IMG/VR virus record: IMGVR_UViG_3300031994_000003
Coordinates: 194,820-258,819 of that record
DNA from: a virus
Taxonomy: Duplodnaviria > Heunggongvirae > Uroviricota > Caudoviricetes
Length of the DNA: 64,000 nt
Strand: one strand, 5' to 3'
Shown here: piece after piece, positions 1-64,000 of the stretch
How the letters are laid out: every line of letters starts with the position of its first letter
How positions within the stretch are numbered: position 1 is the stretch's first letter
Made by a program: the position numbers and the translations under genes
Notes under the pieces: generated by a model
What the model saw: the letters and a program-made list of their open reading frames with translations, nothing else
Told to the model about the DNA's origin: nothing
Databases searched by the model: none

Positions 1-47
1 CCCATGAACGATCAATTGAATGATCAGATAATGTTATTTTAGTTCCA

Positions 48-260
48 CTATGATTTCTTGACATTTGTTTCCCTCTTACAAGTCCTAACTAAATAATAAT
101 AATCCCCAAAAATATCTTTTTCTTTAGATGCTTCGATAAAAACTTTATCACCAACTTTTAATTTCTTATCTTTATTTGTTGGAAATAAAAATTCAAAATC
201 TGAAGTATCTAGCATAAAAACATCACCATTGATGTTTTTAATAGATCCAAAAAATTCCAC
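48..260 (-). CDS. hypothetical protein (70 aa)
   Basis: Intact ORF in the six-frame track with no recognisable motifs. Confidence 0.3.
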   Translation of the reverse strand: MEFFGSIKNINGDVFMLDTSDFEFLFPTNKDKKLKVGDKVFIEASKEKDIFGDYYYLVRTCKRETNVKKS

Positions 261-317
261 TTTATCCTCTCCTTTCTTTCAGATCTCTATAAAAATAATA
301 TATAAATAAGGAAGAAA

Positions 318-599
318 TTATTCTTCCTTATTTATTTGTTTAAATTTTATCTTTTTAATTTTATTAGATAAATCTTTTGGAATAATGATACCTTTAGATT
401 TTGCTTCTTTAATTAATTCATTAATACGTTTAAGTGCTCCAGCTCGATTATTATTGACTTGTATTTTTTCTGATTCACTCATATCAGCTTTGACAACATA
501 TTGTTCAGTATAAAGTCTTACTAATACATTTAATGTATCAATTAAAATCTCATTATCAAAAGCATCATTTTTAACTGCATGTGCTATTTTAATCACCAT
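318..599 (-). CDS. hypothetical protein (93 aa)
   Basis: Intact ORF. Its start overlaps the stop of the topoisomerase gene, suggesting an operon arrangement. Confidence 0.35.
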   Translation of the reverse strand: MVIKIAHAVKNDAFDNEILIDTLNVLVRLYTEQYVVKADMSESEKIQVNNNRAGALKRINELIKEAKSKGIIIPKDLSNKIKKIKFKQINKEE

Positions 600-2619
600 C
601 CACTGCTAGAGGATTGATATCTGTTTGTTCTTTTAATTTCTTAAAATCTGCTTCTGAATATGCAGTTTTACAATCAGGATATCTATTGCATGCATAGAAT
701 GCCTTGCCTTTTGATTTCCCCTTTAATGCAACTTTTTTAACTAACTTACCTATTTTACAAACAGGACAAGTTAATGTATCTTCTTCTGACTCTTCTTTAA
801 CAATCTTTTCAATATAACGGCATCTAGGGAAACCACTACATCCATAAAAGTCACCATAAGCTCCATGGCGTATTGCTAATTGCTTTCCACATTTTGGGCA
901 AAGTTTTTCAGATAATACTGCCTTTGGCTTTTGAGAATCTGCCTTTGATGCTTCTGTTAATAGTGGCTTAAATTCAGCCCAGAAATCACTTAATACTTGA
1001 ATATCGGTAAGCTCACCCGTGGCGATTTTATCTAATTTTTCTTCTAATTCTGCAGTATATGTATAGTTTATTACTGCATCAAAATGATCTTCTGTAAATT
1101 CATTAACATGTAATCCCTTATCAATAGCCCTTATGGTTTTACCTTCTACTACAGTATAACCACGTTTTTCATCCGTAACAACACCTGCCATTGATGCATA
1201 TGTTGATGGACGACCAATTTTTAGTTCTTCTAATTTCTTAATTAGTGATGCCTCAGTATATCTTGATGGAGGATTAGTTTTCTTTTTAATTACTTCTAAT
1301 TCTCTATCCTGAATCTTTTCTCCAACTAAGAAACTAGGAACTATATTTTTTTCTTCATCATCTGCAATATATAATAATTGAAATCCGTCGAATTTAATTT
1401 TATGACCAGTTAGAACAAAATTATGATTACCATTTTTAATTTCTATATTAGTATCTACTATTATAGAATCGGCCATAAGAGATGAAACGCATCTATTATA
1501 TATAAGAGCATATACTCTTAATTCTGGTCCATATAATTCTCCGGTTTGCTTAAGAAACTCTGGTGTTTTCGTAACATCGGTACATCTTATTGCTTCATGG
1601 GCGTCCTGTACATTTTCGGCTGTGCCCTTTTTCTTTTTACTTACTTTTACTCCACTATAATATTGTTCGCCGAAATTTCCTATAATATAATCCTTTGCTG
1701 AGCTTATAAATTCATCGCTCATTCTAGTGGAATCTGTTCTTAAATATGTTATATAACCATTTTCAAATAATGATTGTGCATATTGCATTGTAGCTTTTGG
1801 TGAGTAGCCTAACTTACTACTACACTCTTGCTGTAATGAAGAAGTGATAAATGGTGGTTTTGCTGTAACTTTTCTATCTTTTGAAAGTACATTGCTTACG
1901 ACATAGTTTCCTGGAATACATTCTGATACAACCTTTATAGCATCTTTTTCTGTTGGAACAGATGTTAATTTCTTAGCATCAGTTCCTTTATATTGCGCCC
2001 TATATGTTCCACCATCTTTTAATAATGGTAAATATATTTCATAATATTCTTTAGACACAAATGCATTAATCTCTTTTTCTCTATCACATACTATTTTTAA
2101 TGCTACAGATTGTACTCTACCACCAGATTTACCACCAGTTTTTATTAATAAAATTGTGGATATTCTATACCCCATAATTTTATCTAACTTAGCTCTACAT
2201 AATGCTGACAGTGCTTTATTCACATTTAAATCGCCAGCATTCTTTAAACCTTCTAATACAGAAGATTTAGTTATCTCTTTAAATACTGCTCTCTTAACTT
2301 TTTTTGCAGGCAATTTAAGTACTTCTCTTAAATGCCATGCAATAGCTTCTCCTTCATTATCATCATCAGACGCTAGATAAACAACTTCTGCTTCCTTTGC
2401 TGCCTTCTTTAATTCTGAGACAACTTCTTTTTTCTTAGCAGAAATAATCCAATCGGTCTCAAAATTATTATCATAATCGACTCCAATTTTATATTTACCA
2501 GAATCGTTTATTTCTCTAATATGACCGAAGGATGCCATTACTTTGTAGTCTCTACCAACAAATTCTTGTATATGTTTTACTTTATTTGGTGATTCTACAA
2601 TTATAAGATACTTACTCAT
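589..2619 (-). CDS. topA: DNA topoisomerase, type IA (TopA/TopB-like) with C-terminal zinc ribbons
   Basis: The N-terminal Toprim-like start MSKYLIIVESPNKVK resembles E. coli TopA MGKALVIVESPAKAK. The C-terminus has repeated Cys4 zinc-ribbon motifs (CPKCGKQL, CPVCKIGKL, CNRYPDC). Length is 676 aa. Confidence 0.85.
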   Translation of the reverse strand: MSKYLIIVESPNKVKHIQEFVGRDYKVMASFGHIREINDSGKYKIGVDYDNNFETDWIISAKKKEVVSELKKAAKEAEVVYLASDDDNEGEAIAWHLREVLKLPAKKVKRAVFKEITKSSVLEGLKNAGDLNVNKALSALCRAKLDKIMGYRISTILLIKTGGKSGGRVQSVALKIVCDREKEINAFVSKEYYEIYLPLLKDGGTYRAQYKGTDAKKLTSVPTEKDAIKVVSECIPGNYVVSNVLSKDRKVTAKPPFITSSLQQECSSKLGYSPKATMQYAQSLFENGYITYLRTDSTRMSDEFISSAKDYIIGNFGEQYYSGVKVSKKKKGTAENVQDAHEAIRCTDVTKTPEFLKQTGELYGPELRVYALIYNRCVSSLMADSIIVDTNIEIKNGNHNFVLTGHKIKFDGFQLLYIADDEEKNIVPSFLVGEKIQDRELEVIKKKTNPPSRYTEASLIKKLEELKIGRPSTYASMAGVVTDEKRGYTVVEGKTIRAIDKGLHVNEFTEDHFDAVINYTYTAELEEKLDKIATGELTDIQVLSDFWAEFKPLLTEASKADSQKPKAVLSEKLCPKCGKQLAIRHGAYGDFYGCSGFPRCRYIEKIVKEESEEDTLTCPVCKIGKLVKKVALKGKSKGKAFYACNRYPDCKTAYSEADFKKLKEQTDINPLAVDGD

Positions 2620-2810
2620 TATTTAGAAGTATTAGGAACTTTCTTTCCATTTTCTAAATATTTATCAATTGCGTCTTGAGTATAATAACGATGTGAATTA
2701 ATTGTTATAGCTTCGATTAAACCAAGCTTATAATGATTTTTTAGTGTTGCTGTAGTTATGCCTAATAACTTTGCAACTTCTGAACTTTTATATAATTTTT
2801 TAGTTTCCAT
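2619..2810 (-). CDS. small helix-turn-helix DNA-binding protein (MerR/excisionase-like)
   Basis: The 63 aa protein has an HTH-like segment SSEVAKLLGITTATLKNHYKLGLIEAI. Confidence 0.5.
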   Translation of the reverse strand: METKKLYKSSEVAKLLGITTATLKNHYKLGLIEAITINSHRYYTQDAIDKYLENGKKVPNTSK

Positions 2811-2890
2811 TCATTCATCCTCGTTTCTTTCTTATAGTATATTGTTCTATAAAAAAGTATAAATTTTTATAAAAAAATAAATAAATGAAT

Positions 2891-2922
2891 AAAAAAAAGA
2901 CAGAACAAAAGCGTTCTGTCTT
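2891..2922 (-). terminator. rho-independent terminator (bidirectional hairpin) after the Hsp20 gene
   Basis: The stem AGACAGAAC / GTTCTGTCT at 2898-2921 is flanked by an A-run on the plus strand, which is a T-run on the minus transcript. Confidence 0.6.
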
Positions 2923-2950
2923 ATTATACGTTTTTACTTTATCATTATTA

Positions 2951-3409
2951 TTACCACTCAAAAGTGTCTAAATCAACTTTTGAAGCGGTAAGTTTATTTT
3001 GTGGGTCAGATTGTTTTGTTTTAATAATGATATTTAAAACACCATTTTTGCAATCATATGCAATGTTGTCAATCTTCTCTTTAATCATTAAATTACTAGA
3101 AATATTGACACTATATTCGAAATCATTAATCTCATTTTTCTTCTTACCAGAAATATTAATTCTAGGGAATAATCTAACACCAGATTCTGGTTGATCAAGT
3201 GTTACTTCAATAGAATCATTGTCTAATCCAATAGCATTGACTACTAATAGATATCCTTTATTGTCTTTTCTGTAGAGTCTATACTTATCTACTTCTTTGA
3301 ATGGTCTTGTATAGTTACCAAATACCTCTTCTATCATATCGTTAAAAGTTGTTACATAGTTATACATAAAAAATTCTCCTTCTAAAATAAAAATAAAATT
3401 TGTTGCCAT
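2951..3409 (-). CDS. small heat-shock protein, Hsp20/alpha-crystallin family
   Basis: The 152 aa protein follows the alpha-crystallin domain pattern (GYLLVVNAIGLDNDSIEVTL ... NGVLNIIIKTK). Confidence 0.6.
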   Translation of the reverse strand: MATNFIFILEGEFFMYNYVTTFNDMIEEVFGNYTRPFKEVDKYRLYRKDNKGYLLVVNAIGLDNDSIEVTLDQPESGVRLFPRINISGKKKNEINDFEYSVNISSNLMIKEKIDNIAYDCKNGVLNIIIKTKQSDPQNKLTASKVDLDTFEW

Positions 3410-3506
3410 AAAAAAATATGGACTTTAAAAAATAAAAAGTTAAAATAAAAATAAAAACGTATAAGATATATTTCTATATCTAATATATTGTTCTATTAAT
3501 TTTTTT

Positions 3507-3548
3507 AAAAAAAGAAAAAAATTAGCACTCATATAAGATGAGTGCTAA
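3507..3548 (-). terminator. rho-independent terminator after the polB fragment
   Basis: An inverted repeat TTAGCACTCAT-ATAAG-ATGAGTGCTAA lies immediately 3' of the TAA stop, followed by a T-run on the minus transcript. Confidence 0.7.
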
Positions 3549-3552
3549 TTTA

Positions 3553-5595
3553 TTAATTCTTTGATTTTATTAATTCATCTAAATCATTATATATTTCTTC
3601 AGTTGATGGTAACATGAAGAACTTTTCTCCTAATGCTGACCAGTTTTGACTAATAATTTCATCAGTTAATGTTGGTCCTAGGTCATTAGTTTCACCGGCA
3701 TTCTTTTCAGATTCTTCTACATCATCTTCATCTTCATCTTCTAAAGCATCTTCATCTTTATCAGATAATGTAAATAAACCAAAATAATCATATTTTTCTT
3801 TTAGTCTTTTCTTTAACATATCATCACGAATAAAGAATTTTCCTACTTCAGTTAATGAGTCAAGATTATATGCTCTAATAATACTTGGATATAATGATGA
3901 TAAGTCTTGGTCACCAACCCATCTAAATAAATGCATTGATTGGAACCCATCAAATATTGTATCACCAACAGAACTATTAAGCATTGGATCTGAAACTACA
4001 GCACCAAATTTATCTTTCTTTTCAAATAATTCTGCATATTCTGCAGTTGGTTCTAATGCTTTTCTTTCACCTAAGAAATCAATCTTAAAACTATCTGGTG
4101 GTGTAAATTGTTTTCCTGTTGCTGGATCAGTTCTTTTAGAATAATAAACCTGATTTTTATTACAGTTCATTACATAATGTTCCATACGAGCATATTTATT
4201 AACAAAGTTTGTTAATGATATTGATTTAAAGAATACTTTTTCTTTTCTTGTATTAGTGATTTCACTAAGACGTTGAAGAGTATCAATATCTAGATTTACT
4301 TTCTCTAATAATTTTAAAAGTAAAACATCTCGAACGTTATATTCATAGAATTGAGAAAACTTAACCCATGCTAAGTTCTTAATTGTTTGTCCTGGATAGA
4401 ATGGAAGTTTATGTTTATTTAATAATAATTCTGCAATAAAGTCTAATTTATATGAATCCTTTTTACCTTCACTAGCATGAATTACTGCAAAATAATATTC
4501 CATATCAAACCAGTTTATACCATCTAATACATTATAAAAGTCTAATCTTTTTCCAGTCTTTTCCTTTTTATTAGCTTGATACTTAGCATATGCTGGAACA
4601 TCAATATCATCAAAATGTCTATACTTTTCATCACAAATAGCTCTGCATGCTTCCATTTGAGCTAATTTATATGCAGATAATTTATTTTGTTTAGCATATT
4701 CTCTAATTGATTGTTTTTGTTGATAAAGGTATGCTAAACGATTTTGTAATGTCATAGCATCAAAACATTCGTTCCAGGCGCCTAAATAATCAGGATCAAT
4801 TTCATGAAGTTTAGCAAAGAATCTTTCAATACATTCTTCTTCACTATCACAAAAATAGATAAAAGAATTAACTATTTCTTCTGTATCTTCAGCATGAATT
4901 TTATCTAATACTTCATTTCTAAATTGCTCTGCATTTTCTTTAAATTCTTGTAATGATTTATTATTTTTATTATTTACAACCCATGAATGAATTATATTAG
5001 TTTTATCATCAATAAGAGTTATAATATTTACTGGGCATGGTGCAACTTCTTCTTCTGGGAATCCCATATATCCAATTGTGCCATCAATGTTTTTCTTAAA
5101 TCCATTTGGCATTAGATCAACTTCGATATCGAAGTAGCATTTATGGATTTGATATTCTGGATCTGGTTCGTATTCTTCTTGAAAGAATGAAATAATACGA
5201 TCCTGTAAATTCATATCAGCATCATATATTAATGGATGTCTAAATAAATTTTTCATTTCATATGAATTTTCTCCAGAGTGTAATAACGTTTTATCATAAA
5301 ATGATAATGTATTTGTTTTAATTGCAATATCACGATATAATAAATCATTATAAACCGTAACTTTCTGCACCTTATCTTCAGGAATATATAGTGGTGGAGC
5401 ATACGCTTCATCACTATCTCTATCCTTTAATATATAATAAGATACAAGAGGACGGTCATATATCTTAACTTGCTTTTTACCATTCTCATCACGATACCAA
5501 ACAAGAACTACATCATACTCTTGTCCATTCTTAGTTTTTCTTTTTCCTTGATATGTTTTGATAATGGTTCCTATTTTCTTTTCTTTTTCTTCCAA
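3553..5595 (-). CDS. family B DNA polymerase, N-terminal and 3'-5' exonuclease domains plus motif A only (split polB, part 1)
   Basis: Exo I (CYFDIEV), Exo II (YNVLDGINWFD) and Exo III (YKLDFIAELL) are present. Motif A DLSSLYPSIIRAYNL closely resembles RB69/T4 gp43 DLTSLYPSIIRQ. The ORF ends about 95 aa later with an acidic tail and a TAA stop. Motifs B (KxxxNSxYG) and C (YGDTDS) are absent. Confidence 0.8.
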   Translation of the reverse strand: MEEKEKKIGTIIKTYQGKRKTKNGQEYDVVLVWYRDENGKKQVKIYDRPLVSYYILKDRDSDEAYAPPLYIPEDKVQKVTVYNDLLYRDIAIKTNTLSFYDKTLLHSGENSYEMKNLFRHPLIYDADMNLQDRIISFFQEEYEPDPEYQIHKCYFDIEVDLMPNGFKKNIDGTIGYMGFPEEEVAPCPVNIITLIDDKTNIIHSWVVNNKNNKSLQEFKENAEQFRNEVLDKIHAEDTEEIVNSFIYFCDSEEECIERFFAKLHEIDPDYLGAWNECFDAMTLQNRLAYLYQQKQSIREYAKQNKLSAYKLAQMEACRAICDEKYRHFDDIDVPAYAKYQANKKEKTGKRLDFYNVLDGINWFDMEYYFAVIHASEGKKDSYKLDFIAELLLNKHKLPFYPGQTIKNLAWVKFSQFYEYNVRDVLLLKLLEKVNLDIDTLQRLSEITNTRKEKVFFKSISLTNFVNKYARMEHYVMNCNKNQVYYSKRTDPATGKQFTPPDSFKIDFLGERKALEPTAEYAELFEKKDKFGAVVSDPMLNSSVGDTIFDGFQSMHLFRWVGDQDLSSLYPSIIRAYNLDSLTEVGKFFIRDDMLKKRLKEKYDYFGLFTLSDKDEDALEDEDEDDVEESEKNAGETNDLGPTLTDEIISQNWSALGEKFFMLPSTEEIYNDLDELIKSKN

Positions 5596-5651
5596 TTATA
5601 ATCAATCCTTTCAAATTAATAATTAATTGTTTATGGATCTTTTTTTAAAAA

Positions 5652-6647
5652 TTATTTGTCTCCACTTAATAATTGGTTATTATTTACTTTCATTAAATAA
5701 GAATTATTTGCTGCAATAACACGTCCATTAGTTCTTTGATTTACTGAAATCTTAGATAATGCATCTAAAGAGTTTTCCATACATGCATCAATTTCATCTG
5801 CATAATGAATAATTATTGCTTCTAATGTTGCTGGATTTGAAGGTGATCCTTTATCAGCACTTCCATGATGAGAACTAATAAAACTAATTAATTGTAAAAT
5901 AATCGGATCTGTCATATCATATCCTAGACTATTCGCAATTGAAGTTAGTAATGATATACCCATAGGAATATGTCCCATGAAGCATCCTTCATATGTAGTT
6001 CCACCTTCATTTGTATATTCATATATTTTTCCGATATCATGAAGTATTGATCCTGCAATTACCATTTCTATAGAAGTATATTGATAATATTGTCTATATA
6101 ATGACATTGCAATCTTTGTAACACCTAATGTATGTTTTGCTAATCCACCAATATAGTTATGATGTACTTTACTTGCAGCAGGTCTTGTATAAAATTCTGG
6201 AATATTTAAAACAATATTTAAAATATCCTTTAATTTCTTACTTGTTATATATTTAGTAACTATTCCTTCAAGTTCAGCTTTTACTACATTAGTATTAACC
6301 TCATCGCGTTTTGATTTAACATTTGAAATCATCTCAGTTTTAAAACAAGATTGAACCTTTAGTTGAAGTTCATTATTAAATACACTTGGAACACAATTAA
6401 ATGTATATACATTTAATTCGTTTTCTGCCATCTTAATTATTGCAGATAAACCAAAATCCCATGTTGCCGCAGTTACAGATTCACCAGAATCTTCAAGACA
6501 AAGCATGAATTTAATTGGTTGTCTTGATTCTGGATTACCATCAAATAATACTTCAGTAACAGTTGCATTAATTGAAAATACTGTTTTAGTATCATCTCTA
6601 TTAATCTCAGCAAGTGATTTATATTGTATATTATTCAAATTTATCAT
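5652..6647 (-). CDS. HD-domain phosphohydrolase with an N-terminal OB-like region (YhaM-like)
   Basis: HD signature residues are present (LHDIGK ... HHGS ... HYADEIDA). An N-terminal region of about 100 aa precedes the HD domain. Confidence 0.55.
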   Translation of the reverse strand: MINLNNIQYKSLAEINRDDTKTVFSINATVTEVLFDGNPESRQPIKFMLCLEDSGESVTAATWDFGLSAIIKMAENELNVYTFNCVPSVFNNELQLKVQSCFKTEMISNVKSKRDEVNTNVVKAELEGIVTKYITSKKLKDILNIVLNIPEFYTRPAASKVHHNYIGGLAKHTLGVTKIAMSLYRQYYQYTSIEMVIAGSILHDIGKIYEYTNEGGTTYEGCFMGHIPMGISLLTSIANSLGYDMTDPIILQLISFISSHHGSADKGSPSNPATLEAIIIHYADEIDACMENSLDALSKISVNQRTNGRVIAANNSYLMKVNNNQLLSGDK

Positions 6648-6683
6648 CCTTTCTGGAAAAATAATTAGACAAGATTGTCTTGT

Positions 6684-7148
6684 CTAATTATTTTCTTCAT
6701 TTAAAATCTTATCTATCTCTTCATCTAAGCCATCTTCTGATAATAATGTATCGATAGCTTCTTGATGCTTAAGGGCTTTTTCCTTTTCTGCTTTGATAAA
6801 ATCAGATAATTCTTTAGCCATTGATGCTTCTTCTTCATCATCACCAGAAACATCCTTCATAGCATAATCGAGAATTTGTTTTTTTAATTTATATTTACTT
6901 TCAGCTAAACTTTGCATTTGATTTAATAGACCAATTTCGTTTGCAGTATGTTCAGCTAATTGCATTTGAGTACCTTTTGTAGTTACACTATATTGAGATA
7001 AGTCATCAATTTTTTGTTCTGTACTCGCTGCCATTTTTTTTGTTTTTTTCAAACATTCATCATAGATTTCATTTATTTCTTTAAAATAATCAGCGTAATC
7101 TTCTAATGATTCTTTAATTTGTTCTGTTTTCTTCGCCATAAATATCAC
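6684..7148 (-). CDS. hypothetical acidic coiled-coil protein (154 aa)
   Basis: Intact ORF with charged, heptad-like sequence. Confidence 0.35.
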   Translation of the reverse strand: MIFMAKKTEQIKESLEDYADYFKEINEIYDECLKKTKKMAASTEQKIDDLSQYSVTTKGTQMQLAEHTANEIGLLNQMQSLAESKYKLKKQILDYAMKDVSGDDEEEASMAKELSDFIKAEKEKALKHQEAIDTLLSEDGLDEEIDKILNEENN

Positions 7149-7188
7149 CTCTATTTATAATGAATTGTTCGAGGCAATATTTTTATAA

Positions 7189-9807
7189 TTATTCACTAAT
7201 AGTTGATACTAATGTTATTTCCATACTATTTTCTCTTAGTCTATTTAATACATACTCTTCATTAATCTCAGATTTTACACCGGATAGTTCAATGATTTGG
7301 TTAAGATTTAATGATTTAATAAATTTTTCTAAGAATGTATAATATGTATCATTAAAATGTAAATCATAATTTATATCAGTTGCAAAATATGATGTATCTT
7401 TATTTGTAAATCTGTCAAAATCACCATTATATTTTCCTTTAGCAACCATATCATTATACATAGCTGCCCATTCTGATAAACATAAGTTAATGAAGTTATC
7501 ACTTGCAAAGAAATTTAAATATTTTATAGCTATATTATGTTTAATAACATCAAATGATTTAAATATAGATGCTGTTGAAAATAGCATGGAATAATAATTA
7601 AAATCTTTACGGCTCAATGTGATATCTATGTTCTCATTATAATACATATAATAAGTATCATTTCTATACCAACTATTATCGGTTACCGCATATTTTTTAA
7701 ATCCATATTTATTTACTAAATATTCATCTACATTTTCAATAGCAGTTGTTAATGAAATAGCCTTAAAGTCATCAAAATTATTTAAATACATATCTAATAA
7801 ATATAAGAACTTATTTATATTATTAAATGGTGAATACATAGAATGTGTAATTTCTCCATGTATATATTGTTCTAGTCTAGTTTTAAATATCATTTTACTA
7901 CCAACATATTGAATATTTGGAGCAAATACTGATTCATCTGAATATCTGCAGGTAATCTTATTTATTAGATTATTATTGTTATTGACAAAATCATCTTTTA
8001 ATGCATATGCTAATAAAAGTGATGGATCTGCAAATACCGTCATATGTTTATCACATATATTATTATTTTTATTATCCTCATTAAATATATTTAATTCTGA
8101 AATATTAAGATATTTAATATTAAATTCATCCTTTAATGGATAATCTAATTCTTGATTTATTATACCAATGGGTGTTAATGATAATAATTTAATTCTTAAT
8201 AAATATTTATATAACTCACAACAATCACTAATATTAACAAGTATGTTGTCTTGTGATTCTTTAGATACTACCTCATTGAAAAGTGATGATAACTCATTTT
8301 TAGGATGCATATTAAATATATAATTAATAATTATTCTTAAATAATTACCAAATAATTCTTTAAAATTTGAATCATTTTTATAATCTTTTAGTACATTAAA
8401 ATATATATTTTCTATAGTATTAAAATTAAGAATCTTATCTATTTCTTTTTCTCTATTATCTTTAATTTCAGTATTTCTAAAAGTCATATATGATACCATA
8501 TATAATAAATATTTTATTTTATATCTTGGTTCATCTATTTGTTTTAAATTTGTAATCAATATATTAACAAATTTTGTAAAATATTCATATGGATCTAAAT
8601 AATTATTCATCTCACATAATAATACTGAGCAGTTTTCAATCTTTTTTTGTTTTCTCCAATGGTCATCCTGTAAAATTGATGATATGCAGAATGACTCAAT
8701 AGAATATTTTAATCCAGGATATTTTTCCCAGAATTCTTTTTGATGTGAGAAACTATAAAATGAATCATCATAATATTTTGATGGTGTTCCGATTAATACT
8801 GGTAATACAATATCCATTGCTCTAATATCTTTATTCTCTGCCTTTATTCTATTATTATTATATATACCAGCATCTAAGAATGAAGATATTATAAGCATAT
8901 CTTTTGATTCTCTTAGGGATTTTATATATTTATTAACATCTTTTTGCCTAAATGATTGTGCTATAAACTCTTTATTATCTTCTAATGTTATATTCTTATT
9001 TGTTGCAAGAATATTAAAATTAGAGTAGTTTGCAAATATAATACTATTTGATTCTTTAATAGCACTCATGAAATCTTTAGCATTTTTAGAATATTGTAAT
9101 ACAACATCACATATAGCTCTAACTACAACATCCGAACATATTCTTTGATGTACATCTAATGACAAGAATTCTGTTAGTATTTTTTCAGCAGTATCAAGTC
9201 TATTTAATGCTGGTCTGGTATCACATGAATATGAGCCATATGTTATAATATTGTCTGGTTCAGAACTATCTTGTAATAATAAATAATTAAATTTTACATC
9301 ACCAATAGTATGTCTGAGAATATATGAAAGAGCATTGTCATTATATGGAGTATAATCATAACCATATCGACTTCTTCCAGATAACATATTATTTGCTGTT
9401 ATATCATCTAATGCATAATGAATATTATAATATTTATTTTTAAGAAGTATATTTTTTAATATACTATACATTTTTTCACTAATTTTTTTATCTAATTCAT
9501 ATACATATCTACCATATTCTGCTAGTTTTTGATGAATATAGAAAAAATATGTTACCTCTGATTTTTCTTCCTCTTTTAATGATTTAAATAATGCTTCTGT
9601 TTCTCGATTATTAATAAAATAATTATATACTTTATTGTAAATATAAGACTCAAAAATTTCTGAAGTCAATTCTTCGGAACTTAAGCTATCTATAAAATCA
9701 TTAATTATTTTAGATTGTGTTAAAATCCACATATAGTTATATTTTGAACTTGGATATAAGACTTCAGTAATATCATCAAATCTTTTTAATTTTTCTATTA
9801 ATTCCAT
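7189..9807 (-). CDS. hypothetical large protein (872 aa), Asn/Tyr-rich
   Basis: Long intact ORF with no recognisable catalytic motif. It sits in an operon with the SbcC-like and HD genes. Confidence 0.4.
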   Translation of the reverse strand: MELIEKLKRFDDITEVLYPSSKYNYMWILTQSKIINDFIDSLSSEELTSEIFESYIYNKVYNYFINNRETEALFKSLKEEEKSEVTYFFYIHQKLAEYGRYVYELDKKISEKMYSILKNILLKNKYYNIHYALDDITANNMLSGRSRYGYDYTPYNDNALSYILRHTIGDVKFNYLLLQDSSEPDNIITYGSYSCDTRPALNRLDTAEKILTEFLSLDVHQRICSDVVVRAICDVVLQYSKNAKDFMSAIKESNSIIFANYSNFNILATNKNITLEDNKEFIAQSFRQKDVNKYIKSLRESKDMLIISSFLDAGIYNNNRIKAENKDIRAMDIVLPVLIGTPSKYYDDSFYSFSHQKEFWEKYPGLKYSIESFCISSILQDDHWRKQKKIENCSVLLCEMNNYLDPYEYFTKFVNILITNLKQIDEPRYKIKYLLYMVSYMTFRNTEIKDNREKEIDKILNFNTIENIYFNVLKDYKNDSNFKELFGNYLRIIINYIFNMHPKNELSSLFNEVVSKESQDNILVNISDCCELYKYLLRIKLLSLTPIGIINQELDYPLKDEFNIKYLNISELNIFNEDNKNNNICDKHMTVFADPSLLLAYALKDDFVNNNNNLINKITCRYSDESVFAPNIQYVGSKMIFKTRLEQYIHGEITHSMYSPFNNINKFLYLLDMYLNNFDDFKAISLTTAIENVDEYLVNKYGFKKYAVTDNSWYRNDTYYMYYNENIDITLSRKDFNYYSMLFSTASIFKSFDVIKHNIAIKYLNFFASDNFINLCLSEWAAMYNDMVAKGKYNGDFDRFTNKDTSYFATDINYDLHFNDTYYTFLEKFIKSLNLNQIIELSGVKSEINEEYVLNRLRENSMEITLVSTISE

Positions 9808-9809
9808 TA

Positions 9810-12536
9810 TTATTCTCCTGTCTCTTCAAAATTATAAATTACGGTTTTATTTTTCATATACTCTGGATTATTTAACTTCTTTTTTGCTCCAGGTAATGCA
9901 ATTATATTCATTGGTACTGAATCAAATGCATCATTATGTGAAATAATAAATACTTGTTCAATATCTAATTTACGAATTTGAGAATCAAGGATATTAATAA
10001 ATGCTTCTCTGTTTCCATCATCTAATGCGCCATCAATCTCATCTAATGATAATACATTAAATCCTTGAATTGATTGTTCAATTAATGCTAATGAAATTGA
10101 AATTGTTGTTAATGCAATTTCACCTTGTGATGCATTCTTAATATCAGATTTAATAGAATCTCCTGTTCTAACTTGAATGAAGAAATCTTTTGGACCAGAT
10201 TCAAAATGAATTTCAAATTTTCCATTAAATGCAATATTTAATAATTCATTTGCAATAATTTCTGTCTTACCTAAATATGCTTTAACATATACTAAAGGAA
10301 TACCAGATCTTGGATCTAATGCATCCTTTATTATATCATAAACGACATATGTTTCATTTAATTCCTTTTCTTGTTTCTCTAAATCAGCAATATGTCTTAA
10401 TGCAACTTCAGAGTTAGTTATATCATCAGTAATCTTTGTTTTCTCGGATTGCTTTATTGATAATAACTGAGTTAAATTATTTCTATTTGAAGTTGCTTCA
10501 ATTTTCTTTGCTGATATATCTTCATATTTATCAATAAGCTTTTTATTAGCTTTTTGTGCATTAGTAATCTTTTCCATTTCATTTAAAGCAGAATTATAAT
10601 TAGTTAAATCTGTAATATAAACATCTAATGAAAAATTTTCTTGATTTAACTTATCTAATTGCTCTTTCTTATCAGCATATTCAATAGTATTTTTTTCAAG
10701 TTGTTTATCTATTTTTTTAATTTCATTAGTATATAAATCTATTACTTCTTTTGAATTATTGATTTTTTCTAATGTATTTGTATTTTGTTTAATTAAATCA
10801 TTAATATTTAATAATTTATTAAAAGAATCAATATAGATATCAACTTCATGCTTTATTAAATTAAATATTTCTTCTACTTCATTTAATGGCTTAGACATTA
10901 TTTCTACAATATTACCATAAGTATCAACTTGATATTTATAAATAATATTTTCACTTGCTGATAAATTTTTATAATATGCAGAAGTATTTCTAAATAAATT
11001 AATAACCTCATTTATCTGTTCTGCTTTATAATTTAAATCTTCTAAACTTACTTTAATATTTTCTATTTCAACTTCTAGATTTTCTATTTCAGATGGTAGA
11101 TTTTTATATTTTAATGCATCTGCAATAAATGGACATGAATCAATATTACATTCATGTGGTCTTTTTTCTAAAATATCTAATTTACCAAGATTTGCATTTT
11201 TAAATGAACATTCTTTAACCTTTTCATCTTTTAGCTTAGCTGTTTCAGTAATTGTATTTCTAGATAATTCTCTTTGAGCTGTTAATATTCTAGTACAATC
11301 ACGCTTAAAAAATAATTCAATATTTGTTAATTTTGGATCAATAGTATTAGATTTTAATTGATTATAATTTTGAATTAGAAATTGCATAAATGCAATATAT
11401 TTATTGAGTAATAATGGAAGACTATTAACATTTACTCCTTCAAAATATTTTATTATATTTAATTTTTCTAATTCTTTTGTAATCTTCTTTTTATTGTTTT
11501 CCAATTTAGTTAATTCTTTATTTAAACTATCTGAATTATCATCTGTTCCTGTTGATAGACCATTTAGTTTATATTGATTATTAATTTTTGCATTTTGATA
11601 TTCAATTGATTTATTTGATAGATCATGAATATCTTTTTCTAATGTCGCTATACTAATCTTATTTTTAACTAATATATCTTTTAATTTTTGAATATTATTT
11701 AAATCTGTATTGAAGTTTTCATTATTTATATTTTTAGATTCAATCATTTTAATAGTTGATTGAATTTGTTTTGCTGAATTTTCTAATTCTCCCATAGCAT
11801 TCTTTAGTTCAATATAATTAATTTCACTCATTTTTGTATTATAGTGTTCAATATTAGCACCAATAATAGCTTCTTCTTTAGATTTAGCAATAATTTCATT
11901 TTCGAGAGTCTTTAATTCTTCTTTAATTGTTTCTAAATGTGATGCAATCATTTCAGATTTATCATATTTAGTTAAATCCTTGGCCAAAGATTTAAGCTTA
12001 TCAGAATCAAGCTTATATTTTTTAGATACAGTGTCATAAACTTTTAGATATTTTTCAACTTCTGAAACAAATGTTGATATATATTCTTTTCTTTTAGTTG
12101 TAGAAAAATGAACGAAATTGTCAGTATTTGAACCAATCTTGCCTATATTAAAATATTCTTTAGTTATTCCAAGTTCGTCTCTGACTTTGTCTTCAAATAG
12201 TCTAATACCTCCGCCTGGATTTAACTCGACACCATCTTTTTCGATAAAGCTTCCGGCATGCTTACCGTAATAATGTCGTATTTTATAGACTGATTCATCA
12301 CTTATGATATCAATTTCTTTGCTTCCTTCTTCTCCATAGATAAGCTCTTTTCTATCATCAAATGTTTCTTTAAATGGATGTAATGTTGATAAGATCGTAG
12401 ATTTTCCACAACCATTTCCTCCATTTAATATAGTAAATTTATTGCCATTATCTGGAAAGAATATTTCTATTTCATCTTTATTCATTCCATCTTTAATACC
12501 AATGAAATTTACTAATTTTAATCTAGTGATTCTCAT
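9810..12536 (-). CDS. SbcC/Rad50-like SMC-family ATPase
   Basis: Walker A NGGNGCGKST, a long central coiled coil, the ABC signature SQGE, and Walker B/D-loop LSLDEIDGALD. Length is 908 aa. Confidence 0.75.
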   Translation of the reverse strand: MRITRLKLVNFIGIKDGMNKDEIEIFFPDNGNKFTILNGGNGCGKSTILSTLHPFKETFDDRKELIYGEEGSKEIDIISDESVYKIRHYYGKHAGSFIEKDGVELNPGGGIRLFEDKVRDELGITKEYFNIGKIGSNTDNFVHFSTTKRKEYISTFVSEVEKYLKVYDTVSKKYKLDSDKLKSLAKDLTKYDKSEMIASHLETIKEELKTLENEIIAKSKEEAIIGANIEHYNTKMSEINYIELKNAMGELENSAKQIQSTIKMIESKNINNENFNTDLNNIQKLKDILVKNKISIATLEKDIHDLSNKSIEYQNAKINNQYKLNGLSTGTDDNSDSLNKELTKLENNKKKITKELEKLNIIKYFEGVNVNSLPLLLNKYIAFMQFLIQNYNQLKSNTIDPKLTNIELFFKRDCTRILTAQRELSRNTITETAKLKDEKVKECSFKNANLGKLDILEKRPHECNIDSCPFIADALKYKNLPSEIENLEVEIENIKVSLEDLNYKAEQINEVINLFRNTSAYYKNLSASENIIYKYQVDTYGNIVEIMSKPLNEVEEIFNLIKHEVDIYIDSFNKLLNINDLIKQNTNTLEKINNSKEVIDLYTNEIKKIDKQLEKNTIEYADKKEQLDKLNQENFSLDVYITDLTNYNSALNEMEKITNAQKANKKLIDKYEDISAKKIEATSNRNNLTQLLSIKQSEKTKITDDITNSEVALRHIADLEKQEKELNETYVVYDIIKDALDPRSGIPLVYVKAYLGKTEIIANELLNIAFNGKFEIHFESGPKDFFIQVRTGDSIKSDIKNASQGEIALTTISISLALIEQSIQGFNVLSLDEIDGALDDGNREAFINILDSQIRKLDIEQVFIISHNDAFDSVPMNIIALPGAKKKLNNPEYMKNKTVIYNFEETGE

Positions 12537-12614
12537 TCTATCACCCTTTCTAAATTTTAATTATATAAGTCGTGCTTTATATAATCGTATATATAATATA
12601 TATAATAAAAAATT

Positions 12615-12644
12615 TTTAAAAAAAAGCAGAGATATACTCTGCTT
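12615..12644 (-). terminator. rho-independent terminator
   Basis: Hairpin GCAGAG-ATATA-CTCTGC with an adjacent A-run, which is a T-run on the minus transcript. Confidence 0.55.
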
Positions 12645-12648
12645 ATTA

Positions 12649-12927
12649 TTATTCATTTTCTGCAACAAGATTATATACTTTTGCATCTTCCATATCAAAG
12701 AAGAAACTTTCATTTTCTAATGTATCGTCAAGTGCAAATTCCATTTCGGGATTTGACTCTGGATACATTTGTATTAGTATTTTTTCTGATTCATCTGCAA
12801 ATCTAGAGGACTCTTTTATAATACATTTAACAATTTCTTGCTCTAGAAAAATATTTTCTAATTCTCCTCTAACATATACAACCGTTCCTGGTGCAAATCT
12901 TTCTAATTCTTTATCTGTGTCTGCCAT
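12649..12927 (-). CDS. hypothetical acidic protein (92 aa)
   Basis: Intact ORF between the phosphoesterase and the SbcC-like gene. Confidence 0.35.
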   Translation of the reverse strand: MADTDKELERFAPGTVVYVRGELENIFLEQEIVKCIIKESSRFADESEKILIQMYPESNPEMEFALDDTLENESFFFDMEDAKVYNLVAENE

Positions 12928-13808
12928 TTTGTCATTTCCTCCATTATGTTATCTCTAATTCTAAGTTCAATATCTCTAATTGCACACTCTTGACTTTTTT
13001 CAACAGAATCATATATTGGATATTTATCAAAAATATCTTGATAATCTGTTAAATGAGTATTAACTCTGTAGTCAATATCAAGTGATTTAAATATAGGGTT
13101 AAAAATATTTGCTAGTTCAAATATTTTTTCTTGTTCCTTTCCATTTCTAAGAACAGGTATTAGTTCCTTTTCTGGATATGATAAATAAGAATGATAATAT
13201 GCTACCCCGCCTTTTGCAGTAACAATTAAATCAGTAATATCATATTTATCAGCATACCATTCTCTTAAGAATTGAGCTTTTGGCCCAGTTTCTTTATCAT
13301 TATATTCAAAGGATCTTGCATATCTGTCAATATCTTCTAAATCTAATAATTTATATTTTGTTTCATGAACATTTGCATTAATATAATGCGGATCTTTTAA
13401 TCTCGAATTATGTAAATGCCCATGAACATTTATAAAGTATCTTGTATCTAGCATCATTGGCTGATGTGATGCATATACTCTATCAGTTAAGGGAATTCCT
13501 GTTGGATATACCTCATCAAAGAATTCCCTATAATAATCTGGAGAACGTTCATCATGATTTCCCATGACCAATACTTTATAACATTTTAAATGTTTAATAA
13601 AATCTTGCCAATCTTCTCCAAGATCTCCTAATAATAACAATGTATTTCCACCAGAAACACCTTGTTTTATTAATTTCTTTATTGCATTATCATGATCTTC
13701 TTGAGATGCAAAATGACTTCTTTCACTTCTCCAAATATCTCCATCATTAAAATGCGGATCAGATATTATCTTAATACGGCCAGGCCAATTTGGAAATACC
13801 TTTCTCAT
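12903..13808 (-). CDS. calcineurin-like metallophosphoesterase (Mre11/SbcD-like nuclease or RNA-end phosphoesterase)
   Basis: Motifs DPH, GDLGED, GNHDE and HGHLH. The 301 aa protein is adjacent to an RNA-ligase-like gene and near the SbcC-like gene. Confidence 0.6.
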   Translation of the reverse strand: MRKVFPNWPGRIKIISDPHFNDGDIWRSERSHFASQEDHDNAIKKLIKQGVSGGNTLLLLGDLGEDWQDFIKHLKCYKVLVMGNHDERSPDYYREFFDEVYPTGIPLTDRVYASHQPMMLDTRYFINVHGHLHNSRLKDPHYINANVHETKYKLLDLEDIDRYARSFEYNDKETGPKAQFLREWYADKYDITDLIVTAKGGVAYYHSYLSYPEKELIPVLRNGKEQEKIFELANIFNPIFKSLDIDYRVNTHLTDYQDIFDKYPIYDSVEKSQECAIRDIELRIRDNIMEEMTKWQTQIKN

Positions 13809-13820
13809 TAGTTCTCCTTT

Positions 13821-15017
13821 CTATCCATTGTGTTTTAATAGATATTCGCGTGAAACATTTTTAAATGAAAGTGTTTCATCAGTTGCTGATCTATATACAA
13901 AACCCTCACGCTTAACATTAGGATTAATTTTTGAATATCCATCAGCTTGTAATTTTAATTCTTCCATTGTATCTGGAAGTATATATTCAATATCAATAAT
14001 TGGAACCCACTCAATATTATCAATCTTACAAGAATCAAATAATGATATCGATTCGATTGGATTTAATCTTCTTACTTTATATTGATTCTTTTCTTTATTT
14101 CCTAATTTTAAATTAAATCCTCTAAATTCAAGACCTTTAATTTTATATGGATTACCTTGAATATCTCGACCATATGTTTCACCTTGTAAAATTACAATCT
14201 TTGAATTTGTTTCTCTACCAATTTTTACTAATGCATTTTCAATATTATATTGTTTTGCAATAGTATTATATACAGAATCTTCATTTAAGAACATTCTATT
14301 ATTTCTTGAACAAATTATAAAATTCCATTTTGTTTTCTTGCTATTTAAAAATTCAATAGCATATGTTGATGATGTTCCATCAACTTTTTCTGTAACAATT
14401 AAAGGTTGTTTATAATTTAAAATTTCAGGAATATTTTCACATCTTGTTTCATCAGTCTTTTTAATCCAAACAGGAAATTGTTTCTTAAACTTTAATTCCT
14501 CTTGTTTCTTTCTTATGAAATATTGTCTAATTTTAGGATGCTTATTAACAAATTTTTCAAACCATTTAAATCTAAACTTTAAAACAATCTTTCTTTCACC
14601 TTGTTTTCTTAAGAAGATTTCCTCAGCTGTTTCAATTTTCTTAATTCCTAAAACTTCTGTAACATCACGACCAATTGATAGATCTTCACCTAACTCAGGA
14701 AATAATGTGACAGGTAATGCTAGACCTTGTGAGATTACTCCAAATTTATTAAATTTTAATGTTTTAACCTTAAATCCTTTATTAGCTAAAAATGCGAATC
14801 TTGCATCAGCATCAGATACCTTTGAATCTATTTCAATATAAACACATTTATCTCCAATGTTAAATTCACCTTTCTTAGCAATTAAATTCCAGCCTAAAAC
14901 TGTGATTTTTTCAATAGCATCTGCACCATCAATTGATTCAATTGAATTAACCTTTTCAATATGTGCTAATGCTCTATTTTTTTCTTCGTTTTGATCTTTT
15001 ACTGTATAGATTTCCAT
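13821..15017 (-). CDS. ATP-dependent polynucleotide ligase (RNA ligase-like nucleotidyltransferase)
   Basis: The lysine-adenylation motif KxDG (TEKVDGTSSTYA) is present. It is preceded by a roughly 200 aa N-terminal domain, as in DraRnl-type RNA ligases. There is no KxDGxR arginine. Confidence 0.5.
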   Translation of the reverse strand: MEIYTVKDQNEEKNRALAHIEKVNSIESIDGADAIEKITVLGWNLIAKKGEFNIGDKCVYIEIDSKVSDADARFAFLANKGFKVKTLKFNKFGVISQGLALPVTLFPELGEDLSIGRDVTEVLGIKKIETAEEIFLRKQGERKIVLKFRFKWFEKFVNKHPKIRQYFIRKKQEELKFKKQFPVWIKKTDETRCENIPEILNYKQPLIVTEKVDGTSSTYAIEFLNSKKTKWNFIICSRNNRMFLNEDSVYNTIAKQYNIENALVKIGRETNSKIVILQGETYGRDIQGNPYKIKGLEFRGFNLKLGNKEKNQYKVRRLNPIESISLFDSCKIDNIEWVPIIDIEYILPDTMEELKLQADGYSKINPNVKREGFVYRSATDETLSFKNVSREYLLKHNG

Positions 15018-15183
15018 TATTTTTATCCTTCTTGTTATCTTTATAATTATAATATAAAATAATGTTTATTATATATATTGCTATAATAATACACACTATT
15101 ACTAAAAATATTATTCCTAATACCATAGATAATATATCCATAATATCACCTCATAATATTAATACGTAAAAAAATAGAAGCAA

Positions 15184-16647
15184 TTATGCTTCTATTTTTA
15201 CTACGTCATATCTTGGATCAGATAATACTTTCATCATATATTCATATGGTGTTGTATTTAATGAACCAAGTAAAGTCTTGAAAATTGATGCTGATGCACC
15301 AGATACAAGTTGAACGCCTTTCTTTGAAGTATCTGCTAAATGGAAAACCTCTTGACGAGAATTAACATTCCAGAATACAATTCCAGGAATCTTATAACCA
15401 GCATCTTCAAACTTAGCTTTTGTAATATCATAAAACTTTGTAAAACCACGTTCAACTGCACTATCAAATTCCATATCTGAAATTATGATTAATGACTTTG
15501 GCATATCCTTTTGTGGTGCATTTGCCTTAACAGCAGTATCTAAAATTAACTCCATTGCCTTAATGATGTCTGTAGATCCACCCCAGTCGGCACGCATAGT
15601 AGTGCCAATCTTAGCTTTTAATGTAGTTAATTTAGCAAGAGAAACAAATGCGGGTCTAGTGGAGAATGTTAAGAATAAATCTTTAAATGCTCCAACATTA
15701 TGTTCAGCAAAATAAATTGCTAAACCAACAGCCGTATCAATTGGTTGGCCACCATCCCATGTCATAGAACCAGAGGTATCTGCCATAACCAATACATTGT
15801 TTTCTCCATCAATGTAGTTTGGTAAAGCCTTCCATTGCTCTTCTGCTAATGCATCACCTTTCAATGAAGAACGCACTATATCATATGGATATAATACACT
15901 AGCATTTACCTTAGTCTTTCCAGCTTTTAAATCTGCAAGATATTTTTGATATCTTTCTGTATCATGACGCATAAATGCTGCTGAATATTTCTTCATTGCA
16001 TATGCTGGAACTTTAGAGTAATCGATATCAGTATAGTTCTTTTCAACTAACTTAGATTCAACAATATTAATTTTCTTTCTTAATACTGTTAATGCTTTAC
16101 GATATTCTCTTGGTGTCATATTAAAATGACCATATGTCTTTCTAGCTAATTTCATAGCCTTTCGAGAAGCATTTTCAGATTTTAACCATTTTCCTAATAA
16201 AGAAACTTGCTTGTTATTTTTTGCATTTTCAATATCTTCTTTGAATTGATGTAATAAGAAATCATATGCTTCCTTTTCAATTAAAGTGCCATCAAACGCA
16301 TAACATAAATCCCATCTATTAAACTCAGCAATTAAACCAATATTTAATTTCATTACTTCTGGGTCATTATTAGCTAACCATCTTAGGATCATAGAAGTTG
16401 CTCTTCTTTCACCTAAACCTCTACGAATATCAGCAGCATAGAATAAACATTTTAAAGCAATAAGCTTATCTGTATTATATGCTTTTTCAAAAATTTCTAA
16501 ACACTTTTCTTGATCAAGTGTTCTCATTGCACCAATGGTACCAAATAAATCTACTAAGAAATCATTTGTTGATTTATATGCCTCCATACCATTTTCTGTG
16601 ACTGTTTCATTTTGTTGAGCCATAGCTCCTTTAATAAATTTGTTCAT
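15184..16647 (-). CDS. vWA-domain protein with Ro60/TROVE-like architecture
   Basis: A helical N-terminal region is followed by the MIDAS motif DTSGSM and a vWA-like C-terminus. Length is 487 aa. Confidence 0.45.
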   Translation of the reverse strand: MNKFIKGAMAQQNETVTENGMEAYKSTNDFLVDLFGTIGAMRTLDQEKCLEIFEKAYNTDKLIALKCLFYAADIRRGLGERRATSMILRWLANNDPEVMKLNIGLIAEFNRWDLCYAFDGTLIEKEAYDFLLHQFKEDIENAKNNKQVSLLGKWLKSENASRKAMKLARKTYGHFNMTPREYRKALTVLRKKINIVESKLVEKNYTDIDYSKVPAYAMKKYSAAFMRHDTERYQKYLADLKAGKTKVNASVLYPYDIVRSSLKGDALAEEQWKALPNYIDGENNVLVMADTSGSMTWDGGQPIDTAVGLAIYFAEHNVGAFKDLFLTFSTRPAFVSLAKLTTLKAKIGTTMRADWGGSTDIIKAMELILDTAVKANAPQKDMPKSLIIISDMEFDSAVERGFTKFYDITKAKFEDAGYKIPGIVFWNVNSRQEVFHLADTSKKGVQLVSGASASIFKTLLGSLNTTPYEYMMKVLSDPRYDVVKIEA

Positions 16648-16698
16648 AATTATTACCTTTCCTTTTCTTTTATTTTTTATAATTTATTAATTTTATTT

Positions 16699-16773
16699 TG
16701 GTGACCCCAGCAGGATTCGAACCTGCGATGGCAGATAGAAAGTCTGCTGACTTAGCCACTTGTCGATGGGGCC
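16699..16773 (-). tRNA. tRNA, probably Glu (anticodon TTC; a TCT reading is possible)
   Basis: Cloverleaf GGCCCCA...GCAGA-CTTTCTA-TCTGC...GCAGG-TTCGAAT-CCTGC-TGGGGTC-A-CCA with the CCA encoded. Position 37 is a U, which is unusual. Confidence 0.7.
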
Positions 16774-17038
16774 AAAAAAAGATGAGATATTACATCTCAT
16801 CTTTTGGAGGTAGGTATATGTTATAATTATTATCAGATCATATGGCAAATATATAATATGCTCATTCGTGATGTGCTTATATATTTCAGCATGCAAATCC
16901 ATATGTCCGTAAATCTTTTCAACAATAATTATAACATGCGCATATCTAGATACTTTTTGATTTACTTTTAACCCTAATTTTTAATATTGTTCTTCATGGT
17001 ATAAAAAATATTTTTTTGATTTTTTGTATTTTGTAACA

Positions 17039-17056
17039 TTGCTGTGTGTATCTAAT
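17039..17056 (+). repeat. direct repeat copy 1 TTGCTGTGTGTATCTAAT
   Basis: One of four copies of the motif TTGCTGT-RYGTAYCTAWW in the 640 bp intergenic region. Each copy is preceded by a T-tract. Confidence 0.6.
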
Positions 17057-17133
17057 GCGTATTGTTTATTATGCTAGGTACTTAAAATTAACAGTATTAT
17101 CCCAAATATAATCGTTATCTTTTAAATTAATCA

Positions 17134-17151
17134 TTGCTGTATGTACCTATA
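17134..17151 (+). repeat. direct repeat copy 2 TTGCTGTATGTACCTATA
   Basis: See copy 1. Spacing from copy 1 is about 95 bp. Confidence 0.6.
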
Positions 17152-17215
17152 TAATAGTAATATGTTTAAGGAATTTACTAGATACAAAAAACTTCACCCT
17201 AGTTCTTTTTTTTAT

Positions 17216-17233
17216 TTGCTGTACGTATCTAAT
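17216..17233 (+). repeat. direct repeat copy 3 TTGCTGTACGTATCTAAT
   Basis: See copy 1. Spacing from copy 2 is about 82 bp. Confidence 0.6.
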
Positions 17234-17321
17234 CCTTTATTCCTTATTTATTTTTCCCTTCCCAAAATAAGTTACTAGGTACAAAAAATATTTGTGTTGA
17301 AGACAAACTTTCTGAAATTTT

Positions 17322-17339
17322 TTGCTGTATGTACCTATA
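17322..17339 (+). repeat. direct repeat copy 4 TTGCTGTATGTACCTATA
   Basis: See copy 1. Spacing from copy 3 is about 106 bp. It is followed by GGAAAGGAGG. Confidence 0.6.
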
Positions 17340-17547
17340 GGAAAGGAGGTTCTATATTGTATAGAAGATAAGAAAGTAATCAAAGATCATAGATCTTTTT
17401 TATTGGAGGAAATCAATTTATTAAATATCTTATATTATTTAATATTTTTCTTTCTTCTATACACAATTATAATATATACTTAAAAATAAATTTATAAATT
17501 TAAGTATATATATTTTATTGTTCATATCACTTTTTTTAAAAATATTT

Positions 17548-18141
17548 TTATTTCTTTTCAGTCTTAATTGAATTCAATATTTTTGAATATTTCTTTTTAT
17601 CTTCGATAGTATATCTGTCACTTATAAAATCAGAATAATTAATTTTACTTTGTGGGCCAATAATATGTTCTTTATCATCATCAGTAAATTCTAATAATGA
17701 TAAATATCTACGAACATTAGTAGCAGATATTTTAATCATATTTCTACTAATAATCATTTCATTTAAATCAAAAACATCTTTATTTATCCAATTACTTCTA
17801 TTTTCCTCTATTCCTCTAATACAGAAATCAGGATATTCTCCACAATAGAATTTAATTGTATTCATCACATATTTACCCCACTCAGGAACATATCCGATTC
17901 CAATATCAAATATTGGCACGATTATTAATCTATCTTTACCATAGATTTTTTCTAACATTTCCTTACGTTCGTCAAATGTAAATGGGCATCGTTCAGTTCT
18001 AGATTCATTTGAAGATCCTAAAACCACAACGAATTTTTCACATAAATCTAAACCAAGATTAATTAATTGCTCATGGCCTTTATGAACAAATTGAAATCGC
18101 CCAACAATAAAACCTAATTTAAATTTTTTCATTATTTCCAT
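17548..18141 (-). CDS. nicotinamide/nicotinate mononucleotide adenylyltransferase (NadM/NadR-type)
   Basis: Nucleotidyltransferase motifs GRFQFVHKGH (HxGH) and ISATNVR. Length is 197 aa. Confidence 0.75.
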   Translation of the reverse strand: MEIMKKFKLGFIVGRFQFVHKGHEQLINLGLDLCEKFVVVLGSSNESRTERCPFTFDERKEMLEKIYGKDRLIIVPIFDIGIGYVPEWGKYVMNTIKFYCGEYPDFCIRGIEENRSNWINKDVFDLNEMIISRNMIKISATNVRRYLSLLEFTDDDKEHIIGPQSKINYSDFISDRYTIEDKKKYSKILNSIKTEKK

Positions 18142-18147
18142 CTCCAG

Positions 18148-18354
18148 TTACTCTATTATTTTAATAAGATAAATTCCAGAATATGAATTATAATTCATAA
18201 TATATTGAATATTATTTTCTTCACAATAATCTCTGATTTCATTAAATAAATCTTCATCAATTGTTGCTATGATGCCATCAGATGGCAAGGAAGAATATCG
18301 CTCAGAATATTCTTCCTTATTAATTACATTATTAAATACTTTATCAAAATGCAT
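18148..18354 (-). CDS. hypothetical protein (68 aa)
   Basis: Small intact ORF inside the NAD operon. Confidence 0.3.
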   Translation of the reverse strand: MHFDKVFNNVINKEEYSERYSSLPSDGIIATIDEDLFNEIRDYCEENNIQYIMNYNSYSGIYLIKIIE

Positions 18355-18356
18355 AA

Positions 18357-18908
18357 TTATTCAATAATATCAATATGCCACATCTTCATTGCTTCCAATG
18401 CGTTCTTATGAGATTCAGGAGTTACACAAGCACAACATCTTTCAACAATTGAAATATGAGATTCTGGGGCTGCGGCCTTAATACCACTAGCTTGATTATC
18501 TACGCAGATACCTGTACAATATCCAAAAATCTTAAAATCTAATGTTGGCCCATATTTCTTAACAAGTTTCTTTAGAACTTTACTCCATTTATCATAACCA
18601 AAAGATTTCTTATTAATAATCTTTACTTTACATTTATTTTCTTTTTGTTTCTTAAGAACGGCGTCCATAACTTCTTTTTTAATTTGCCATCCTTCAGTTC
18701 CTTTGATGCAATGTTCAACTGGTAATCTACTACCTTCCATTGTATTCATATAATTCTTATCATGAGTATCTCTGGTTAAGAAGATATACTTGCCTTTAAA
18801 ATTATTAATTTCCTCTATAATATTAGGAATTCTTTTAATGGCTTCTTCATTTCTTAATGCTCCATCGATAAAATCATTTTGTACATCTACAATTACTAAT
18901 ACTTCCAT
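18357..18908 (-). CDS. pncA: nicotinamidase, isochorismatase family (PncA-like)
   Basis: VLVIVDVQNDF, a metal-binding DTHD stretch, and the catalytic Cys in GYCTGICV. It is adjacent to pncB. Confidence 0.7.
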   Translation of the reverse strand: MEVLVIVDVQNDFIDGALRNEEAIKRIPNIIEEINNFKGKYIFLTRDTHDKNYMNTMEGSRLPVEHCIKGTEGWQIKKEVMDAVLKKQKENKCKVKIINKKSFGYDKWSKVLKKLVKKYGPTLDFKIFGYCTGICVDNQASGIKAAAPESHISIVERCCACVTPESHKNALEAMKMWHIDIIE

Positions 18909-18910
18909 AA

Positions 18911-20098
18911 TTATTCTCCTCTTCTTCTTGCAACTGCACTCTTTAAATATTCTAGATATCCTTCATCTTGGCACATTGCTTTTTCAGGATTATCTGAAAT
19001 TTTTGCAACAGGTCGGTCATTTACATATTGCAATTTAATAACAATATTTAATGGTTCAACACAAGTATCATTAGTAATAAATGTACCGATACCGAATGAT
19101 ACCTTAATTCTATCTTTGAAATATTCATAGATAGCTTGTGCCTTATCAAAGTTTAATGAATCACTAAATAGTAATGTTTTAGTTTTAGGATCAATTCCTA
19201 ACTTTTCATAATGAGCAATAATCTTTTCGCCCCATTCATAAGGGTCACCTGAGTCATGGCGAACACCACTATAGTGATTTGCTTGTACCTTATCAAAATC
19301 CTTTAAGAAACAATCTGTTGTAAGAGTATCTGTTAAAGCAGTACCCAAATCACCTTCATATTCCTCAAACCATTCCTTTAAAGCTACCTTGTTAGACATA
19401 GCTACTGGAATGTCCTCAATGCCTTGATACATTTGAACATATTCATGTGCGTATGTACCAATTGGAGTTAAGCCTAATTTATATGCTAAATAAACATTTG
19501 ATGTACCAACACAATTTTTAGTGTCGATCATTTGCTTAACAACCCATTCTTGGAATTCTCTTGATAGTCTTCTACGACAACCAAATTCAGCAAATTTAAA
19601 AGTATATTTATTAGTAACAAGGAAATCTATTACCTTATCAGATGCTCTTTTTACAGCACTATCTTTTAATTCTTGATAATCATACTTCATTCTGAAATAT
19701 ACTTCATTAACAATTTCAAGTAAATAAATTTCAAATGGAGAAACCATCCAAACTGGTCCTTCAATGCTAATCTTTAGTCTGCCATTATCATCTAAAGAAG
19801 TTGTTACATAACGTCTTAAAGGTCTATATAATCTTAAAGCTTCTACATAATCATACTTTAAAAATCTAATTGAGTGTAGATAATTAATTTCATCATCAGT
19901 AAAACTTAATGTACATAAATGATCAATTTGTGCATTGATTTCATCTAACATTTCATAAGTAAATTTTACATCCTTATTTCTACACTTAAAGATATATTTT
20001 CCTCTTAAATTTGGATGCTTGTGAAACATTACTTGTTGCATTGTAAATTTATAAAGATCTGTGTCTAATAGACTAATAACGATTGGTTCTAATTTCAT
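18911..20098 (-). CDS. pncB: nicotinate phosphoribosyltransferase
   Basis: The N-terminus IVISLLDTDLYKFTMQQVMF matches E. coli PncB [20 protein letters not shown]. The 395 aa length is typical. Confidence 0.8.
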   Translation of the reverse strand: MKLEPIVISLLDTDLYKFTMQQVMFHKHPNLRGKYIFKCRNKDVKFTYEMLDEINAQIDHLCTLSFTDDEINYLHSIRFLKYDYVEALRLYRPLRRYVTTSLDDNGRLKISIEGPVWMVSPFEIYLLEIVNEVYFRMKYDYQELKDSAVKRASDKVIDFLVTNKYTFKFAEFGCRRRLSREFQEWVVKQMIDTKNCVGTSNVYLAYKLGLTPIGTYAHEYVQMYQGIEDIPVAMSNKVALKEWFEEYEGDLGTALTDTLTTDCFLKDFDKVQANHYSGVRHDSGDPYEWGEKIIAHYEKLGIDPKTKTLLFSDSLNFDKAQAIYEYFKDRIKVSFGIGTFITNDTCVEPLNIVIKLQYVNDRPVAKISDNPEKAMCQDEGYLEYLKSAVARRRGE

Positions 20099-20126
20099 AT
20101 TTATTTTCCTCTTTTCCTTTTTATAA

Positions 20127-20732
20127 TTATAATGTTAATTTAAAAATATTTAATATTGAAAGCACACCAAGATATCCTGATAATGTTAATTCTAATTCAT
20201 TATTTTTTACCTTTTTCTGTAAAACAGTTAAAGGAATCTTATGAACTTCAATATCTTCTGTTTCTTCTAAATGTTGAGTACCTTCTTTACTTAACTCAAC
20301 AATGGCAAACATATTTGCCTCATCAGTCATTCCAGCACAAGCAGCTAATGGATAGTTTTGAATAAGTTTAAATGATTTAACCTCTCCACCAACTTCTTCA
20401 TTAACCTCTCTTGTAATTGCTGTTTCAAATGACTCATTATTTTCAATTAAACCAGCTGGGAAAGACATTACATATCTTCCCATAGCTGATCTAAATTCTT
20501 TTACCATAATGGCATATGGAATTCCATCTTCTACAATATATGTAAAGCATTCAACTGCTGTTGGTTTTACTTTATCAGGATTATTCATAACTAAATCTCT
20601 TTCATCATGTCTTGATACAAAGAAATAATTACGAAGTTTTCCATCTGTCATATATTGAGCTGTATAAAATTTTAAGAATTTTTTATCTAAATCCTTTTTT
20701 ACATTTAATAATTCTTGTGTTTTTAAACTCAT
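20127..20732 (-). CDS. Nudix hydrolase (ADP-ribose/NAD pyrophosphatase-like)
   Basis: Nudix box ETAITREVNEEVGGEV. Confidence 0.7.
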   Translation of the reverse strand: MSLKTQELLNVKKDLDKKFLKFYTAQYMTDGKLRNYFFVSRHDERDLVMNNPDKVKPTAVECFTYIVEDGIPYAIMVKEFRSAMGRYVMSFPAGLIENNESFETAITREVNEEVGGEVKSFKLIQNYPLAACAGMTDEANMFAIVELSKEGTQHLEETEDIEVHKIPLTVLQKKVKNNELELTLSGYLGVLSILNIFKLTL

Positions 20733-20748
20733 ACTATTACCTCAAATC

Positions 20749-21369
20749 CTAATTATGATCTGCCTCATCTAACATTTTAACGGTATTTTCTAAAACAGAA
20801 TATAATAATGAATCTTTTGGAATATTATATTTTTCACAAAGACCGTCAAATGATAATAATAAATTACCATTGTTTTGTCTTAAAGAAGATGCTTTACAAT
20901 CACAAAGCATTTCAATAATATCGATAAGTGTCATATCTGCAATACCATTTTTGAAATGTTCAGGGTGATGTCTTTCTTCCCTAAAATGATGATCTAGAGC
21001 AGGTTTTAAAGCTAATTTGCATTCATCATATTCAGGAGAACCATATGTTAAATATTTTAACTTTGCATTTTGTTCAGCAAAAAGTTCTACTTCTGGAGAA
21101 TACAATTTAGACACATCGTGTGTAAATGCTCTTTTTTCTAATAAAGAAATTACATAGAACATAATTTCTTCAACCTTTTTAGTATGTTGAATAGTTTCCC
21201 ATCTACATTCAAAAATTGACATGTAATCTTCTGGTGTTTCATTCTTCTCTACTAAAAAACGTGTTTTTCCACAACATTCACATTTATCTTCAACATCAAA
21301 AAATATTAAATCTTCTGGTTTAGCACCTGGTGCAATTTTACTTAAATAACATTTTTTACAAAAACCCAT
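20749..21369 (-). CDS. HD-domain phosphohydrolase (YfbR/5'-nucleotidase-like) with N-terminal Cys cluster
   Basis: RW...H...AFTHD...D spacing resembles YfbR-type HD hydrolases. The N-terminus has C-x-C-C and CKKC cysteines. Confidence 0.5.
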   Translation of the reverse strand: MGFCKKCYLSKIAPGAKPEDLIFFDVEDKCECCGKTRFLVEKNETPEDYMSIFECRWETIQHTKKVEEIMFYVISLLEKRAFTHDVSKLYSPEVELFAEQNAKLKYLTYGSPEYDECKLALKPALDHHFREERHHPEHFKNGIADMTLIDIIEMLCDCKASSLRQNNGNLLLSFDGLCEKYNIPKDSLLYSVLENTVKMLDEADHN

Positions 21370-21384
21370 TTTATCACCTTTTCC

Positions 21385-21624
21385 TTAATGTTTTCTTTTA
21401 TGTTTATTATCAAATAAACTAATGAAAAATACTACAATAAATACTAATAATGATATTGCTAGTACTGTAGCAGGGCCGATCCATAATGGAAAAACAACCC
21501 AAAACCATGACCAATCAATAACATGTGTTAATTTTAAAATTAAAAATACTATAAATAATATAAACCCTATACCACATCCACCTGATGTAGCGGCAGCTGT
21601 TCCTCTTGAATCATTATCGTTCAT
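21385..21624 (-). CDS. small hydrophobic membrane protein (79 aa)
   Basis: Two predicted TM helices (FILFIVFLILKL ... LAISLLVFIVVFFI). Confidence 0.4.
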   Translation of the reverse strand: MNDNDSRGTAAATSGGCGIGFILFIVFLILKLTHVIDWSWFWVVFPLWIGPATVLAISLLVFIVVFFISLFDNKHKRKH

Positions 21625-22157
21625 TATTGCTCTCCTCCATACTTGTATTTTAAATTTTTAAATATTTCTTTATTATCAGCAATATCAATAAATGTATTTA
21701 ATGCTGAAATTGCTGTATAATTTCTAACATCTTCACGTTCTGGTTCATCAGATGTTAATTTAACATCATATAATTCATTATCATATGCTATTGTCATAAA
21801 AACTTCTCCTTGTGGGTGCCCATCATCAGGACCTGGTCCAGATACACCACTAACAGCTATTGCACAGTCTGCATCATATAATTTCATAACTCCTAAACAC
21901 ATCATTCGCGTAGTCTCAAAATTATATGCGCCATTTTTATCTAAGAAGTCTTTATCAACACCTAAAACCTTATTCTTAATTTGATTGGTATAGACAGTTA
22001 CACCACCCTGATAATACTTACTAATTCCTGGAACTGAACAGATGCGTTCTGAAATCTTTCCAGCAGTTAGAGATTCAGCAACTGCTAACTTCAAATGATT
22101 AGTTTCTAGAATTGTTTTTAATCTATTTAAATCATATAATTCAATCATATTATTCAC
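21624..22157 (-). CDS. pncC: CinA C-terminal domain protein (PncC-like NMN deamidase)
   Basis: LKLAVAESLTAGKISERI corresponds to the CinA motif AESCTGG. The 177 aa length is typical of the CinA C-domain. Confidence 0.7.
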   Translation of the reverse strand: MNNMIELYDLNRLKTILETNHLKLAVAESLTAGKISERICSVPGISKYYQGGVTVYTNQIKNKVLGVDKDFLDKNGAYNFETTRMMCLGVMKLYDADCAIAVSGVSGPGPDDGHPQGEVFMTIAYDNELYDVKLTSDEPEREDVRNYTAISALNTFIDIADNKEIFKNLKYKYGGEQ

Positions 22158-22159
22158 CT

Positions 22160-23002
22160 TTAAATTCTAATTTCTAAACCTGATTCAAACTTTGGCATTA
22201 ATGTAACCTTATGTAAATTAGCAGCATGCATTCTATCAATTTTTTCTTTATGTACTAAATTTAAAATTTCGCCAGTTCTAATATATCTATCTAATTCATC
22301 ATAAGTAAAACCAAGTTTTTCTTCATCAGATTTTCCTGACATTCCATCATCTGGTGTCTTAAAAATTAAATCCTTTAATTCATCATAAATTCCAAGTCTA
22401 GTAGCACATACTACACCAACTTGTAATACTTCTGCAACAGTTAAATTTGCTAATGGACTAAAATCTCCGGCACTATCACCAAACTTTGTTGAATATCCAA
22501 CCCAATCCTCACTTAAATTACAAGTATTAACAACTCGTGTATTTCCTAATATAGCAGCAATACCATATAGTGTTGTCATTCTAACTCTAGCCGGAGTGTT
22601 TGTGTCATACATATCACCAAAAGTATTATTTACTCTCATTATTTCTTGCATTCTTTTACTTAATAAAGAACCTTTGCAAAAGTCTTCAAAAGAAGAGTGC
22701 CAAATAGCTGATGCTAAATCATTACACACATTACCAATATTAATAATATTAGCATTAATTCCAAGTAATTTGCAAACTTTTTTACTATCATTAATATCCT
22801 TTTGCATTCCATTTGGCATCATAACACCAAATACTTTGTCTTTTCCAATTGCTAGAACTGACAACATTGCAGTGATTGTTGAATCTTTACCACCACTAAT
22901 TCCTATTGCTATATTACAGGTACCGGCTTGTTCTCTAATCCAAGCAATAATATTATCTGTAATTAATTCAGCATTAAATTCATATTTATCATACATCTGC
23001 AT
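22160..23002 (-). CDS. nadE: NH3-dependent NAD+ synthetase
   Basis: PP-loop SGGKDS within IAIGISGGKDSTITAML. Length is 280 aa. Confidence 0.8.
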   Translation of the reverse strand: MQMYDKYEFNAELITDNIIAWIREQAGTCNIAIGISGGKDSTITAMLSVLAIGKDKVFGVMMPNGMQKDINDSKKVCKLLGINANIINIGNVCNDLASAIWHSSFEDFCKGSLLSKRMQEIMRVNNTFGDMYDTNTPARVRMTTLYGIAAILGNTRVVNTCNLSEDWVGYSTKFGDSAGDFSPLANLTVAEVLQVGVVCATRLGIYDELKDLIFKTPDDGMSGKSDEEKLGFTYDELDRYIRTGEILNLVHKEKIDRMHAANLHKVTLMPKFESGLEIRI

Positions 23003-23018
23003 TATTTATATTCTCCTT

Positions 23019-23657
23019 TTAGTTATTTAAAATACTATTAAAATCTGATATTTCATTAAATCTGTCTTTATATAATGAATATATGTTAATTAATTTTTTA
23101 CGAGATGAAGAACTCAATTCTTCATGCTTTAGTAAATATATCATATGATTTACATACCAATCAGTAAAAATATTATCTATTATACTTAATAAATGAGATA
23201 ACAAATCTACTTGACATGAAATCTTAATTTTCTTAACAACATTTTCCATATATTCATTTATTTTTCCATTATCAATATAATAATTAAACATATTCTTTAA
23301 TTCTTCTTCATATTTATCGCACGGATCATAATAAATTGCATCAACTATATCTGTTAAAATACGTGCATCACTATCAGGATTAATAGTTATATTATTAGTA
23401 CTTTTATAATTTGATATAAATCTACTTAATAATTTTACTTGATAATCATTTAATTCTATTACATTAGTCGGATATTCTCTTTCATCTAATGTAAGTAGTA
23501 GTGACTTATCTTTAATTGTAGCATTAGTTAATTTAATTATTTCATCAAATGCTTTAGATTTTAATGGAACTAAATCATCATCTAATGCTTCATAATGTGC
23601 ATCTTTAATAAAAGATTTATGTAATGATTCTGCTAAATCATCACTAGTATCATGCAT
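23019..23657 (-). CDS. hypothetical protein (212 aa)
   Basis: Intact ORF with no motif recognised. Confidence 0.35.
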   Translation of the reverse strand: MHDTSDDLAESLHKSFIKDAHYEALDDDLVPLKSKAFDEIIKLTNATIKDKSLLLTLDEREYPTNVIELNDYQVKLLSRFISNYKSTNNITINPDSDARILTDIVDAIYYDPCDKYEEELKNMFNYYIDNGKINEYMENVVKKIKISCQVDLLSHLLSIIDNIFTDWYVNHMIYLLKHEELSSSSRKKLINIYSLYKDRFNEISDFNSILNN

Positions 23658-23685
23658 AATAATACACCATCCTTTTATTTAATTT

Positions 23686-24066
23686 TTACTTCACCATCCA
23701 AATATAACAAACCAAATAAGTTAAAATAACCTGAACAAAATGAATAGATTGATCAGTAATTAAATTTATTTTATGTCTATTTGCTTTAATATCATCAACA
23801 GTTGCATGTATTATAAAATTAATAGGAATTAACCACCAAATAAAATTGCCACTAATCATAGTTGGAATCATTATTGATATGCTCCACATCATTGCATGAC
23901 AAGAAACTGACATTAAATAATCATATTTATATTTTTCATCAGGTGCATGTTGTTCCCACCATTCTTTTTGTTTTAAATTACTTAGACACATTCCTTGCAA
24001 AAAGAAATCATCTATAAAATGTGCTAAGAATATTAATGCTAACCACATAATATTATCATTCATCAT
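23686..24066 (-). CDS. hypothetical membrane protein (126 aa)
   Basis: Several hydrophobic helices. Confidence 0.35.
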   Translation of the reverse strand: MMNDNIMWLALIFLAHFIDDFFLQGMCLSNLKQKEWWEQHAPDEKYKYDYLMSVSCHAMMWSISIMIPTMISGNFIWWLIPINFIIHATVDDIKANRHKINLITDQSIHFVQVILTYLVCYIWMVK

Positions 24067-24316
24067 TACTTTCCTCCTTATTAATTTCTATTGTTATTCT
24101 ATATCCATTTTTAGAATAACTATTTTTATAAGAATCCAAAGTTTTATTATTCACACCATCAATTATAGTATTAAATACTGCTTGATCTTTAATTCTCTCT
24201 TTTAGAGAGTCATATGCATTTTCAAAATAATCATCATTTTCTTTTGTTCTATTTGCTATTTGATATCTATGGTCTAGTAATAATCTTATAGCTCTTAATA
24301 TTTCTAAATCATCCAT
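24056..24316 (-). CDS. hypothetical protein (86 aa)
   Basis: Intact ORF. Confidence 0.3.
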   Translation of the reverse strand: MDDLEILRAIRLLLDHRYQIANRTKENDDYFENAYDSLKERIKDQAVFNTIIDGVNNKTLDSYKNSYSKNGYRITIEINKEESNDE

Positions 24317-24520
24317 AAACTACTCCTTTATATATTTAATCATAGCTTTTGATTTCTTTTGTGAAATATCTTCAGCTTTGTATTTATGAGATAATAATAA
24401 AGAGAGAACTTCTTTTGCTTGTTCTCCCTTATTACATATTATCTGACCTTTTATTTTTGTATAATTATTAGTTGTTTTTTCTACATGATTTTTCATAGAA
24501 GATACCTCCTTGTTTTTTCA

Positions 24521-24859
24521 TTATGCTAGTTTATATGTTACTTCTTTAAATCCTATGTTGTCGCAGAAAAAATACCTAGAATATCTTGAATCTATATCAC
24601 GCAACTCAACAATATCTCCTACACTCATAGAATGAGGAGCAAAATTTTTTGGAAGTTCCATATTAAATTTATAAAATAATTGTTCTAAAAATTTATAAAT
24701 GTTATCAATATCTATTTTATTTATATTACCATTTAAACCACTATCATCTTGCCATACACTAACATAATCACCAATGCTAATTTTATCGTCAATTAGGTCT
24801 AGGCTTTTAAATAAATTTTTATGATTATGTGGTAAATACCATAAATAATATCGTATCAT
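24521..24859 (-). CDS. hypothetical protein (112 aa)
   Basis: Intact ORF that overlaps the NADAR gene start by 4 nt. Confidence 0.35.
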   Translation of the reverse strand: MIRYYLWYLPHNHKNLFKSLDLIDDKISIGDYVSVWQDDSGLNGNINKIDIDNIYKFLEQLFYKFNMELPKNFAPHSMSVGDIVELRDIDSRYSRYFFCDNIGFKEVTYKLA

Positions 24860-25338
24860 AAGACATCTCCATTTACAATATCTCTATAATATTTTCTAAT
24901 ATCCATTAATACCTTACCTAATAAATTTTGACCAGTACCCTTTTTTCCAACACCCCAAATATAATCAAATGGAGAGTTTTCAAATAAATATGCATCCTTA
25001 GTATCAATTAATAATTTTCTTAAATCCTTATTATGAAAATATTTTGCCATATTTACTTGATACATAATATTATAACGAATTTCATTCCATTTTGTATCAT
25101 CATAATTTTTAACTTCTCTACCAAGTCGTTTGATTTTTAATGGATCTGTTTCATTAAGTATTTTTGCAGCTGTTTCATTATCATTAAATGTCATTGCTTT
25201 CATCCACATAAATGCTTGCTCAGTGCAATTAAATTGTCTATGGGCATATACAAATTTACATGGATAAAAGTTACTAAAACACTTATAATCACCTTCTGTG
25301 TGTGACCAAAATCCAATTTTATTCATTTTATTCACCAC
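24856..25338 (-). CDS. NADAR (YbiA/DUF1768) domain protein
   Basis: Motifs FSNFYP, TEQAFMWMKA and DYIWGVGKKGTGQNLLGKVLMDIR match the NADAR family. Confidence 0.65.
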   Translation of the reverse strand: MVNKMNKIGFWSHTEGDYKCFSNFYPCKFVYAHRQFNCTEQAFMWMKAMTFNDNETAAKILNETDPLKIKRLGREVKNYDDTKWNEIRYNIMYQVNMAKYFHNKDLRKLLIDTKDAYLFENSPFDYIWGVGKKGTGQNLLGKVLMDIRKYYRDIVNGDVL

Positions 25339-25544
25339 CTAATACGCGATGAGTTCCTTGTAAAACAGATCCAATTTTTTCACAATCAATATTTATCACA
25401 GCATCATCTGCATCAGCATGACCTGATAATTTATATTCTGTAAATCTATCTGTTAAACAAATTGGCTTATTTCCATATTTATTTAATAATTCACTTGAAA
25501 AAATAACTAAGTCTTGAATAGTTTTTATTTCCATAGAATCCTCC

Positions 25545-26327
25545 TTATTCATCTAAAAACACATATTGCTCAACATAATTTTTATCTTCAGAAAATCTTG
25601 GAATATTTTCATCAATAATCCATTCACTACATCCTTGTTCATCATATCTTTTAATACAACAACTTCCACGTTGATATTTAACTGGATATGTTGTAATATC
25701 GTGATCTTTCTTAGCAATTAAAATTCTAGTATCATTTAATTTCTTTCCACATAATTCATTTTGTGAATATAATGATTGAGCAACTGAATTAATTGCATTT
25801 CTTTCAGCATCTAATTGTCTCCAAACAAAGCAATTATTTACTTCTTCTTTTGGAATATTAAATGCTCTAGCATCAAAATATGCACCTTTTTCAAATGCAT
25901 TATAATATACAACATTTTGATTTTCATCATTATCTGATTTTTTCATTCGATCAGTCATTAATCTACCAAATGCTCTGTTAAATGCTAATGCTGCCATTGA
26001 TGCTGCTACTGATGTAATCTTCTCTAATTTGTAATCAAACCATGCACTTGTTTCCAAAGTATCATAATCAATTAATAATAATGTGATTTCATCAGATTGA
26101 GTATATCCAATTTTACAACCTTGAACATGCTCACATAAATATTTAGTTGTTTCTTGCATTGCTCTTGAGAATAAATCATCAAAAGGTTTTACAAATTTTC
26201 TTGTAAAAGTATGAAAAGCACAACCATCTAAACGAATAATAACAGGAGTTCTCCTAGTTAATTTATGTTTAGAAATATTTTCATAATTTGCTTTCATTCT
26301 ATCTCCAATTTTATCTACAAATGACAT
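25545..26327 (-). CDS. Thg1-like protein (tRNA-His guanylyltransferase family 3'-5' nucleotidyltransferase)
   Basis: VIIRLDGCAFHTFTRKFVKPFD, GYTQSDE and FDARAFNIPKEEVNNCFVWRQLDAERNAINS align with Thg1 VVVRLDGRNFHRF, AYGQSDE and FDGRVVVYP...SWRQAD. Confidence 0.8.
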   Translation of the reverse strand: MSFVDKIGDRMKANYENISKHKLTRRTPVIIRLDGCAFHTFTRKFVKPFDDLFSRAMQETTKYLCEHVQGCKIGYTQSDEITLLLIDYDTLETSAWFDYKLEKITSVAASMAALAFNRAFGRLMTDRMKKSDNDENQNVVYYNAFEKGAYFDARAFNIPKEEVNNCFVWRQLDAERNAINSVAQSLYSQNELCGKKLNDTRILIAKKDHDITTYPVKYQRGSCCIKRYDEQGCSEWIIDENIPRFSEDKNYVEQYVFLDE

Positions 26328-26342
26328 ATTGCTTACCTTCTT

Positions 26343-27047
26343 TTACCATTTTTTGTATAATTTACCATTTTCTCTAAATACTCTATATCTATATTTAGAT
26401 GCCAAACAATTTGTATCATATCTCAAACTGTCTGTATTAAAATTAATTTGCCTGAAAACTTCTGAACTAATCTTATGCGAATCAATATATTCATTTACTT
26501 CAGTATCCTTCTTTGCATGCTGAAGATCCTTTATTGTTATTTGATCAACATATTGTCCATTATAGTTTTCTTTAATATAATCAAAATTTTCTACTGTTGC
26601 TAAAATAACCCATCTTATAATTGGTTTAGTTGCCTTATTTTCATTACTATTTCTTACTTCTGCGATTTTTATAGCTTTTGCTATATCAGATGGCATTGCT
26701 AATGAATATGCAATAACATCAAAATCTTTTACAAATGATTCATCAAATGACTGTATGTTGTGTGTTTGTAATTCAATCTTCTGTATATTTGGCCGTGTAT
26801 CTTTATCAATAAAATTAATTACCTCATGAATCCAATTTTTATTTAAAGTTGGTTCTGTAGCACCTGTTATTATAATATCACCATTCATATTTTGTAATAT
26901 TTTATTTAATTTATTGAAATATTTTGCTTTATTTATATTATATAAATTTTTAAATTTATTATTATTTGATGCAATACACATTGGACAATTATATAGACAT
27001 TTTTGATATGGAACACATAATTGTAAATTTAAATTATATTTTTTCAT
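26343..27047 (-). CDS. radical SAM enzyme (QueE/activase-like; function unresolved)
   Basis: CxxxCxxC cluster CLYNCPMC near the N-terminus and a GGE-like motif TGATEPTL. Length is 234 aa. Confidence 0.55.
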   Translation of the reverse strand: MKKYNLNLQLCVPYQKCLYNCPMCIASNNNKFKNLYNINKAKYFNKLNKILQNMNGDIIITGATEPTLNKNWIHEVINFIDKDTRPNIQKIELQTHNIQSFDESFVKDFDVIAYSLAMPSDIAKAIKIAEVRNSNENKATKPIIRWVILATVENFDYIKENYNGQYVDQITIKDLQHAKKDTEVNEYIDSHKISSEVFRQINFNTDSLRYDTNCLASKYRYRVFRENGKLYKKW

Positions 27048-27367
27048 ACTACCTCCATAATTTTTAAATCTTCTTTATTTAATGACCACAATTCTCCATA
27101 AGATTTTAATGGATATATAATTTTATAATCTCCTACTTTTATTACCTTATTATCAAGATCTATTGATACATCAAAATCCATTTGTAATGTTATAATTGTG
27201 TTATTAAATTTAAAATATACATAGTCTGTGTCTTTTGATGCTAATAATTTAAAAAGTATAACTGCATCAATTTCATACTTTTTTTCTAATTTTTCAATCT
27301 CTTGAATCTTATTTTGGTTCATATTATTTTCCTTTCTGAATATGGATATATCATGAGTATTTGTCAT
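27044..27367 (-). CDS. hypothetical protein (107 aa)
   Basis: Intact ORF overlapping the radical SAM gene start. Confidence 0.3.
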   Translation of the reverse strand: MTNTHDISIFRKENNMNQNKIQEIEKLEKKYEIDAVILFKLLASKDTDYVYFKFNNTIITLQMDFDVSIDLDNKVIKVGDYKIIYPLKSYGELWSLNKEDLKIMEVV

Positions 27368-27448
27368 ATATATCCTATTATAATAATATATATAACAAAA
27401 AAAAATTAAAAATATAAGCTATAACTTATATTTTTTATTATTCTTTTC

Positions 27449-27523
27449 TGGCAGGGGTAGAAGGACTCGAACCCACACTCACGGTTTTGGAGACCGGCTT
27501 GCTACCATTGACAATATACCCCT
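27449..27523 (-). tRNA. tRNA-Trp (CCA)
   Basis: Acceptor AGGGGTA/TACCCCT, anticodon loop CTCCAAA, T-arm GTGGG-TTCGAGT-CCTTC, CCA encoded. Confidence 0.8.
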
Positions 27524-27526
27524 ATA

Positions 27527-27602
27527 TGGTGCCACCGGGTGGAATTGAACCACCGACACAAGGATTTTCAGTCCTTTGCTCTACCAACTGAGCTACAGTG
27601 GC
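27527..27602 (-). tRNA. tRNA-Phe (GAA)
   Basis: GCCACTG...AAGGA-CTGAAAA-TCCTT...GGTGG-TTCAATT-CCACC-CGGTGGC-A-CCA. Confidence 0.85.
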
Positions 27603-27603
27603 A

Positions 27604-27692
27604 TGGAGGATAGGGTCGGATTCGAACCGACGCGGACCGACGTCCCTAACAGTGTTGCAGACTGCCCTCTTCAGCCTCTTGAGTACCTACCC
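27604..27692 (-). tRNA. class II (long variable arm) tRNA with Cys anticodon GCA and U73
   Basis: GGGTAGG-TA-CTC-AAGAGGCTGAA-GAG-G-GCAGT-CTGCAAC-ACTGT, then variable hairpin GGAC-GTCG-GTCC, then GTCGG-TTCGAAT-CCGAC-CCTATCC-T-CCA. The D-arm is nearly identical to that of tRNA-Ser(GCT) at 30557. Confidence 0.6.
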
Positions 27693-27712
27693 TATGTATT
27701 AGATTGATTATC

Positions 27713-28018
27713 TTAACCAATCGTTAAATTTATAAAATGATTAATAACATCAGGTAAATCAGTTTTATTTATTTTAATATATTTACCATTATTCCACTTA
27801 TAATACTGTGTTATAGTGTCATCAACTATTGGATATATTCCAGGATTTGCTGCTTCTATAACGGCATATGGATAATATCCTGCTTCATAGATATCACAAC
27901 AGTTACTTAAAATACGTTGTTCGGCTTCTTCAAAAGTTTCAAAAAAGCCAACAGTTCTAATACCTGATGGACCATATTTATCATCAATTTTATTAATTGT
28001 TCCTATGAAGTAAATCAT
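27713..28018 (-). CDS. hypothetical protein (101 aa)
   Basis: Intact ORF within the tRNA array. Confidence 0.35.
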   Translation of the reverse strand: MIYFIGTINKIDDKYGPSGIRTVGFFETFEEAEQRILSNCCDIYEAGYYPYAVIEAANPGIYPIVDDTITQYYKWNNGKYIKINKTDLPDVINHFINLTIG

Positions 28019-28041
28019 TTTTTTTCTCCTTTAACTTTAAA

Positions 28042-28117
28042 TGGTGGCCCCGGAGGAACTCGAATCCTCGACCCACAGATTAAAAGTCTGTTGCTCTACC
28101 AACTGAGCTACGGGACC
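28042..28117 (-). tRNA. tRNA-Lys (TTT)
   Basis: Anticodon arm ACAGA-CTTTTAA-TCTGT, T-loop TTCGAGT, CCA encoded. Confidence 0.85.
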
Positions 28118-28124
28118 ATATTGA

Positions 28125-28200
<76 letters not shown>

Positions 28201-28374
28201 ATAAATATCATTAACATAATTAACGCTTGAACCTCTAGCCTCCAAGGACATATCCAAATTTACTTTTAATAAATTCAAATACCCTCAGGTGGGATTTGAA
28301 CCACACGATAATTTATTTGCTACCTCTGTTACTTCTGCAGAGTCTTAATTATGTTATGTTATTATTTATATTGT

Positions 28375-28451
28375 TGGTGGATCCACAAGGGCTTGAACCT
28401 TGGACCGCCCGGTTATGGGCCGGGTGCTCTAACCAACTGAGCTATGGATCC
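28375..28451 (-). tRNA. tRNA with CAT anticodon (elongator Met or Ile2)
   Basis: GGATCCA...CCCGG-CCCATAA-CCGGG...CAAGG-TTCAAGC-CCTTG-TGGATCC-A-CCA. Position 33 is C. Confidence 0.75.
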
Positions 28452-28613
28452 ATAACGTGTTCATATTCGATCTCGTTACGCTGTCGTCATTTAGCGCCTG
28501 AACACACATACATACACCTACTATGTTATTTCAAACATACCCTCATTCCTTCCTACCAAATGTATGGCGCTTCTGCTCTCCGCGTTTAAATCTCCGTAAA
28601 ATACGAATCATTA

Positions 28614-28690
28614 GGGTGGCTTCAGTGGGACTCGAACCCACGACCTATCGGGTATGAACCGATTGCTCTAACCAACTGAGCTACAAAGCC
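28614..28690 (-). tRNA. tRNA with CAT anticodon (Met/Ile2)
   Basis: GGCTTTG...ATCGG-TTCATAC-CCGAT...GTGGG-TTCGAGT-CCCAC-TGAAGCC-A. The 3' CCA is not encoded. Confidence 0.75.
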
Positions 28691-28817
28691 AATAAATAAT
28701 TATTTGGATGATTTGGCAATTATCATCATCAGGAAACAGCTCTTAACTGCTCTTCTTCGCACCTTATGCAAAAACCGGGGATGGTTCTGTTCTTTACCAC
28801 TTAAACTACAAATAATA

Positions 28818-29231
28818 TTATTCTCTAGCTAATTTGCTAACAAGCCCCATATCAACTTGTCCATTATAATTTGCTTTAAAATGCTTCATAATAGAAGGCA
28901 TTGATTTATCTTCTAATGTGTTTATAATTTCTCTAATCTTATCTTCAGTTAATTGTTTTGGTAAGAAATCAGATAATACTTTCTTTTGTGCTTCTAATTC
29001 AGAAACTTTATCTTCTTTATTTACTTTACTAAATAATTCAATTTCTTCTTCTAATTGTTTAATCATTTTTTTAATAACCAAAACAACATCTGTATCAGAT
29101 AACTTATCAACCTTTAATTCAATAGCTTTATTCTTAATGTTTCCATAAGCTAATGATAAAATTGATTTTGCAATAATATCATTGTTTTTTCTAGCATCAT
29201 TCATTCCTTGATGGATTTCATCATACTTCAT
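28818..29231 (-). CDS. GatB/YqeY domain protein
   Basis: The 137 aa protein matches YqeY-family proteins over its whole length (...LEEEIELFSK...QKKVLSDFLPKQLTEDKIREII...). Confidence 0.65.
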   Translation of the reverse strand: MKYDEIHQGMNDARKNNDIIAKSILSLAYGNIKNKAIELKVDKLSDTDVVLVIKKMIKQLEEEIELFSKVNKEDKVSELEAQKKVLSDFLPKQLTEDKIREIINTLEDKSMPSIMKHFKANYNGQVDMGLVSKLARE

Positions 29232-29258
29232 ATTTCATATCTCCTTAATTTAATAAAT

Positions 29259-29346
29259 CTGGTGCCTCGTCTCGGATTCGAACCGAGATGGAATTTAATC
29301 CACGGATTTTAAGTCCGTTGTGTCTCACCAGTTGCACCAACGAGGC
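29259..29346 (-). tRNA. tRNA-Leu (TAA), class II
   Basis: GCCTCGT...ACGGA-CTTAAAA-TCCGT-variable arm GGATTAAATTCC...CTCGG-TTCGAAT-CCGAG-ACGAGGC-A-CCA. Confidence 0.85.
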
Positions 29347-29353
29347 ATAATAT

Positions 29354-29430
<77 letters not shown>

Positions 29431-29433
29431 TCA

Positions 29434-29506
29434 TGACGACATCGGAATCGAACCGACAACCTCCTGCGGCTAAGCAGGCGCTCTCCCTTGTTGAGCTAAT
29501 CGTCCG
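29434..29506 (-). pseudogene. aberrant tRNA-like element (good D- and T-arms, odd anticodon loop TTAGCCG, no encoded CCA, 1-72 mismatch)
   Basis: GGACGAT-TA-GCTC-AACAAGGGA-GAGC-G-CCTGC-TTAGCCG-GCAGG-AGGTT-GTCGG-TTCGATT-CCGAT-GTCGTCA. The apparent anticodon AGC has a pyrimidine at position 37. Confidence 0.45.
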
Positions 29507-29601
29507 GAACTTTAATTTTCAGATGCATCTATTAGGTAAAGTTCTTAACCTTTCTATATATAAAATAGCGTTCATGACTCGCCTTTTATAAACTTATATC
29601 A

Positions 29602-29678
29602 TGGTGTGCCTGAATGGACTTGAACCATTGACCTCTCGGTTATCAGCCGAGTGCTCTAACCAACTGAGCTACAGGCAC
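29602..29678 (-). tRNA. tRNA-Ile (GAT)
   Basis: GTGCCTG...CTCGG-CTGATAA-CCGAG...AATGG-TTCAAGT-CCATT-CAGGCAC-A-CCA. Confidence 0.85.
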
Positions 29679-29688
29679 ATTATAAAAA

Positions 29689-29764
29689 TGGTGGAAGATA
29701 GTGGGTTCGAACCACTGACCCTCTGCTTGTAAAACAGATGCTCTCCCAGCTGAGCTAATCTTCC
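29689..29764 (-). tRNA. tRNA-Val (TAC)
   Basis: GGAAGAT...TCTGT-TTTACAA-GCAGA...AGTGG-TTCGAAC-CCACT-ATCTTCC-A-CCA. Confidence 0.85.
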
Positions 29765-29765
29765 A

Positions 29766-29812
29766 TGGTGGAGATGAGGGGAGTCGAACCCCTGTATTGA
29801 ACTCCTATTCAT
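29766..29812 (-). pseudogene. truncated tRNA (3' half only: T-arm plus acceptor 3' strand plus CCA)
   Basis: AGGGG-TTCGACT-CCCCT-CATCTCC-A-CCA is present. No matching 5' acceptor strand or D-arm lies upstream. Confidence 0.45.
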
Positions 29813-30140
29813 TTATTTTCTACATGTTATTTAATTTATTTTTACCATTATACTCATAATTAACAAAAGAATATAATTCCTTAAAATTCTTATGGCGAAT
29901 TTAATACCACCAACGCTTAACTGAACTACTTTATAATTTGTTGGCAATTATATTTCGTTTTTAAATTTTATATTAAATTTAAAATATTATTGCTTAGGCA
30001 AAAACCACTTGGTTGATCATTGCGTTTGCGATTAATTTGTTTGCGTTTATTTCTAAACCTCGACGTTGTTAAGGCAGTCTGCTACCCATGCTTATAAATT
30101 TCAAAAAATCCAAGCGAATACCAAAAAACATCCCCATAAC

Positions 30141-30216
30141 TGGCGTATCCTGAAGGACTCGAACCCTCAACGCCGAGTTCGTAGCCCGGCAGTTTATCCA
30201 GTTAGCCTAAGGATAC
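30141..30216 (-). tRNA. tRNA-Arg (ACG), slightly irregular D-arm
   Basis: GTATCCT...CCGGG-CTACGAA-CTCGG...GAGGG-TTCGAGT-CCTTC-AGGATAC-G-CCA. The D-stem pairing is weak. Confidence 0.65.
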
Positions 30217-30236
30217 ACTATGAAAAAATAATATTA

Positions 30237-30557
30237 TTATTTTTCATCAGTATAAAGTGATAATAGCTTCTTTATAAATCTTTCTAAAGAAGGAGCAGTA
30301 TAATCTTCTGTTTCTCCAAGAACTTGAACTGTAATATCTGTATTACTATCAAATCTTAAAGTTAATAATCCTAAAATAGATTTACCATTAACATAACTAA
30401 AATTTCCTAGTTTAATGTTAATTTCATCAGATGTAAATTCTCCTGCTTTTTCTACAAATGCTGTTGCGAAACCTAAGTTTGATGGTTTGCAATTTTCTGG
30501 AATTGTTACTGTAAATGTGCGCATATTTTTTTGTTCTCCTTTTTTTGTATTATACAT
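30237..30557 (-). CDS. HPr-like phosphocarrier-fold protein lacking His15 (Crh/HPr mimic)
   Basis: Aligns with HPr: TFTVTIPENCKPSNLGFATAFV vs TFKVTADSGIHARPATVLV (His15 replaced), and NGKSILGLLTL vs NLKSIMGVMSL (Ser46 region conserved). Length is 106 aa. Confidence 0.55.
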   Translation of the reverse strand: MYNTKKGEQKNMRTFTVTIPENCKPSNLGFATAFVEKAGEFTSDEINIKLGNFSYVNGKSILGLLTLRFDSNTDITVQVLGETEDYTAPSLERFIKKLLSLYTDEK

Positions 30558-30647
30558 GGCGATGGCTGAGGGATTCGAACCCTCGCACCGGTTATCCGGC
30601 CTACTTCCTTAGCAGGGAAGCCTCTTGAGCCTCTTGAGTAAGCCATC
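30557..30647 (-). tRNA. tRNA-Ser (GCT), class II
   Basis: GATGGCT-TA-CTC-AAGAGGCTCAA-GAG-G-CTTCC-CTGCTAA-GGAAG-variable hairpin GGCCGGATAACCGGTGC-GAGGG-TTCGAAT-CCCTC-AGCCATC-G-CCA. Confidence 0.85.
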
Positions 30648-30654
30648 AATATAT

Positions 30655-30731
30655 TGGTCCGGATTACAGGATTCGAACCTGTGACCCCTTGATCCCAAAT
30701 CAAGTGCTCTACCAAGCTGAGCTAAATCCGG
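30655..30731 (-). tRNA. tRNA-Pro (TGG)
   Basis: CCGGATT (C1-G72)...CTTGA-TTTGGGA-TCAAG...ACAGG-TTCGAAT-CCTGT-AATCCGG-A-CCA. Confidence 0.85.
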
Positions 30732-30737
30732 ATATTA

Positions 30738-30825
30738 GGTGTTCTAGATAGGATTTGAACCTACAAATGATGGCCAGTCACAAAGGGCAATAGCCCTTCT
30801 GCATTCGCCTCATGCGAGCTAGAAC
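30738..30825 (-). pseudogene. aberrant tRNA-like element with the anticodon arm replaced by a stable GC hairpin
   Basis: Acceptor GTTCTAG/CTAGAAC, D-arm GCAT-GAGGCGA-ATGC and T-arm GTAGG-TTCAAAT-CCTAT are good. The anticodon position forms AAGGGC-TATT-GCCCTT, a 6 bp stem with a 4 nt loop. The alternative 7-nt loop CTATTGC gives a nonsense anticodon ATT. CCA is not encoded. Confidence 0.45.
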
Positions 30826-30828
30826 ATA

Positions 30829-30914
30829 TGGTGCCTGGAGCGGGAGTTGAACCCGCATGGCTTTCGCCGCTAGTTTCTAAGACTAGTGTGTCTAACCAGT
30901 TGCACCACCCAGGC
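30829..30914 (-). tRNA. tRNA-Leu (TAG), class II
   Basis: GCCTGGG...CTAGT-CTTAGAA-ACTAG-variable GGCGAAAGCC...GCGGG-TTCAACT-CCCGC-TCCAGGC-A-CCA. Confidence 0.85.
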
Positions 30915-30942
30915 ATATAGGAGTATTATAATACTCCATTTA

Positions 30943-31227
30943 TTAATATAAATTCCAATCTATTTTACCGCTAATAAATCGTTTTGCGGTAGTTTTATTA
31001 TAAACTAAATCTTCATAATTTTTATTCAAGTTATTATTTATTTTATGACGTATTACTTTATTTAAATATCGTTTATAATATTTCTTTAAATGCGGACGAC
31101 CCTTTGATCTAACATAACGATATTTATATACATCAAAATATGCACCACTATAATAGCTTCTAGACTCATTTGCTAATTTTTTAAGTCTTCTTTTAGTTAT
31201 TTGATCTCTATATCTAAAGTTTCCCAT
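30943..31227 (-). CDS. small highly basic protein (94 aa)
   Basis: Lys/Arg/Tyr-rich intact ORF inside the tRNA array. Confidence 0.35.
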   Translation of the reverse strand: MGNFRYRDQITKRRLKKLANESRSYYSGAYFDVYKYRYVRSKGRPHLKKYYKRYLNKVIRHKINNNLNKNYEDLVYNKTTAKRFISGKIDWNLY

Positions 31228-31250
31228 ATAAATATTTCCTTTCTATATAA

Positions 31251-31335
31251 TGGTGGCCAGGGTAGGACTCGAACCTACGAACCCGTTAGGGAGCAGATTT
31301 ACAGTCTGCTGACTTTGCCGCTTTGCTACCTGGCC
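31251..31335 (-). tRNA. tRNA-Tyr (GTA), class II
   Basis: GGCCAGG...GCAGA-CTGTAAA-TCTGC-variable CCCTAACGGG-...-AGGTTCGAGTCCT-ACCCTGGCC-A-CCA. The anticodon arm is identical to E. coli tRNA-Tyr. Confidence 0.85.
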
Positions 31336-31372
31336 ATGTAAAGAGCATAAATTAAATTATGCTCTGAAATAT

Positions 31373-32602
31373 TTAAATAGATTTGATAGTGATTACTCCA
31401 CCTTCACCCATTTGGTATTGTGGAACATCACCAGTCCATTTCTCTATCTTATAAACTTCAATTAACTTTTCTACACCCTTAGCTAATTCATCGGCTGTAA
31501 CTAATGTTTCATCTGGCTTATATAATTTATTATATTGTGTGCCATTTGCTTCTGTAGTAGTTACAACAGTCCAGCCATTAATAGATGCTAATTTTTGTAA
31601 TGCAATTGCAGCATTCTTTTGTCCTGCATATAAAGCAGTATCTGCTTCAATCTTTGCAACATCTTGATCTGCTTGTGCTTTAATTCTTGCAACATCAGCT
31701 TCAGCTTCTGCTCTTAATTGAGCTGACTGAGCTTCAGCTTCTGCATTCTTAATAGCAATTTGTTTATTGTTTTCTGCTTCTGCTAATTGTCTTTCTTGTT
31801 CAATTAAAGCTTGTTGTCTCTTTTGCTCTTCAGCAACCTTTGCTGCAACAGCTGCCTCAAAATCAGGTGTAAATTCTATATTTTTAATATTTACACTAGT
31901 AATTGTAATAAATTGAGAATCACTATCAGTAATAAATGGTGTTGATAATGAGTCTTTGATAACTGTTGCAACAGTTTCTCTTAATTGAATAATTTGTTCA
32001 GCAGTTTTTGTTCCAATTACTGTCTTAGTTGCATCTAACATTTTTGGAGCAATAATATCCTTTAATGCGTTTGTTGAGCCAATATTTTCTGCAACATATC
32101 TAACTTCATTATTAGGAATTCTATATTGAATATTTAAATCAAAACTAATAACTTGATTATCCTTTGAATAAGATGCAGTTTCTTCTTTAGAAAAATTTAT
32201 TGAAATAACTTTTGTATCATACATTTCATACTCATTAGTAAAATACCAGTCCCAATAAACACCAGGGTTTCTAATTCCTGTGACTGTTCCCATATGTCTT
32301 ACAACTGCAACTTCACCGGTATTGACTTGATGAATATTACCGGGAATTAAAATTAATGAAACTAACATTACTACAGCAAATGATATGAATAATATCATTG
32401 TTCTTAATAATGATTTTAATCTCTTTTCTGATTCTTCAATTTGTTCATTCAATTTTTCTGATGTGCCGTATTTAGTTTCTCTTCTAAGGTCATAAAGATT
32501 ATCTTTTAACTGATATCTTTTATAGCCTTTAAATATAGCTAATGCAATAGATGCTATCATAAGAAAAATAAATACTAATATTAATGTTATTTTAATTGCC
32601 AT
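31373..32602 (-). CDS. SPFH/band-7 (stomatin/prohibitin/HflK-like) membrane protein
   Basis: N-terminal TM helices, then an SPFH-domain pattern (VRHMGTVTGIRNPGVYW...ITITSVNIKNIEF), then an Ala/Glu/Gln-rich coiled coil. Length is 409 aa. Confidence 0.7.
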   Translation of the reverse strand: MAIKITLILVFIFLMIASIALAIFKGYKRYQLKDNLYDLRRETKYGTSEKLNEQIEESEKRLKSLLRTMILFISFAVVMLVSLILIPGNIHQVNTGEVAVVRHMGTVTGIRNPGVYWDWYFTNEYEMYDTKVISINFSKEETASYSKDNQVISFDLNIQYRIPNNEVRYVAENIGSTNALKDIIAPKMLDATKTVIGTKTAEQIIQLRETVATVIKDSLSTPFITDSDSQFITITSVNIKNIEFTPDFEAAVAAKVAEEQKRQQALIEQERQLAEAENNKQIAIKNAEAEAQSAQLRAEAEADVARIKAQADQDVAKIEADTALYAGQKNAAIALQKLASINGWTVVTTTEANGTQYNKLYKPDETLVTADELAKGVEKLIEVYKIEKWTGDVPQYQMGEGGVITIKSI

Positions 32603-32634
32603 TCCTGTTCTCCTATTTTCTCCTTTTTATTTTA

Positions 32635-32710
32635 TGGTTGGAGGGGGCGGACTTGAACCGCCGACCTCAGGGTTATGAGCCCTGCAAGCTACCAACTGCT
32701 CCACCCTCCA
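32635..32710 (-). tRNA. tRNA with CAT anticodon, likely initiator tRNA-fMet
   Basis: TGGAGGG (weak U1-A72 pair)...CAGGG-CTCATAA-CCCTG shows three consecutive G-C pairs at the base of the anticodon stem, an initiator hallmark. Then GGCGG-TTCAAGT-CCGCC-CCCTCCA-A-CCA. Confidence 0.7.
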
Positions 32711-32963
32711 ATGTAGTTATTATAATATTCAATAGTAAAAAGCGTTTCCACTTGGTTCTAAAATTAGCTTATAAAAATTAATTATAAGCAAATTTTAAAA
32801 ATTATTATCTATCATTATTTGTATTTTGAGTGTCCATATATCCTTTAAAGTCTTCATATGAAGAGTCAATATATTTGGCAGCTGCAACTATACCAATAAT
32901 GATAGCAATTGTGAAAATAATACTTACTATCATAATACTTGCTCCTTTTTTTAATTTTTTATT

Positions 32964-33039
32964 TGGTGACGGCGGAGGGACTCGAACCCTCGTATGTCAG
33001 GATGAAAACCTGATGTGTTAGCCTCTTCACCACGCCGCC
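32964..33039 (-). tRNA. tRNA-Glu (TTC)
   Basis: GGCGGCG...TCAGG-TTTTCAT-CCTGA...GAGGG-TTCGAGT-CCCTC-CGCCGTC-A-CCA. Confidence 0.8.
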
Positions 33040-33400
33040 GTTATGATGCATAAAGCATCTAAAAATGGTTTGTTTAATTAATAGATGACATATAAACCAT
33101 TACAAAAAAGTCTGCCATCTTGTATAAAAATTTCTTCATATTTTTAATCTCCAATCTAGGTTTTAGCGTCTTTTATCTTGACGAGATGATTAGAGAGTAT
33201 TATTTAGGTTATAAGAGAATCGGCAATGGACCATACTCAATGAGTCATTTCCAACGTCTATCTCTTATCTCATAGCATTAGCTACGGGTTTTATAGACTT
33301 TGCGCCTTGTCTGTGCTATAACTTAAAAAGTTATATCTATAGTTATCACTCCTATCAACAACGTTCAAGGGCTCAGCTATAACTTTTTGTTCCTTTAATT

Positions 33401-33477
33401 TGGCGGTCCGGACGAGACTCGAACTCGCGACCTCCGCAGTGACAGTGCGGCATTCTAACCAGCTGAACTACCGGACC
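33401..33477 (-). tRNA. tRNA-Asp (GTC)
   Basis: GGTCCGG...CCGCA-CTGTCAC-TGCGG...GCGAG-TTCGAGT-CTCGT-CCGGACC-G-CCA. Confidence 0.85.
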
Positions 33478-33521
33478 ATAGAAAAATAAGTAATCAAAAC
33501 ATAGATTACTTATTGAGCATT

Positions 33522-34241
33522 TTATATAACATAATTGTTAAATTCTTCTATTTCTATTGGTTCAAACATTTGTCGTTCAATACATACACATTGACTATTT
33601 ACTGTTTTAGTATGATATTCTGCTAATGTAATTTTATCTTTTGTCATTGAATGAACATGTCCATAGATAAAGAAGAATGGTACATTTTGATTCATTTTAT
33701 CAGGTCTAAATGGTATATGACTTAATATAAAATGTTGTTTTAAAACAGTTCCTCCTCCTCGTCTGAAAGGAATAACTTCTTTAAATCCAGCATTTTCATA
33801 AAATGATTTAGGCAAATTATCATGATTACCCATTATCATTCTTTTTTCACCATTAAGTTTTCCTACTAATTCTCTTAGGTATTCTTTATTACCCATACCA
33901 AAATCACCTAAAAACCAAACTGTATCTGAATTCTTAACTTTTTTGTTCCATTTATAAACTATCATATCATCATGATATTTTAAAAATGTTTTTATTGTTT
34001 CTAAATCATTATCTTTGAATGCTTTGTTAATAATATTAACCCAATCATCAACAGATTTTTCATTAGAAACATGCTCAATAATATATTCTGCAGTAGCATA
34101 GACTCTACTGGGTTCATATTTCAATATGTTTTTATGATTAAAATGAAGATCGCTAATAAAATATGTTTTCATATTTTCATCCTCCTTTATAATATTTTCT
34201 GGCAGGGCCGGCATGATTCGAACATGCGATGACGGAGTCAA
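33522..34241 (-). CDS. calcineurin-like metallophosphoesterase (Ser/Thr phosphatase-like)
   Basis: Motifs ISDLHF, FLGDFGMGN, MGNHDN and YGHVHS. Length is 239 aa. Confidence 0.65.
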   Translation of the reverse strand: MTPSSHVRIMPALPENIIKEDENMKTYFISDLHFNHKNILKYEPSRVYATAEYIIEHVSNEKSVDDWVNIINKAFKDNDLETIKTFLKYHDDMIVYKWNKKVKNSDTVWFLGDFGMGNKEYLRELVGKLNGEKRMIMGNHDNLPKSFYENAGFKEVIPFRRGGGTVLKQHFILSHIPFRPDKMNQNVPFFFIYGHVHSMTKDKITLAEYHTKTVNSQCVCIERQMFEPIEIEEFNNYVI

Positions 34242-34275
34242 AGTCCGTTGCCTTAACCAGCTTGGCTACGGCCCT
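34200..34275 (-). tRNA. tRNA-Gln (TTG)
   Basis: AGGGCCG...ACGGA-CTTTGAC-TCCGT...GCATG-TTCGAAT-CATGC-CGGCCCT-G-CCA. Confidence 0.85.
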
Positions 34276-34352
34276 ATAAATATATGGCATAATAGTCATA
34301 TAGTATATATTGTAATAGCTAATCTATCCTAGACTAACTCTTTTTGTTATAT

Positions 34353-34429
34353 TGGCGGAGACTGTGTGACTCGAACACACGACCCTCTGATTAACAGTCA
34401 GATGCTCTAACCAACTGAGCTAAGCCTCC
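34353..34429 (-). tRNA. tRNA-Asn (GTT)
   Basis: GGAGGCT...TCTGA-CTGTTAA-TCAGA...GTGTG-TTCGAGT-CACAC-AGTCTCC-G-CCA. Confidence 0.85.
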
Positions 34430-34434
34430 AAATA

Positions 34435-34510
34435 TGGTGGAGTCAATGGGGATTGAACCCACGACCTCCTGCGTGCAAAACAGGCGCTCTCCCAACTGAG
34501 CTATGGCCCC
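34435..34510 (-). tRNA. tRNA-Ala (TGC)
   Basis: GGGGCCA...CCTGT-TTTGCAC-GCAGG...GTGGG-TTCAATC-CCCAT-TGACTCC-A-CCA. The G3-U70 Ala identity pair is present, with one C5-A68 mismatch. Confidence 0.8.
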
Positions 34511-35504
34511 AAGTAAAGACTCCTTAGACATCTTAACCAGATGATAAGGATAGCTATTCCTCTCATCCTAAGGTACATCTTTACACTGATTTTAGATTGA
34601 TAGACCTCGTATTTAGTAAATGTACTAATAGCTTTAACACAGCCAAGTTCATTATTATTCCTAATAATTTTTGCTTCTAGACATATCTATTTTTTTGTCT
34701 AAAATTGAGGTATCGTAGATATGACCTAATATTTTGCACTAACACATAATGCTTACCTAGACGATGGAAAATATTAGGATTTATATTTATCTACTAACAG
34801 GTACAACCTGCTCATCTAGGGTACGTTCCCTAGAGTTCCCTTTGCTAACGTGTCCGGTGGGTGGGCTGTTGCAACAGCCGAACGGGTTTTAATGTGTTTC
34901 ACGCAGTCTTTCCTTCAGCCGCGCCCCGTCGCGGATTGGGTTCTTTTTACGTTTATTCCTTACGGGTTATCCAGTTACGTGATTTAAGCCGCAGCACCAT
35001 TTCTGGATCACTTATTCCTTCTGGGTTTAAACGACCATGCCTGTTTTCTTTAATCCGTCCGCCATGCTCTTTAAAAGAGTTTAGGTTAGAGTGATCGTTG
35101 TATGGTTTTCCTTCCATTGGAACAACTAAGTTCCTCTATTAAAATCCATTGAGCGAGGGCCGTGGTATTTCACATTCAGACCCTCAAAACTGTCAATTGA
35201 ATGATATTCTAAGCGTCATTCCCGCAAGTGCATGTATTTATTTATTGTGCGCCCCCTTATACACAGGCCCATAGTGGTATAGTAGGTTAGGTACTATACA
35301 CCCTTCTTTGTTCAGGCATTCCTCCTGAAAAGTTATTTATTAAACCTTTATTCTCCTACCCTTTTATATCAGGCTGACCTGCTTTGCCTACACAATCCAA
35401 GTTATCTCAACTAAATTGCTTCCAACGAGTTTATCTACTTTCGTAGTATCAAGGGTACAGGTCAATATTTTAATATAATTATTAAATTATATAAATATCA
35501 TTTC
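34511..35504 (-). ncRNA. large GC-enriched structured non-coding region, candidate large ornate ncRNA (ROOL/GOLLD-like class) between tRNA-Ser and tRNA-Ala
   Basis: About 1 kb has no ORF longer than 77 aa. The core from about 34790 to 35460 is conspicuously GC-richer than the AT-rich background. It contains many perfect local hairpins (GGCTGTTG-CAACAGCC, CCGCG..CGCGG) and long-range complementarity (GATCACT at 35001 with AGTGATC at 35087). It is flanked on both sides by tRNA genes on the same strand. Strand is assumed from the flanking tRNAs. Confidence 0.5.
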
Positions 35505-35591
35505 TGGCGCCGACTGAGGGATTCGAACCCCCAAACCTTTTACGGCCGACGGTTTTCAAGACCGCTGCATCCGCCACTCTGCCAAGCCGGC
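35505..35591 (-). tRNA. tRNA-Ser (TGA), class II
   Basis: GCCGGCT-TG-GCA-GAGTGGCGGA-TGC-A-GCGGT-CTTGAAA-ACCGT-variable arm-GGGGG-TTCGAAT-CCCTC-AGTCGGC-G-CCA. Confidence 0.85.
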
Positions 35592-35609
35592 ACATAAGAT
35601 AGATAAAAA

Positions 35610-36053
35610 TTATCTATCAAATTCACCAGCATAATACATTTTTAATAGATTATGAGCTGGCCTAATTTCTCTATTAGTTAAATCTGTTGCTCGTATGATT
35701 TCATTTGTTTTTGGATAATACATAAATAAATTTAATTTATTTACTATAAAGGTAATATTTAATTTATCATTATTATCATTAGATATTTCAGTATTCTCAA
35801 ATAATTCATAAGATACATAATTTAACACAGTTTCATCATTTGTTATAATGACGATATCCTTATTATTATCTTTAACCTCCGATAAGAATCTTCCATATGC
35901 TAATTCATTATTTCTATAACCAACTGATCTGTATAGAATAGTAATGTCTGCAGATGGATGTAATTTGCTTATTTTTTCATATGCATTTGCATTAATAGTT
36001 TCTTCATCTTCTGTTAAATCATCTTCTTGCATTTCAATTAAATACATATACAT
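35610..36053 (-). CDS. hypothetical protein (147 aa)
   Basis: Intact ORF between tRNA genes. Confidence 0.35.
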   Translation of the reverse strand: MYMYLIEMQEDDLTEDEETINANAYEKISKLHPSADITILYRSVGYRNNELAYGRFLSEVKDNNKDIVIITNDETVLNYVSYELFENTEISNDNNDKLNITFIVNKLNLFMYYPKTNEIIRATDLTNREIRPAHNLLKMYYAGEFDR

Positions 36054-36092
36054 ATTATTTTTTCCTCTTTTCCTCTTTTATTATTTGGTATG

Positions 36093-36168
36093 TGGTGTGA
36101 CGTGGGGGATTTGAACCCTCGACCTTCTGAGCCACAATCAGACGTTCTACCATCTGAACTAACGCCAC
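36093..36168 (-). tRNA. tRNA-His (GTG) with A73 discriminator; a G is encoded at position -1
   Basis: (G)-GTGGCGT-TA-GTTC...TCTGA-TTGTGGC-TCAGA...GAGGG-TTCAAAT-CCCCC-ACGTCAC-A-CCA. The discriminator is A rather than the bacterial C73. Confidence 0.8.
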
Positions 36169-36183
36169 CATGTATTATTTTTT

Positions 36184-36258
36184 TGGAGCGGCATGTCGGA
36201 GTTGAACCGGCACCCTCAGTTTGGAAGACTGAAATACTAACCATTATACTAATACCGC
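36184..36258 (-). tRNA. tRNA-Gly (TCC)
   Basis: GCGGTAT...TCAGT-CTTCCAA-ACTGA...GCCGG-TTCAACT-CCGAC-ATGCCGC-T-CCA. Confidence 0.8.
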
Positions 36259-36259
36259 A

Positions 36260-36334
36260 TGGAGCAGAGAACGGGAATCGAACCCGCGCCTTCACCTTGG
36301 CAAGGTGATATACTAGCCGTTATACTACCTCTAC
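36260..36334 (-). tRNA. tRNA-Gly (GCC)
   Basis: GTAGAGG...TCACC-TTGCCAA-GGTGA...GCGGG-TTCGATT-CCCGT-TCTCTGC-T-CCA. Confidence 0.8.
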
Positions 36335-36559
36335 ATGTAACTAAATAATATCTACCACTACATTATTTAGTCAAACCCTGAGACGACGAATTATGGTAGA
36401 AGCCCAATCAGGGTAATAAAGAATATTATTCATAGACACCTCTTTTACTGCTTTTGTATAATTAAAATAATATTCCATCTTAGCATCATTATAATATATT
36501 TATATTTTAACTATTATATACATTGATTGTTCATTGAACTTTTTTAAAAAATATAAATA

Positions 36560-38002
36560 TTATACTGATAATTTATAGACAGCGTTTCCACAATCATAGA
36601 TTCTATATAATCCAGCAGCTTCTGTAATCTGTAGCTCTGTTTTATTATCATCATAAAATTCTGGTAACTTTGTTTTCAATCTTTGTTTCATATAATTAAA
36701 TCGATGTAGTCTAAGTCCATTTTTTATATAGAAATAATCTGGCTTAGATACATGATCTAATGTAAATCCATTTATACTATATACATTTGACTCTAATGAT
36801 GTAAATCTTAAATCAGCATATGTTATAATGTTTTTAATATAAAATTGTTTTAAAGCATGTTTTAATAATTTACTAAAACCACCAATTACTCTAACAGATG
36901 TTGCATATCTAACCAATTCATATGTGTCTTCAATAGGCTTTTTATTTCCTAAACAAACTCTTGGCTTTGCAAATGTCATTATTGCAACTAATTCATCATT
37001 ATATACTAACCCACAATTAAATTGTGATTTATCAGCACCTTGTATGTGATTTTGCTCTAAAAAATTATTTTTTATATGAGATAGAACATTATATACAATG
37101 CTACATTCTCTAGCATATATATTTGTTTTATTTTTATTTAATATTGACATTAATTTGTTTTTAATTATATCTTGTTTATTTTCCCATTCGTCAGAAAAAA
37201 TATTAATCACTCTTATATTCATGTTTTTAAAATAATTCATTTTATCCATATGATAATATTTATCTCTAAATTTAGAACTATGCCAATATATACCATCATA
37301 CTCAATTCCAAGATTTAATTCTGGAATAAATATATCTAATTCCTGACCATTATCAAACTTTTTATTTCGTTCAATTTTATAATCAGAAATTGATTCAATA
37401 TAATTTGCAAAGTTTTCTTCTTCTTTTGATGAGTTGAATTTCCTTGCACATACCGGACATCTTCTTCCATTAGTAAATCTATTAAATGTTGTTTGATATA
37501 TAGTCCCACAAGTTTTATGTTTAATATTAAAAAATGTTTTATTATCAGCATATTCATTAATCATAGGCTCATATTCAGGATCAATTTGATTAATTTTCTT
37601 AATAACTTCTTCTTTTGCATACTTTGGAGTACCATAGCAATTGGGGCAACCATGACCATGGAGAATATCCCCTGGTCTCATTGTAAAAGTAGTTTCACAT
37701 TTAATACATTTAAAACTGGATGGAGTATTTGCTCCATTATATGTAATACATTCATAATCAATATTTTTTTGTTGGAGTTCTTGATTAAATTCTTCTACAG
37801 TTTTCTTATGTGTGCCAAAACAATATGGGCATCTATGTCCATGTGCTGACCAATCAGAAAATCTAACAAAATAATCTTTTCCACAAACTTCATGTTTAAT
37901 ATTAATTTTTTCTTTATTATTTTTATATTCTTTTGATAATAATTTATAACCGGGTTCCGCCTCAACGGCGTCTTTTACATCTTCATATGCTAGTCGTTTC
38001 AA
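36560..38002 (-). CDS. zinc-ribbon repeat protein with Vsr/DUF559-like endonuclease domain (candidate homing endonuclease)
   Basis: Four repeated CxxC...HxC/CxxC ribbons (CPYCFGTHKK, CIKCETTF, CPNCYGTPKY, CPVCARKF) are followed by LDIFIPELNLGIEYDGIYWHS, which matches the DUF559/Vsr-like E-x-D-G-xx-H motif. Length is 480 aa. Confidence 0.55.
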   Translation of the reverse strand: MKRLAYEDVKDAVEAEPGYKLLSKEYKNNKEKINIKHEVCGKDYFVRFSDWSAHGHRCPYCFGTHKKTVEEFNQELQQKNIDYECITYNGANTPSSFKCIKCETTFTMRPGDILHGHGCPNCYGTPKYAKEEVIKKINQIDPEYEPMINEYADNKTFFNIKHKTCGTIYQTTFNRFTNGRRCPVCARKFNSSKEEENFANYIESISDYKIERNKKFDNGQELDIFIPELNLGIEYDGIYWHSSKFRDKYYHMDKMNYFKNMNIRVINIFSDEWENKQDIIKNKLMSILNKNKTNIYARECSIVYNVLSHIKNNFLEQNHIQGADKSQFNCGLVYNDELVAIMTFAKPRVCLGNKKPIEDTYELVRYATSVRVIGGFSKLLKHALKQFYIKNIITYADLRFTSLESNVYSINGFTLDHVSKPDYFYIKNGLRLHRFNYMKQRLKTKLPEFYDDNKTELQITEAAGLYRIYDCGNAVYKLSV

Positions 38003-38139
38003 TTAAAGTCACCTCGTAAAATCTTTATTTACCACCATGTGTCGTAATCTACAACCATAATTATAATTAATTGTTCTATATATTTTTTTTAAAAAAATAA
38101 AAAAATGTATAAAAAATTAAAAAAAGATTAAGGAAACCC

Positions 38140-39879
38140 TTAATCTTTTGTAAATTCGTATAATGTTACTACGCAGTCTTTACCAATTTGAGTAAGGCCT
38201 CTAATAACTTCTCCATTAGGTCCGACTAAATTAGATTTTGAGAATGTAAGTTTATCTGCTTCTTCATTTGCTTGTATAGAATAGACGCCCCTTATGAACA
38301 CTGTATCACCATCATAGTCTGCACCCATTGCTTTAATAACACCATTACCAAGTATTGTTGTTCCTACAAATTCATAGTATGATGATGGTCTTATTCTAAA
38401 ATAATTCTTATCTGAACTAATTCTGTCATCATCTTTATATGCATCTAATAACATTTCTATAGTTTCTTGATTAGTATATATAAATGGATATCTATCATAA
38501 TAAAAATAATCATCACTATCTAAATCTAATTTAAGATATACTTCTCTTGTTTTTGCAGTAGAATTAATTAACACTCTTGCAGGATAAATATTCTTAATAT
38601 TTGTAACTGGGTGTCTTGTAATTAATACATGTTTATTCTTAACAGCTTTTTGTGCAGCCATCATAAATATATCTGCATATGTTAAACGACGAATATGAGC
38701 ATTTCTATTATTCTTTGCATCTGCTTCACTAGTAAATTCATAAATATTTGGACATACGACCATTTCTTCATTTGTTTGTCTGTCTTTTATATCAATACTA
38801 AATTCATCAAATCTTTCTTCACCAGACTTAATGAATCTACTCATCATTTTTTCAATATCATTCATTGATATTTGAGATACACTTAATTTAATATTTGTAT
38901 TATAATTATTATAAATAGTTGTTAAAATATCATCATTAATAATTTTATATGCTTCATGTACAATAAATGGGTGAAATGCACCTAATACTGATATTAACGT
39001 AATACCGGCGTAACCGAATGGAACGACTGTTTTATCCATAGATTTTGTATCTGAAATAACTGGTGCAACAATAACTGTATATGCACCATAATCAATAGTC
39101 TTACCAATTAAACTACGTTTTAATAATGAATTTTTTGAATTTCCAACAAATTCATTTGTTTTTGTATTTAATGATTTTCCAGTAATAGGTCCCATTGTAA
39201 TATTATATAATTTTAATAATGTATTTTGAATTCTAGTTCTAGTAGCATTACCAAAGATATCAAAATCAAAACTCATTTTCATTGAACGACAAGCAGAAAT
39301 TAACTCTTTATATGTTTGATTAATAACGTCACCTAGTGATCTTGAGTCTGCTTGCTCTTCTCTATAAAATGGCGGTAATACTAACCATTTGCTTACAAAG
39401 AATTCTTCTTTCTTTAATAATTGTAAGAATTTTAATCTTGTTTTCTTATCAATAGAATCTATTTCAGATTCTTCAAGTTCATCAATCCATTTGATCTTAT
39501 CAAAATTATTATAAATAAAATCCAATCCTGTTTCGGCATGGGGCGTATCTTCAGGAACAGTTTTTATCTTCCTATTACCATCAACAATAGCATATTTCTC
39601 ACCAATAATAATATCTCTAATATTACTCATTCTACTTGAAATAATAGAATAAACAACTGGATTTATATAATAACCTTTTAGATCAATATAACCAAATATA
39701 TTCTTTCTTTCTTCTTCTGAATAACCAAATATTTCATATGAAAATAAGCCATCATCAGTTGGTAACTTATTTGGTTGCCAGAAAATTGGATTCGTAACTT
39801 CTTTACATCCATTTAATTTTATAAATTCATCAATATTAAACATATCTAGAATCATTAATATCACCAAATTTCTTTTCAA
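38140..39879 (-). CDS. multisubunit RNA polymerase beta-prime subunit, N-terminal part (split subunit)
   Basis: GLFSYEIFG and NIFGYIDL match beta-prime GLFCAKIFG and RMGHIEL. The catalytic loop GADYDGDTV matches NADFDGD and lies near the C-terminus of the 579 aa ORF. Confidence 0.75.
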   Translation of the reverse strand: MKRNLVILMILDMFNIDEFIKLNGCKEVTNPIFWQPNKLPTDDGLFSYEIFGYSEEERKNIFGYIDLKGYYINPVVYSIISSRMSNIRDIIIGEKYAIVDGNRKIKTVPEDTPHAETGLDFIYNNFDKIKWIDELEESEIDSIDKKTRLKFLQLLKKEEFFVSKWLVLPPFYREEQADSRSLGDVINQTYKELISACRSMKMSFDFDIFGNATRTRIQNTLLKLYNITMGPITGKSLNTKTNEFVGNSKNSLLKRSLIGKTIDYGAYTVIVAPVISDTKSMDKTVVPFGYAGITLISVLGAFHPFIVHEAYKIINDDILTTIYNNYNTNIKLSVSQISMNDIEKMMSRFIKSGEERFDEFSIDIKDRQTNEEMVVCPNIYEFTSEADAKNNRNAHIRRLTYADIFMMAAQKAVKNKHVLITRHPVTNIKNIYPARVLINSTAKTREVYLKLDLDSDDYFYYDRYPFIYTNQETIEMLLDAYKDDDRISSDKNYFRIRPSSYYEFVGTTILGNGVIKAMGADYDGDTVFIRGVYSIQANEEADKLTFSKSNLVGPNGEVIRGLTQIGKDCVVTLYEFTKD

Positions 39880-39928
39880 TATAATAAATTGTTCAAAACT
39901 ACTAAAATCATATAAAAAAAAGAAGATA

Positions 39929-40624
39929 TTAATCTTCTTTTATATAAGTTACTTTAATATATGGTGATTTATTATCATTATCATTTTCTGATAAAATATA
40001 ATCAAAATCATCATAATCATCTGATTTACTATAATTAAATAAATATATATTTAATATATCATAATCATATTCATGATCAATTTCTATTTTAAAATTTTCA
40101 TATGAATACATTCTTCTATTATCATCCTGTGTTATGAATTCAATACATTTATCAAAAGACCCTTCAAATTCAGTACAAGTTTCTTTAGTATCTTCTTTTA
40201 CATTATAGATATTAACATATTCAATATTACTATCATATCGATGATTTGTAATTGCTTTAAATAATATTCTATCTGAGTAATAATCTTCATAATCATAATC
40301 AGCAGAGTCATCTAGCTCTTCATCATTTTTAAATAATTTTTTACTAATTTTATCTTCAGATATTTCAATTATATTATCATTAATCATCTTATATATAATA
40401 TCTAAATATGCACGTCTATAAGTATAATCGCTGGCAGTATTTGATAGAGTTTTATGAATTGAATCAATATATCTAGTTACAGGATCTATTTTTAATCCAT
40501 ACGATATATTTTCAATTTTATAAATTTCAATATAATCTTTATTATTTTCATATTTATTAATATAAATATAAAATCCATAATTTTGAAGTTGCATTAAATC
40601 AAAATCATCTTTTATTTTTAACAT
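39929..40624 (-). CDS. hypothetical acidic Tyr/Asp-rich protein (231 aa)
   Basis: Intact ORF between RNAP subunit genes. Confidence 0.35.
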   Translation of the reverse strand: MLKIKDDFDLMQLQNYGFYIYINKYENNKDYIEIYKIENISYGLKIDPVTRYIDSIHKTLSNTASDYTYRRAYLDIIYKMINDNIIEISEDKISKKLFKNDEELDDSADYDYEDYYSDRILFKAITNHRYDSNIEYVNIYNVKEDTKETCTEFEGSFDKCIEFITQDDNRRMYSYENFKIEIDHEYDYDILNIYLFNYSKSDDYDDFDYILSENDNDNKSPYIKVTYIKED

Positions 40625-40641
40625 AATATCAACTCCGATTC

Positions 40642-41055
40642 TTATTTAATATTAACTAACCACTCAATAACTTCAATTACATCTTTATATATTTCTTCAG
40701 TTGTCCATTTCTTACCACCGCTCTGAAGTTCTAATGGATACATTAAATCAAAGCCACTAAAATCGTCATAATGAGAATAATCCCAACCATAATAGAATCC
40801 AGATTTAATACTTGGATTATTTTTTACTATATGGGATAATGAACCTGTATATGTAAATCCACCATGTGCTGGACTATTATCATTTATATTCATATGACTA
40901 GTATTATAATATTTATGATTTTCTGGAATTCTTACATATGCGACTGGATGTGTTCCAAATGAATATATAACAAAATCAATTCCTTTAAATGTTCCTTGAT
41001 ATAATATTTTGTCTTGACGATCTTTTGTATAGATCATTTTTTCCATATTTTCCAT
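40642..41055 (-). CDS. hypothetical protein (137 aa)
   Basis: Intact ORF. Confidence 0.35.
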   Translation of the reverse strand: MENMEKMIYTKDRQDKILYQGTFKGIDFVIYSFGTHPVAYVRIPENHKYYNTSHMNINDNSPAHGGFTYTGSLSHIVKNNPSIKSGFYYGWDYSHYDDFSGFDLMYPLELQSGGKKWTTEEIYKDVIEVIEWLVNIK

Positions 41056-41069
41056 ATTATTTTCATCTC

Positions 41070-41106
41070 CTATATAAAAATAAAGGAAGAGTATTTCTAC
41101 TCTTCC
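41070..41106 (-). terminator. hairpin GGAAGAGTA-TTTC-TACTCTTCC overlapping the stop of the beta N-part gene
   Basis: Perfect 9 bp stem followed by a T-rich stretch on the minus transcript. Confidence 0.5.
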
Positions 41107-42644
41107 TCATCAGATTTTGGCGTAAAATATCCACCATCATAAACTTTAACAAATGGAACTAATGTACCACTTGTTCCTGGATCACCAGCATTAGATGCAA
41201 TTAATGATAAACGTCCAGTATAACTTGGATGTAATGAACGTTGATCTAATGAAACTGTACTAGAATATGCTTGAGGTCCATGGAATGTATATCTTAATAA
41301 TGCTCCATATAAATTAAATTCATTTGTTGAATTGAAATAATGAAGTAATTCTGAAGTTATACATTCTTTAATTAATAGCATTGGAGTTAATCCAGTAAAT
41401 ATTTTTTCAATATTTTGAACACTTACTGTAGATGAACTGAATATTGTATAAATCTTATTTCCAAAATATGCTCTTAATGGGAATAATAAATATTCATACA
41501 AACGAAGACGCTTATTTGTTAAATCTTGTCCATCAGCATTTGCTAATTCATCAAAATTTAACATAATATATTCCATAATTGTAAATACATCTTTCTTATA
41601 TTTACTTGGAATTCTCATAATTTTTCTAGTTGGTTCATCAATTAATCTCTCTAATGAGATAAATACTCCTTTTGCTTTTTCATATTTCTTAAATATGTCA
41701 GTAGTTTGAGAAAATGCATCAGTTAATTTATCTAACCAATACCACATATTTGTTAAATCTTCATATGAGAAAACAAGATTCTTTTTCTTATCTTTTTTCT
41801 TTGGAGATTTACAAAAACCAAATAATGCTAATGCTGCTTGATAATTTGGTTCATTAATTTTTTCAGTTGGTACGGAGTAATATACACCTTGAGTTTTATC
41901 TCCTTTAACTGAAAAGACTGTTCTGTCATCTTCAACTAAGTCTGCATAACTATTTGAAAATTTTATATCTGTTTTCAAGTATTCATTAAAATAATCAAGT
42001 ATTCCATCATCTTGTTCTGCTAAAAAAGCATCTACATCATCAATAACAGGATGTTTTTCAACTAATTTATTTAATGCATATTTACTCATAATATAAATTA
42101 ATGGTGATACACATTTTTCAAATGTTGCAAATTCAAATATTGGCATATCAGTTAAATTAACAGCACCATTTTCAGATTCCATGTTAAATCTATTATTTAC
42201 TAACATTGTGATTGGCATTGTCATAGCCTTAAATGAAGTTCCTCGTCCAAAACCATAACTTGAAGAATCTACAATCTGCCAAATTAGGAAATAACGAATA
42301 CCTTCATTAATATAAAATGTTTTATCTAACATTTTATTAATATATAAATCTCTCTCAATTGGTTTATCTAATCCATCAATAGTAACTTTATAATGAATCT
42401 TATTTAATCTTGATGGGGCAACAGCTTTATAATATTTTCCTTGTTGCTTAATAGGACCAAAATTAGATTCATCTGTCTCTAAAGTTATATCTTCTCTATT
42501 AATATGGATTTGTGGAATAATTTTTAAATCTTCAAATATATCCCTAACTTTTTCTAATATTTCTGAATCATCTCTTGACATGATAAAGTCATCATTAAAT
42601 TTTTCAGGAAGCCTATCCATATATCTAGATAATAATTCTTTCAT
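41097..42644 (-). CDS. multisubunit RNA polymerase beta subunit, N-terminal part (split subunit)
   Basis: RSLHPSYTGRLSLIASNAGDPGTSGTLVPF near the C-terminus matches the beta motif [25 protein letters not shown]. Confidence 0.65.
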   Translation of the reverse strand: MKELLSRYMDRLPEKFNDDFIMSRDDSEILEKVRDIFEDLKIIPQIHINREDITLETDESNFGPIKQQGKYYKAVAPSRLNKIHYKVTIDGLDKPIERDLYINKMLDKTFYINEGIRYFLIWQIVDSSSYGFGRGTSFKAMTMPITMLVNNRFNMESENGAVNLTDMPIFEFATFEKCVSPLIYIMSKYALNKLVEKHPVIDDVDAFLAEQDDGILDYFNEYLKTDIKFSNSYADLVEDDRTVFSVKGDKTQGVYYSVPTEKINEPNYQAALALFGFCKSPKKKDKKKNLVFSYEDLTNMWYWLDKLTDAFSQTTDIFKKYEKAKGVFISLERLIDEPTRKIMRIPSKYKKDVFTIMEYIMLNFDELANADGQDLTNKRLRLYEYLLFPLRAYFGNKIYTIFSSSTVSVQNIEKIFTGLTPMLLIKECITSELLHYFNSTNEFNLYGALLRYTFHGPQAYSSTVSLDQRSLHPSYTGRLSLIASNAGDPGTSGTLVPFVKVYDGGYFTPKSDEEE

Positions 42645-44083
42645 TATATAAACACCCCATCTTGATAAAGGCCATCTTCTTCAACAACCTGTTCATTATT
42701 ATTAATTTTTTCTTCTAATCTTTCAGACATAAATGCCCTTTTAGTTTCCAAATCAAATTTATTTAAATATTTTAAAATTCTTTCACCTTGACCACACATT
42801 ACCATATATGCAACTTGACCTTTTGCTTTTTGCATATCAATATTAGTATCACCATGAGCATAGTTATTAATTGTTACTCTAAGATGTCTATACAAATATC
42901 TTCTATTTGTTGGTTTATTATTATTGGTATGATCAAATGCGATTGATGTAACATTTCTATATTGACCAGTTTGGCCAAACATTTTTTCAGGTTTTAATGT
43001 AAAATATTCAATTAAACCATTTTTAGTATAAACTCTTTCAAATATATTTGTAATTAAATTCTTTGAAATTGGTCTATCAGATGAAAATGTTATATCATCA
43101 CAATATTGTGTAAAAGTAATTCCTGTTGATCTACAAATATTATAAATATCTCTTGCAGATTTTGCTACTATTTGATTTGCAATAATTGGAGAAATTGGAT
43201 TACCTAAACATAATCCATTATCAACTAGCATTTTATCTAAAAAATATTTCATTAATGAATATCCACGATATGAATCATTAAAAGCATATCTTACAACTCT
43301 TGTTACTAATGGTCTCTTACATGAAGGGAAAAAGTTACTAATATCTGCTTTTTCAATATAACGATGATCTTTATGTGGATATGCGTTGTCAATTATAGAA
43401 GACCCACTCTTATATGCAATTTGAATTCCTCTATTAATATCTTCATATGCTAATTTAAAGAATTTATTTAAATCTACTAATGAATCTAATATTTCATCAT
43501 TAGGTTTTGATAATAAACGAACTTTACCATTTGGCATAGTTCTTTCAAAATTAAAATAGATAGACTTATGTGTTCTATCTAATATTTTACATCCTACAAT
43601 TACTTTAAGAATTTGTGGATTTACAAATATCTCAAAATTATGTTCAGCTGATTGAATTACTGAAACCGCATCTTGTATTCCTTTGAATATATCTCTAACA
43701 AATATATTTTTTACTAAATCATTTTCATATTTATAATATAAATGTAATTCAGCTTGTGAGAATGTTGCACTACCATTTTGTTCATTTATTTTTGTTATTA
43801 TTTTAAATAAATATATTCCATCTTCTTTTAAATAAAATCTCCATATTCCTTCACTTTTTTCATTTTTGATATAATATAGATTATCACAAAAAGATTTATA
43901 ACTTATAGCGTTACGAACAACGTGTGCATCTTCAATAGCTCTACGCTCATCGGCTTCAAATTTTTCAATATCAGTTATTTCATTTTCATTAATTGGATAA
44001 AATATAAGACCATATCTATTTACATTTAATTGGTCTTGTGCAAAGCACAATATTTTTCCTCGATATTTAAACATGCGAAACAC
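42644..44083 (-). CDS. reverse transcriptase-like protein with roughly 190 aa N-terminal extension
   Basis: RT motif 2 KADISNFFPSC (D-I-x-x-F-F-x-S), motif 4 GLCLGNPISPIIANQ (QG..SP-like) and motif 5 YCDDITFSS (YxDD), in the correct order and spacing. The stop overlaps the start of the beta N-part gene. Confidence 0.7.
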   Translation of the reverse strand: MFRMFKYRGKILCFAQDQLNVNRYGLIFYPINENEITDIEKFEADERRAIEDAHVVRNAISYKSFCDNLYYIKNEKSEGIWRFYLKEDGIYLFKIITKINEQNGSATFSQAELHLYYKYENDLVKNIFVRDIFKGIQDAVSVIQSAEHNFEIFVNPQILKVIVGCKILDRTHKSIYFNFERTMPNGKVRLLSKPNDEILDSLVDLNKFFKLAYEDINRGIQIAYKSGSSIIDNAYPHKDHRYIEKADISNFFPSCKRPLVTRVVRYAFNDSYRGYSLMKYFLDKMLVDNGLCLGNPISPIIANQIVAKSARDIYNICRSTGITFTQYCDDITFSSDRPISKNLITNIFERVYTKNGLIEYFTLKPEKMFGQTGQYRNVTSIAFDHTNNNKPTNRRYLYRHLRVTINNYAHGDTNIDMQKAKGQVAYMVMCGQGERILKYLNKFDLETKRAFMSERLEEKINNNEQVVEEDGLYQDGVFI

Positions 44084-44095
44084 ATGCTCCTTTCT

Positions 44096-44326
44096 TTATT
44101 CTATTCCTTTTATACAAATTTTTGTATTAATTTCTTCTCCGGCCTTTGATATAAAATTCACTTCAGCATATGTTGCATCATAATCTACACTTACATAAGT
44201 ATTTACATCTTCACCAAGATTTGTTGAAGCTCCAACTACTGATTCTATAACATCATCAAATGAATCAGCAGTCACTTCTTTAAATAATTCATCCTTATAT
44301 GATATTTCATAATTTTTATTTTTCAT
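44096..44326 (-). CDS. hypothetical acidic protein (76 aa)
   Basis: Intact ORF immediately upstream of the RT gene. Confidence 0.3.
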   Translation of the reverse strand: MKNKNYEISYKDELFKEVTADSFDDVIESVVGASTNLGEDVNTYVSVDYDATYAEVNFISKAGEEINTKICIKGIE

Positions 44327-44391
44327 ATTTGCTCCTGAAATTTAAGAAGTATTCAGGAAAAATACTTCTTGAGTAATGCCTACAAAGAAAG

Positions 44392-45021
44392 CTATCTTCT
44401 AGCTTTCTTATTATTTTGTTTTTTATCTTTGTAAATTTTAACTTTTGTATCAGAAGAAATTTTCATCTTTGTTTGAACCTTATCTTCTAAATATTTTGCT
44501 TCATTATAACTATATGCATTATTTCTTTCAATCATATTTATAATATTACTTCCATTATCTCTTCCACGATTAATAAATGATGTATCAAATAGATCAATTG
44601 TAATCGGGGTATCTAATGTTGCTGTAAATTGACTTATTGCTTTAAAAGTTACATTCTTTCTAGCTTTATTATCAATTATATTAATATTATAATTCATAAT
44701 ATTAATTCCATAATATCCAAATGAAGTGTCTTTATAAAATACTAAATATTCTCCAACAAATTTATGTTTGTTGTTCGTGCGAGGACACTCATATATTTCA
44801 TATGTGTTATCATCTACAAATGATGATCTTCCATTAGGTAGGTTTGTGAATCTAATTGCTTTACCCATTAGGTCTTTTCCTGTTGTTCTATAGCAACGAA
44901 TGTTTTGAAGATCATACTTAGAAACATCGATGCCTACTTTTTTTGTTGATTTTACAATTAATTCACGTAATTTCCTATAATGTACTGTTTGGTGTAATGG
45001 TGTTATGTTATTTCCTGCCAT
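44392..45021 (-). CDS. hypothetical protein (209 aa)
   Basis: Intact ORF with a basic C-terminal tail. Confidence 0.35.
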   Translation of the reverse strand: MAGNNITPLHQTVHYRKLRELIVKSTKKVGIDVSKYDLQNIRCYRTTGKDLMGKAIRFTNLPNGRSSFVDDNTYEIYECPRTNNKHKFVGEYLVFYKDTSFGYYGINIMNYNINIIDNKARKNVTFKAISQFTATLDTPITIDLFDTSFINRGRDNGSNIINMIERNNAYSYNEAKYLEDKVQTKMKISSDTKVKIYKDKKQNNKKARR

Positions 45022-45107
45022 AATACCACACCCCTTTCTCTTTAAAGACTTAAAATTACTAGGACTATTTTAAATCTTATTAATAATATATTTTTTAATA
45101 ATTATTT

Positions 45108-45470
45108 TTAAAAGTAATATGAATCACAAGAGCTAATAAATTCTCTTCTATTTTCATAATATTCATAATCAATTCCTATTAAATCTAATTCATCCTTAAT
45201 GTTTTGTACAAATTTATCAAATTCATATTCTTCATCTCGTTGCATATGTTTTGCAATAACACCAACTAATGTTGGGTATTGTTTTGATGTCACACCAAAA
45301 TAACCAGCTCTGTCGGTTACTGATCCATCTACAACTTCTGCATATTTTAATTCACCTGAATAATGTGTGTAATCAATGTTATATTTTTCTTTTATTAAAT
45401 TTTCAATGTCTCTAATCAAATCTTCTTGTTTAAAGTCCTCAATGATAAAACTAAAATTAATTTTTTTCAT
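45108..45470 (-). CDS. hypothetical protein (120 aa)
   Basis: Intact ORF. Confidence 0.35.
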   Translation of the reverse strand: MKKINFSFIIEDFKQEDLIRDIENLIKEKYNIDYTHYSGELKYAEVVDGSVTDRAGYFGVTSKQYPTLVGVIAKHMQRDEEYEFDKFVQNIKDELDLIGIDYEYYENRREFISSCDSYYF

Positions 45471-45503
45471 AAATTGTACCTCAATGTAAAAGAAGGAAGA
45501 AGA

Positions 45504-47699
45504 CTATTCATCTTCTTCCAAATTATCATCTAATTTTAATTCAAGTACAGATAAATAGTTATCTAAAATCTGTCTTGTGATTGGTTTGTATTCTAATTTT
45601 CGTGCATTAATACTTAATGGATTTTTAGCTGTAACTAATTGTTCAACTAAATCTTGACGATCATCCATTGAAGTAGAATATGTACGAAGTAATTTTGCTA
45701 CTAAATCTGGGCGTTTAGTAACAAATAGTGCCTCAGTTTCCATTTCACCAAGACGTAATGGGTTATCATTATAAAGTGCTTTACGTTCTTTTCTAAGTGT
45801 TGATTTAGAAGGCATGTTTTTAATATTAAGCATACCTTTAGAACGAATTGAAAGTTTATTAGAGCTTTCATGTTTTAGTCTTATAAAATATTCATCGCCA
45901 ATTATTAATGGCTTTTCAATATTTTCACATTTATATTTTGTAACCCATTCTGGATGATCTTTAAATAATTCAACAAGATCTTCCATTTTTGTATTTCCAA
46001 CGAATGGTGGCTCATGAATATAAATACCGTCTTCTATAACTTTATCTAAAAAATCATGTGCTTTTACTCTATTCATTGTCATCATCTCAATATCAACAAA
46101 TTCATTTTGTTCTTTATTGATATGTTTTAAGAAATCTAAATAGATTTCTTTCTTTTCTTCATATGTTGGAGCTTCTTTCATTGCTTCAACAACATGATCT
46201 GCTATGAAATTGATATATTGTTCAAATAATTGTGCTGGATTAATACGTCCAATTACACCAAGTGGATTTAAACAAATATCTGCTCTATGCTTACCATCAG
46301 CAGTATGCGGCATTAGATCATCTGGAAGTATTGCTGAACAAACACCTTTATTTCCATAGCGTCCGGTACATTTAGCACCAACTGTTAATGGATTTTCTTT
46401 TAATATTGTGATTTCTAATTTGAAATTATCATATCTCTTTCCATCACTTCTCCATGAAATACGATCATCAATATACTCATGTGCATACTTCCATTTATAA
46501 TCTAAATCATCAGTATATTTATTTTTATTTAATGTTCGTTTTAATGGACGTTTGTAATAAAATCCATATTCTTTACGTTCTTGAATATAAGCATCTCTTT
46601 CTGTTCCAGATAAAGATTCTAAATATTCTTCTTCCGTATAAGCTGGAATTATTGTTTCTAATAATTCTGCTAATTCTTTATAATAATTATATTGCTCCTC
46701 GTAAATCTTTACAATTTCTCGTAAAAATTCATTACCATTTTTATTATCTTTTCCATATGCTTTCTGTTTTAATAATTTCAATGGAGCATTAGAATAAATG
46801 TTAATATCTGCAACTTCTCCACCACATGTGTAATAGATTTGGTCTGTTATATCAATTTCTTTCATTCTATGTTGTTGAAAATTATATAAAACATTTTGAG
46901 AATCTTCTCTTCTTGATGCAACTAAAATATTTCCTTTAGTATGCTCGCCAACTTTTGGTATTGAATGATATTCTGGAATTTCTTTATCCTTTTCATAATC
47001 AGAATATAGATTTAATAAAATATCATTTGTATTTACAGAGATTGTTGTTTTCTCAACTTTAAAACTTGTTAATTTCTTTGCGGCAGATTCAGAAATAACA
47101 AATCCATCTTCATAAGTTAATCCATATGCTGGAAGATAACATGCTTTAAGATTTACACCATATGCAAAATTACCATCATCATCATAGTTATCAGACTTAT
47201 AAATAAATTCATTTTCCTTAACTATATCCCCAACTTCTCTATCACTTAAACAATCATTAACACGATATCCATACTCTTCACAAATATTTACTGCATGATT
47301 AACATCAATACAATCATAAATACCATTGTCATATTGAACAACTAAAGTATAATTAGCTGCATTCTTACGAACTTTACCAATTATTCTAAATTGTCTTTGA
47401 GCTTTCTTATATGCAATAGAATATTTACCAACTTGATTTTCAAATCCTGTAAATATTTTTGGAAATTCTGGATTCTTTAAATGTACTGTTTGATTAATGT
47501 GGTTAGAAAACATTTGAAGTCTTTGCGTATCACAGTTATTAACAAATGGACTCAATAATTCTTCACTAAATGGATAGTGAGGATTTTCTTCTGCATCCTT
47601 TGGAATATTAAAATTAAAATAAGGTGTATTATCAGAAATTTTTAATGTTTTCTTTTTCTTTTTTTGTTGGGCTTTCCACTCTTTAAAGAAATTTGCCAT
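45504..47699 (-). CDS. multisubunit RNA polymerase beta subunit, C-terminal part (split subunit)
   Basis: GRYGNKGVCSAILPDDLMP and LNPLGVIGRINPAQLFE match beta GRHGNKGVISKINPIEDMP and LNPLGVPSRMN. RLGEMETEAL...STSMDD matches the beta C-terminus KFGEMEVWALEA...TVKSDD. Confidence 0.8.
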   Translation of the reverse strand: MANFFKEWKAQQKKKKKTLKISDNTPYFNFNIPKDAEENPHYPFSEELLSPFVNNCDTQRLQMFSNHINQTVHLKNPEFPKIFTGFENQVGKYSIAYKKAQRQFRIIGKVRKNAANYTLVVQYDNGIYDCIDVNHAVNICEEYGYRVNDCLSDREVGDIVKENEFIYKSDNYDDDGNFAYGVNLKACYLPAYGLTYEDGFVISESAAKKLTSFKVEKTTISVNTNDILLNLYSDYEKDKEIPEYHSIPKVGEHTKGNILVASRREDSQNVLYNFQQHRMKEIDITDQIYYTCGGEVADINIYSNAPLKLLKQKAYGKDNKNGNEFLREIVKIYEEQYNYYKELAELLETIIPAYTEEEYLESLSGTERDAYIQERKEYGFYYKRPLKRTLNKNKYTDDLDYKWKYAHEYIDDRISWRSDGKRYDNFKLEITILKENPLTVGAKCTGRYGNKGVCSAILPDDLMPHTADGKHRADICLNPLGVIGRINPAQLFEQYINFIADHVVEAMKEAPTYEEKKEIYLDFLKHINKEQNEFVDIEMMTMNRVKAHDFLDKVIEDGIYIHEPPFVGNTKMEDLVELFKDHPEWVTKYKCENIEKPLIIGDEYFIRLKHESSNKLSIRSKGMLNIKNMPSKSTLRKERKALYNDNPLRLGEMETEALFVTKRPDLVAKLLRTYSTSMDDRQDLVEQLVTAKNPLSINARKLEYKPITRQILDNYLSVLELKLDDNLEEDE

Positions 47700-48367
47700 T
47701 ATTCTGTTTCCTCCTTATTTTTCTTTTGTTCATTTAATTCTTTAAAATAATTTTTAATTTCTTCTTCTCGTCTATTTTTAATAAATTCACTATATTCATT
47801 AATCTTAGCTAAGAAATCAACATCTTCTTCTGTAAGTAAAACTTCATTATATTTTACCTTCCAATCAACAATTAATGGATAATATAAATAACCAGTTAAT
47901 TGTTCAATTAATTCTTTACCATTTGGCATCGGAATAGTTGTAACAATTTTTTCTAATTTCTCTAATGCTGAAATAATTTCACTCTTATGTGGCATTAAAT
48001 CAACATCAGGAAATACACATTGAATAATTCTAGCAGCTGCTAAGAATTCAATTAATCCATCAGATTCTAAATATGAAAGCATTTGAACTTTTAATTCTTC
48101 TGAATTTTTCTCAGGATCTTTATAATATGCCTCTAATAGAGATTCAATATATCTCATTGTTTCTTTAAAAGACAATTGAATGTAAATTGGCATTAATGTT
48201 GATGAAACTGATTCATTTGTATTTTCTACTAAATATTCTACAGTATCGACATCTAATAGAAGAGACTTACGATCACTTTCTATGATTTTATCAATATCGT
48301 TCTCATCGAAATCTTTAACCGGCTTATTTACTAATTGTGTGAGAACTTTAATATTTTCTTTAACCAT
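47699..48367 (-). CDS. hypothetical protein (222 aa)
   Basis: Start/stop-coupled to the beta C-part gene. It could be a further RNAP-associated subunit, but no motif supports this. Confidence 0.35.
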   Translation of the reverse strand: MVKENIKVLTQLVNKPVKDFDENDIDKIIESDRKSLLLDVDTVEYLVENTNESVSSTLMPIYIQLSFKETMRYIESLLEAYYKDPEKNSEELKVQMLSYLESDGLIEFLAAARIIQCVFPDVDLMPHKSEIISALEKLEKIVTTIPMPNGKELIEQLTGYLYYPLIVDWKVKYNEVLLTEEDVDFLAKINEYSEFIKNRREEEIKNYFKELNEQKKNKEETE

Positions 48368-48480
48368 AATTTTATTCCTCTTTTTATTTATTTAATTTGA
48401 GAAACAATAAATAAGAAAGACTTAACATCTTTCTTATTTTATCATTTCGTTTGTAGAATTGCAGAATTAAAAGTATTTAA

Positions 48481-48780
48481 TTACTTCTTATCTACTTCTA
48501 CAGATGGTTGAGCATCAGCTGCTGCTTGAGCTGCATGGTAATCTTCTAATGCCTTCTTAGCACCATAATATGCTGCCATTTGACATGCTCTTTCAACTAA
48601 TCTAGATTTCTTATTTTCCTTAACTAAATCAGCTAAAGCAATAATGTCTTCATAAATTGCTTCAGTAGGAATCTTTTCCTTACCTTCAATTTCTAATGAC
48701 TCAACATCTACAGTACCATCTGAGTTACGCATTACCTTATAACCATATTCTACTGTTGCTTCTTTTTTTACTTCTGCCAT
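48481..48780 (-). CDS. hypothetical protein (99 aa)
   Basis: Intact ORF with its own terminator hairpin at 48410-48437. Confidence 0.35.
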   Translation of the reverse strand: MAEVKKEATVEYGYKVMRNSDGTVDVESLEIEGKEKIPTEAIYEDIIALADLVKENKKSRLVERACQMAAYYGAKKALEDYHAAQAAADAQPSVEVDKK

Positions 48781-48868
48781 TTTAATTCTCCTTTTAAATT
48801 CTATTATTTATTTTTATAACAATAAATGTTATATTATATTGTTACTCATACTTTTTTTAAAAATATTT

Positions 48869-49387
48869 TTAGTTATGTGCCATAATATATATCTTCAAAT
48901 TTTTATAAGTACCTGAAGATATTAAATCTTGGTGTTTCTTTAAAATGATTTCAGGTGTTAAGTATTCAATATTTTGTAATATGAAATCTTCTGGGCAAAC
49001 ATTATTTGAGACAACGAATACTATAAAATTCTTATAGTATTCATAATCTTCTTTTGCAATTAGCATTGCTTCCATCATCTCTGCAACTGTTATAAGTTTT
49101 TCTACACTCATTTTTTCAATTAACTTAGTCCAGTTATAATTATATCCTCTATAAGTAATCATATCATCTATGCTACTATAAATAGATGATATTGCATTAT
49201 CTGCTAATGTTATATAACTACCTGATGAAGGTGTAATTAATCCCGTAGTTGTTCCAAATGATGTAGATTTTTGTCCAGTTGTAGAAGAACTACATGTATG
49301 AGAAGATGATAATGAATTATTTGAAATAGAATAATTCAAATTAGTAGTATCTGCTGTTAATAAAGATGATTTATTTACTCCATCCAT
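48869..49387 (-). CDS. hypothetical protein with Ser/Thr-rich N-terminus (172 aa)
   Basis: Intact ORF coupled to the RecA-like gene. Confidence 0.35.
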   Translation of the reverse strand: MDGVNKSSLLTADTTNLNYSISNNSLSSSHTCSSSTTGQKSTSFGTTTGLITPSSGSYITLADNAISSIYSSIDDMITYRGYNYNWTKLIEKMSVEKLITVAEMMEAMLIAKEDYEYYKNFIVFVVSNNVCPEDFILQNIEYLTPEIILKKHQDLISSGTYKNLKIYIMAHN

Positions 49388-50643
49388 TATTCAGTTACCT
49401 CAGTATTATCATTTTCTACTAATACAACATCTTCAGGTGTTTCATCTGCAATAATTTCTTCATCTAAATCATTATTGTCGTGCGATAACTTAGATGATAC
49501 TTTTAATGAAGCTTTTAATGTTTCTTCTAGAATTGTATCAAATGCACTTCTAAATTCAGGAACAGTTGCTAACTTTTCTTTTAAGTTAGACATTCTGAAC
49601 TTATATTGATCAAATCCATCAAGATACATACCAACGCCTGCACCTTTAATCATATTGTTTGCCTTTAAATATTCAAAGTTAGATAAATCATTATCTACAC
49701 CTTCCATTTGATTAAATACAAATGTAGCAGATTTTCCTGCATCAGTATTTCTAGATTTAACAACTGTTACATTGGAAATAAATCCTTTGATACCATACTT
49801 ATCTTTTTCTTCAAGTTTTTCTTTTGCTTCAATCTTTAATAATAGATTTGCTAAGTATAATAATGCAACACCACCAGAAATAGATTCTGTATTCTTTAAA
49901 AATCTAGTTTGTGCTTCTGGAGGAGTAACACCCATGCTCATGTTTGTTGTAACATGATTAATCATAACTAAAATAATATTTGATTCCATACATGGTTGCA
50001 AGCATCTATTTATAACATCTTTGTTAATAATAGCTTGACGTCCATGAACAGTTAAACTGTTTAATTCTTCACCTTCTTGATAATCTGCAGTTTTCATTGA
50101 TGCAATTGAATCTACAAGAATAAAAGTTGGTGGCATTATCTTTCTTATTGTTCCATCTTCGTTTAAAGCACCTTCAAGATTTGGAACTAAAAGTTCTTTT
50201 TCATGATCTTTTTTAAACTTGGCAACTTGCTTTACTAAACGTAAAAGAGTTTCTGTATAAATACCAACTTTCTTCATGATGACATGTTCTTTATAATAGT
50301 CATCACTCATTCCAGTGATATTTTTAACTCTGGTTTCTGTTGCTGATTGTTCATAATCAAGATAATACATTGTACTTTCATTATATTTTTTCATAATTGA
50401 ATGAATTAACTGAATTGCAAATGTAGTTTTACCTGAACCTGGCTTTCCTACAATCATAATTGGCTTACCTGCATCAATACCGATATTAAAATTTAGTTCG
50501 CCATTCTTTGCATAAGTAGTTTGTCCATTCAAATAATCAAGTACTTGAAAGTCAGTTCTAAACATTAACTGTGGAATGTTGTAACCAAAATCTTTATGGT
50601 TACCTTCAATAATAGAATTTAGTTGATCTGTAATTAGACCCAT
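49387..50643 (-). CDS. RecA-superfamily ATPase (RecA/UvsX/RadA-like recombinase or DnaB-like C-domain)
   Basis: Walker A GKPGSGKTT. Walker B FILVDSIASM matches RecA IVVDSVAAL. Length is 418 aa. Confidence 0.6.
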   Translation of the reverse strand: MGLITDQLNSIIEGNHKDFGYNIPQLMFRTDFQVLDYLNGQTTYAKNGELNFNIGIDAGKPIMIVGKPGSGKTTFAIQLIHSIMKKYNESTMYYLDYEQSATETRVKNITGMSDDYYKEHVIMKKVGIYTETLLRLVKQVAKFKKDHEKELLVPNLEGALNEDGTIRKIMPPTFILVDSIASMKTADYQEGEELNSLTVHGRQAIINKDVINRCLQPCMESNIILVMINHVTTNMSMGVTPPEAQTRFLKNTESISGGVALLYLANLLLKIEAKEKLEEKDKYGIKGFISNVTVVKSRNTDAGKSATFVFNQMEGVDNDLSNFEYLKANNMIKGAGVGMYLDGFDQYKFRMSNLKEKLATVPEFRSAFDTILEETLKASLKVSSKLSHDNNDLDEEIIADETPEDVVLVENDNTEVTE

Positions 50644-50878
50644 TATTTAATCTCTTCCTTTCTCTTTACTATATTCGGATTTTTTACATCCGGCCTAAAA
50701 TATAATAAATTGTTGAAGTCATTATTTTTAAAAATAATTGATCTACAGAAGTATTTTATCAACCATTTTTATAATATATAAATTCATCAATTATTATATT
50801 TTATAATTATAAATCATTTTATTTTTAAAAAAAGAAAGATGAACAATAAATTATATGAAATGAAAGAAGCTGATATTT

Positions 50879-51211
50879 ATGGATAGAGAAACTATTTCAA
50901 CAATATTAAATGAATTAGATATACAAGAAAATTCATGGCTTGCTATAGAAAATAAAATTCCTCTCCTATTCCTTTCTCAAGATGGCAATATTTATTCGGA
51001 TGATAAAACACAGCGTTTTAGATTCAATTCCTCAAAACAACTAGTTGAAATTGTTTATGGAAAGACTATTGATAATACTTTTTATTCATTAGACAATAAG
51101 ACTTCCAACTTTATTCCAGATTCATTTATTTCATATGATTTAATAGCTGGCATAATTCGCTCCGTTTATGCTGGTCCAAACAATACATATTTCCAAATTC
51201 CTTTCAAATAG
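50879..51211 (+). CDS. hypothetical protein (110 aa)
   Basis: Intact ORF on the plus strand. Confidence 0.35.
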   Translation: MDRETISTILNELDIQENSWLAIENKIPLLFLSQDGNIYSDDKTQRFRFNSSKQLVEIVYGKTIDNTFYSLDNKTSNFIPDSFISYDLIAGIIRSVYAGPNNTYFQIPFK

Positions 51212-51249
51212 TATTGTTTTCATATTTTTTCCTCCTTTTATAAATATAA

Positions 51250-51282
51250 GAAAAGATAAGTACATAAGTACTTATCTTTTCG
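51250..51282. terminator. bidirectional terminator hairpin between convergent genes
   Basis: AAAAGATAAGTAC-ATAA-GTACTTATCTTTT, a 13 bp stem flanked by A- and T-runs. Confidence 0.6.
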
Positions 51283-51284
51283 TT

Positions 51285-52025
51285 TTATTTTAAATCTTTT
51301 TTTAATGTATAAGCAGTTTTAAGAGTCTTTGTAACTAAATCAGATCTTAAACCTGATGCTAATAGATATGTATTTAATGTATTTAATGCTGTATGTTTTG
51401 TTAAATCTGTTGTTAATTTACTTAAATCAGCATAACCATCAACTGCAATTTGATTATAGAAGTCAGACTTCTTATCAAATCCATCTGCTCTTGGTCCATA
51501 AAATTCTTCCATAATTTTATCAGCATTAACTGCAAGAAGAGCATATGCTTCAGAGTCAATAATACTTGCAACTTTAGATTCACCTGTAACTTGTCCTGAT
51601 TTAAGTCCTCTCTTTTCAGCATCAGTATTAATATGATTCTTTTTCTTAATCATTTGTTGTAATCTCTTAATAGGAACATAACCAACAGGAACTGGATAGT
51701 GTGTTCTAATTGGTTGGTCATCTTTATCTCTATACCATACATATTCCTCTAAAGGCATATTTAATATATCTGCTGCTTTTTTGATTTGTGTTATTTTACA
51801 TTCTTCAAATGGTAATTCAAAAATTTGGATTGTTGCATCTTCTGTTTGTCCCATAGATTCTGCCCATTTAACTAATTCTTTTGGGTCAGTATTATTGAAG
51901 AATAATTTATATCTTTCTATATTTAATTTTTTATCATTATCTAATGCAGTAACAACATCCATTACAAGTTTTTCAATCTTTTGTAATTTTGTTATTTGCT
52001 CTTGTGTTAATCCTTCTGTTTTCAT
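51285..52025 (-). CDS. hypothetical protein (246 aa)
   Basis: Intact ORF. Confidence 0.4.
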   Translation of the reverse strand: MKTEGLTQEQITKLQKIEKLVMDVVTALDNDKKLNIERYKLFFNNTDPKELVKWAESMGQTEDATIQIFELPFEECKITQIKKAADILNMPLEEYVWYRDKDDQPIRTHYPVPVGYVPIKRLQQMIKKKNHINTDAEKRGLKSGQVTGESKVASIIDSEAYALLAVNADKIMEEFYGPRADGFDKKSDFYNQIAVDGYADLSKLTTDLTKHTALNTLNTYLLASGLRSDLVTKTLKTAYTLKKDLK

Positions 52026-52043
52026 TTAATCACCTCAAATTTA

Positions 52044-53486
52044 CTATGATCCTCTGGCGTTTGAGAATAATAGCCAAACAAAATACATAAATACAGCAAC
52101 TTTTATATGTAACCTTGTTCCTTCATTCTTATGTGTTTGATAATATGGACTAAGAGTATCCAAGAAATCTGCAGTCATTTCACGAACTTTAAGAATATTT
52201 GGATCATTAGAGTTTGGAGATTTAAATATTTTCTCAGATGCTATTGTAAATTCTGGACTCTTTAAGTCTTTTGCAGTTCTTTTTTGTCCTTTATCATTTA
52301 AATTTAACATATATGAATCTACAATTGCAGCACAATATGTTTCTAAATCTTTTCTTTTCTTTGTAACTATTTCATATAATGCACCACGAACAATTGTATT
52401 ATAAGTTGTTCTTGGTCCGAATTTATCATTTAAATCTTCTTTTGTTAATTTACTTGGATTATTAGCGTCTGGCTTATAATATGCTTGCATTACAGCTAAT
52501 GTTAAAACATCCTCATCAATTGGAGCTTTTGCTAAAGCAATTATTACCTTTTTAACTAAATTAGATTTTACATATGATATTGAGTTTAATTCGACCGAAT
52601 ATGATGTTCCTGCAGAATCTTCTGCTGTTGATACACCAGTAGAGTTTTTGAAGTCTAGTATGTATTTTTGTCTTTCTCTTGGATTATTATATACACTATA
52701 ATAAATAGACGCAATACCTTTTACAATAGATTCGATTCTTGTTTTAATACCTGACCATATAACAGAGTTACATACATAATAATCTCCATCTGCAGATACA
52801 CCACTACCAGAGTTTATTATTGGTGTATATTTATTAGATTTTTGCATTTTAACTAATTCAGGAATATATAAATCAAATGAACCAGATGACGTATCTTCAA
52901 TAACTAAACTTACTTGTCCAAGTTTTTTAATTTTATATTTATTAGTAATAGCAGGATGCATATTAATAATACCCTGGATACATTTATATTGTAATGATTC
53001 TTTATCAAATGAATATGGATTTCCAAAATATTTATTTACAGCAGATGCATATGCTCTCATATATGCCATTAAATAAACAAATTTAGCTTCACGAATTTTA
53101 TTTTGTTTATATAATGCAACAGCATATGCTAAAAAAGGAATAGTCATTAAATTAATTTGATTTTTACCCTTTGTTTTACCAAATTCTGTTGGAATTTCTC
53201 CAACATATTTACTTGAAAAGTAAAGTTCTGTAATCTTTTTCATATCTGCTTTCATTATACTAAATAATTTATCCCAATCATTATCATTAATAATAATTTG
53301 TAATCCAATTACACTATCATTTAATGCTTCTTGATTTGTCTTTTTATCTAATATATATTGAACTTGTCTTTGAAAATTTCTGAACACTGTACCATCTTTA
53401 GCAATATCTTCAAACATTGGAAATATTTTTGGCATTATAACATTATCATTTATAATTATTCCTCTTTGTTCATTTTCAAGTTCCAT
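52044..53486 (-). CDS. hypothetical protein (480 aa)
   Basis: Long intact ORF with no catalytic motif recognised. Confidence 0.4.
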   Translation of the reverse strand: MELENEQRGIIINDNVIMPKIFPMFEDIAKDGTVFRNFQRQVQYILDKKTNQEALNDSVIGLQIIINDNDWDKLFSIMKADMKKITELYFSSKYVGEIPTEFGKTKGKNQINLMTIPFLAYAVALYKQNKIREAKFVYLMAYMRAYASAVNKYFGNPYSFDKESLQYKCIQGIINMHPAITNKYKIKKLGQVSLVIEDTSSGSFDLYIPELVKMQKSNKYTPIINSGSGVSADGDYYVCNSVIWSGIKTRIESIVKGIASIYYSVYNNPRERQKYILDFKNSTGVSTAEDSAGTSYSVELNSISYVKSNLVKKVIIALAKAPIDEDVLTLAVMQAYYKPDANNPSKLTKEDLNDKFGPRTTYNTIVRGALYEIVTKKRKDLETYCAAIVDSYMLNLNDKGQKRTAKDLKSPEFTIASEKIFKSPNSNDPNILKVREMTADFLDTLSPYYQTHKNEGTRLHIKVAVFMYFVWLLFSNARGS

Positions 53487-53532
53487 TATATCACCATCTT
53501 TTTATATTATACATAATAAATTGTTCAAGACA

Positions 53533-53576
53533 AAAAAAATATAAGAAAAAAAGAACCTAATCTTCTTTAGGTTCCT
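53533..53576 (-). terminator. rho-independent terminator
   Basis: Stem GAACCTAA / TTAGGTTC next to a long A-run, which is a T-run on the minus transcript. Confidence 0.55.
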
Positions 53577-54075
53577 TTTCATTTAAATTGATGAAGCTTA
53601 GCAATCCAGTTCTATATGTATAAACATCTGGATCATCATCTTGCTTAACAACACCCTCCAATATTTTTTGAAAACTAACTACCTTTGGATAAAGGTTTTT
53701 AGATTTTCTTCTTTGCGTCAATATAGTCTTTAAAACAGCTCTCATATGATTTAGCTTTGCTGCTGAAAGCATACCAAATTCAACAATGTGATAATAATCG
53801 ATCATTACTTTATCTGCAATTGATTCAATTAAAACTAACTGCTCTATCAGATTTTTTACTTGTTCGCAGTTCATCTTAAATACCTCACCAATTTCAGGAA
53901 TATTGTAATCTAATACAAATGAAATATCACTTGCTTTAACATCACACTTTGTTTCATTTAATGCTAACATTGCATCTTTGTATGATATATCATCAGCAAC
54001 ACTAATACCAAAACTTCTTAGTTGTCTTACGGCAGCCTGACGCTGAAGTGATTGTGTCTTGCTCAATTTTGACAT
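53557..54075 (-). CDS. hypothetical protein (172 aa)
   Basis: Intact ORF divergent from the plus-strand paralog array. Confidence 0.35.
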   Translation of the reverse strand: MSKLSKTQSLQRQAAVRQLRSFGISVADDISYKDAMLALNETKCDVKASDISFVLDYNIPEIGEVFKMNCEQVKNLIEQLVLIESIADKVMIDYYHIVEFGMLSAAKLNHMRAVLKTILTQRRKSKNLYPKVVSFQKILEGVVKQDDDPDVYTYRTGLLSFINLNEKEPKED

Positions 54076-54176
54076 TTCTAATTACCTCCTTTATGTCTAA
54101 ATTAATAATATACTAATAATTTTATGCAAAAATTAATGTTGAACAATTTATTATATATTAAAAAAGTGGTGATAAA

Positions 54177-54563
54177 ATGAACAAATCAACAATTAAATAT
54201 ATTATAGAAAATATTTTAGATGATGAATTAAATATAATAACTCCATTAAGTAATTGTGCATATATTGTTATAACTAAACAAGAATGTAAATTTTTAAAAA
54301 CACATGATTACCATTTTATGTTTGATCATGATAATGAACTATTACGAGTATATCCAGTTAGATTAAGACATAATCAACCAGAAGATGGTATTTATTATAT
54401 AAATATTGATAATATTTATTATGAGTATCTAACAGATAATGATGGAAATCCAGTATGTGATTATTATCCATACGATCAAATTCAAATATTCAAATTATGG
54501 AATAATTATGAAAAAGATCCAGATGATAATGGTCATTATTCAAAAACTAATTCTGCTAAATAG
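54177..54563 (+). CDS. small protein, member 1 of a tandem paralogous family (128 aa)
   Basis: First of four consecutive, similarly sized plus-strand ORFs of about 100-130 aa with shared N-terminal patterns and overlapping stop/starts. Confidence 0.4.
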   Translation: MNKSTIKYIIENILDDELNIITPLSNCAYIVITKQECKFLKTHDYHFMFDHDNELLRVYPVRLRHNQPEDGIYYINIDNIYYEYLTDNDGNPVCDYYPYDQIQIFKLWNNYEKDPDDNGHYSKTNSAK

Positions 54564-54574
54564 GAAGTGATATT

Positions 54575-54871
54575 ATGACTACTGTACAAATAACATCAAT
54601 ATTATCTTCAATTAATGAAGAACCAAATGTTCTTACAGATTTAGATTTAGTATCATCAATTATGTTATATAAAAATTCTTCTATTTACCCAACTGGTCAT
54701 AATAAATATATTTTTGATAATGATAATGAAATACTATTAGAATATGAATATAATGAGGAATATGATAAAAATATTTTACAAACTGTTTATTCGTATTCAT
54801 TAATATTTGGCTTTACTATGGTTGATAGAACTCATAGAAAAGGCATGCATAGATTGGGTGTGAGCAACTAA
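54575..54871 (+). CDS. small protein, member 2 of tandem paralogous family (98 aa)
   Basis: Starts MTTVQITSIL, comparable to MTKEQVQAFL and MTTEQIRYIL in the following ORFs. Confidence 0.4.
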   Translation: MTTVQITSILSSINEEPNVLTDLDLVSSIMLYKNSSIYPTGHNKYIFDNDNEILLEYEYNEEYDKNILQTVYSYSLIFGFTMVDRTHRKGMHRLGVSN

Positions 54872-55200
54872 TGACTAAAGAACAAGTACAAGCATTTTTA
54901 AATCTAGCAGAAGTTCCATCAGATCAATGGACTAAAATAACAAATATTAATTCATTTGATATTGGAAATGATGGTAATCAAACTGTATCTGAAAAGAGTT
55001 ATTATTATTTTAATACTAGTTTAGAGTTATTATTAATTAAAGAATATTATTATAAACTTATTGGTGATCAATGGGTATTAATTCCAATTTCTGAAAATAC
55101 ATTTGATATTGCTATATCATTTGAATCTATTACATCAGTATTATTTGGACAACCGTACAAGGAATCTCCAAATGAATTACTAGGAAGTGTGTATAACTAA
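54871..55200 (+). CDS. small protein, member 3 of tandem paralogous family (109 aa)
   Basis: Its start codon overlaps the previous stop (ATGA). It has a shared D-x-W-T and E-L-L-x-x-K-x-Y-Y pattern. Confidence 0.4.
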   Translation: MTKEQVQAFLNLAEVPSDQWTKITNINSFDIGNDGNQTVSEKSYYYFNTSLELLLIKEYYYKLIGDQWVLIPISENTFDIAISFESITSVLFGQPYKESPNELLGSVYN

Positions 55201-55592
55201 TGACAACAGAACAAATTAGATATATTTTAAATATAAATGGATTTAATACAGATGAATGGACAACATTATATATTGATAACCCAAAATCAATTGGTGTAAT
55301 TGGATTATCTGGAGATAATAATATTATTGTAAATCCAACATCAATTCAATTCTTTTTTGATACAACAAATGAATTATTATATACTAAAAAATATTATGGA
55401 AATGGAAAACCAAGTAAAGAACAAAAAGATACTTTTACTATTGAAGTAGAATTTGAAGATAATACTTATTATTTTGAGCCTTCACCAAATCAATTATTTA
55501 ATGAACATTTAGGGTATATTTCCGAAGCAATAGATTTTAATACTATTGTGTCTATATTACCACAAAAGAATTCTGTATTCTCAATTTATTAA
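55200..55592 (+). CDS. small protein, member 4 of tandem paralogous family (130 aa)
   Basis: MTTEQIRYILNINGFNTDEWTTL resembles member 3 MTKEQVQAFLNLAEVPSDQWTKI. Confidence 0.4.
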   Translation: MTTEQIRYILNINGFNTDEWTTLYIDNPKSIGVIGLSGDNNIIVNPTSIQFFFDTTNELLYTKKYYGNGKPSKEQKDTFTIEVEFEDNTYYFEPSPNQLFNEHLGYISEAIDFNTIVSILPQKNSVFSIY

Positions 55593-55599
55593 AAATAAA

Positions 55600-55629
55600 A
55601 TAAGATAACATTACGTTATCTTATTTTTT
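55600..55629 (+). terminator. rho-independent terminator after the paralog array
   Basis: AAGATAAC-ATTAC-GTTATCTT followed by ATTTTTTAC. Confidence 0.6.
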
Positions 55630-55807
55630 ACTTAATCGTCATTATAATAAAACCAATAGAATATTTGTGATGCTGGTAGGATTAAAATGTATAATAATAA
55701 AAACCATGTATTGAAAAAATATGCTAAAATTATTGGAATAATATCTATTATTATGACAATATATGAAACAATTATAATTGAAATATACTTCATTAATGTT
55801 TTCATAA

Positions 55808-57139
55808 TTACATCACCTGTTCTAATCTAAGAATTACTAAATTCTTTTTAGCTCTTGTTATTGCAGTGTATAGCCATTTATATTTATCAGCAGTAAATAT
55901 TTCAGATTCATCAATAACTATAACATTATCCCATTCAGAACCTTGAGATTTATGACATGATATTGCATAACCAAATTCAAATTGTGATATTTGAAAATCT
56001 TTTACTGCTTTATTTTTATTTTTTAATTCAATAGACACTCGTTGTTTATGTTGTTCGATTGATTCATTTTGTTCTTTTCTTAAACTTCTAACAATTGTGT
56101 ATATTCCTTTTTTGTTTATATCTTTATTCAATTGATATATTCTTTGGTGTCTATCATAAATAAAATCACCAGTATTAAATATGCCAATATCATTAATTAA
56201 ATTACTTGATGTGAAATCAGGCATGAAATCTGGCTTAAATTTTAATCTTCCAAGATATTCCTTTTCATTTACAATTTCAAATGAATCAACATATCCAATA
56301 ATTCCATTTGCTAAAGGATATTCATCATTTTTACCTAAATTAAAATCATAATTATTTTGGCAACAAATTATTTTGTCTCCTTTTTCAGGAAGATCTGATG
56401 TGTATCCTAATAAATTTCTTATATACTTATTTAATTTATTTCTTGTTTTATTAGTTCCACAAATTACTTGATCTGCTGTCATTAATAATTTATCAAATGT
56501 AGCATCGGATAGATTGTGTCTATTTACAACATAAACATTATCTCCATATTTTCCATAAGGAATTTCTTGATGATTTCTAGCCATAATTGATACATCAATA
56601 ATTGGATTACCCTCTTCTTGTCTAACGATATCAGTCAATATTGCATCTGGATGATCTAATAAGTGTGGATCTTCAGATAATACTGGAGGTAATTGTGCGG
56701 GATCACCACATGCTAAAATAGGAATATTAAATGACAATAAGTCTTCAATAATCTTTTTACTAACCATTGATAATTCATCAATAATTATTAATTTAAAATT
56801 TGGAATTTCTTTTTTCTTAATAAAATGTGGTATTTTTTTTCCATTAACATAATAATCATCATCATTTATGTATATTAATCTATGTATTGTTGTAGCAGGA
56901 AGACCTTTCTTAATTAATATTGATGCAGCCTTTGCTGTTGGTGCGACATATGCTACTTGCTCTATTTCAACAGGAAGAATATTATTTACTAAATAATTTA
57001 TTAAATATGATTTTCCAGTTCCCGCATGACCAGCTAACACAAATATTGGTTGTTCTTGTGTATTAAACCAATTTTCTATTTTATTTGAAGCTGCTTCTTG
57101 TTGTGAGTTTAACATATTCTCACCCCTTTTTTTATACAT
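55808..57139 (-). CDS. SF1 helicase, Dda/RecD/Pif1-like
   Basis: Walker A GHAGTGKSYL, Walker B IIIDELSMVS, and the motif CGDPAQLPPV. Length is 443 aa. Confidence 0.75.
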   Translation of the reverse strand: MYKKRGENMLNSQQEAASNKIENWFNTQEQPIFVLAGHAGTGKSYLINYLVNNILPVEIEQVAYVAPTAKAASILIKKGLPATTIHRLIYINDDDYYVNGKKIPHFIKKKEIPNFKLIIIDELSMVSKKIIEDLLSFNIPILACGDPAQLPPVLSEDPHLLDHPDAILTDIVRQEEGNPIIDVSIMARNHQEIPYGKYGDNVYVVNRHNLSDATFDKLLMTADQVICGTNKTRNKLNKYIRNLLGYTSDLPEKGDKIICCQNNYDFNLGKNDEYPLANGIIGYVDSFEIVNEKEYLGRLKFKPDFMPDFTSSNLINDIGIFNTGDFIYDRHQRIYQLNKDINKKGIYTIVRSLRKEQNESIEQHKQRVSIELKNKNKAVKDFQISQFEFGYAISCHKSQGSEWDNVIVIDESEIFTADKYKWLYTAITRAKKNLVILRLEQVM

Positions 57140-57214
57140 TTTTATATTTATTTATAATAAATTGTTATAATGTATATTTTTTAAAAAAATAAGGAACTAA
57201 CCTAAGTTAGCTCT

Positions 57215-57850
57215 TTATTTTTTAATATTTCTTAAGAATGAATCTAAATCATTTTGAGAAGTTGAATTAGTTTTATCTTCAGTCTTTTTAGTTACATTAA
57301 TTGTAATATCTTGTCCAGATTCAACAACATCTTCTACTTCATCAACTACGTCTTCAACCTTACTTTGTAATTCAGCAAGTTTTTGTTTCTTAGCTTCTAA
57401 TTTTGCTTTTTTCTTAAGTGCTTTTAATTCGCGTTTAGTTTCTTTACGTTTTTCTTTAATATCTTCTTTTGCATTTTCAATATTTATAGTAATAGATTCT
57501 GCTACTTGAGATGCTGGAGCTTCTTTAGAAAATAATTTCTTATTTCTTCTACTTAATTTAAAACGTCTCTTAACTGCATCTCTCTTTACTTTTTTAACTA
57601 TCTTAGAATAAAAAAATTCTTCAATAATTAATAAGATAACACCAGATAATAGACAAATAGGTAGAATTAATGATAATTTTCCTATTAACTCAGCAGAATC
57701 AACTTCTTTACCCATGCTAGTAAATATAGAAGATACTGTGCTAACAAATGCTTGATCATCGATTACGAATAAAGCAGTAACAATAGCTATTGCTGCAACT
57801 AAAATTAATGTTACAATATGTATAAATTTCATGAATTTGATTTTTCTCAT
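57215..57850 (-). CDS. membrane protein with highly charged C-terminal coiled-coil (211 aa)
   Basis: N-terminal TM helices are followed by a Lys/Glu-rich tail. Confidence 0.4.
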   Translation of the reverse strand: MRKIKFMKFIHIVTLILVAAIAIVTALFVIDDQAFVSTVSSIFTSMGKEVDSAELIGKLSLILPICLLSGVILLIIEEFFYSKIVKKVKRDAVKRRFKLSRRNKKLFSKEAPASQVAESITINIENAKEDIKEKRKETKRELKALKKKAKLEAKKQKLAELQSKVEDVVDEVEDVVESGQDITINVTKKTEDKTNSTSQNDLDSFLRNIKK

Positions 57851-57973
57851 TTTATCAGAATCCTTTCATTATGTATTTATAATTAATTGTTCTAAGAAAA
57901 TAGAAACAAAATCGAACAATATATTATGAAAACATAAGAAAATAAAAAATAAAGAATAGGAGATAGATAATGT

Positions 57974-58444
57974 ATGTTTATGAGTATTTTAGCGGCTTCA
58001 GATTTCTTTCAATCTAATGCTTGGTCTATTCTTACTATTGTTATTACATTTTGTATTACATTATTAAGTAGATTAGTCATTAAAATCTATAACATGGGTA
58101 AATTATCTAGAGTAGAATTAGTTACTAAAGAAGAATTCCGTATATTAGAAGCAAATATCAGAAAAGATATGAGAAGCTATCGTGATGAGTTATTTAACTC
58201 AATATGGGAATTATGTAAAACTCAAATTCAAAATGAATTAAAAGATATTAGTGATATAAAGAGACTCGCAGAAGAAATGAGAGTAAATGGTGAAGTATTA
58301 AAGACTGAAATTAAAAATACTACTCAAAAATATGACGAAATTAAAGGATTATCTGCAAACATTCAAATTCTTGAAAATAAAGTTAAGAGACTTGAATATG
58401 GCGATAATAATATTTTAAAAGATATTCGTCGTACTGATACATAA
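57974..58444 (+). CDS. hypothetical protein with N-terminal TM helix (156 aa)
   Basis: Intact ORF on the plus strand. Confidence 0.4.
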   Translation: MFMSILAASDFFQSNAWSILTIVITFCITLLSRLVIKIYNMGKLSRVELVTKEEFRILEANIRKDMRSYRDELFNSIWELCKTQIQNELKDISDIKRLAEEMRVNGEVLKTEIKNTTQKYDEIKGLSANIQILENKVKRLEYGDNNILKDIRRTDT

Positions 58445-58461
58445 GAAATAAAGGTGATAAA

Positions 58462-59409
58462 ATGAAATTCGTTAAATTAATATTAAATTTAATAATGTTT
58501 GTATTTGTATTATTACTAACTTGGGTTGCAGCTTTTGCTGTTCAATGGGTATTATGTGTTCAAACTGGTAATGCAGATAATGGATATGTACCTGTTTCTA
58601 TTAAAGAAGACTCTGTTGGTTATAATGATGCATTTGGTTATCTTGGTACATCTGTTCAAGCAAATTATGCTACATATGGTAATGATGAATATCAATATTA
58701 TACATTTAAGTATGAAGTTGAAGAAGGCCAACCTGAAAAAACAATTACTGCCGATGTTAGAGGACCTAAATATCGTTGCAGAAACTGGTTCTCATGGAAT
58801 TGGTGGAAGAATTCACTAGGGTTATGGTTAGATTATGGTGTTGATGCAGTTGCATCTGTTTCAGCTCCTATTATTTTACCAACTTCAAATATTCAACAAT
58901 TACAAAAATATTATGGTAAGCAATTATATGAATTTAGAGATGAAATCAATACAAATTCTAAACAAACATATGGTGACACTGGATTAACATATTATGAAGT
59001 TGCAATTGCTAAACTTAGTGAAGCATTATTAACTGATAGTGAATATACATATGCAAAATGGGTAGATGACTACACATTAATGTATAACTATATGTTTAAA
59101 ATTGCAAAATATAATGCTACTATGGAAGTAACTAATGAAAATGATGAATTAGAAGTAGTTCCTGTATATGAATCATATTATAATAAATTTATTGGTTCTG
59201 ATGGACAACCTAAAACATCAATCTATTTATTATATTACACAATTATTTTAAGTTTAATTATTTCTCTTTGGATTGTTCATCAATATCCTGTTGTTACAAC
59301 ACAAAATGAATTTGGTGAAGTAGAAGTTTCTGGTGGATTATTCCGTAGAAAAAGAAATAAAGAAAAGAAAAGACATTTCTTCCATAGAAAACATAAAAAA
59401 GATAATTAA
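58462..59409 (+). CDS. membrane protein (315 aa) with N- and C-terminal TM segments and basic tail
   Basis: Intact ORF. It ends with RRKRNKEKKRHFFHRKHKKDN. Confidence 0.4.
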   Translation: MKFVKLILNLIMFVFVLLLTWVAAFAVQWVLCVQTGNADNGYVPVSIKEDSVGYNDAFGYLGTSVQANYATYGNDEYQYYTFKYEVEEGQPEKTITADVRGPKYRCRNWFSWNWWKNSLGLWLDYGVDAVASVSAPIILPTSNIQQLQKYYGKQLYEFRDEINTNSKQTYGDTGLTYYEVAIAKLSEALLTDSEYTYAKWVDDYTLMYNYMFKIAKYNATMEVTNENDELEVVPVYESYYNKFIGSDGQPKTSIYLLYYTIILSLIISLWIVHQYPVVTTQNEFGEVEVSGGLFRRKRNKEKKRHFFHRKHKKDN

Positions 59410-59416
59410 ATAAGGA

Positions 59417-60061
59417 GTGATCGCATTGGGATATGGAGATTTAGAAAGAATTGTTTGTGGTCTTGATAACTCAATGAACGATTACGAACAATCAGCGAAT
59501 GATTATGAACAAACATTATCAACACCTAAGCCATTAAAATTAAATATTGAAGGTATATCAACTTCTTCTGCATTAGCATTTCTATTCTCACCAAAAGTTG
59601 ATGAGATGGTTAATGCAATAGTTGATATATTTATGAGTGGTAATTATAATGGAACACTTGAAAAAGTTAAAGTATTGACAGCTATGTTCGAAAGAATGGG
59701 AATTGGCAAAGGTGTTTTTAATGGACCAGTTGGTACTACAATTATAAATACTATTGAAAATACAACTAAAAAGTTTAAATCAATGAAAAGTACTAATAAA
59801 CTTAAAAATTTACTAACTGCTCTAAAAAATAAAAATGCTTTATTTAAAAATTTAAAAGATGCTGGAACAAAATTATTAGATCCTGAACTTAGAAGAAAAT
59901 ATGAGGAAGCCGTTTTAGCACTTGAATCATTATGTAAAATGTTAATTGGTATATATCAAAATAGAAAATATATTAATGATAAAGTAATAAAAGGACTTCA
60001 TAATATAATGACTGAAGAAGAAGATAATGATATTATAATAATTAATAAGATAGAATGTTAG
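59417..60061 (+). CDS. hypothetical protein (214 aa)
   Basis: Intact ORF that is start/stop-coupled to the previous gene. Confidence 0.4.
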   Translation: MIALGYGDLERIVCGLDNSMNDYEQSANDYEQTLSTPKPLKLNIEGISTSSALAFLFSPKVDEMVNAIVDIFMSGNYNGTLEKVKVLTAMFERMGIGKGVFNGPVGTTIINTIENTTKKFKSMKSTNKLKNLLTALKNKNALFKNLKDAGTKLLDPELRRKYEEAVLALESLCKMLIGIYQNRKYINDKVIKGLHNIMTEEEDNDIIIINKIEC

Positions 60062-60090
60062 TTCTATCTTATTTTTTATTTTATTTTTTT
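60048..60090 (+). terminator. rho-independent terminator
   Basis: AGATAGAA-TGTTAG-TTCTATCT followed by a long T-run. The loop contains the TAG stop. Confidence 0.65.
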
Positions 60091-60163
60091 TTAAAAAAAT
60101 GAATATAACAATTTATTAACAATTAATTATAAAACAATTTCGGGAAGAATCGAGTTGATATAA

Positions 60164-61756
60164 ATGATATATAATAATGATTTAAATGTAAAGAATGAAC
60201 ATTATATTGGTAGAGTATTAGGATATAATAAATCCAATAGAACTGTAGATGTTTATTTACCACGATTAATGACTGGATTAAATGGAACAGAAATTCATAA
60301 AAATAAATTACAATTAAATAAAAACAATATAGTTAATATAGGTGATTTAAATTTAAGTGATTATATCGTAAAATCTAATGTATTAAATGTAAAACCAGAA
60401 GATTATTCTGAATCATTACCTGATGTAAATTCATTAGTAATAATTAATTCATACTTACAAAATCCATTAGACTTTACTTATAGAAAATTTAATCCAAATA
60501 ATGATTATAATGTTATTGAAGAAGAAAAATATCCTAAACAATATTCATTAACTATTGGAACAAAATCTATTGATGTTAATTATTTAGATAATATTATTAT
60601 TAATATTCCTGATGATTATAAAATAATATTAAAAGAAAATGATAAAACTAAAACAATAGATATAATAGAAAATAATGATATTGAGAATTCATTATCATTT
60701 ATTAAAGAATCTGTATTAACATTAAATAGTAATATGAATTATTTAATTAAGAATGAAAAAGAAACAGTAAAAGATACAATTGATGGTATATATAATATGA
60801 TTGATTTAGTTACATCTGATCATTATGATTTAAATTTATTAAATTCAACTAAAGAAACAATCAAAACTCAAATATTAAAAGATTCTAATGAAATTGATGA
60901 AATTAATAGCTTTGATAAATTATTTAAAATTCAAAAAATGTATAATTTAAAATCTTCAGCATTAAATTATTTGACACAAGATTATGATGAATTATATGAT
61001 TATTATAAAAATTATTGTATTAATAATAATATTGAAGTAGAAGATGATAAATATGATTTATCATTAAAAGAAACATTTAATGATATTGTATTATTAGATG
61101 AATGTAAAAATCAAATAAATAACATATTTGAAAATATAAATAAATATGAAGATATTGAAAAATTTCGTACTAATTTAAATAAGATAAGAGATTTACTATC
61201 AGTTAATAAAACAATTAAATTTTATTATGATAATAATTTAATTAAAACATACTCTAATAATTTATTTAATAATATAGAATTTCCAACAGATAATTTATTA
61301 TTAGATTATATGATTGAGAATGATGATTATTCAAATAATGATATGTATTATACAATTTGTGGATATCATACTGATACAGATAAGAATAATTTATATATAA
61401 AAGATAAAATAGAAACAAATGAAAATTTATATATTGATGTTTTTAAATATAAAGATGAAATTGGTGCTGTATTAGATACAAATTCAAATAAATATCAAAT
61501 TGGTATTATTGATATAAGTGAATATCCTAAATATAAAAACTATCAAACAAAAATATATTTTAACAATATTGAATTAGACAGAGAAGTAGATAATGAAACC
61601 GGTAATTATATAGATGAATTACCAACATATGTTAAATCTAATATATCATCTTCAACAACACAATTTACAGAAAAAGTTGAAATATTTGATAATGATATAT
61701 TAGTATTAACTTTTGAAAAGATAATTAATATTGAAGATATTTTATTAGAAAATTAA
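60164..61756 (+). CDS. hypothetical Asn/Asp/Ile-rich protein (530 aa)
   Basis: Long intact ORF with low-complexity composition. Confidence 0.4.
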   Translation: MIYNNDLNVKNEHYIGRVLGYNKSNRTVDVYLPRLMTGLNGTEIHKNKLQLNKNNIVNIGDLNLSDYIVKSNVLNVKPEDYSESLPDVNSLVIINSYLQNPLDFTYRKFNPNNDYNVIEEEKYPKQYSLTIGTKSIDVNYLDNIIINIPDDYKIILKENDKTKTIDIIENNDIENSLSFIKESVLTLNSNMNYLIKNEKETVKDTIDGIYNMIDLVTSDHYDLNLLNSTKETIKTQILKDSNEIDEINSFDKLFKIQKMYNLKSSALNYLTQDYDELYDYYKNYCINNNIEVEDDKYDLSLKETFNDIVLLDECKNQINNIFENINKYEDIEKFRTNLNKIRDLLSVNKTIKFYYDNNLIKTYSNNLFNNIEFPTDNLLLDYMIENDDYSNNDMYYTICGYHTDTDKNNLYIKDKIETNENLYIDVFKYKDEIGAVLDTNSNKYQIGIIDISEYPKYKNYQTKIYFNNIELDREVDNETGNYIDELPTYVKSNISSSTTQFTEKVEIFDNDILVLTFEKIINIEDILLEN

Positions 61757-61831
61757 TTTTTTAACTAAAAAATATAAAAAAGAACAATAAATTATAAAAA
61801 AATAATAAAAAATAAAAAAGGTGATTAAAAT

Positions 61832-62773
61832 ATGGCAAAGAAAAAAGAAGAATTAATTGATGAAATTCTTAATGATCCATCTATTACAGAAAATATGCGT
61901 GCTCAACTTAAAAAAGAGCTTGAAGATGAAAGTAAGCAAAAAACAAGAGATGTTGTTTATGAAATCTTAAAAGTATTTGGCTTAGCATTATTAACATTAT
62001 TTATCCTTGTTGGATTTGAAATGTTATTTGAACTTTCTTTATTTGGTGCAATTTTCCAACATAGTCACTACACATTCTGGTGGGGACAATTAATGGGAAC
62101 TGATAAAATTGGTGGTTGGAAGATTGATGATGTAATGTATAGTTATGATGCAGCTAAGCAATTATTTGCATCATCAGGATATGCTGATTTCAATGAATGG
62201 CTAACTGCAGTAAATGCAGTACAATTCTCTCCAGCATTTGATGACTGGCTATGGTTTAGTAATCCATGGCTACCATCTACTATTATTACATTAGTAATGA
62301 TCGGTATGGGTGCAGGATTAGCTCTAGTATATTCAATTGTAATTAATGATATTATTAGTCTAGTTAAACGTCTTAAAGGAATTGGTAAAGCATTCTTTAA
62401 GGAAACTACTGGAAATGTTCAAGAAGCATTTGAATCACAATTAGCAAAAGATAAAGAAGAAAAGACATTATTTGACGCTGATGATGAAGTTGAAGAAGAA
62501 AAAGTAATAGAAGAAAAAGTTAAGAAAGAAAAAAAACAAAGAGTACCAAAGCCTAAAAAGGAAAAGGTAGAAGATTATGAAGTTAAGAAAAGAGATACTA
62601 CAGAATCATTATTTGATGATGTAGATGATGCTACATTAGATGAGTTATTAAAGGCTCCTCATACTGCAGAAGAACAAAACTTATTAACTAAGCTAGAATC
62701 AAATGAAGATACTCCAACACTAACAGTAGTTGCTGAAGCTGCTCCTGGTGCAAGAGTAGATACTGATGATTAA
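61832..62773 (+). CDS. membrane protein (313 aa) with acidic/Lys-rich C-terminus
   Basis: Several TM helices (LALLTLFILVGF, IITLVMIGMGAGLALVYSIVI). Confidence 0.4.
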   Translation: MAKKKEELIDEILNDPSITENMRAQLKKELEDESKQKTRDVVYEILKVFGLALLTLFILVGFEMLFELSLFGAIFQHSHYTFWWGQLMGTDKIGGWKIDDVMYSYDAAKQLFASSGYADFNEWLTAVNAVQFSPAFDDWLWFSNPWLPSTIITLVMIGMGAGLALVYSIVINDIISLVKRLKGIGKAFFKETTGNVQEAFESQLAKDKEEKTLFDADDEVEEEKVIEEKVKKEKKQRVPKPKKEKVEDYEVKKRDTTESLFDDVDDATLDELLKAPHTAEEQNLLTKLESNEDTPTLTVVAEAAPGARVDTDD

Positions 62774-62778
62774 TTAAA

Positions 62779-62813
62779 AAAGATAAAACGTTAAGTCGTT
62801 TTATCTTTTTTTA
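62779..62813 (+). terminator. rho-independent terminator
   Basis: AGATAAAACG-TTAAGT-CGTTTTATCT followed by TTTTTTT. Confidence 0.7.
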
Positions 62814-62904
62814 TATTAAATAAATATATAGAATAACATAAAAATATAGCGTTGAACAATTTATTATGTATAATGCTAAATTTTTAGTATGGATGTGATG
62901 ATAT

Positions 62905-64000
62905 ATGAAAACAACATTAGAAAATTTATTAATGTTTTTAGGAACACGTGAAGAAGTAGAGCATGCTGATTCAATAGATAAATGCTTCTATTTTGCATGG
63001 GATACTGGTGAAATTTGGTTAGGAAACAAGCATGGTTCCAAAACTAAATATGGTGGATCTAGAAACACTCTATCAGAAGTAGATATTAGAAAAATTGTTA
63101 ATAGTGAGAATAGAATTGCTATGTCTCAGGTTAATAATACTGCAAATGAAATTGCAAATGAGCAAAAATCATTTATTTTAAATATTAATGATAAAATACG
63201 TCAAGTTGTTGCTAAAGTAGATACAATTAATGATAATACAACACAATATGTTAAAGATAGAGTTGAAAGTGTTCTTGAAGGAATGCAAACAAATTTCTAT
63301 ACAAAAGATAATATTAATGAACTATTATCTAGATATGTTTTATTATCTGATTATAATAATGATAAAGCAAAACTCGTTACAAAAGATGAAATGAATCAAT
63401 CCGTTTTACTTCCACAAACTGGTGATTACTTATATCGTAATTTAACTAGATTAAATGGATATTATTTCTGTACAAAAGACTATACGAGTGCTACATATAA
63501 TTTCTATTTAGGAACTATATATAGTATAAGTAGAGGTGTTGTTACAGAATTAGGATCATCTGGTGGCGGTGGTGGAGATGCTTCTACTAGAATTAATAAG
63601 TTCTTAGTATCAAATTCTGATTACATATTAAAACAATATGGAGAACCGTTATCTACAACAACTCAATTTATCTATAATATTGTAAATGGCAAATATGCTA
63701 CTTCTGCTGGAATATATTATGATAATGAATTAATTTCTGTTGATATTGATTTAACATCAACAACAGATAAAACAAAAGTTATCAATATGAGCGAGATGAA
63801 TAGTACTGCTGGCCGTCATACATTTAAGCTTTCAATATTAAGTAAAAATGGAGAAACTATTAGCTCTTCAGTAAATCTTGATATTGTTAGACCTATTTAT
63901 TATGGTGTATTTGATGATACTGTTCCATCACTATCAAGTTTAGCTAAAGCTCAATTAAAATTAGATCCAACAGGAAGATATAATGTTTCAACAACTTCAG
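62905..64000 (+). CDS. partial ORF (about 365 or more aa, continues beyond the window); possible virion or surface protein
   Basis: An ATG at 62905 is preceded by an AT-rich leader. The reading frame is open with no stop through the end of the window. It contains a GSSGGGGGD linker. This ORF is not in the supplied track because it has no stop inside the window. Confidence 0.45.
   Translation, partial: MKTTLENLLMFLGTREEVEHADSIDKCFYFAWDTGEIWLGNKHGSKTKYGGSRNTLSEVDIRKIVNSENRIAMSQVNNTANEIANEQKSFILNINDKIRQVVAKVDTINDNTTQYVKDRVESVLEGMQTNFYTKDNINELLSRYVLLSDYNNDKAKLVTKDEMNQSVLLPQTGDYLYRNLTRLNGYYFCTKDYTSATYNFYLGTIYSISRGVVTELGSSGGGGGDASTRINKFLVSNSDYILKQYGEPLSTTTQFIYNIVNGKYATSAGIYYDNELISVDIDLTSTTDKTKVINMSEMNSTAGRHTFKLSILSKNGETISSSVNLDIVRPIYYGVFDDTVPSLSSLAKAQLKLDPTGRYNVSTTS

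What the first reader, a model, noticed from the sequence alone, without database searches (positions are those of the whole stretch)
42644..44083. Reverse-transcriptase-like gene embedded in the phage multisubunit RNAP gene cluster
The 479 aa ORF carries RT motif 2 (ADISNFFPS), a QG..SP-like motif 4 (GLCLGNPISPIIANQ) and the YxDD catalytic motif (YCDDITFSS). It has a roughly 190 aa N-terminal extension and a roughly 140 aa C-terminal extension. Its stop overlaps the start of the RNAP beta N-part gene, and it sits between the genes for the beta C-part and beta N-part, so it is co-transcribed with the phage transcription machinery. Its motif 4 has N after G, as in DGR RTs (IGNLTSQ), yet keeps SP. 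I see no room for a DGR template repeat next to it and no group II intron domain V. The RT therefore does not fit a DGR or a group II intron. It may be a defence-associated or UG-type RT, a retron, or an RT co-opted for a phage function. Two adjacent perfect hairpins at 44327..44391 (GAAAGCTA-GAAG-TAGCTTTC and AAGAAGTATT-CAGG-AAAATACTTCTT) and a 76 aa ORF lie immediately upstream and could be a cognate structured RNA plus partner.
Basis: partly seen in the sequence, partly recalled or inferred. Interest (0 to 1): 0.85.

Follow-up and report, generated by a model that had tools for sequence, protein, structure and literature searches.

The report
Retron-type reverse transcriptase in jumbo phage
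The ORF is a real, apparently active retron-family reverse transcriptase that a whole clade of giant AR9-like phages keeps in an early operon with an RNA polymerase subunit gene, but its RNA template and its job for the phage remain unknown.

Summary

Only the ~170-aa N-terminal domain is extra. The supposed C-terminal extension is the ordinary retron thumb. No DGR repeat pair and no group II intron RNA was found.

The window comes from an uncultivated AR9/PBS1-like jumbo phage. In about 13 related metagenomic loci the order is conserved: AR9-type early promoter, basic ~210-aa protein, structured RNA element, acidic ~75-aa protein (optional), RT, then non-virion RNAP beta-N (tightly coupled). 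RT divergence tracks RNAP divergence, which fits vertical inheritance.

Staphylococcus and Listeria jumbo phages carry a distant homolog with the same two-domain architecture (MarsHill gp206, Korn et al.). There it sits behind arrays of retron-like ncRNAs, and its function is unknown.

Hairpin 1 is a generic terminator-like hairpin. The GTAGGCA motif and hairpin 2 (covarying stems, UYCCUG loop) are locus-specific. No canonical msr/msd with a1/a2 repeats was found.

Verdict: a new variant of a known but uncharacterised kind. Moderately interesting.

The parts
45083..45091 (-). AR9-type early (virion RNAP) promoter motif ATATATTAT, 62 nt upstream of the 209-aa gene start. Probable start of the operon 209aa-76aa-RT-betaN.
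   Evidence: The annotated AR9 early promoters read AnATATATATTAT. The motif is found here. It is conserved 58-76 nt upstream of the 210-aa gene in 10 of 12 family loci, and absent between that gene and beta-N.
44392..45021 (-). Gene for a basic 209-aa protein (pI 9.7). It is the invariant upstream partner of the RT in this phage clade; function unknown.
44385..44409 (-). Hairpin 1 (AAGAAAGCUA-GAAGA-UAGCUUUCUU) straddling the stop codon of the 209-aa gene. Terminator-like and generic for this phage.
   Evidence: Hairpins of the same style lie at the ends of betaC (45519-45495), betaN (41108-41083) and beta' (38149-38122). It is present in all family loci, with G-U pairs on the sense strand.
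44377..44383 (-). Conserved single-stranded motif (G)GUAGGCA, usually 1-4 nt 3' of hairpin 1 (about 20 nt in L006 and L034).
   Evidence: Present at this spot in the window, L003, L005, L007, L031, L035, L037 and L038. Variants are AAGGCA in L006, L032 and L034, UAGGCU in L036 and UAGGCA in L042. GTAGGCA occurs only 3 times in the 64 kb, so it is not a general regulatory signal.
44344..44370 (-). Hairpin 2 (AAGAAGUAUU-UUUCCUG-AAUACUUCUU): a locus-specific stem-loop with a conserved pyrimidine-rich loop, just upstream of the RBS of the 76-aa gene.
   Evidence: Six unrelated stem sequences surround a conserved UYCCUG(G/A) loop in the window, L003/L005, L006, L007, L031 and L034. It is the only hairpin found that combines this loop with this intergenic position in each of those loci. 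It is absent in L032, L035, L036, L037 and L038. In L042 and L010 the motifs are rearranged inside one hairpin.
44096..44326 (-). Gene for an acidic 76-aa protein (pI 4.25). Conserved, but absent from some family loci.
   Evidence: Alignment of 8 homologs; pI 4.05-5.24. Absent in L006, L034 and L036. No match to Ugi or to the PDB or to GenBank phages.
43574..44083 (-). RT residues 1-170: a clade-specific N-terminal alpha/beta domain of unknown function.
   Evidence: Modelled with pLDDT 84-97 over residues 60-170. No sequence relatives outside its own cluster among 1.84 billion representatives. The full-length model aligns over 498 columns with a 500-aa viral protein that I infer to be the Staphylococcus jumbo-phage RT (E 2e-22, TM 0.59).
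42734..43561 (-). RT residues 175-450: retron-type fingers, palm and thumb. NAYPH is at 43373-43387, ADISNFFPS (motif A Asp247) follows, YCDD is at 43094-43105, and VTS stands where retrons have VTG.
41097..42644 (-). Non-virion RNAP beta subunit, N-terminal part (AR9 g105 homolog). Its start overlaps the RT stop (TAATG).
   Evidence: RT and betaN are adjacent (from a 14-nt overlap to a 25-nt gap) in L003-L008, L031, L032, L034-L037 and L042; in L038 the downstream ORF calls are split but the betaN match follows the RT.
45504..47699 (-). Non-virion RNAP beta subunit, C-terminal part (AR9 g089 homolog). It forms the upstream boundary of the interval.
   Evidence: Pfam RNA_pol_Rpb2_6 at 1.5e-23; 38% identity to AR9 g089.

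Best explanation
The ORF encodes a catalytically competent retron-clade reverse transcriptase. Residues 175-450 form the fingers, palm and thumb. A lineage-specific N-terminal domain of about 170 aa is fused in front. It has the same two-domain architecture as the 'retron-like' RT of Staphylococcus and Listeria AR9-like jumbo phages (MarsHill gp206). In this uncultivated clade of AR9-like jumbo phages it is a vertically inherited early gene. An AR9-type early promoter drives a four-gene operon: basic 209-aa protein, structured RNA element, acidic 76-aa protein, RT, and non-virion RNAP beta-N, with RT and beta-N translationally coupled.

Inferred mechanism: soon after infection the RT binds a structured phage RNA and copies part of it into a small cDNA (msDNA-like). 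That product, or the RT-RNA-protein complex formed with the 209-aa partner, serves the phage in conflict with the host or with competing phages, rather than in transcription itself.

The best candidate for the RNA partner inside the window is the conserved GUAGGCA motif plus the UYCCUG-loop hairpin on the operon's own transcript. A trans-encoded template elsewhere in the 333-kb genome is equally possible.

What is shown: RT identity, retron affinity, intact active site, operon structure, synteny and vertical inheritance, and conservation of the RNA element. What is inferred: that cDNA is made, which RNA is the template, and what the product does.
For: RT identity:
- Pfam RVT_1 is above its cut-off.
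- PADLOC retron RT models score up to 107 bits, E 2.6e-31.
- NCBIfam retron_St85_RT scores 118 bits.
- The profile search of the PDB finds retron RTs as 12 of 13 hits, the best at E 1e-27 over residues about 175-450.

Active site and retron motifs: N233, A234 and H237 (NAxxH), D247, Y327, D329 and D330 are invariant in 18 homologs that share 27-50% identity with the window protein (alignment-wide). The VTG motif is the majority form.

Synteny: the order [~210 aa]-[~75 aa]-RT-betaN holds in the family loci.

Early promoter: the motif is conserved upstream of the 210-aa gene in 10 of 12 loci, with none inside the operon.

Vertical inheritance: RT identity (33-55%) ranks like betaN identity (43-78%) and betaC identity (51-70%) across loci.

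RNA element: the motif and hairpin 2 are specific to this locus, with six different stems around one conserved loop and G-U pairs on the sense strand.

Relatives use ncRNAs: the RTs of Staphylococcus and Listeria jumbo phages share the architecture. They sit behind 1.1-1.2 kb arrays of 4-5 units. In the Staphylococcus phages these are about 200 nt each, with covarying a1/a2-like flanking repeats. Korn et al. (bioRxiv 10.1101/2020.12.14.422802) already proposed an ncRNA there.
Against: - No canonical retron ncRNA was found next to the RT. There is no a1/a2 pair (z about 0), no Rfam hit, and only about 65-100 nt of non-coding sequence.
- Hairpin 2 is missing in 5 of the family loci, and the most distant locus (L033) lacks the motif as well.
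- NCBIfam retron cut-offs are not reached.
- No recognisable retron effector is present.
- The RNA element could equally be a translational operator or an RNA processing site.
- Nothing in the sequence shows that cDNA is made.
Confidence: 0.5

Rival explanations
1. A phage-borne, retron-like exclusion or abortive-infection module. The RT with an RNA holds the basic 209-aa protein and/or the acidic 76-aa protein in check, as in retron toxin-antitoxin systems. The module fires against co-infecting phages or host factors. It would work like a bacterial retron defence system carried by a lytic phage.
For: All characterised relatives of this RT domain are retron defence RTs. The RT is always accompanied by the same 210-aa protein, as retron RTs are by their effectors. 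A small ORF lying between a structured leader and the RT recalls the type VI retron hybrid RNA, which carries a translationally repressed small toxin (10.1101/2025.10.22.683967); RT_VI is the second-best PADLOC profile. Korn et al. raised the exclusion idea for MarsHill.
Against: Neither partner has a known effector domain. The 76-aa gene is dispensable in three loci. The long-range pairing that would close a hybrid RNA is not supported. The gene behaves like core, vertically inherited phage equipment at a fixed position, unlike mobile defence cargo. It is also co-expressed with an essential RNAP subunit.
Confidence: 0.2
2. The RT is functionally tied to the phage transcription machinery. It could be an accessory factor of the non-virion RNAP, or it could make DNA needed for late, uracil-template-dependent transcription. 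That would explain why it is translationally coupled to beta-N.
For: RT and betaN are adjacent, with overlapping or nearly abutting stop and start codons, in nearly every locus, between the betaC and betaN genes.
Against: AR9 and PBS1 run the same non-virion RNAP with no RT, and their betaC...betaN interval holds ligase, Ku, HU and Ugi genes instead. The homologous RTs of Staphylococcus and Listeria phages are tens of kb from the RNAP beta-C (g089-homolog) gene. In L033 five other genes separate the RT from betaN.
Confidence: 0.07
3. The RT synthesises DNA without a retron-type RNA primer. It would be protein-primed or template-independent, as in AbiK, DRT4 or DRT9, with the novel N-terminal domain supplying the primer or the oligomerisation surface.
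For: No msr/msd RNA was found nearby. The N-terminal domain is unique, is confidently folded, and carries a conserved Y.FE.E segment.
Confidence: 0.1
4. A decaying remnant of a selfish retroelement that happens to sit in a variable region. It would have no function.
For: The betaC-betaN interval is variable between AR9 and this clade. No mobility or template RNA is visible.
Against: The full-length ORF and all catalytic residues are conserved across 18 homologs down to 27% identity. Position and partners are conserved, and divergence parallels the core RNAP genes.
Confidence: 0.03

Closest known systems
Retron-like RT of Staphylococcus jumbo phages (MarsHill gp206, PALS_2 gp015, S6, Madawaska, Machias) and Listeria phage LPJP1; Korn et al., bioRxiv 10.1101/2020.12.14.422802
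   Same: The host phages are also AR9-like jumbo phages. The proteins have the same length class (454-517 aa). They have the same architecture: an N-terminal domain of about 170-220 aa of unknown function followed by a retron-type RT. RT-domain identity is 29%. The predicted structures align over the full length. There is no DGR, no recognised effector, and the function is unknown.
   Different: The N-terminal domains show no sequence similarity. The Staphylococcus and Listeria genes are not near RNAP genes. They are followed by unrelated proteins of 265-291 aa (Staphylococcus) or 481 aa (Listeria), and preceded by a 1.1-1.2 kb array of 4-5 retron-like ncRNA units. The window's gene has no such array. 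It has different partners (209 aa, 76 aa) and is coupled to beta-N.
Bacterial retron RTs (type I-A Ec78/Eco7, type II-A St85/Sen2, Ec86/Eco1, type VI)
   Same: These are the best profile, sequence and fold matches across fingers, palm and thumb. They share the NAxxH, YxDD and VTG-type motifs.
   Different: Scores are below the NCBIfam family cut-offs (118 against 235 bits). The window protein has an extra N-terminal domain. No msr/msd with a1/a2 repeats was detected, and no known effector. It is encoded by a lytic jumbo phage inside an early operon with an RNAP subunit, not in a bacterial defence island.
Type VI retron hybrid RNA (Retron-Vpa2; 10.1101/2025.10.22.683967)
   Same: A structured leader, an RBS and a small ORF lie upstream of a retron-type RT on one transcript. 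RT_VI is the second-best PADLOC profile.
   Different: There is no HTH gene. The 76-aa protein is acidic rather than a hydrophobic-core toxin by any test made here. No inverted repeats close the RNA, and the small ORF is absent in some loci.
AR9/PBS1 early operon Ugi (g104) - beta-N (g105)
   Same: An early promoter, then a small or medium anti-host-type gene, then non-virion RNAP beta-N, in the same place in the genome map. The 209-aa model's top weak fold hits are UDG inhibitors.
   Different: AR9 has no RT. The 209-aa protein is basic (pI 9.7), not an acidic DNA mimic. There is no sequence similarity to Ugi.

Membership tests
Reverse transcriptase (RVT_1 superfamily) | Profile match above the curated cut-off, with the palm motifs including the motif-A Asp and YxDD | tested here: met
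   Pfam 38.4 bits against 29.6. D247 and Y327/D329/D330 are invariant.
Reverse transcriptase (RVT_1 superfamily) | Right-hand fingers-palm-thumb fold | tested here: met
   [not shown]
Retron (RT component) | RT belongs to the retron clade: best profile and structure matches are retron RTs, with the NAxxH and VTG motifs | tested here: met
   NAYPH is present. The window has VTS; VTG is the majority form among the 18 homologs.
Retron (RT component) | Reaches the curated cut-off of a named retron RT family (NCBIfam retron_St85_RT, Ec67, TIR) | tested here: not met
   118 against 235 bits, 68 against 450, and 75 against 600.
Retron (whole system) | Adjacent msr-msd ncRNA closed by a1/a2 inverted repeats, with a priming G after a1 | tested here: inconclusive
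   No Rfam hit, no conserved flanking inverted repeats, and only about 65 nt of non-coding DNA. A conserved motif plus hairpin exists but does not have the retron layout. The template could lie outside the 64-kb window.
Retron (whole system) | Production of branched msDNA | not testable with these tools
   Needs nucleic-acid analysis of infected cells.
Retron (whole system) | Co-encoded effector of a known retron type | tested here: not met
   The 209-aa and 76-aa partners have no PADLOC, Pfam, NCBIfam or PDB-sequence match.
Jumbo-phage retron-like RT (MarsHill gp206 type) | Unknown N-terminal domain of about 200 aa followed by a retron-like RT, in an AR9-like jumbo phage | tested here: met
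Jumbo-phage retron-like RT (MarsHill gp206 type) | Non-coding region of about 1.2 kb (ncRNA array) immediately upstream of the RT | tested here: not met
   The window has protein genes and only 12 and 65 nt of intergenic DNA upstream.
Diversity-generating retroelement | TR/VR near-repeat pair with adenine-specific mismatches, an Avd gene, and a DGR-clade RT | tested here: not met
   The self-comparison of the window found only AT-rich matches of 50-74 nt at 64-80% identity. The RT scores best with retrons.
Group II intron | Intron RNA domains (domain V), maturase X and En domains | tested here: not met
   [not shown]
UG/Abi/DRT defence RTs | Best match to a UG, Abi or DRT profile | tested here: not met
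   [not shown]

The most novel reading that the evidence does not exclude
The RT is a core early weapon of the AR9-like jumbo phages that lack Ugi. Together with the basic 209-aa protein, which has a weak Ugi-like fold, it would make a small, multicopy, possibly uracil-containing cDNA from a phage RNA. That cDNA would decoy or neutralise a host DNA-surveillance enzyme such as uracil-DNA glycosylase or a nuclease. It would take the place that the Ugi protein occupies directly upstream of beta-N in AR9/PBS1. If so, this would be the first retron-type RT used by a virus against its host rather than by a host against viruses.
Probability: 0.07. Interest if true: 0.9.

Novelty: new variant of a known kind. 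Interest (0 to 1): 0.55.

Why it matters
Retron RTs are known as bacterial anti-phage devices. What they do in strictly lytic jumbo phages is unknown.

This locus adds three observations:
- The RT is not a sporadic passenger. It has been a long-term, vertically inherited early gene in a whole clade of uncultivated AR9-like phages, locked between RNAP subunit genes.
- It comes with two new conserved partner proteins and a small conserved RNA element.
- It shares its two-domain architecture with the Staphylococcus and Listeria jumbo-phage RTs, whose upstream non-coding region turns out to be an array of retron-like ncRNAs.

Together these give a tractable comparative system for asking what a virus gains from a retron-type RT. 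The Staphylococcus phages are cultivable. The work may also yield compact RT/ncRNA pairs that could be used as tools.

Tried and rejected
- DGR: a self-BLAST of the window with mismatch typing found no TR/VR pair.
- Group II intron and other known RNAs: Rfam at gathering threshold over the whole window found only tRNAs and a tmRNA. Rfam at E<=10 over 43900-45300 gave only noise.
- Retron a1/a2 repeats: inverted-repeat searches in six loci and duplex folding between the leader and the region after the small ORF (z about 0) gave no conserved long-range pairing. One 18-nt complementarity in the window (44347-44364 with 44051-44068) is not conserved elsewhere.
- Hairpin 1 as a specific RNA: rejected, because the same stop-codon-straddling hairpins end other genes in the cluster.
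- GTAGGCA as a general promoter or terminator signal: rejected, with only 3 copies in 64 kb and one per family locus at this spot. It does not resemble the AR9 early promoter.
- The 5'-UTR hairpin after the early promoter: generic for early promoters in the window.
- The 76-aa ORF as an ncRNA or a Ugi homolog: it is a conserved protein, with no similarity to Ugi.
- The 209-aa protein as a Ugi-type DNA mimic: the fold hits are weak and the protein is basic.
- N-terminal domain homologs: none among 1.84 billion representatives.
- The 4-unit repeat at 16.9-17.3 kb as an RT template: the motif scan of IMG/VR gave only single chance hits and the family loci lack it. Left open.
- A formal covariation count on hairpin 2 was abandoned. 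Loop-length differences put the MAFFT alignment out of register, so the evidence is the direct listing of the stems.
- The afdb50 fold library was unavailable.
Full report
**Observation.** The minus-strand ORF 42644..44083 encodes 479 aa from GTG, or 476 aa from the ATG at 44074. An identical protein, P0001, lies on a 333-kb metagenomic contig. It carries the quoted motifs ADISNFFPS, GLCLGNPISPIIANQ and YCDDITFSS. Pfam RVT_1 matches above its gathering score, 38.4 against 29.6 bits. PHROGs places it in phrog_2825 'polymerase'.

Its stop overlaps the start of the next gene (TAATG). That gene is the homolog of AR9 g105, the non-virion RNAP beta N-part (30% over 503 aa). Gene 45504..47699 is the homolog of AR9 g089, the beta C-part (38%). 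No GenBank phage matches the region at DNA level. The window therefore comes from a new, distant AR9/PBS1-like jumbo phage.

**What kind of RT it is.** All evidence points to the retron clade.
- All 25 PADLOC hits listed are retron RT models: RT_II-A at 2.6e-31, RT_VI at 9e-28, and types XI, XII, I and III close behind.
- NCBIfam's best model is retron_St85_RT, but at 118 bits it is below the 235-bit cut-off.
- A profile of 18 homologs finds retron RTs as 12 of its 13 PDB hits. The best has E about 1e-27 and is aligned over residues about 175-450.
- NAxxH (NAYPH), the motif-A Asp and YxDD are invariant in all 18 homologs. The retron VTG motif is the majority form, and the window has VTS.

The 'C-terminal extension' is therefore simply the retron thumb. 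Only the N-terminal ~170 aa are extra. They fold confidently into an alpha/beta domain. They have no sequence relatives among 1.84 billion representative proteins.

The alternatives were tested and failed. No DGR repeat pair was found. No group II intron RNA or any other Rfam family apart from tRNAs and a tmRNA was found.

**Relatives and context.** Seventeen metagenomic homologs of 459-485 aa share 27-50% alignment-wide identity with it (33-55% in local alignments). In every contig long enough to judge, the order is [~210-aa protein]-[~75-aa protein]-RT-[~510-aa beta-N], usually right after beta-C (L003-L008, L031-L038, L042).
- The 75-aa gene is absent in L006, L034 and L036.
- RT and beta-N are adjacent, ranging from a 14-nt overlap to a 25-nt gap.
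- In the most distant locus, L033, five small genes intervene.
- RT identity to the window (33-55%) ranks like beta-N (43-78%) and beta-C (51-70%) identity. This fits vertical co-inheritance rather than mobile cargo.

AR9 early promoters read AnATATATATTAT. The same motif lies at 45083..45091, 62 nt upstream of the 209-aa gene. It also lies 58-76 nt upstream of the 210-aa gene in 10 of 12 loci, and never between that gene and beta-N. The four genes thus form a conserved early operon.

AR9 and PBS1 have the same betaC...betaN arrangement without an RT. Their interval carries ligase, Ku, HU and, directly upstream of beta-N, the UDG inhibitor Ugi.

**Known homologs.** The only GenBank phages with a full-length-type homolog are Staphylococcus jumbo phages (S6, PALS_2, MarsHill, Madawaska, Machias and others) and Listeria phage LPJP1. 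They share about 29% identity over the RT domain.

[quoted passage not shown] They found no DGR and no effector, noted a 1,200-bp non-coding region upstream that they hypothesised to hold an ncRNA, and left the function unclear.

The window's model aligns over 498 columns with a 500-aa viral protein (E 2e-22, TM 0.59). From its length I infer that this is the PALS_2-type RT. The two-domain architecture is therefore shared even though the N-domains have lost sequence similarity. In those phages the RT is tens of kb from the RNAP beta-C (g089-homolog) gene.

I looked at their non-coding region. It is an array of 4-5 tandem units, in the Staphylococcus phages about 170-210 nt each. Each Staphylococcus unit has a small hairpin, a conserved hairpin (loop AUGAAUACGU) with covarying stems, one or more variable GC-rich long hairpins, and flanking inverted repeats that covary between units (N..UAAAG / UUUA..N'). 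This is a retron a1/a2-like layout. The LPJP1 region also holds repeated units with a different conserved hairpin, but I inspected it only by eye. It is good comparative evidence that this phage RT lineage works with ncRNA templates.

The 76-aa ORF is a real, conserved acidic protein with pI about 4-5. It is not an RNA.

Hairpin 1 (44385..44409) straddles the stop codon of the 209-aa gene. It is of the same kind as the hairpins at the ends of the beta-C, beta-N and beta' genes, so it is a generic terminator-like element.

Two features are specific to this locus.
- An 8-mer, (G)GUAGGCA, lies directly after hairpin 1 in nearly all loci. It occurs once per locus and only three times in the 64 kb.
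- Hairpin 2 (44344..44370) has six unrelated stem sequences around a conserved UYCCUG(G/A) loop, in the window, L003/L005, L006, L007, L031 and L034. G-U pairs on the sense strand argue for an RNA-level structure.

Hairpin 2 is missing in five loci. In L042 and L010 the two motifs are packed into a single hairpin. No a1/a2-type closure was found. The idea of a type VI-like hybrid RNA is not supported by long-range pairing. The element is real and RT-locus-specific, but its role is open: RT binding site or template, translational operator, or processing site.

**Mechanism.** I commit to this reading: a catalytically active, retron-type RT expressed early with beta-N binds a structured phage RNA and makes a small cDNA that serves the phage. 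The adjacency to RNAP genes reflects shared early expression and inherited synteny, not a role in transcription (confidence about 0.5).

The rivals are a phage-borne retron-like exclusion or toxin-antitoxin module (0.2), protein-primed or untemplated synthesis (0.1), an accessory role with the non-virion RNAP (0.07) and a dead remnant (0.03). Only the RT identity, the operon, the synteny and the RNA conservation are shown. cDNA synthesis, the template and the biological role are inferred.

**Novelty.** Retron-like RTs in AR9-like jumbo phages were already reported, but are functionally uncharacterised. This one defines a new, deeply diverged clade with a new fixed context (early operon with beta-N), new partner proteins and a new small RNA element, and it lacks the adjacent ncRNA array. 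I rate it a new variant of a known kind, with interest 0.55.

The boldest reading not excluded is that the RT module replaces Ugi as an early anti-host device. The support is thin. Ugi homologs are detectable only in Bacillus AR9-like phages, while RTs occur only in the non-Bacillus ones. AR9's Ugi sits at the syntenic position. The 209-aa model has Ugi-like fold hits. Against this, Yersinia phiR1-37 shows neither gene in these searches, and Ugi-type proteins diverge beyond detection. I give it a probability of about 0.07.

Noticed in passing
window 27449-36334 (-): A large phage-encoded array of 29 tRNA genes plus a tmRNA (29766-30135, tag peptide ANKLIANAMINQVVFA*). The relative L007 also carries a tmRNA next to a tRNA gene.
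   Followed up: partly
window 34511-35504 (-): About 1 kb of GC-rich, ORF-free sequence inside the tRNA array, between tRNA-Ala and tRNA-Ser, which looks structured. It has no Rfam match even at E<=1 and no similarity to the family loci held. It may be an unknown large ncRNA or an intron-like element.
   Followed up: partly
window 16940-17342 (-), promoter motif at 17469-17477: Downstream of an AR9-type early promoter motif lie four tandem units, spaced 95, 82 and 106 nt. Each is closed by a 7-9 bp stem that covaries (UAGGUAC/GUACCUA versus UAGAUAC/GUAUCUA). Each has a conserved single-stranded RYACAGCAA right after the 5' arm. A terminator hairpin and tRNA-Glu follow. The motif gives 5 hits against 0.24 expected, with no Rfam hit. 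It could be an ncRNA array (a possible trans template for the RT) or iterons.
   Followed up: partly
L002 4200-5300 (PALS_2), L040 1370-2350 (SA1), L041 1450-2300 (Machias), L039 2250-3400 (LPJP1): The ~1.2 kb 'non-coding region' upstream of the RT in Staphylococcus and Listeria jumbo phages is an array of 4-5 tandem units. In the Staphylococcus phages each unit has a conserved hairpin, variable long hairpins and covarying flanking inverted repeats, which is a retron msr/msd-like layout. This suggests that several different msDNA-type templates serve one RT.
   Followed up: partly
[not shown]
   Followed up: partly
window 38122-38149, 41083-41108, 44385-44409, 45495-45519 (-): Gene ends in the RNAP cluster carry purine-rich hairpins (GAAGAAG...CUUCUUC) that straddle the stop codon and are followed by T-rich tails. 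Eight terminator-like sites were found against 1.5 expected.
   Followed up: no
L034 2603-3787: In one relative, an IS605-family TnpB gene (OrfB_IS605 / Cas12f-like) is inserted between beta-C and the 210-aa gene. This shows that the interval tolerates insertions.
   Followed up: no
window 36560-38002 (-): A 480-aa ORF lies between the beta' N-part gene and the tRNA array. It has repeated Cys-rich (zinc-ribbon-like) modules and an internal 53-nt repeat (37506-37558 and 37881-37933). It may be a homing-endonuclease-type protein. It was not analysed.
   Followed up: no
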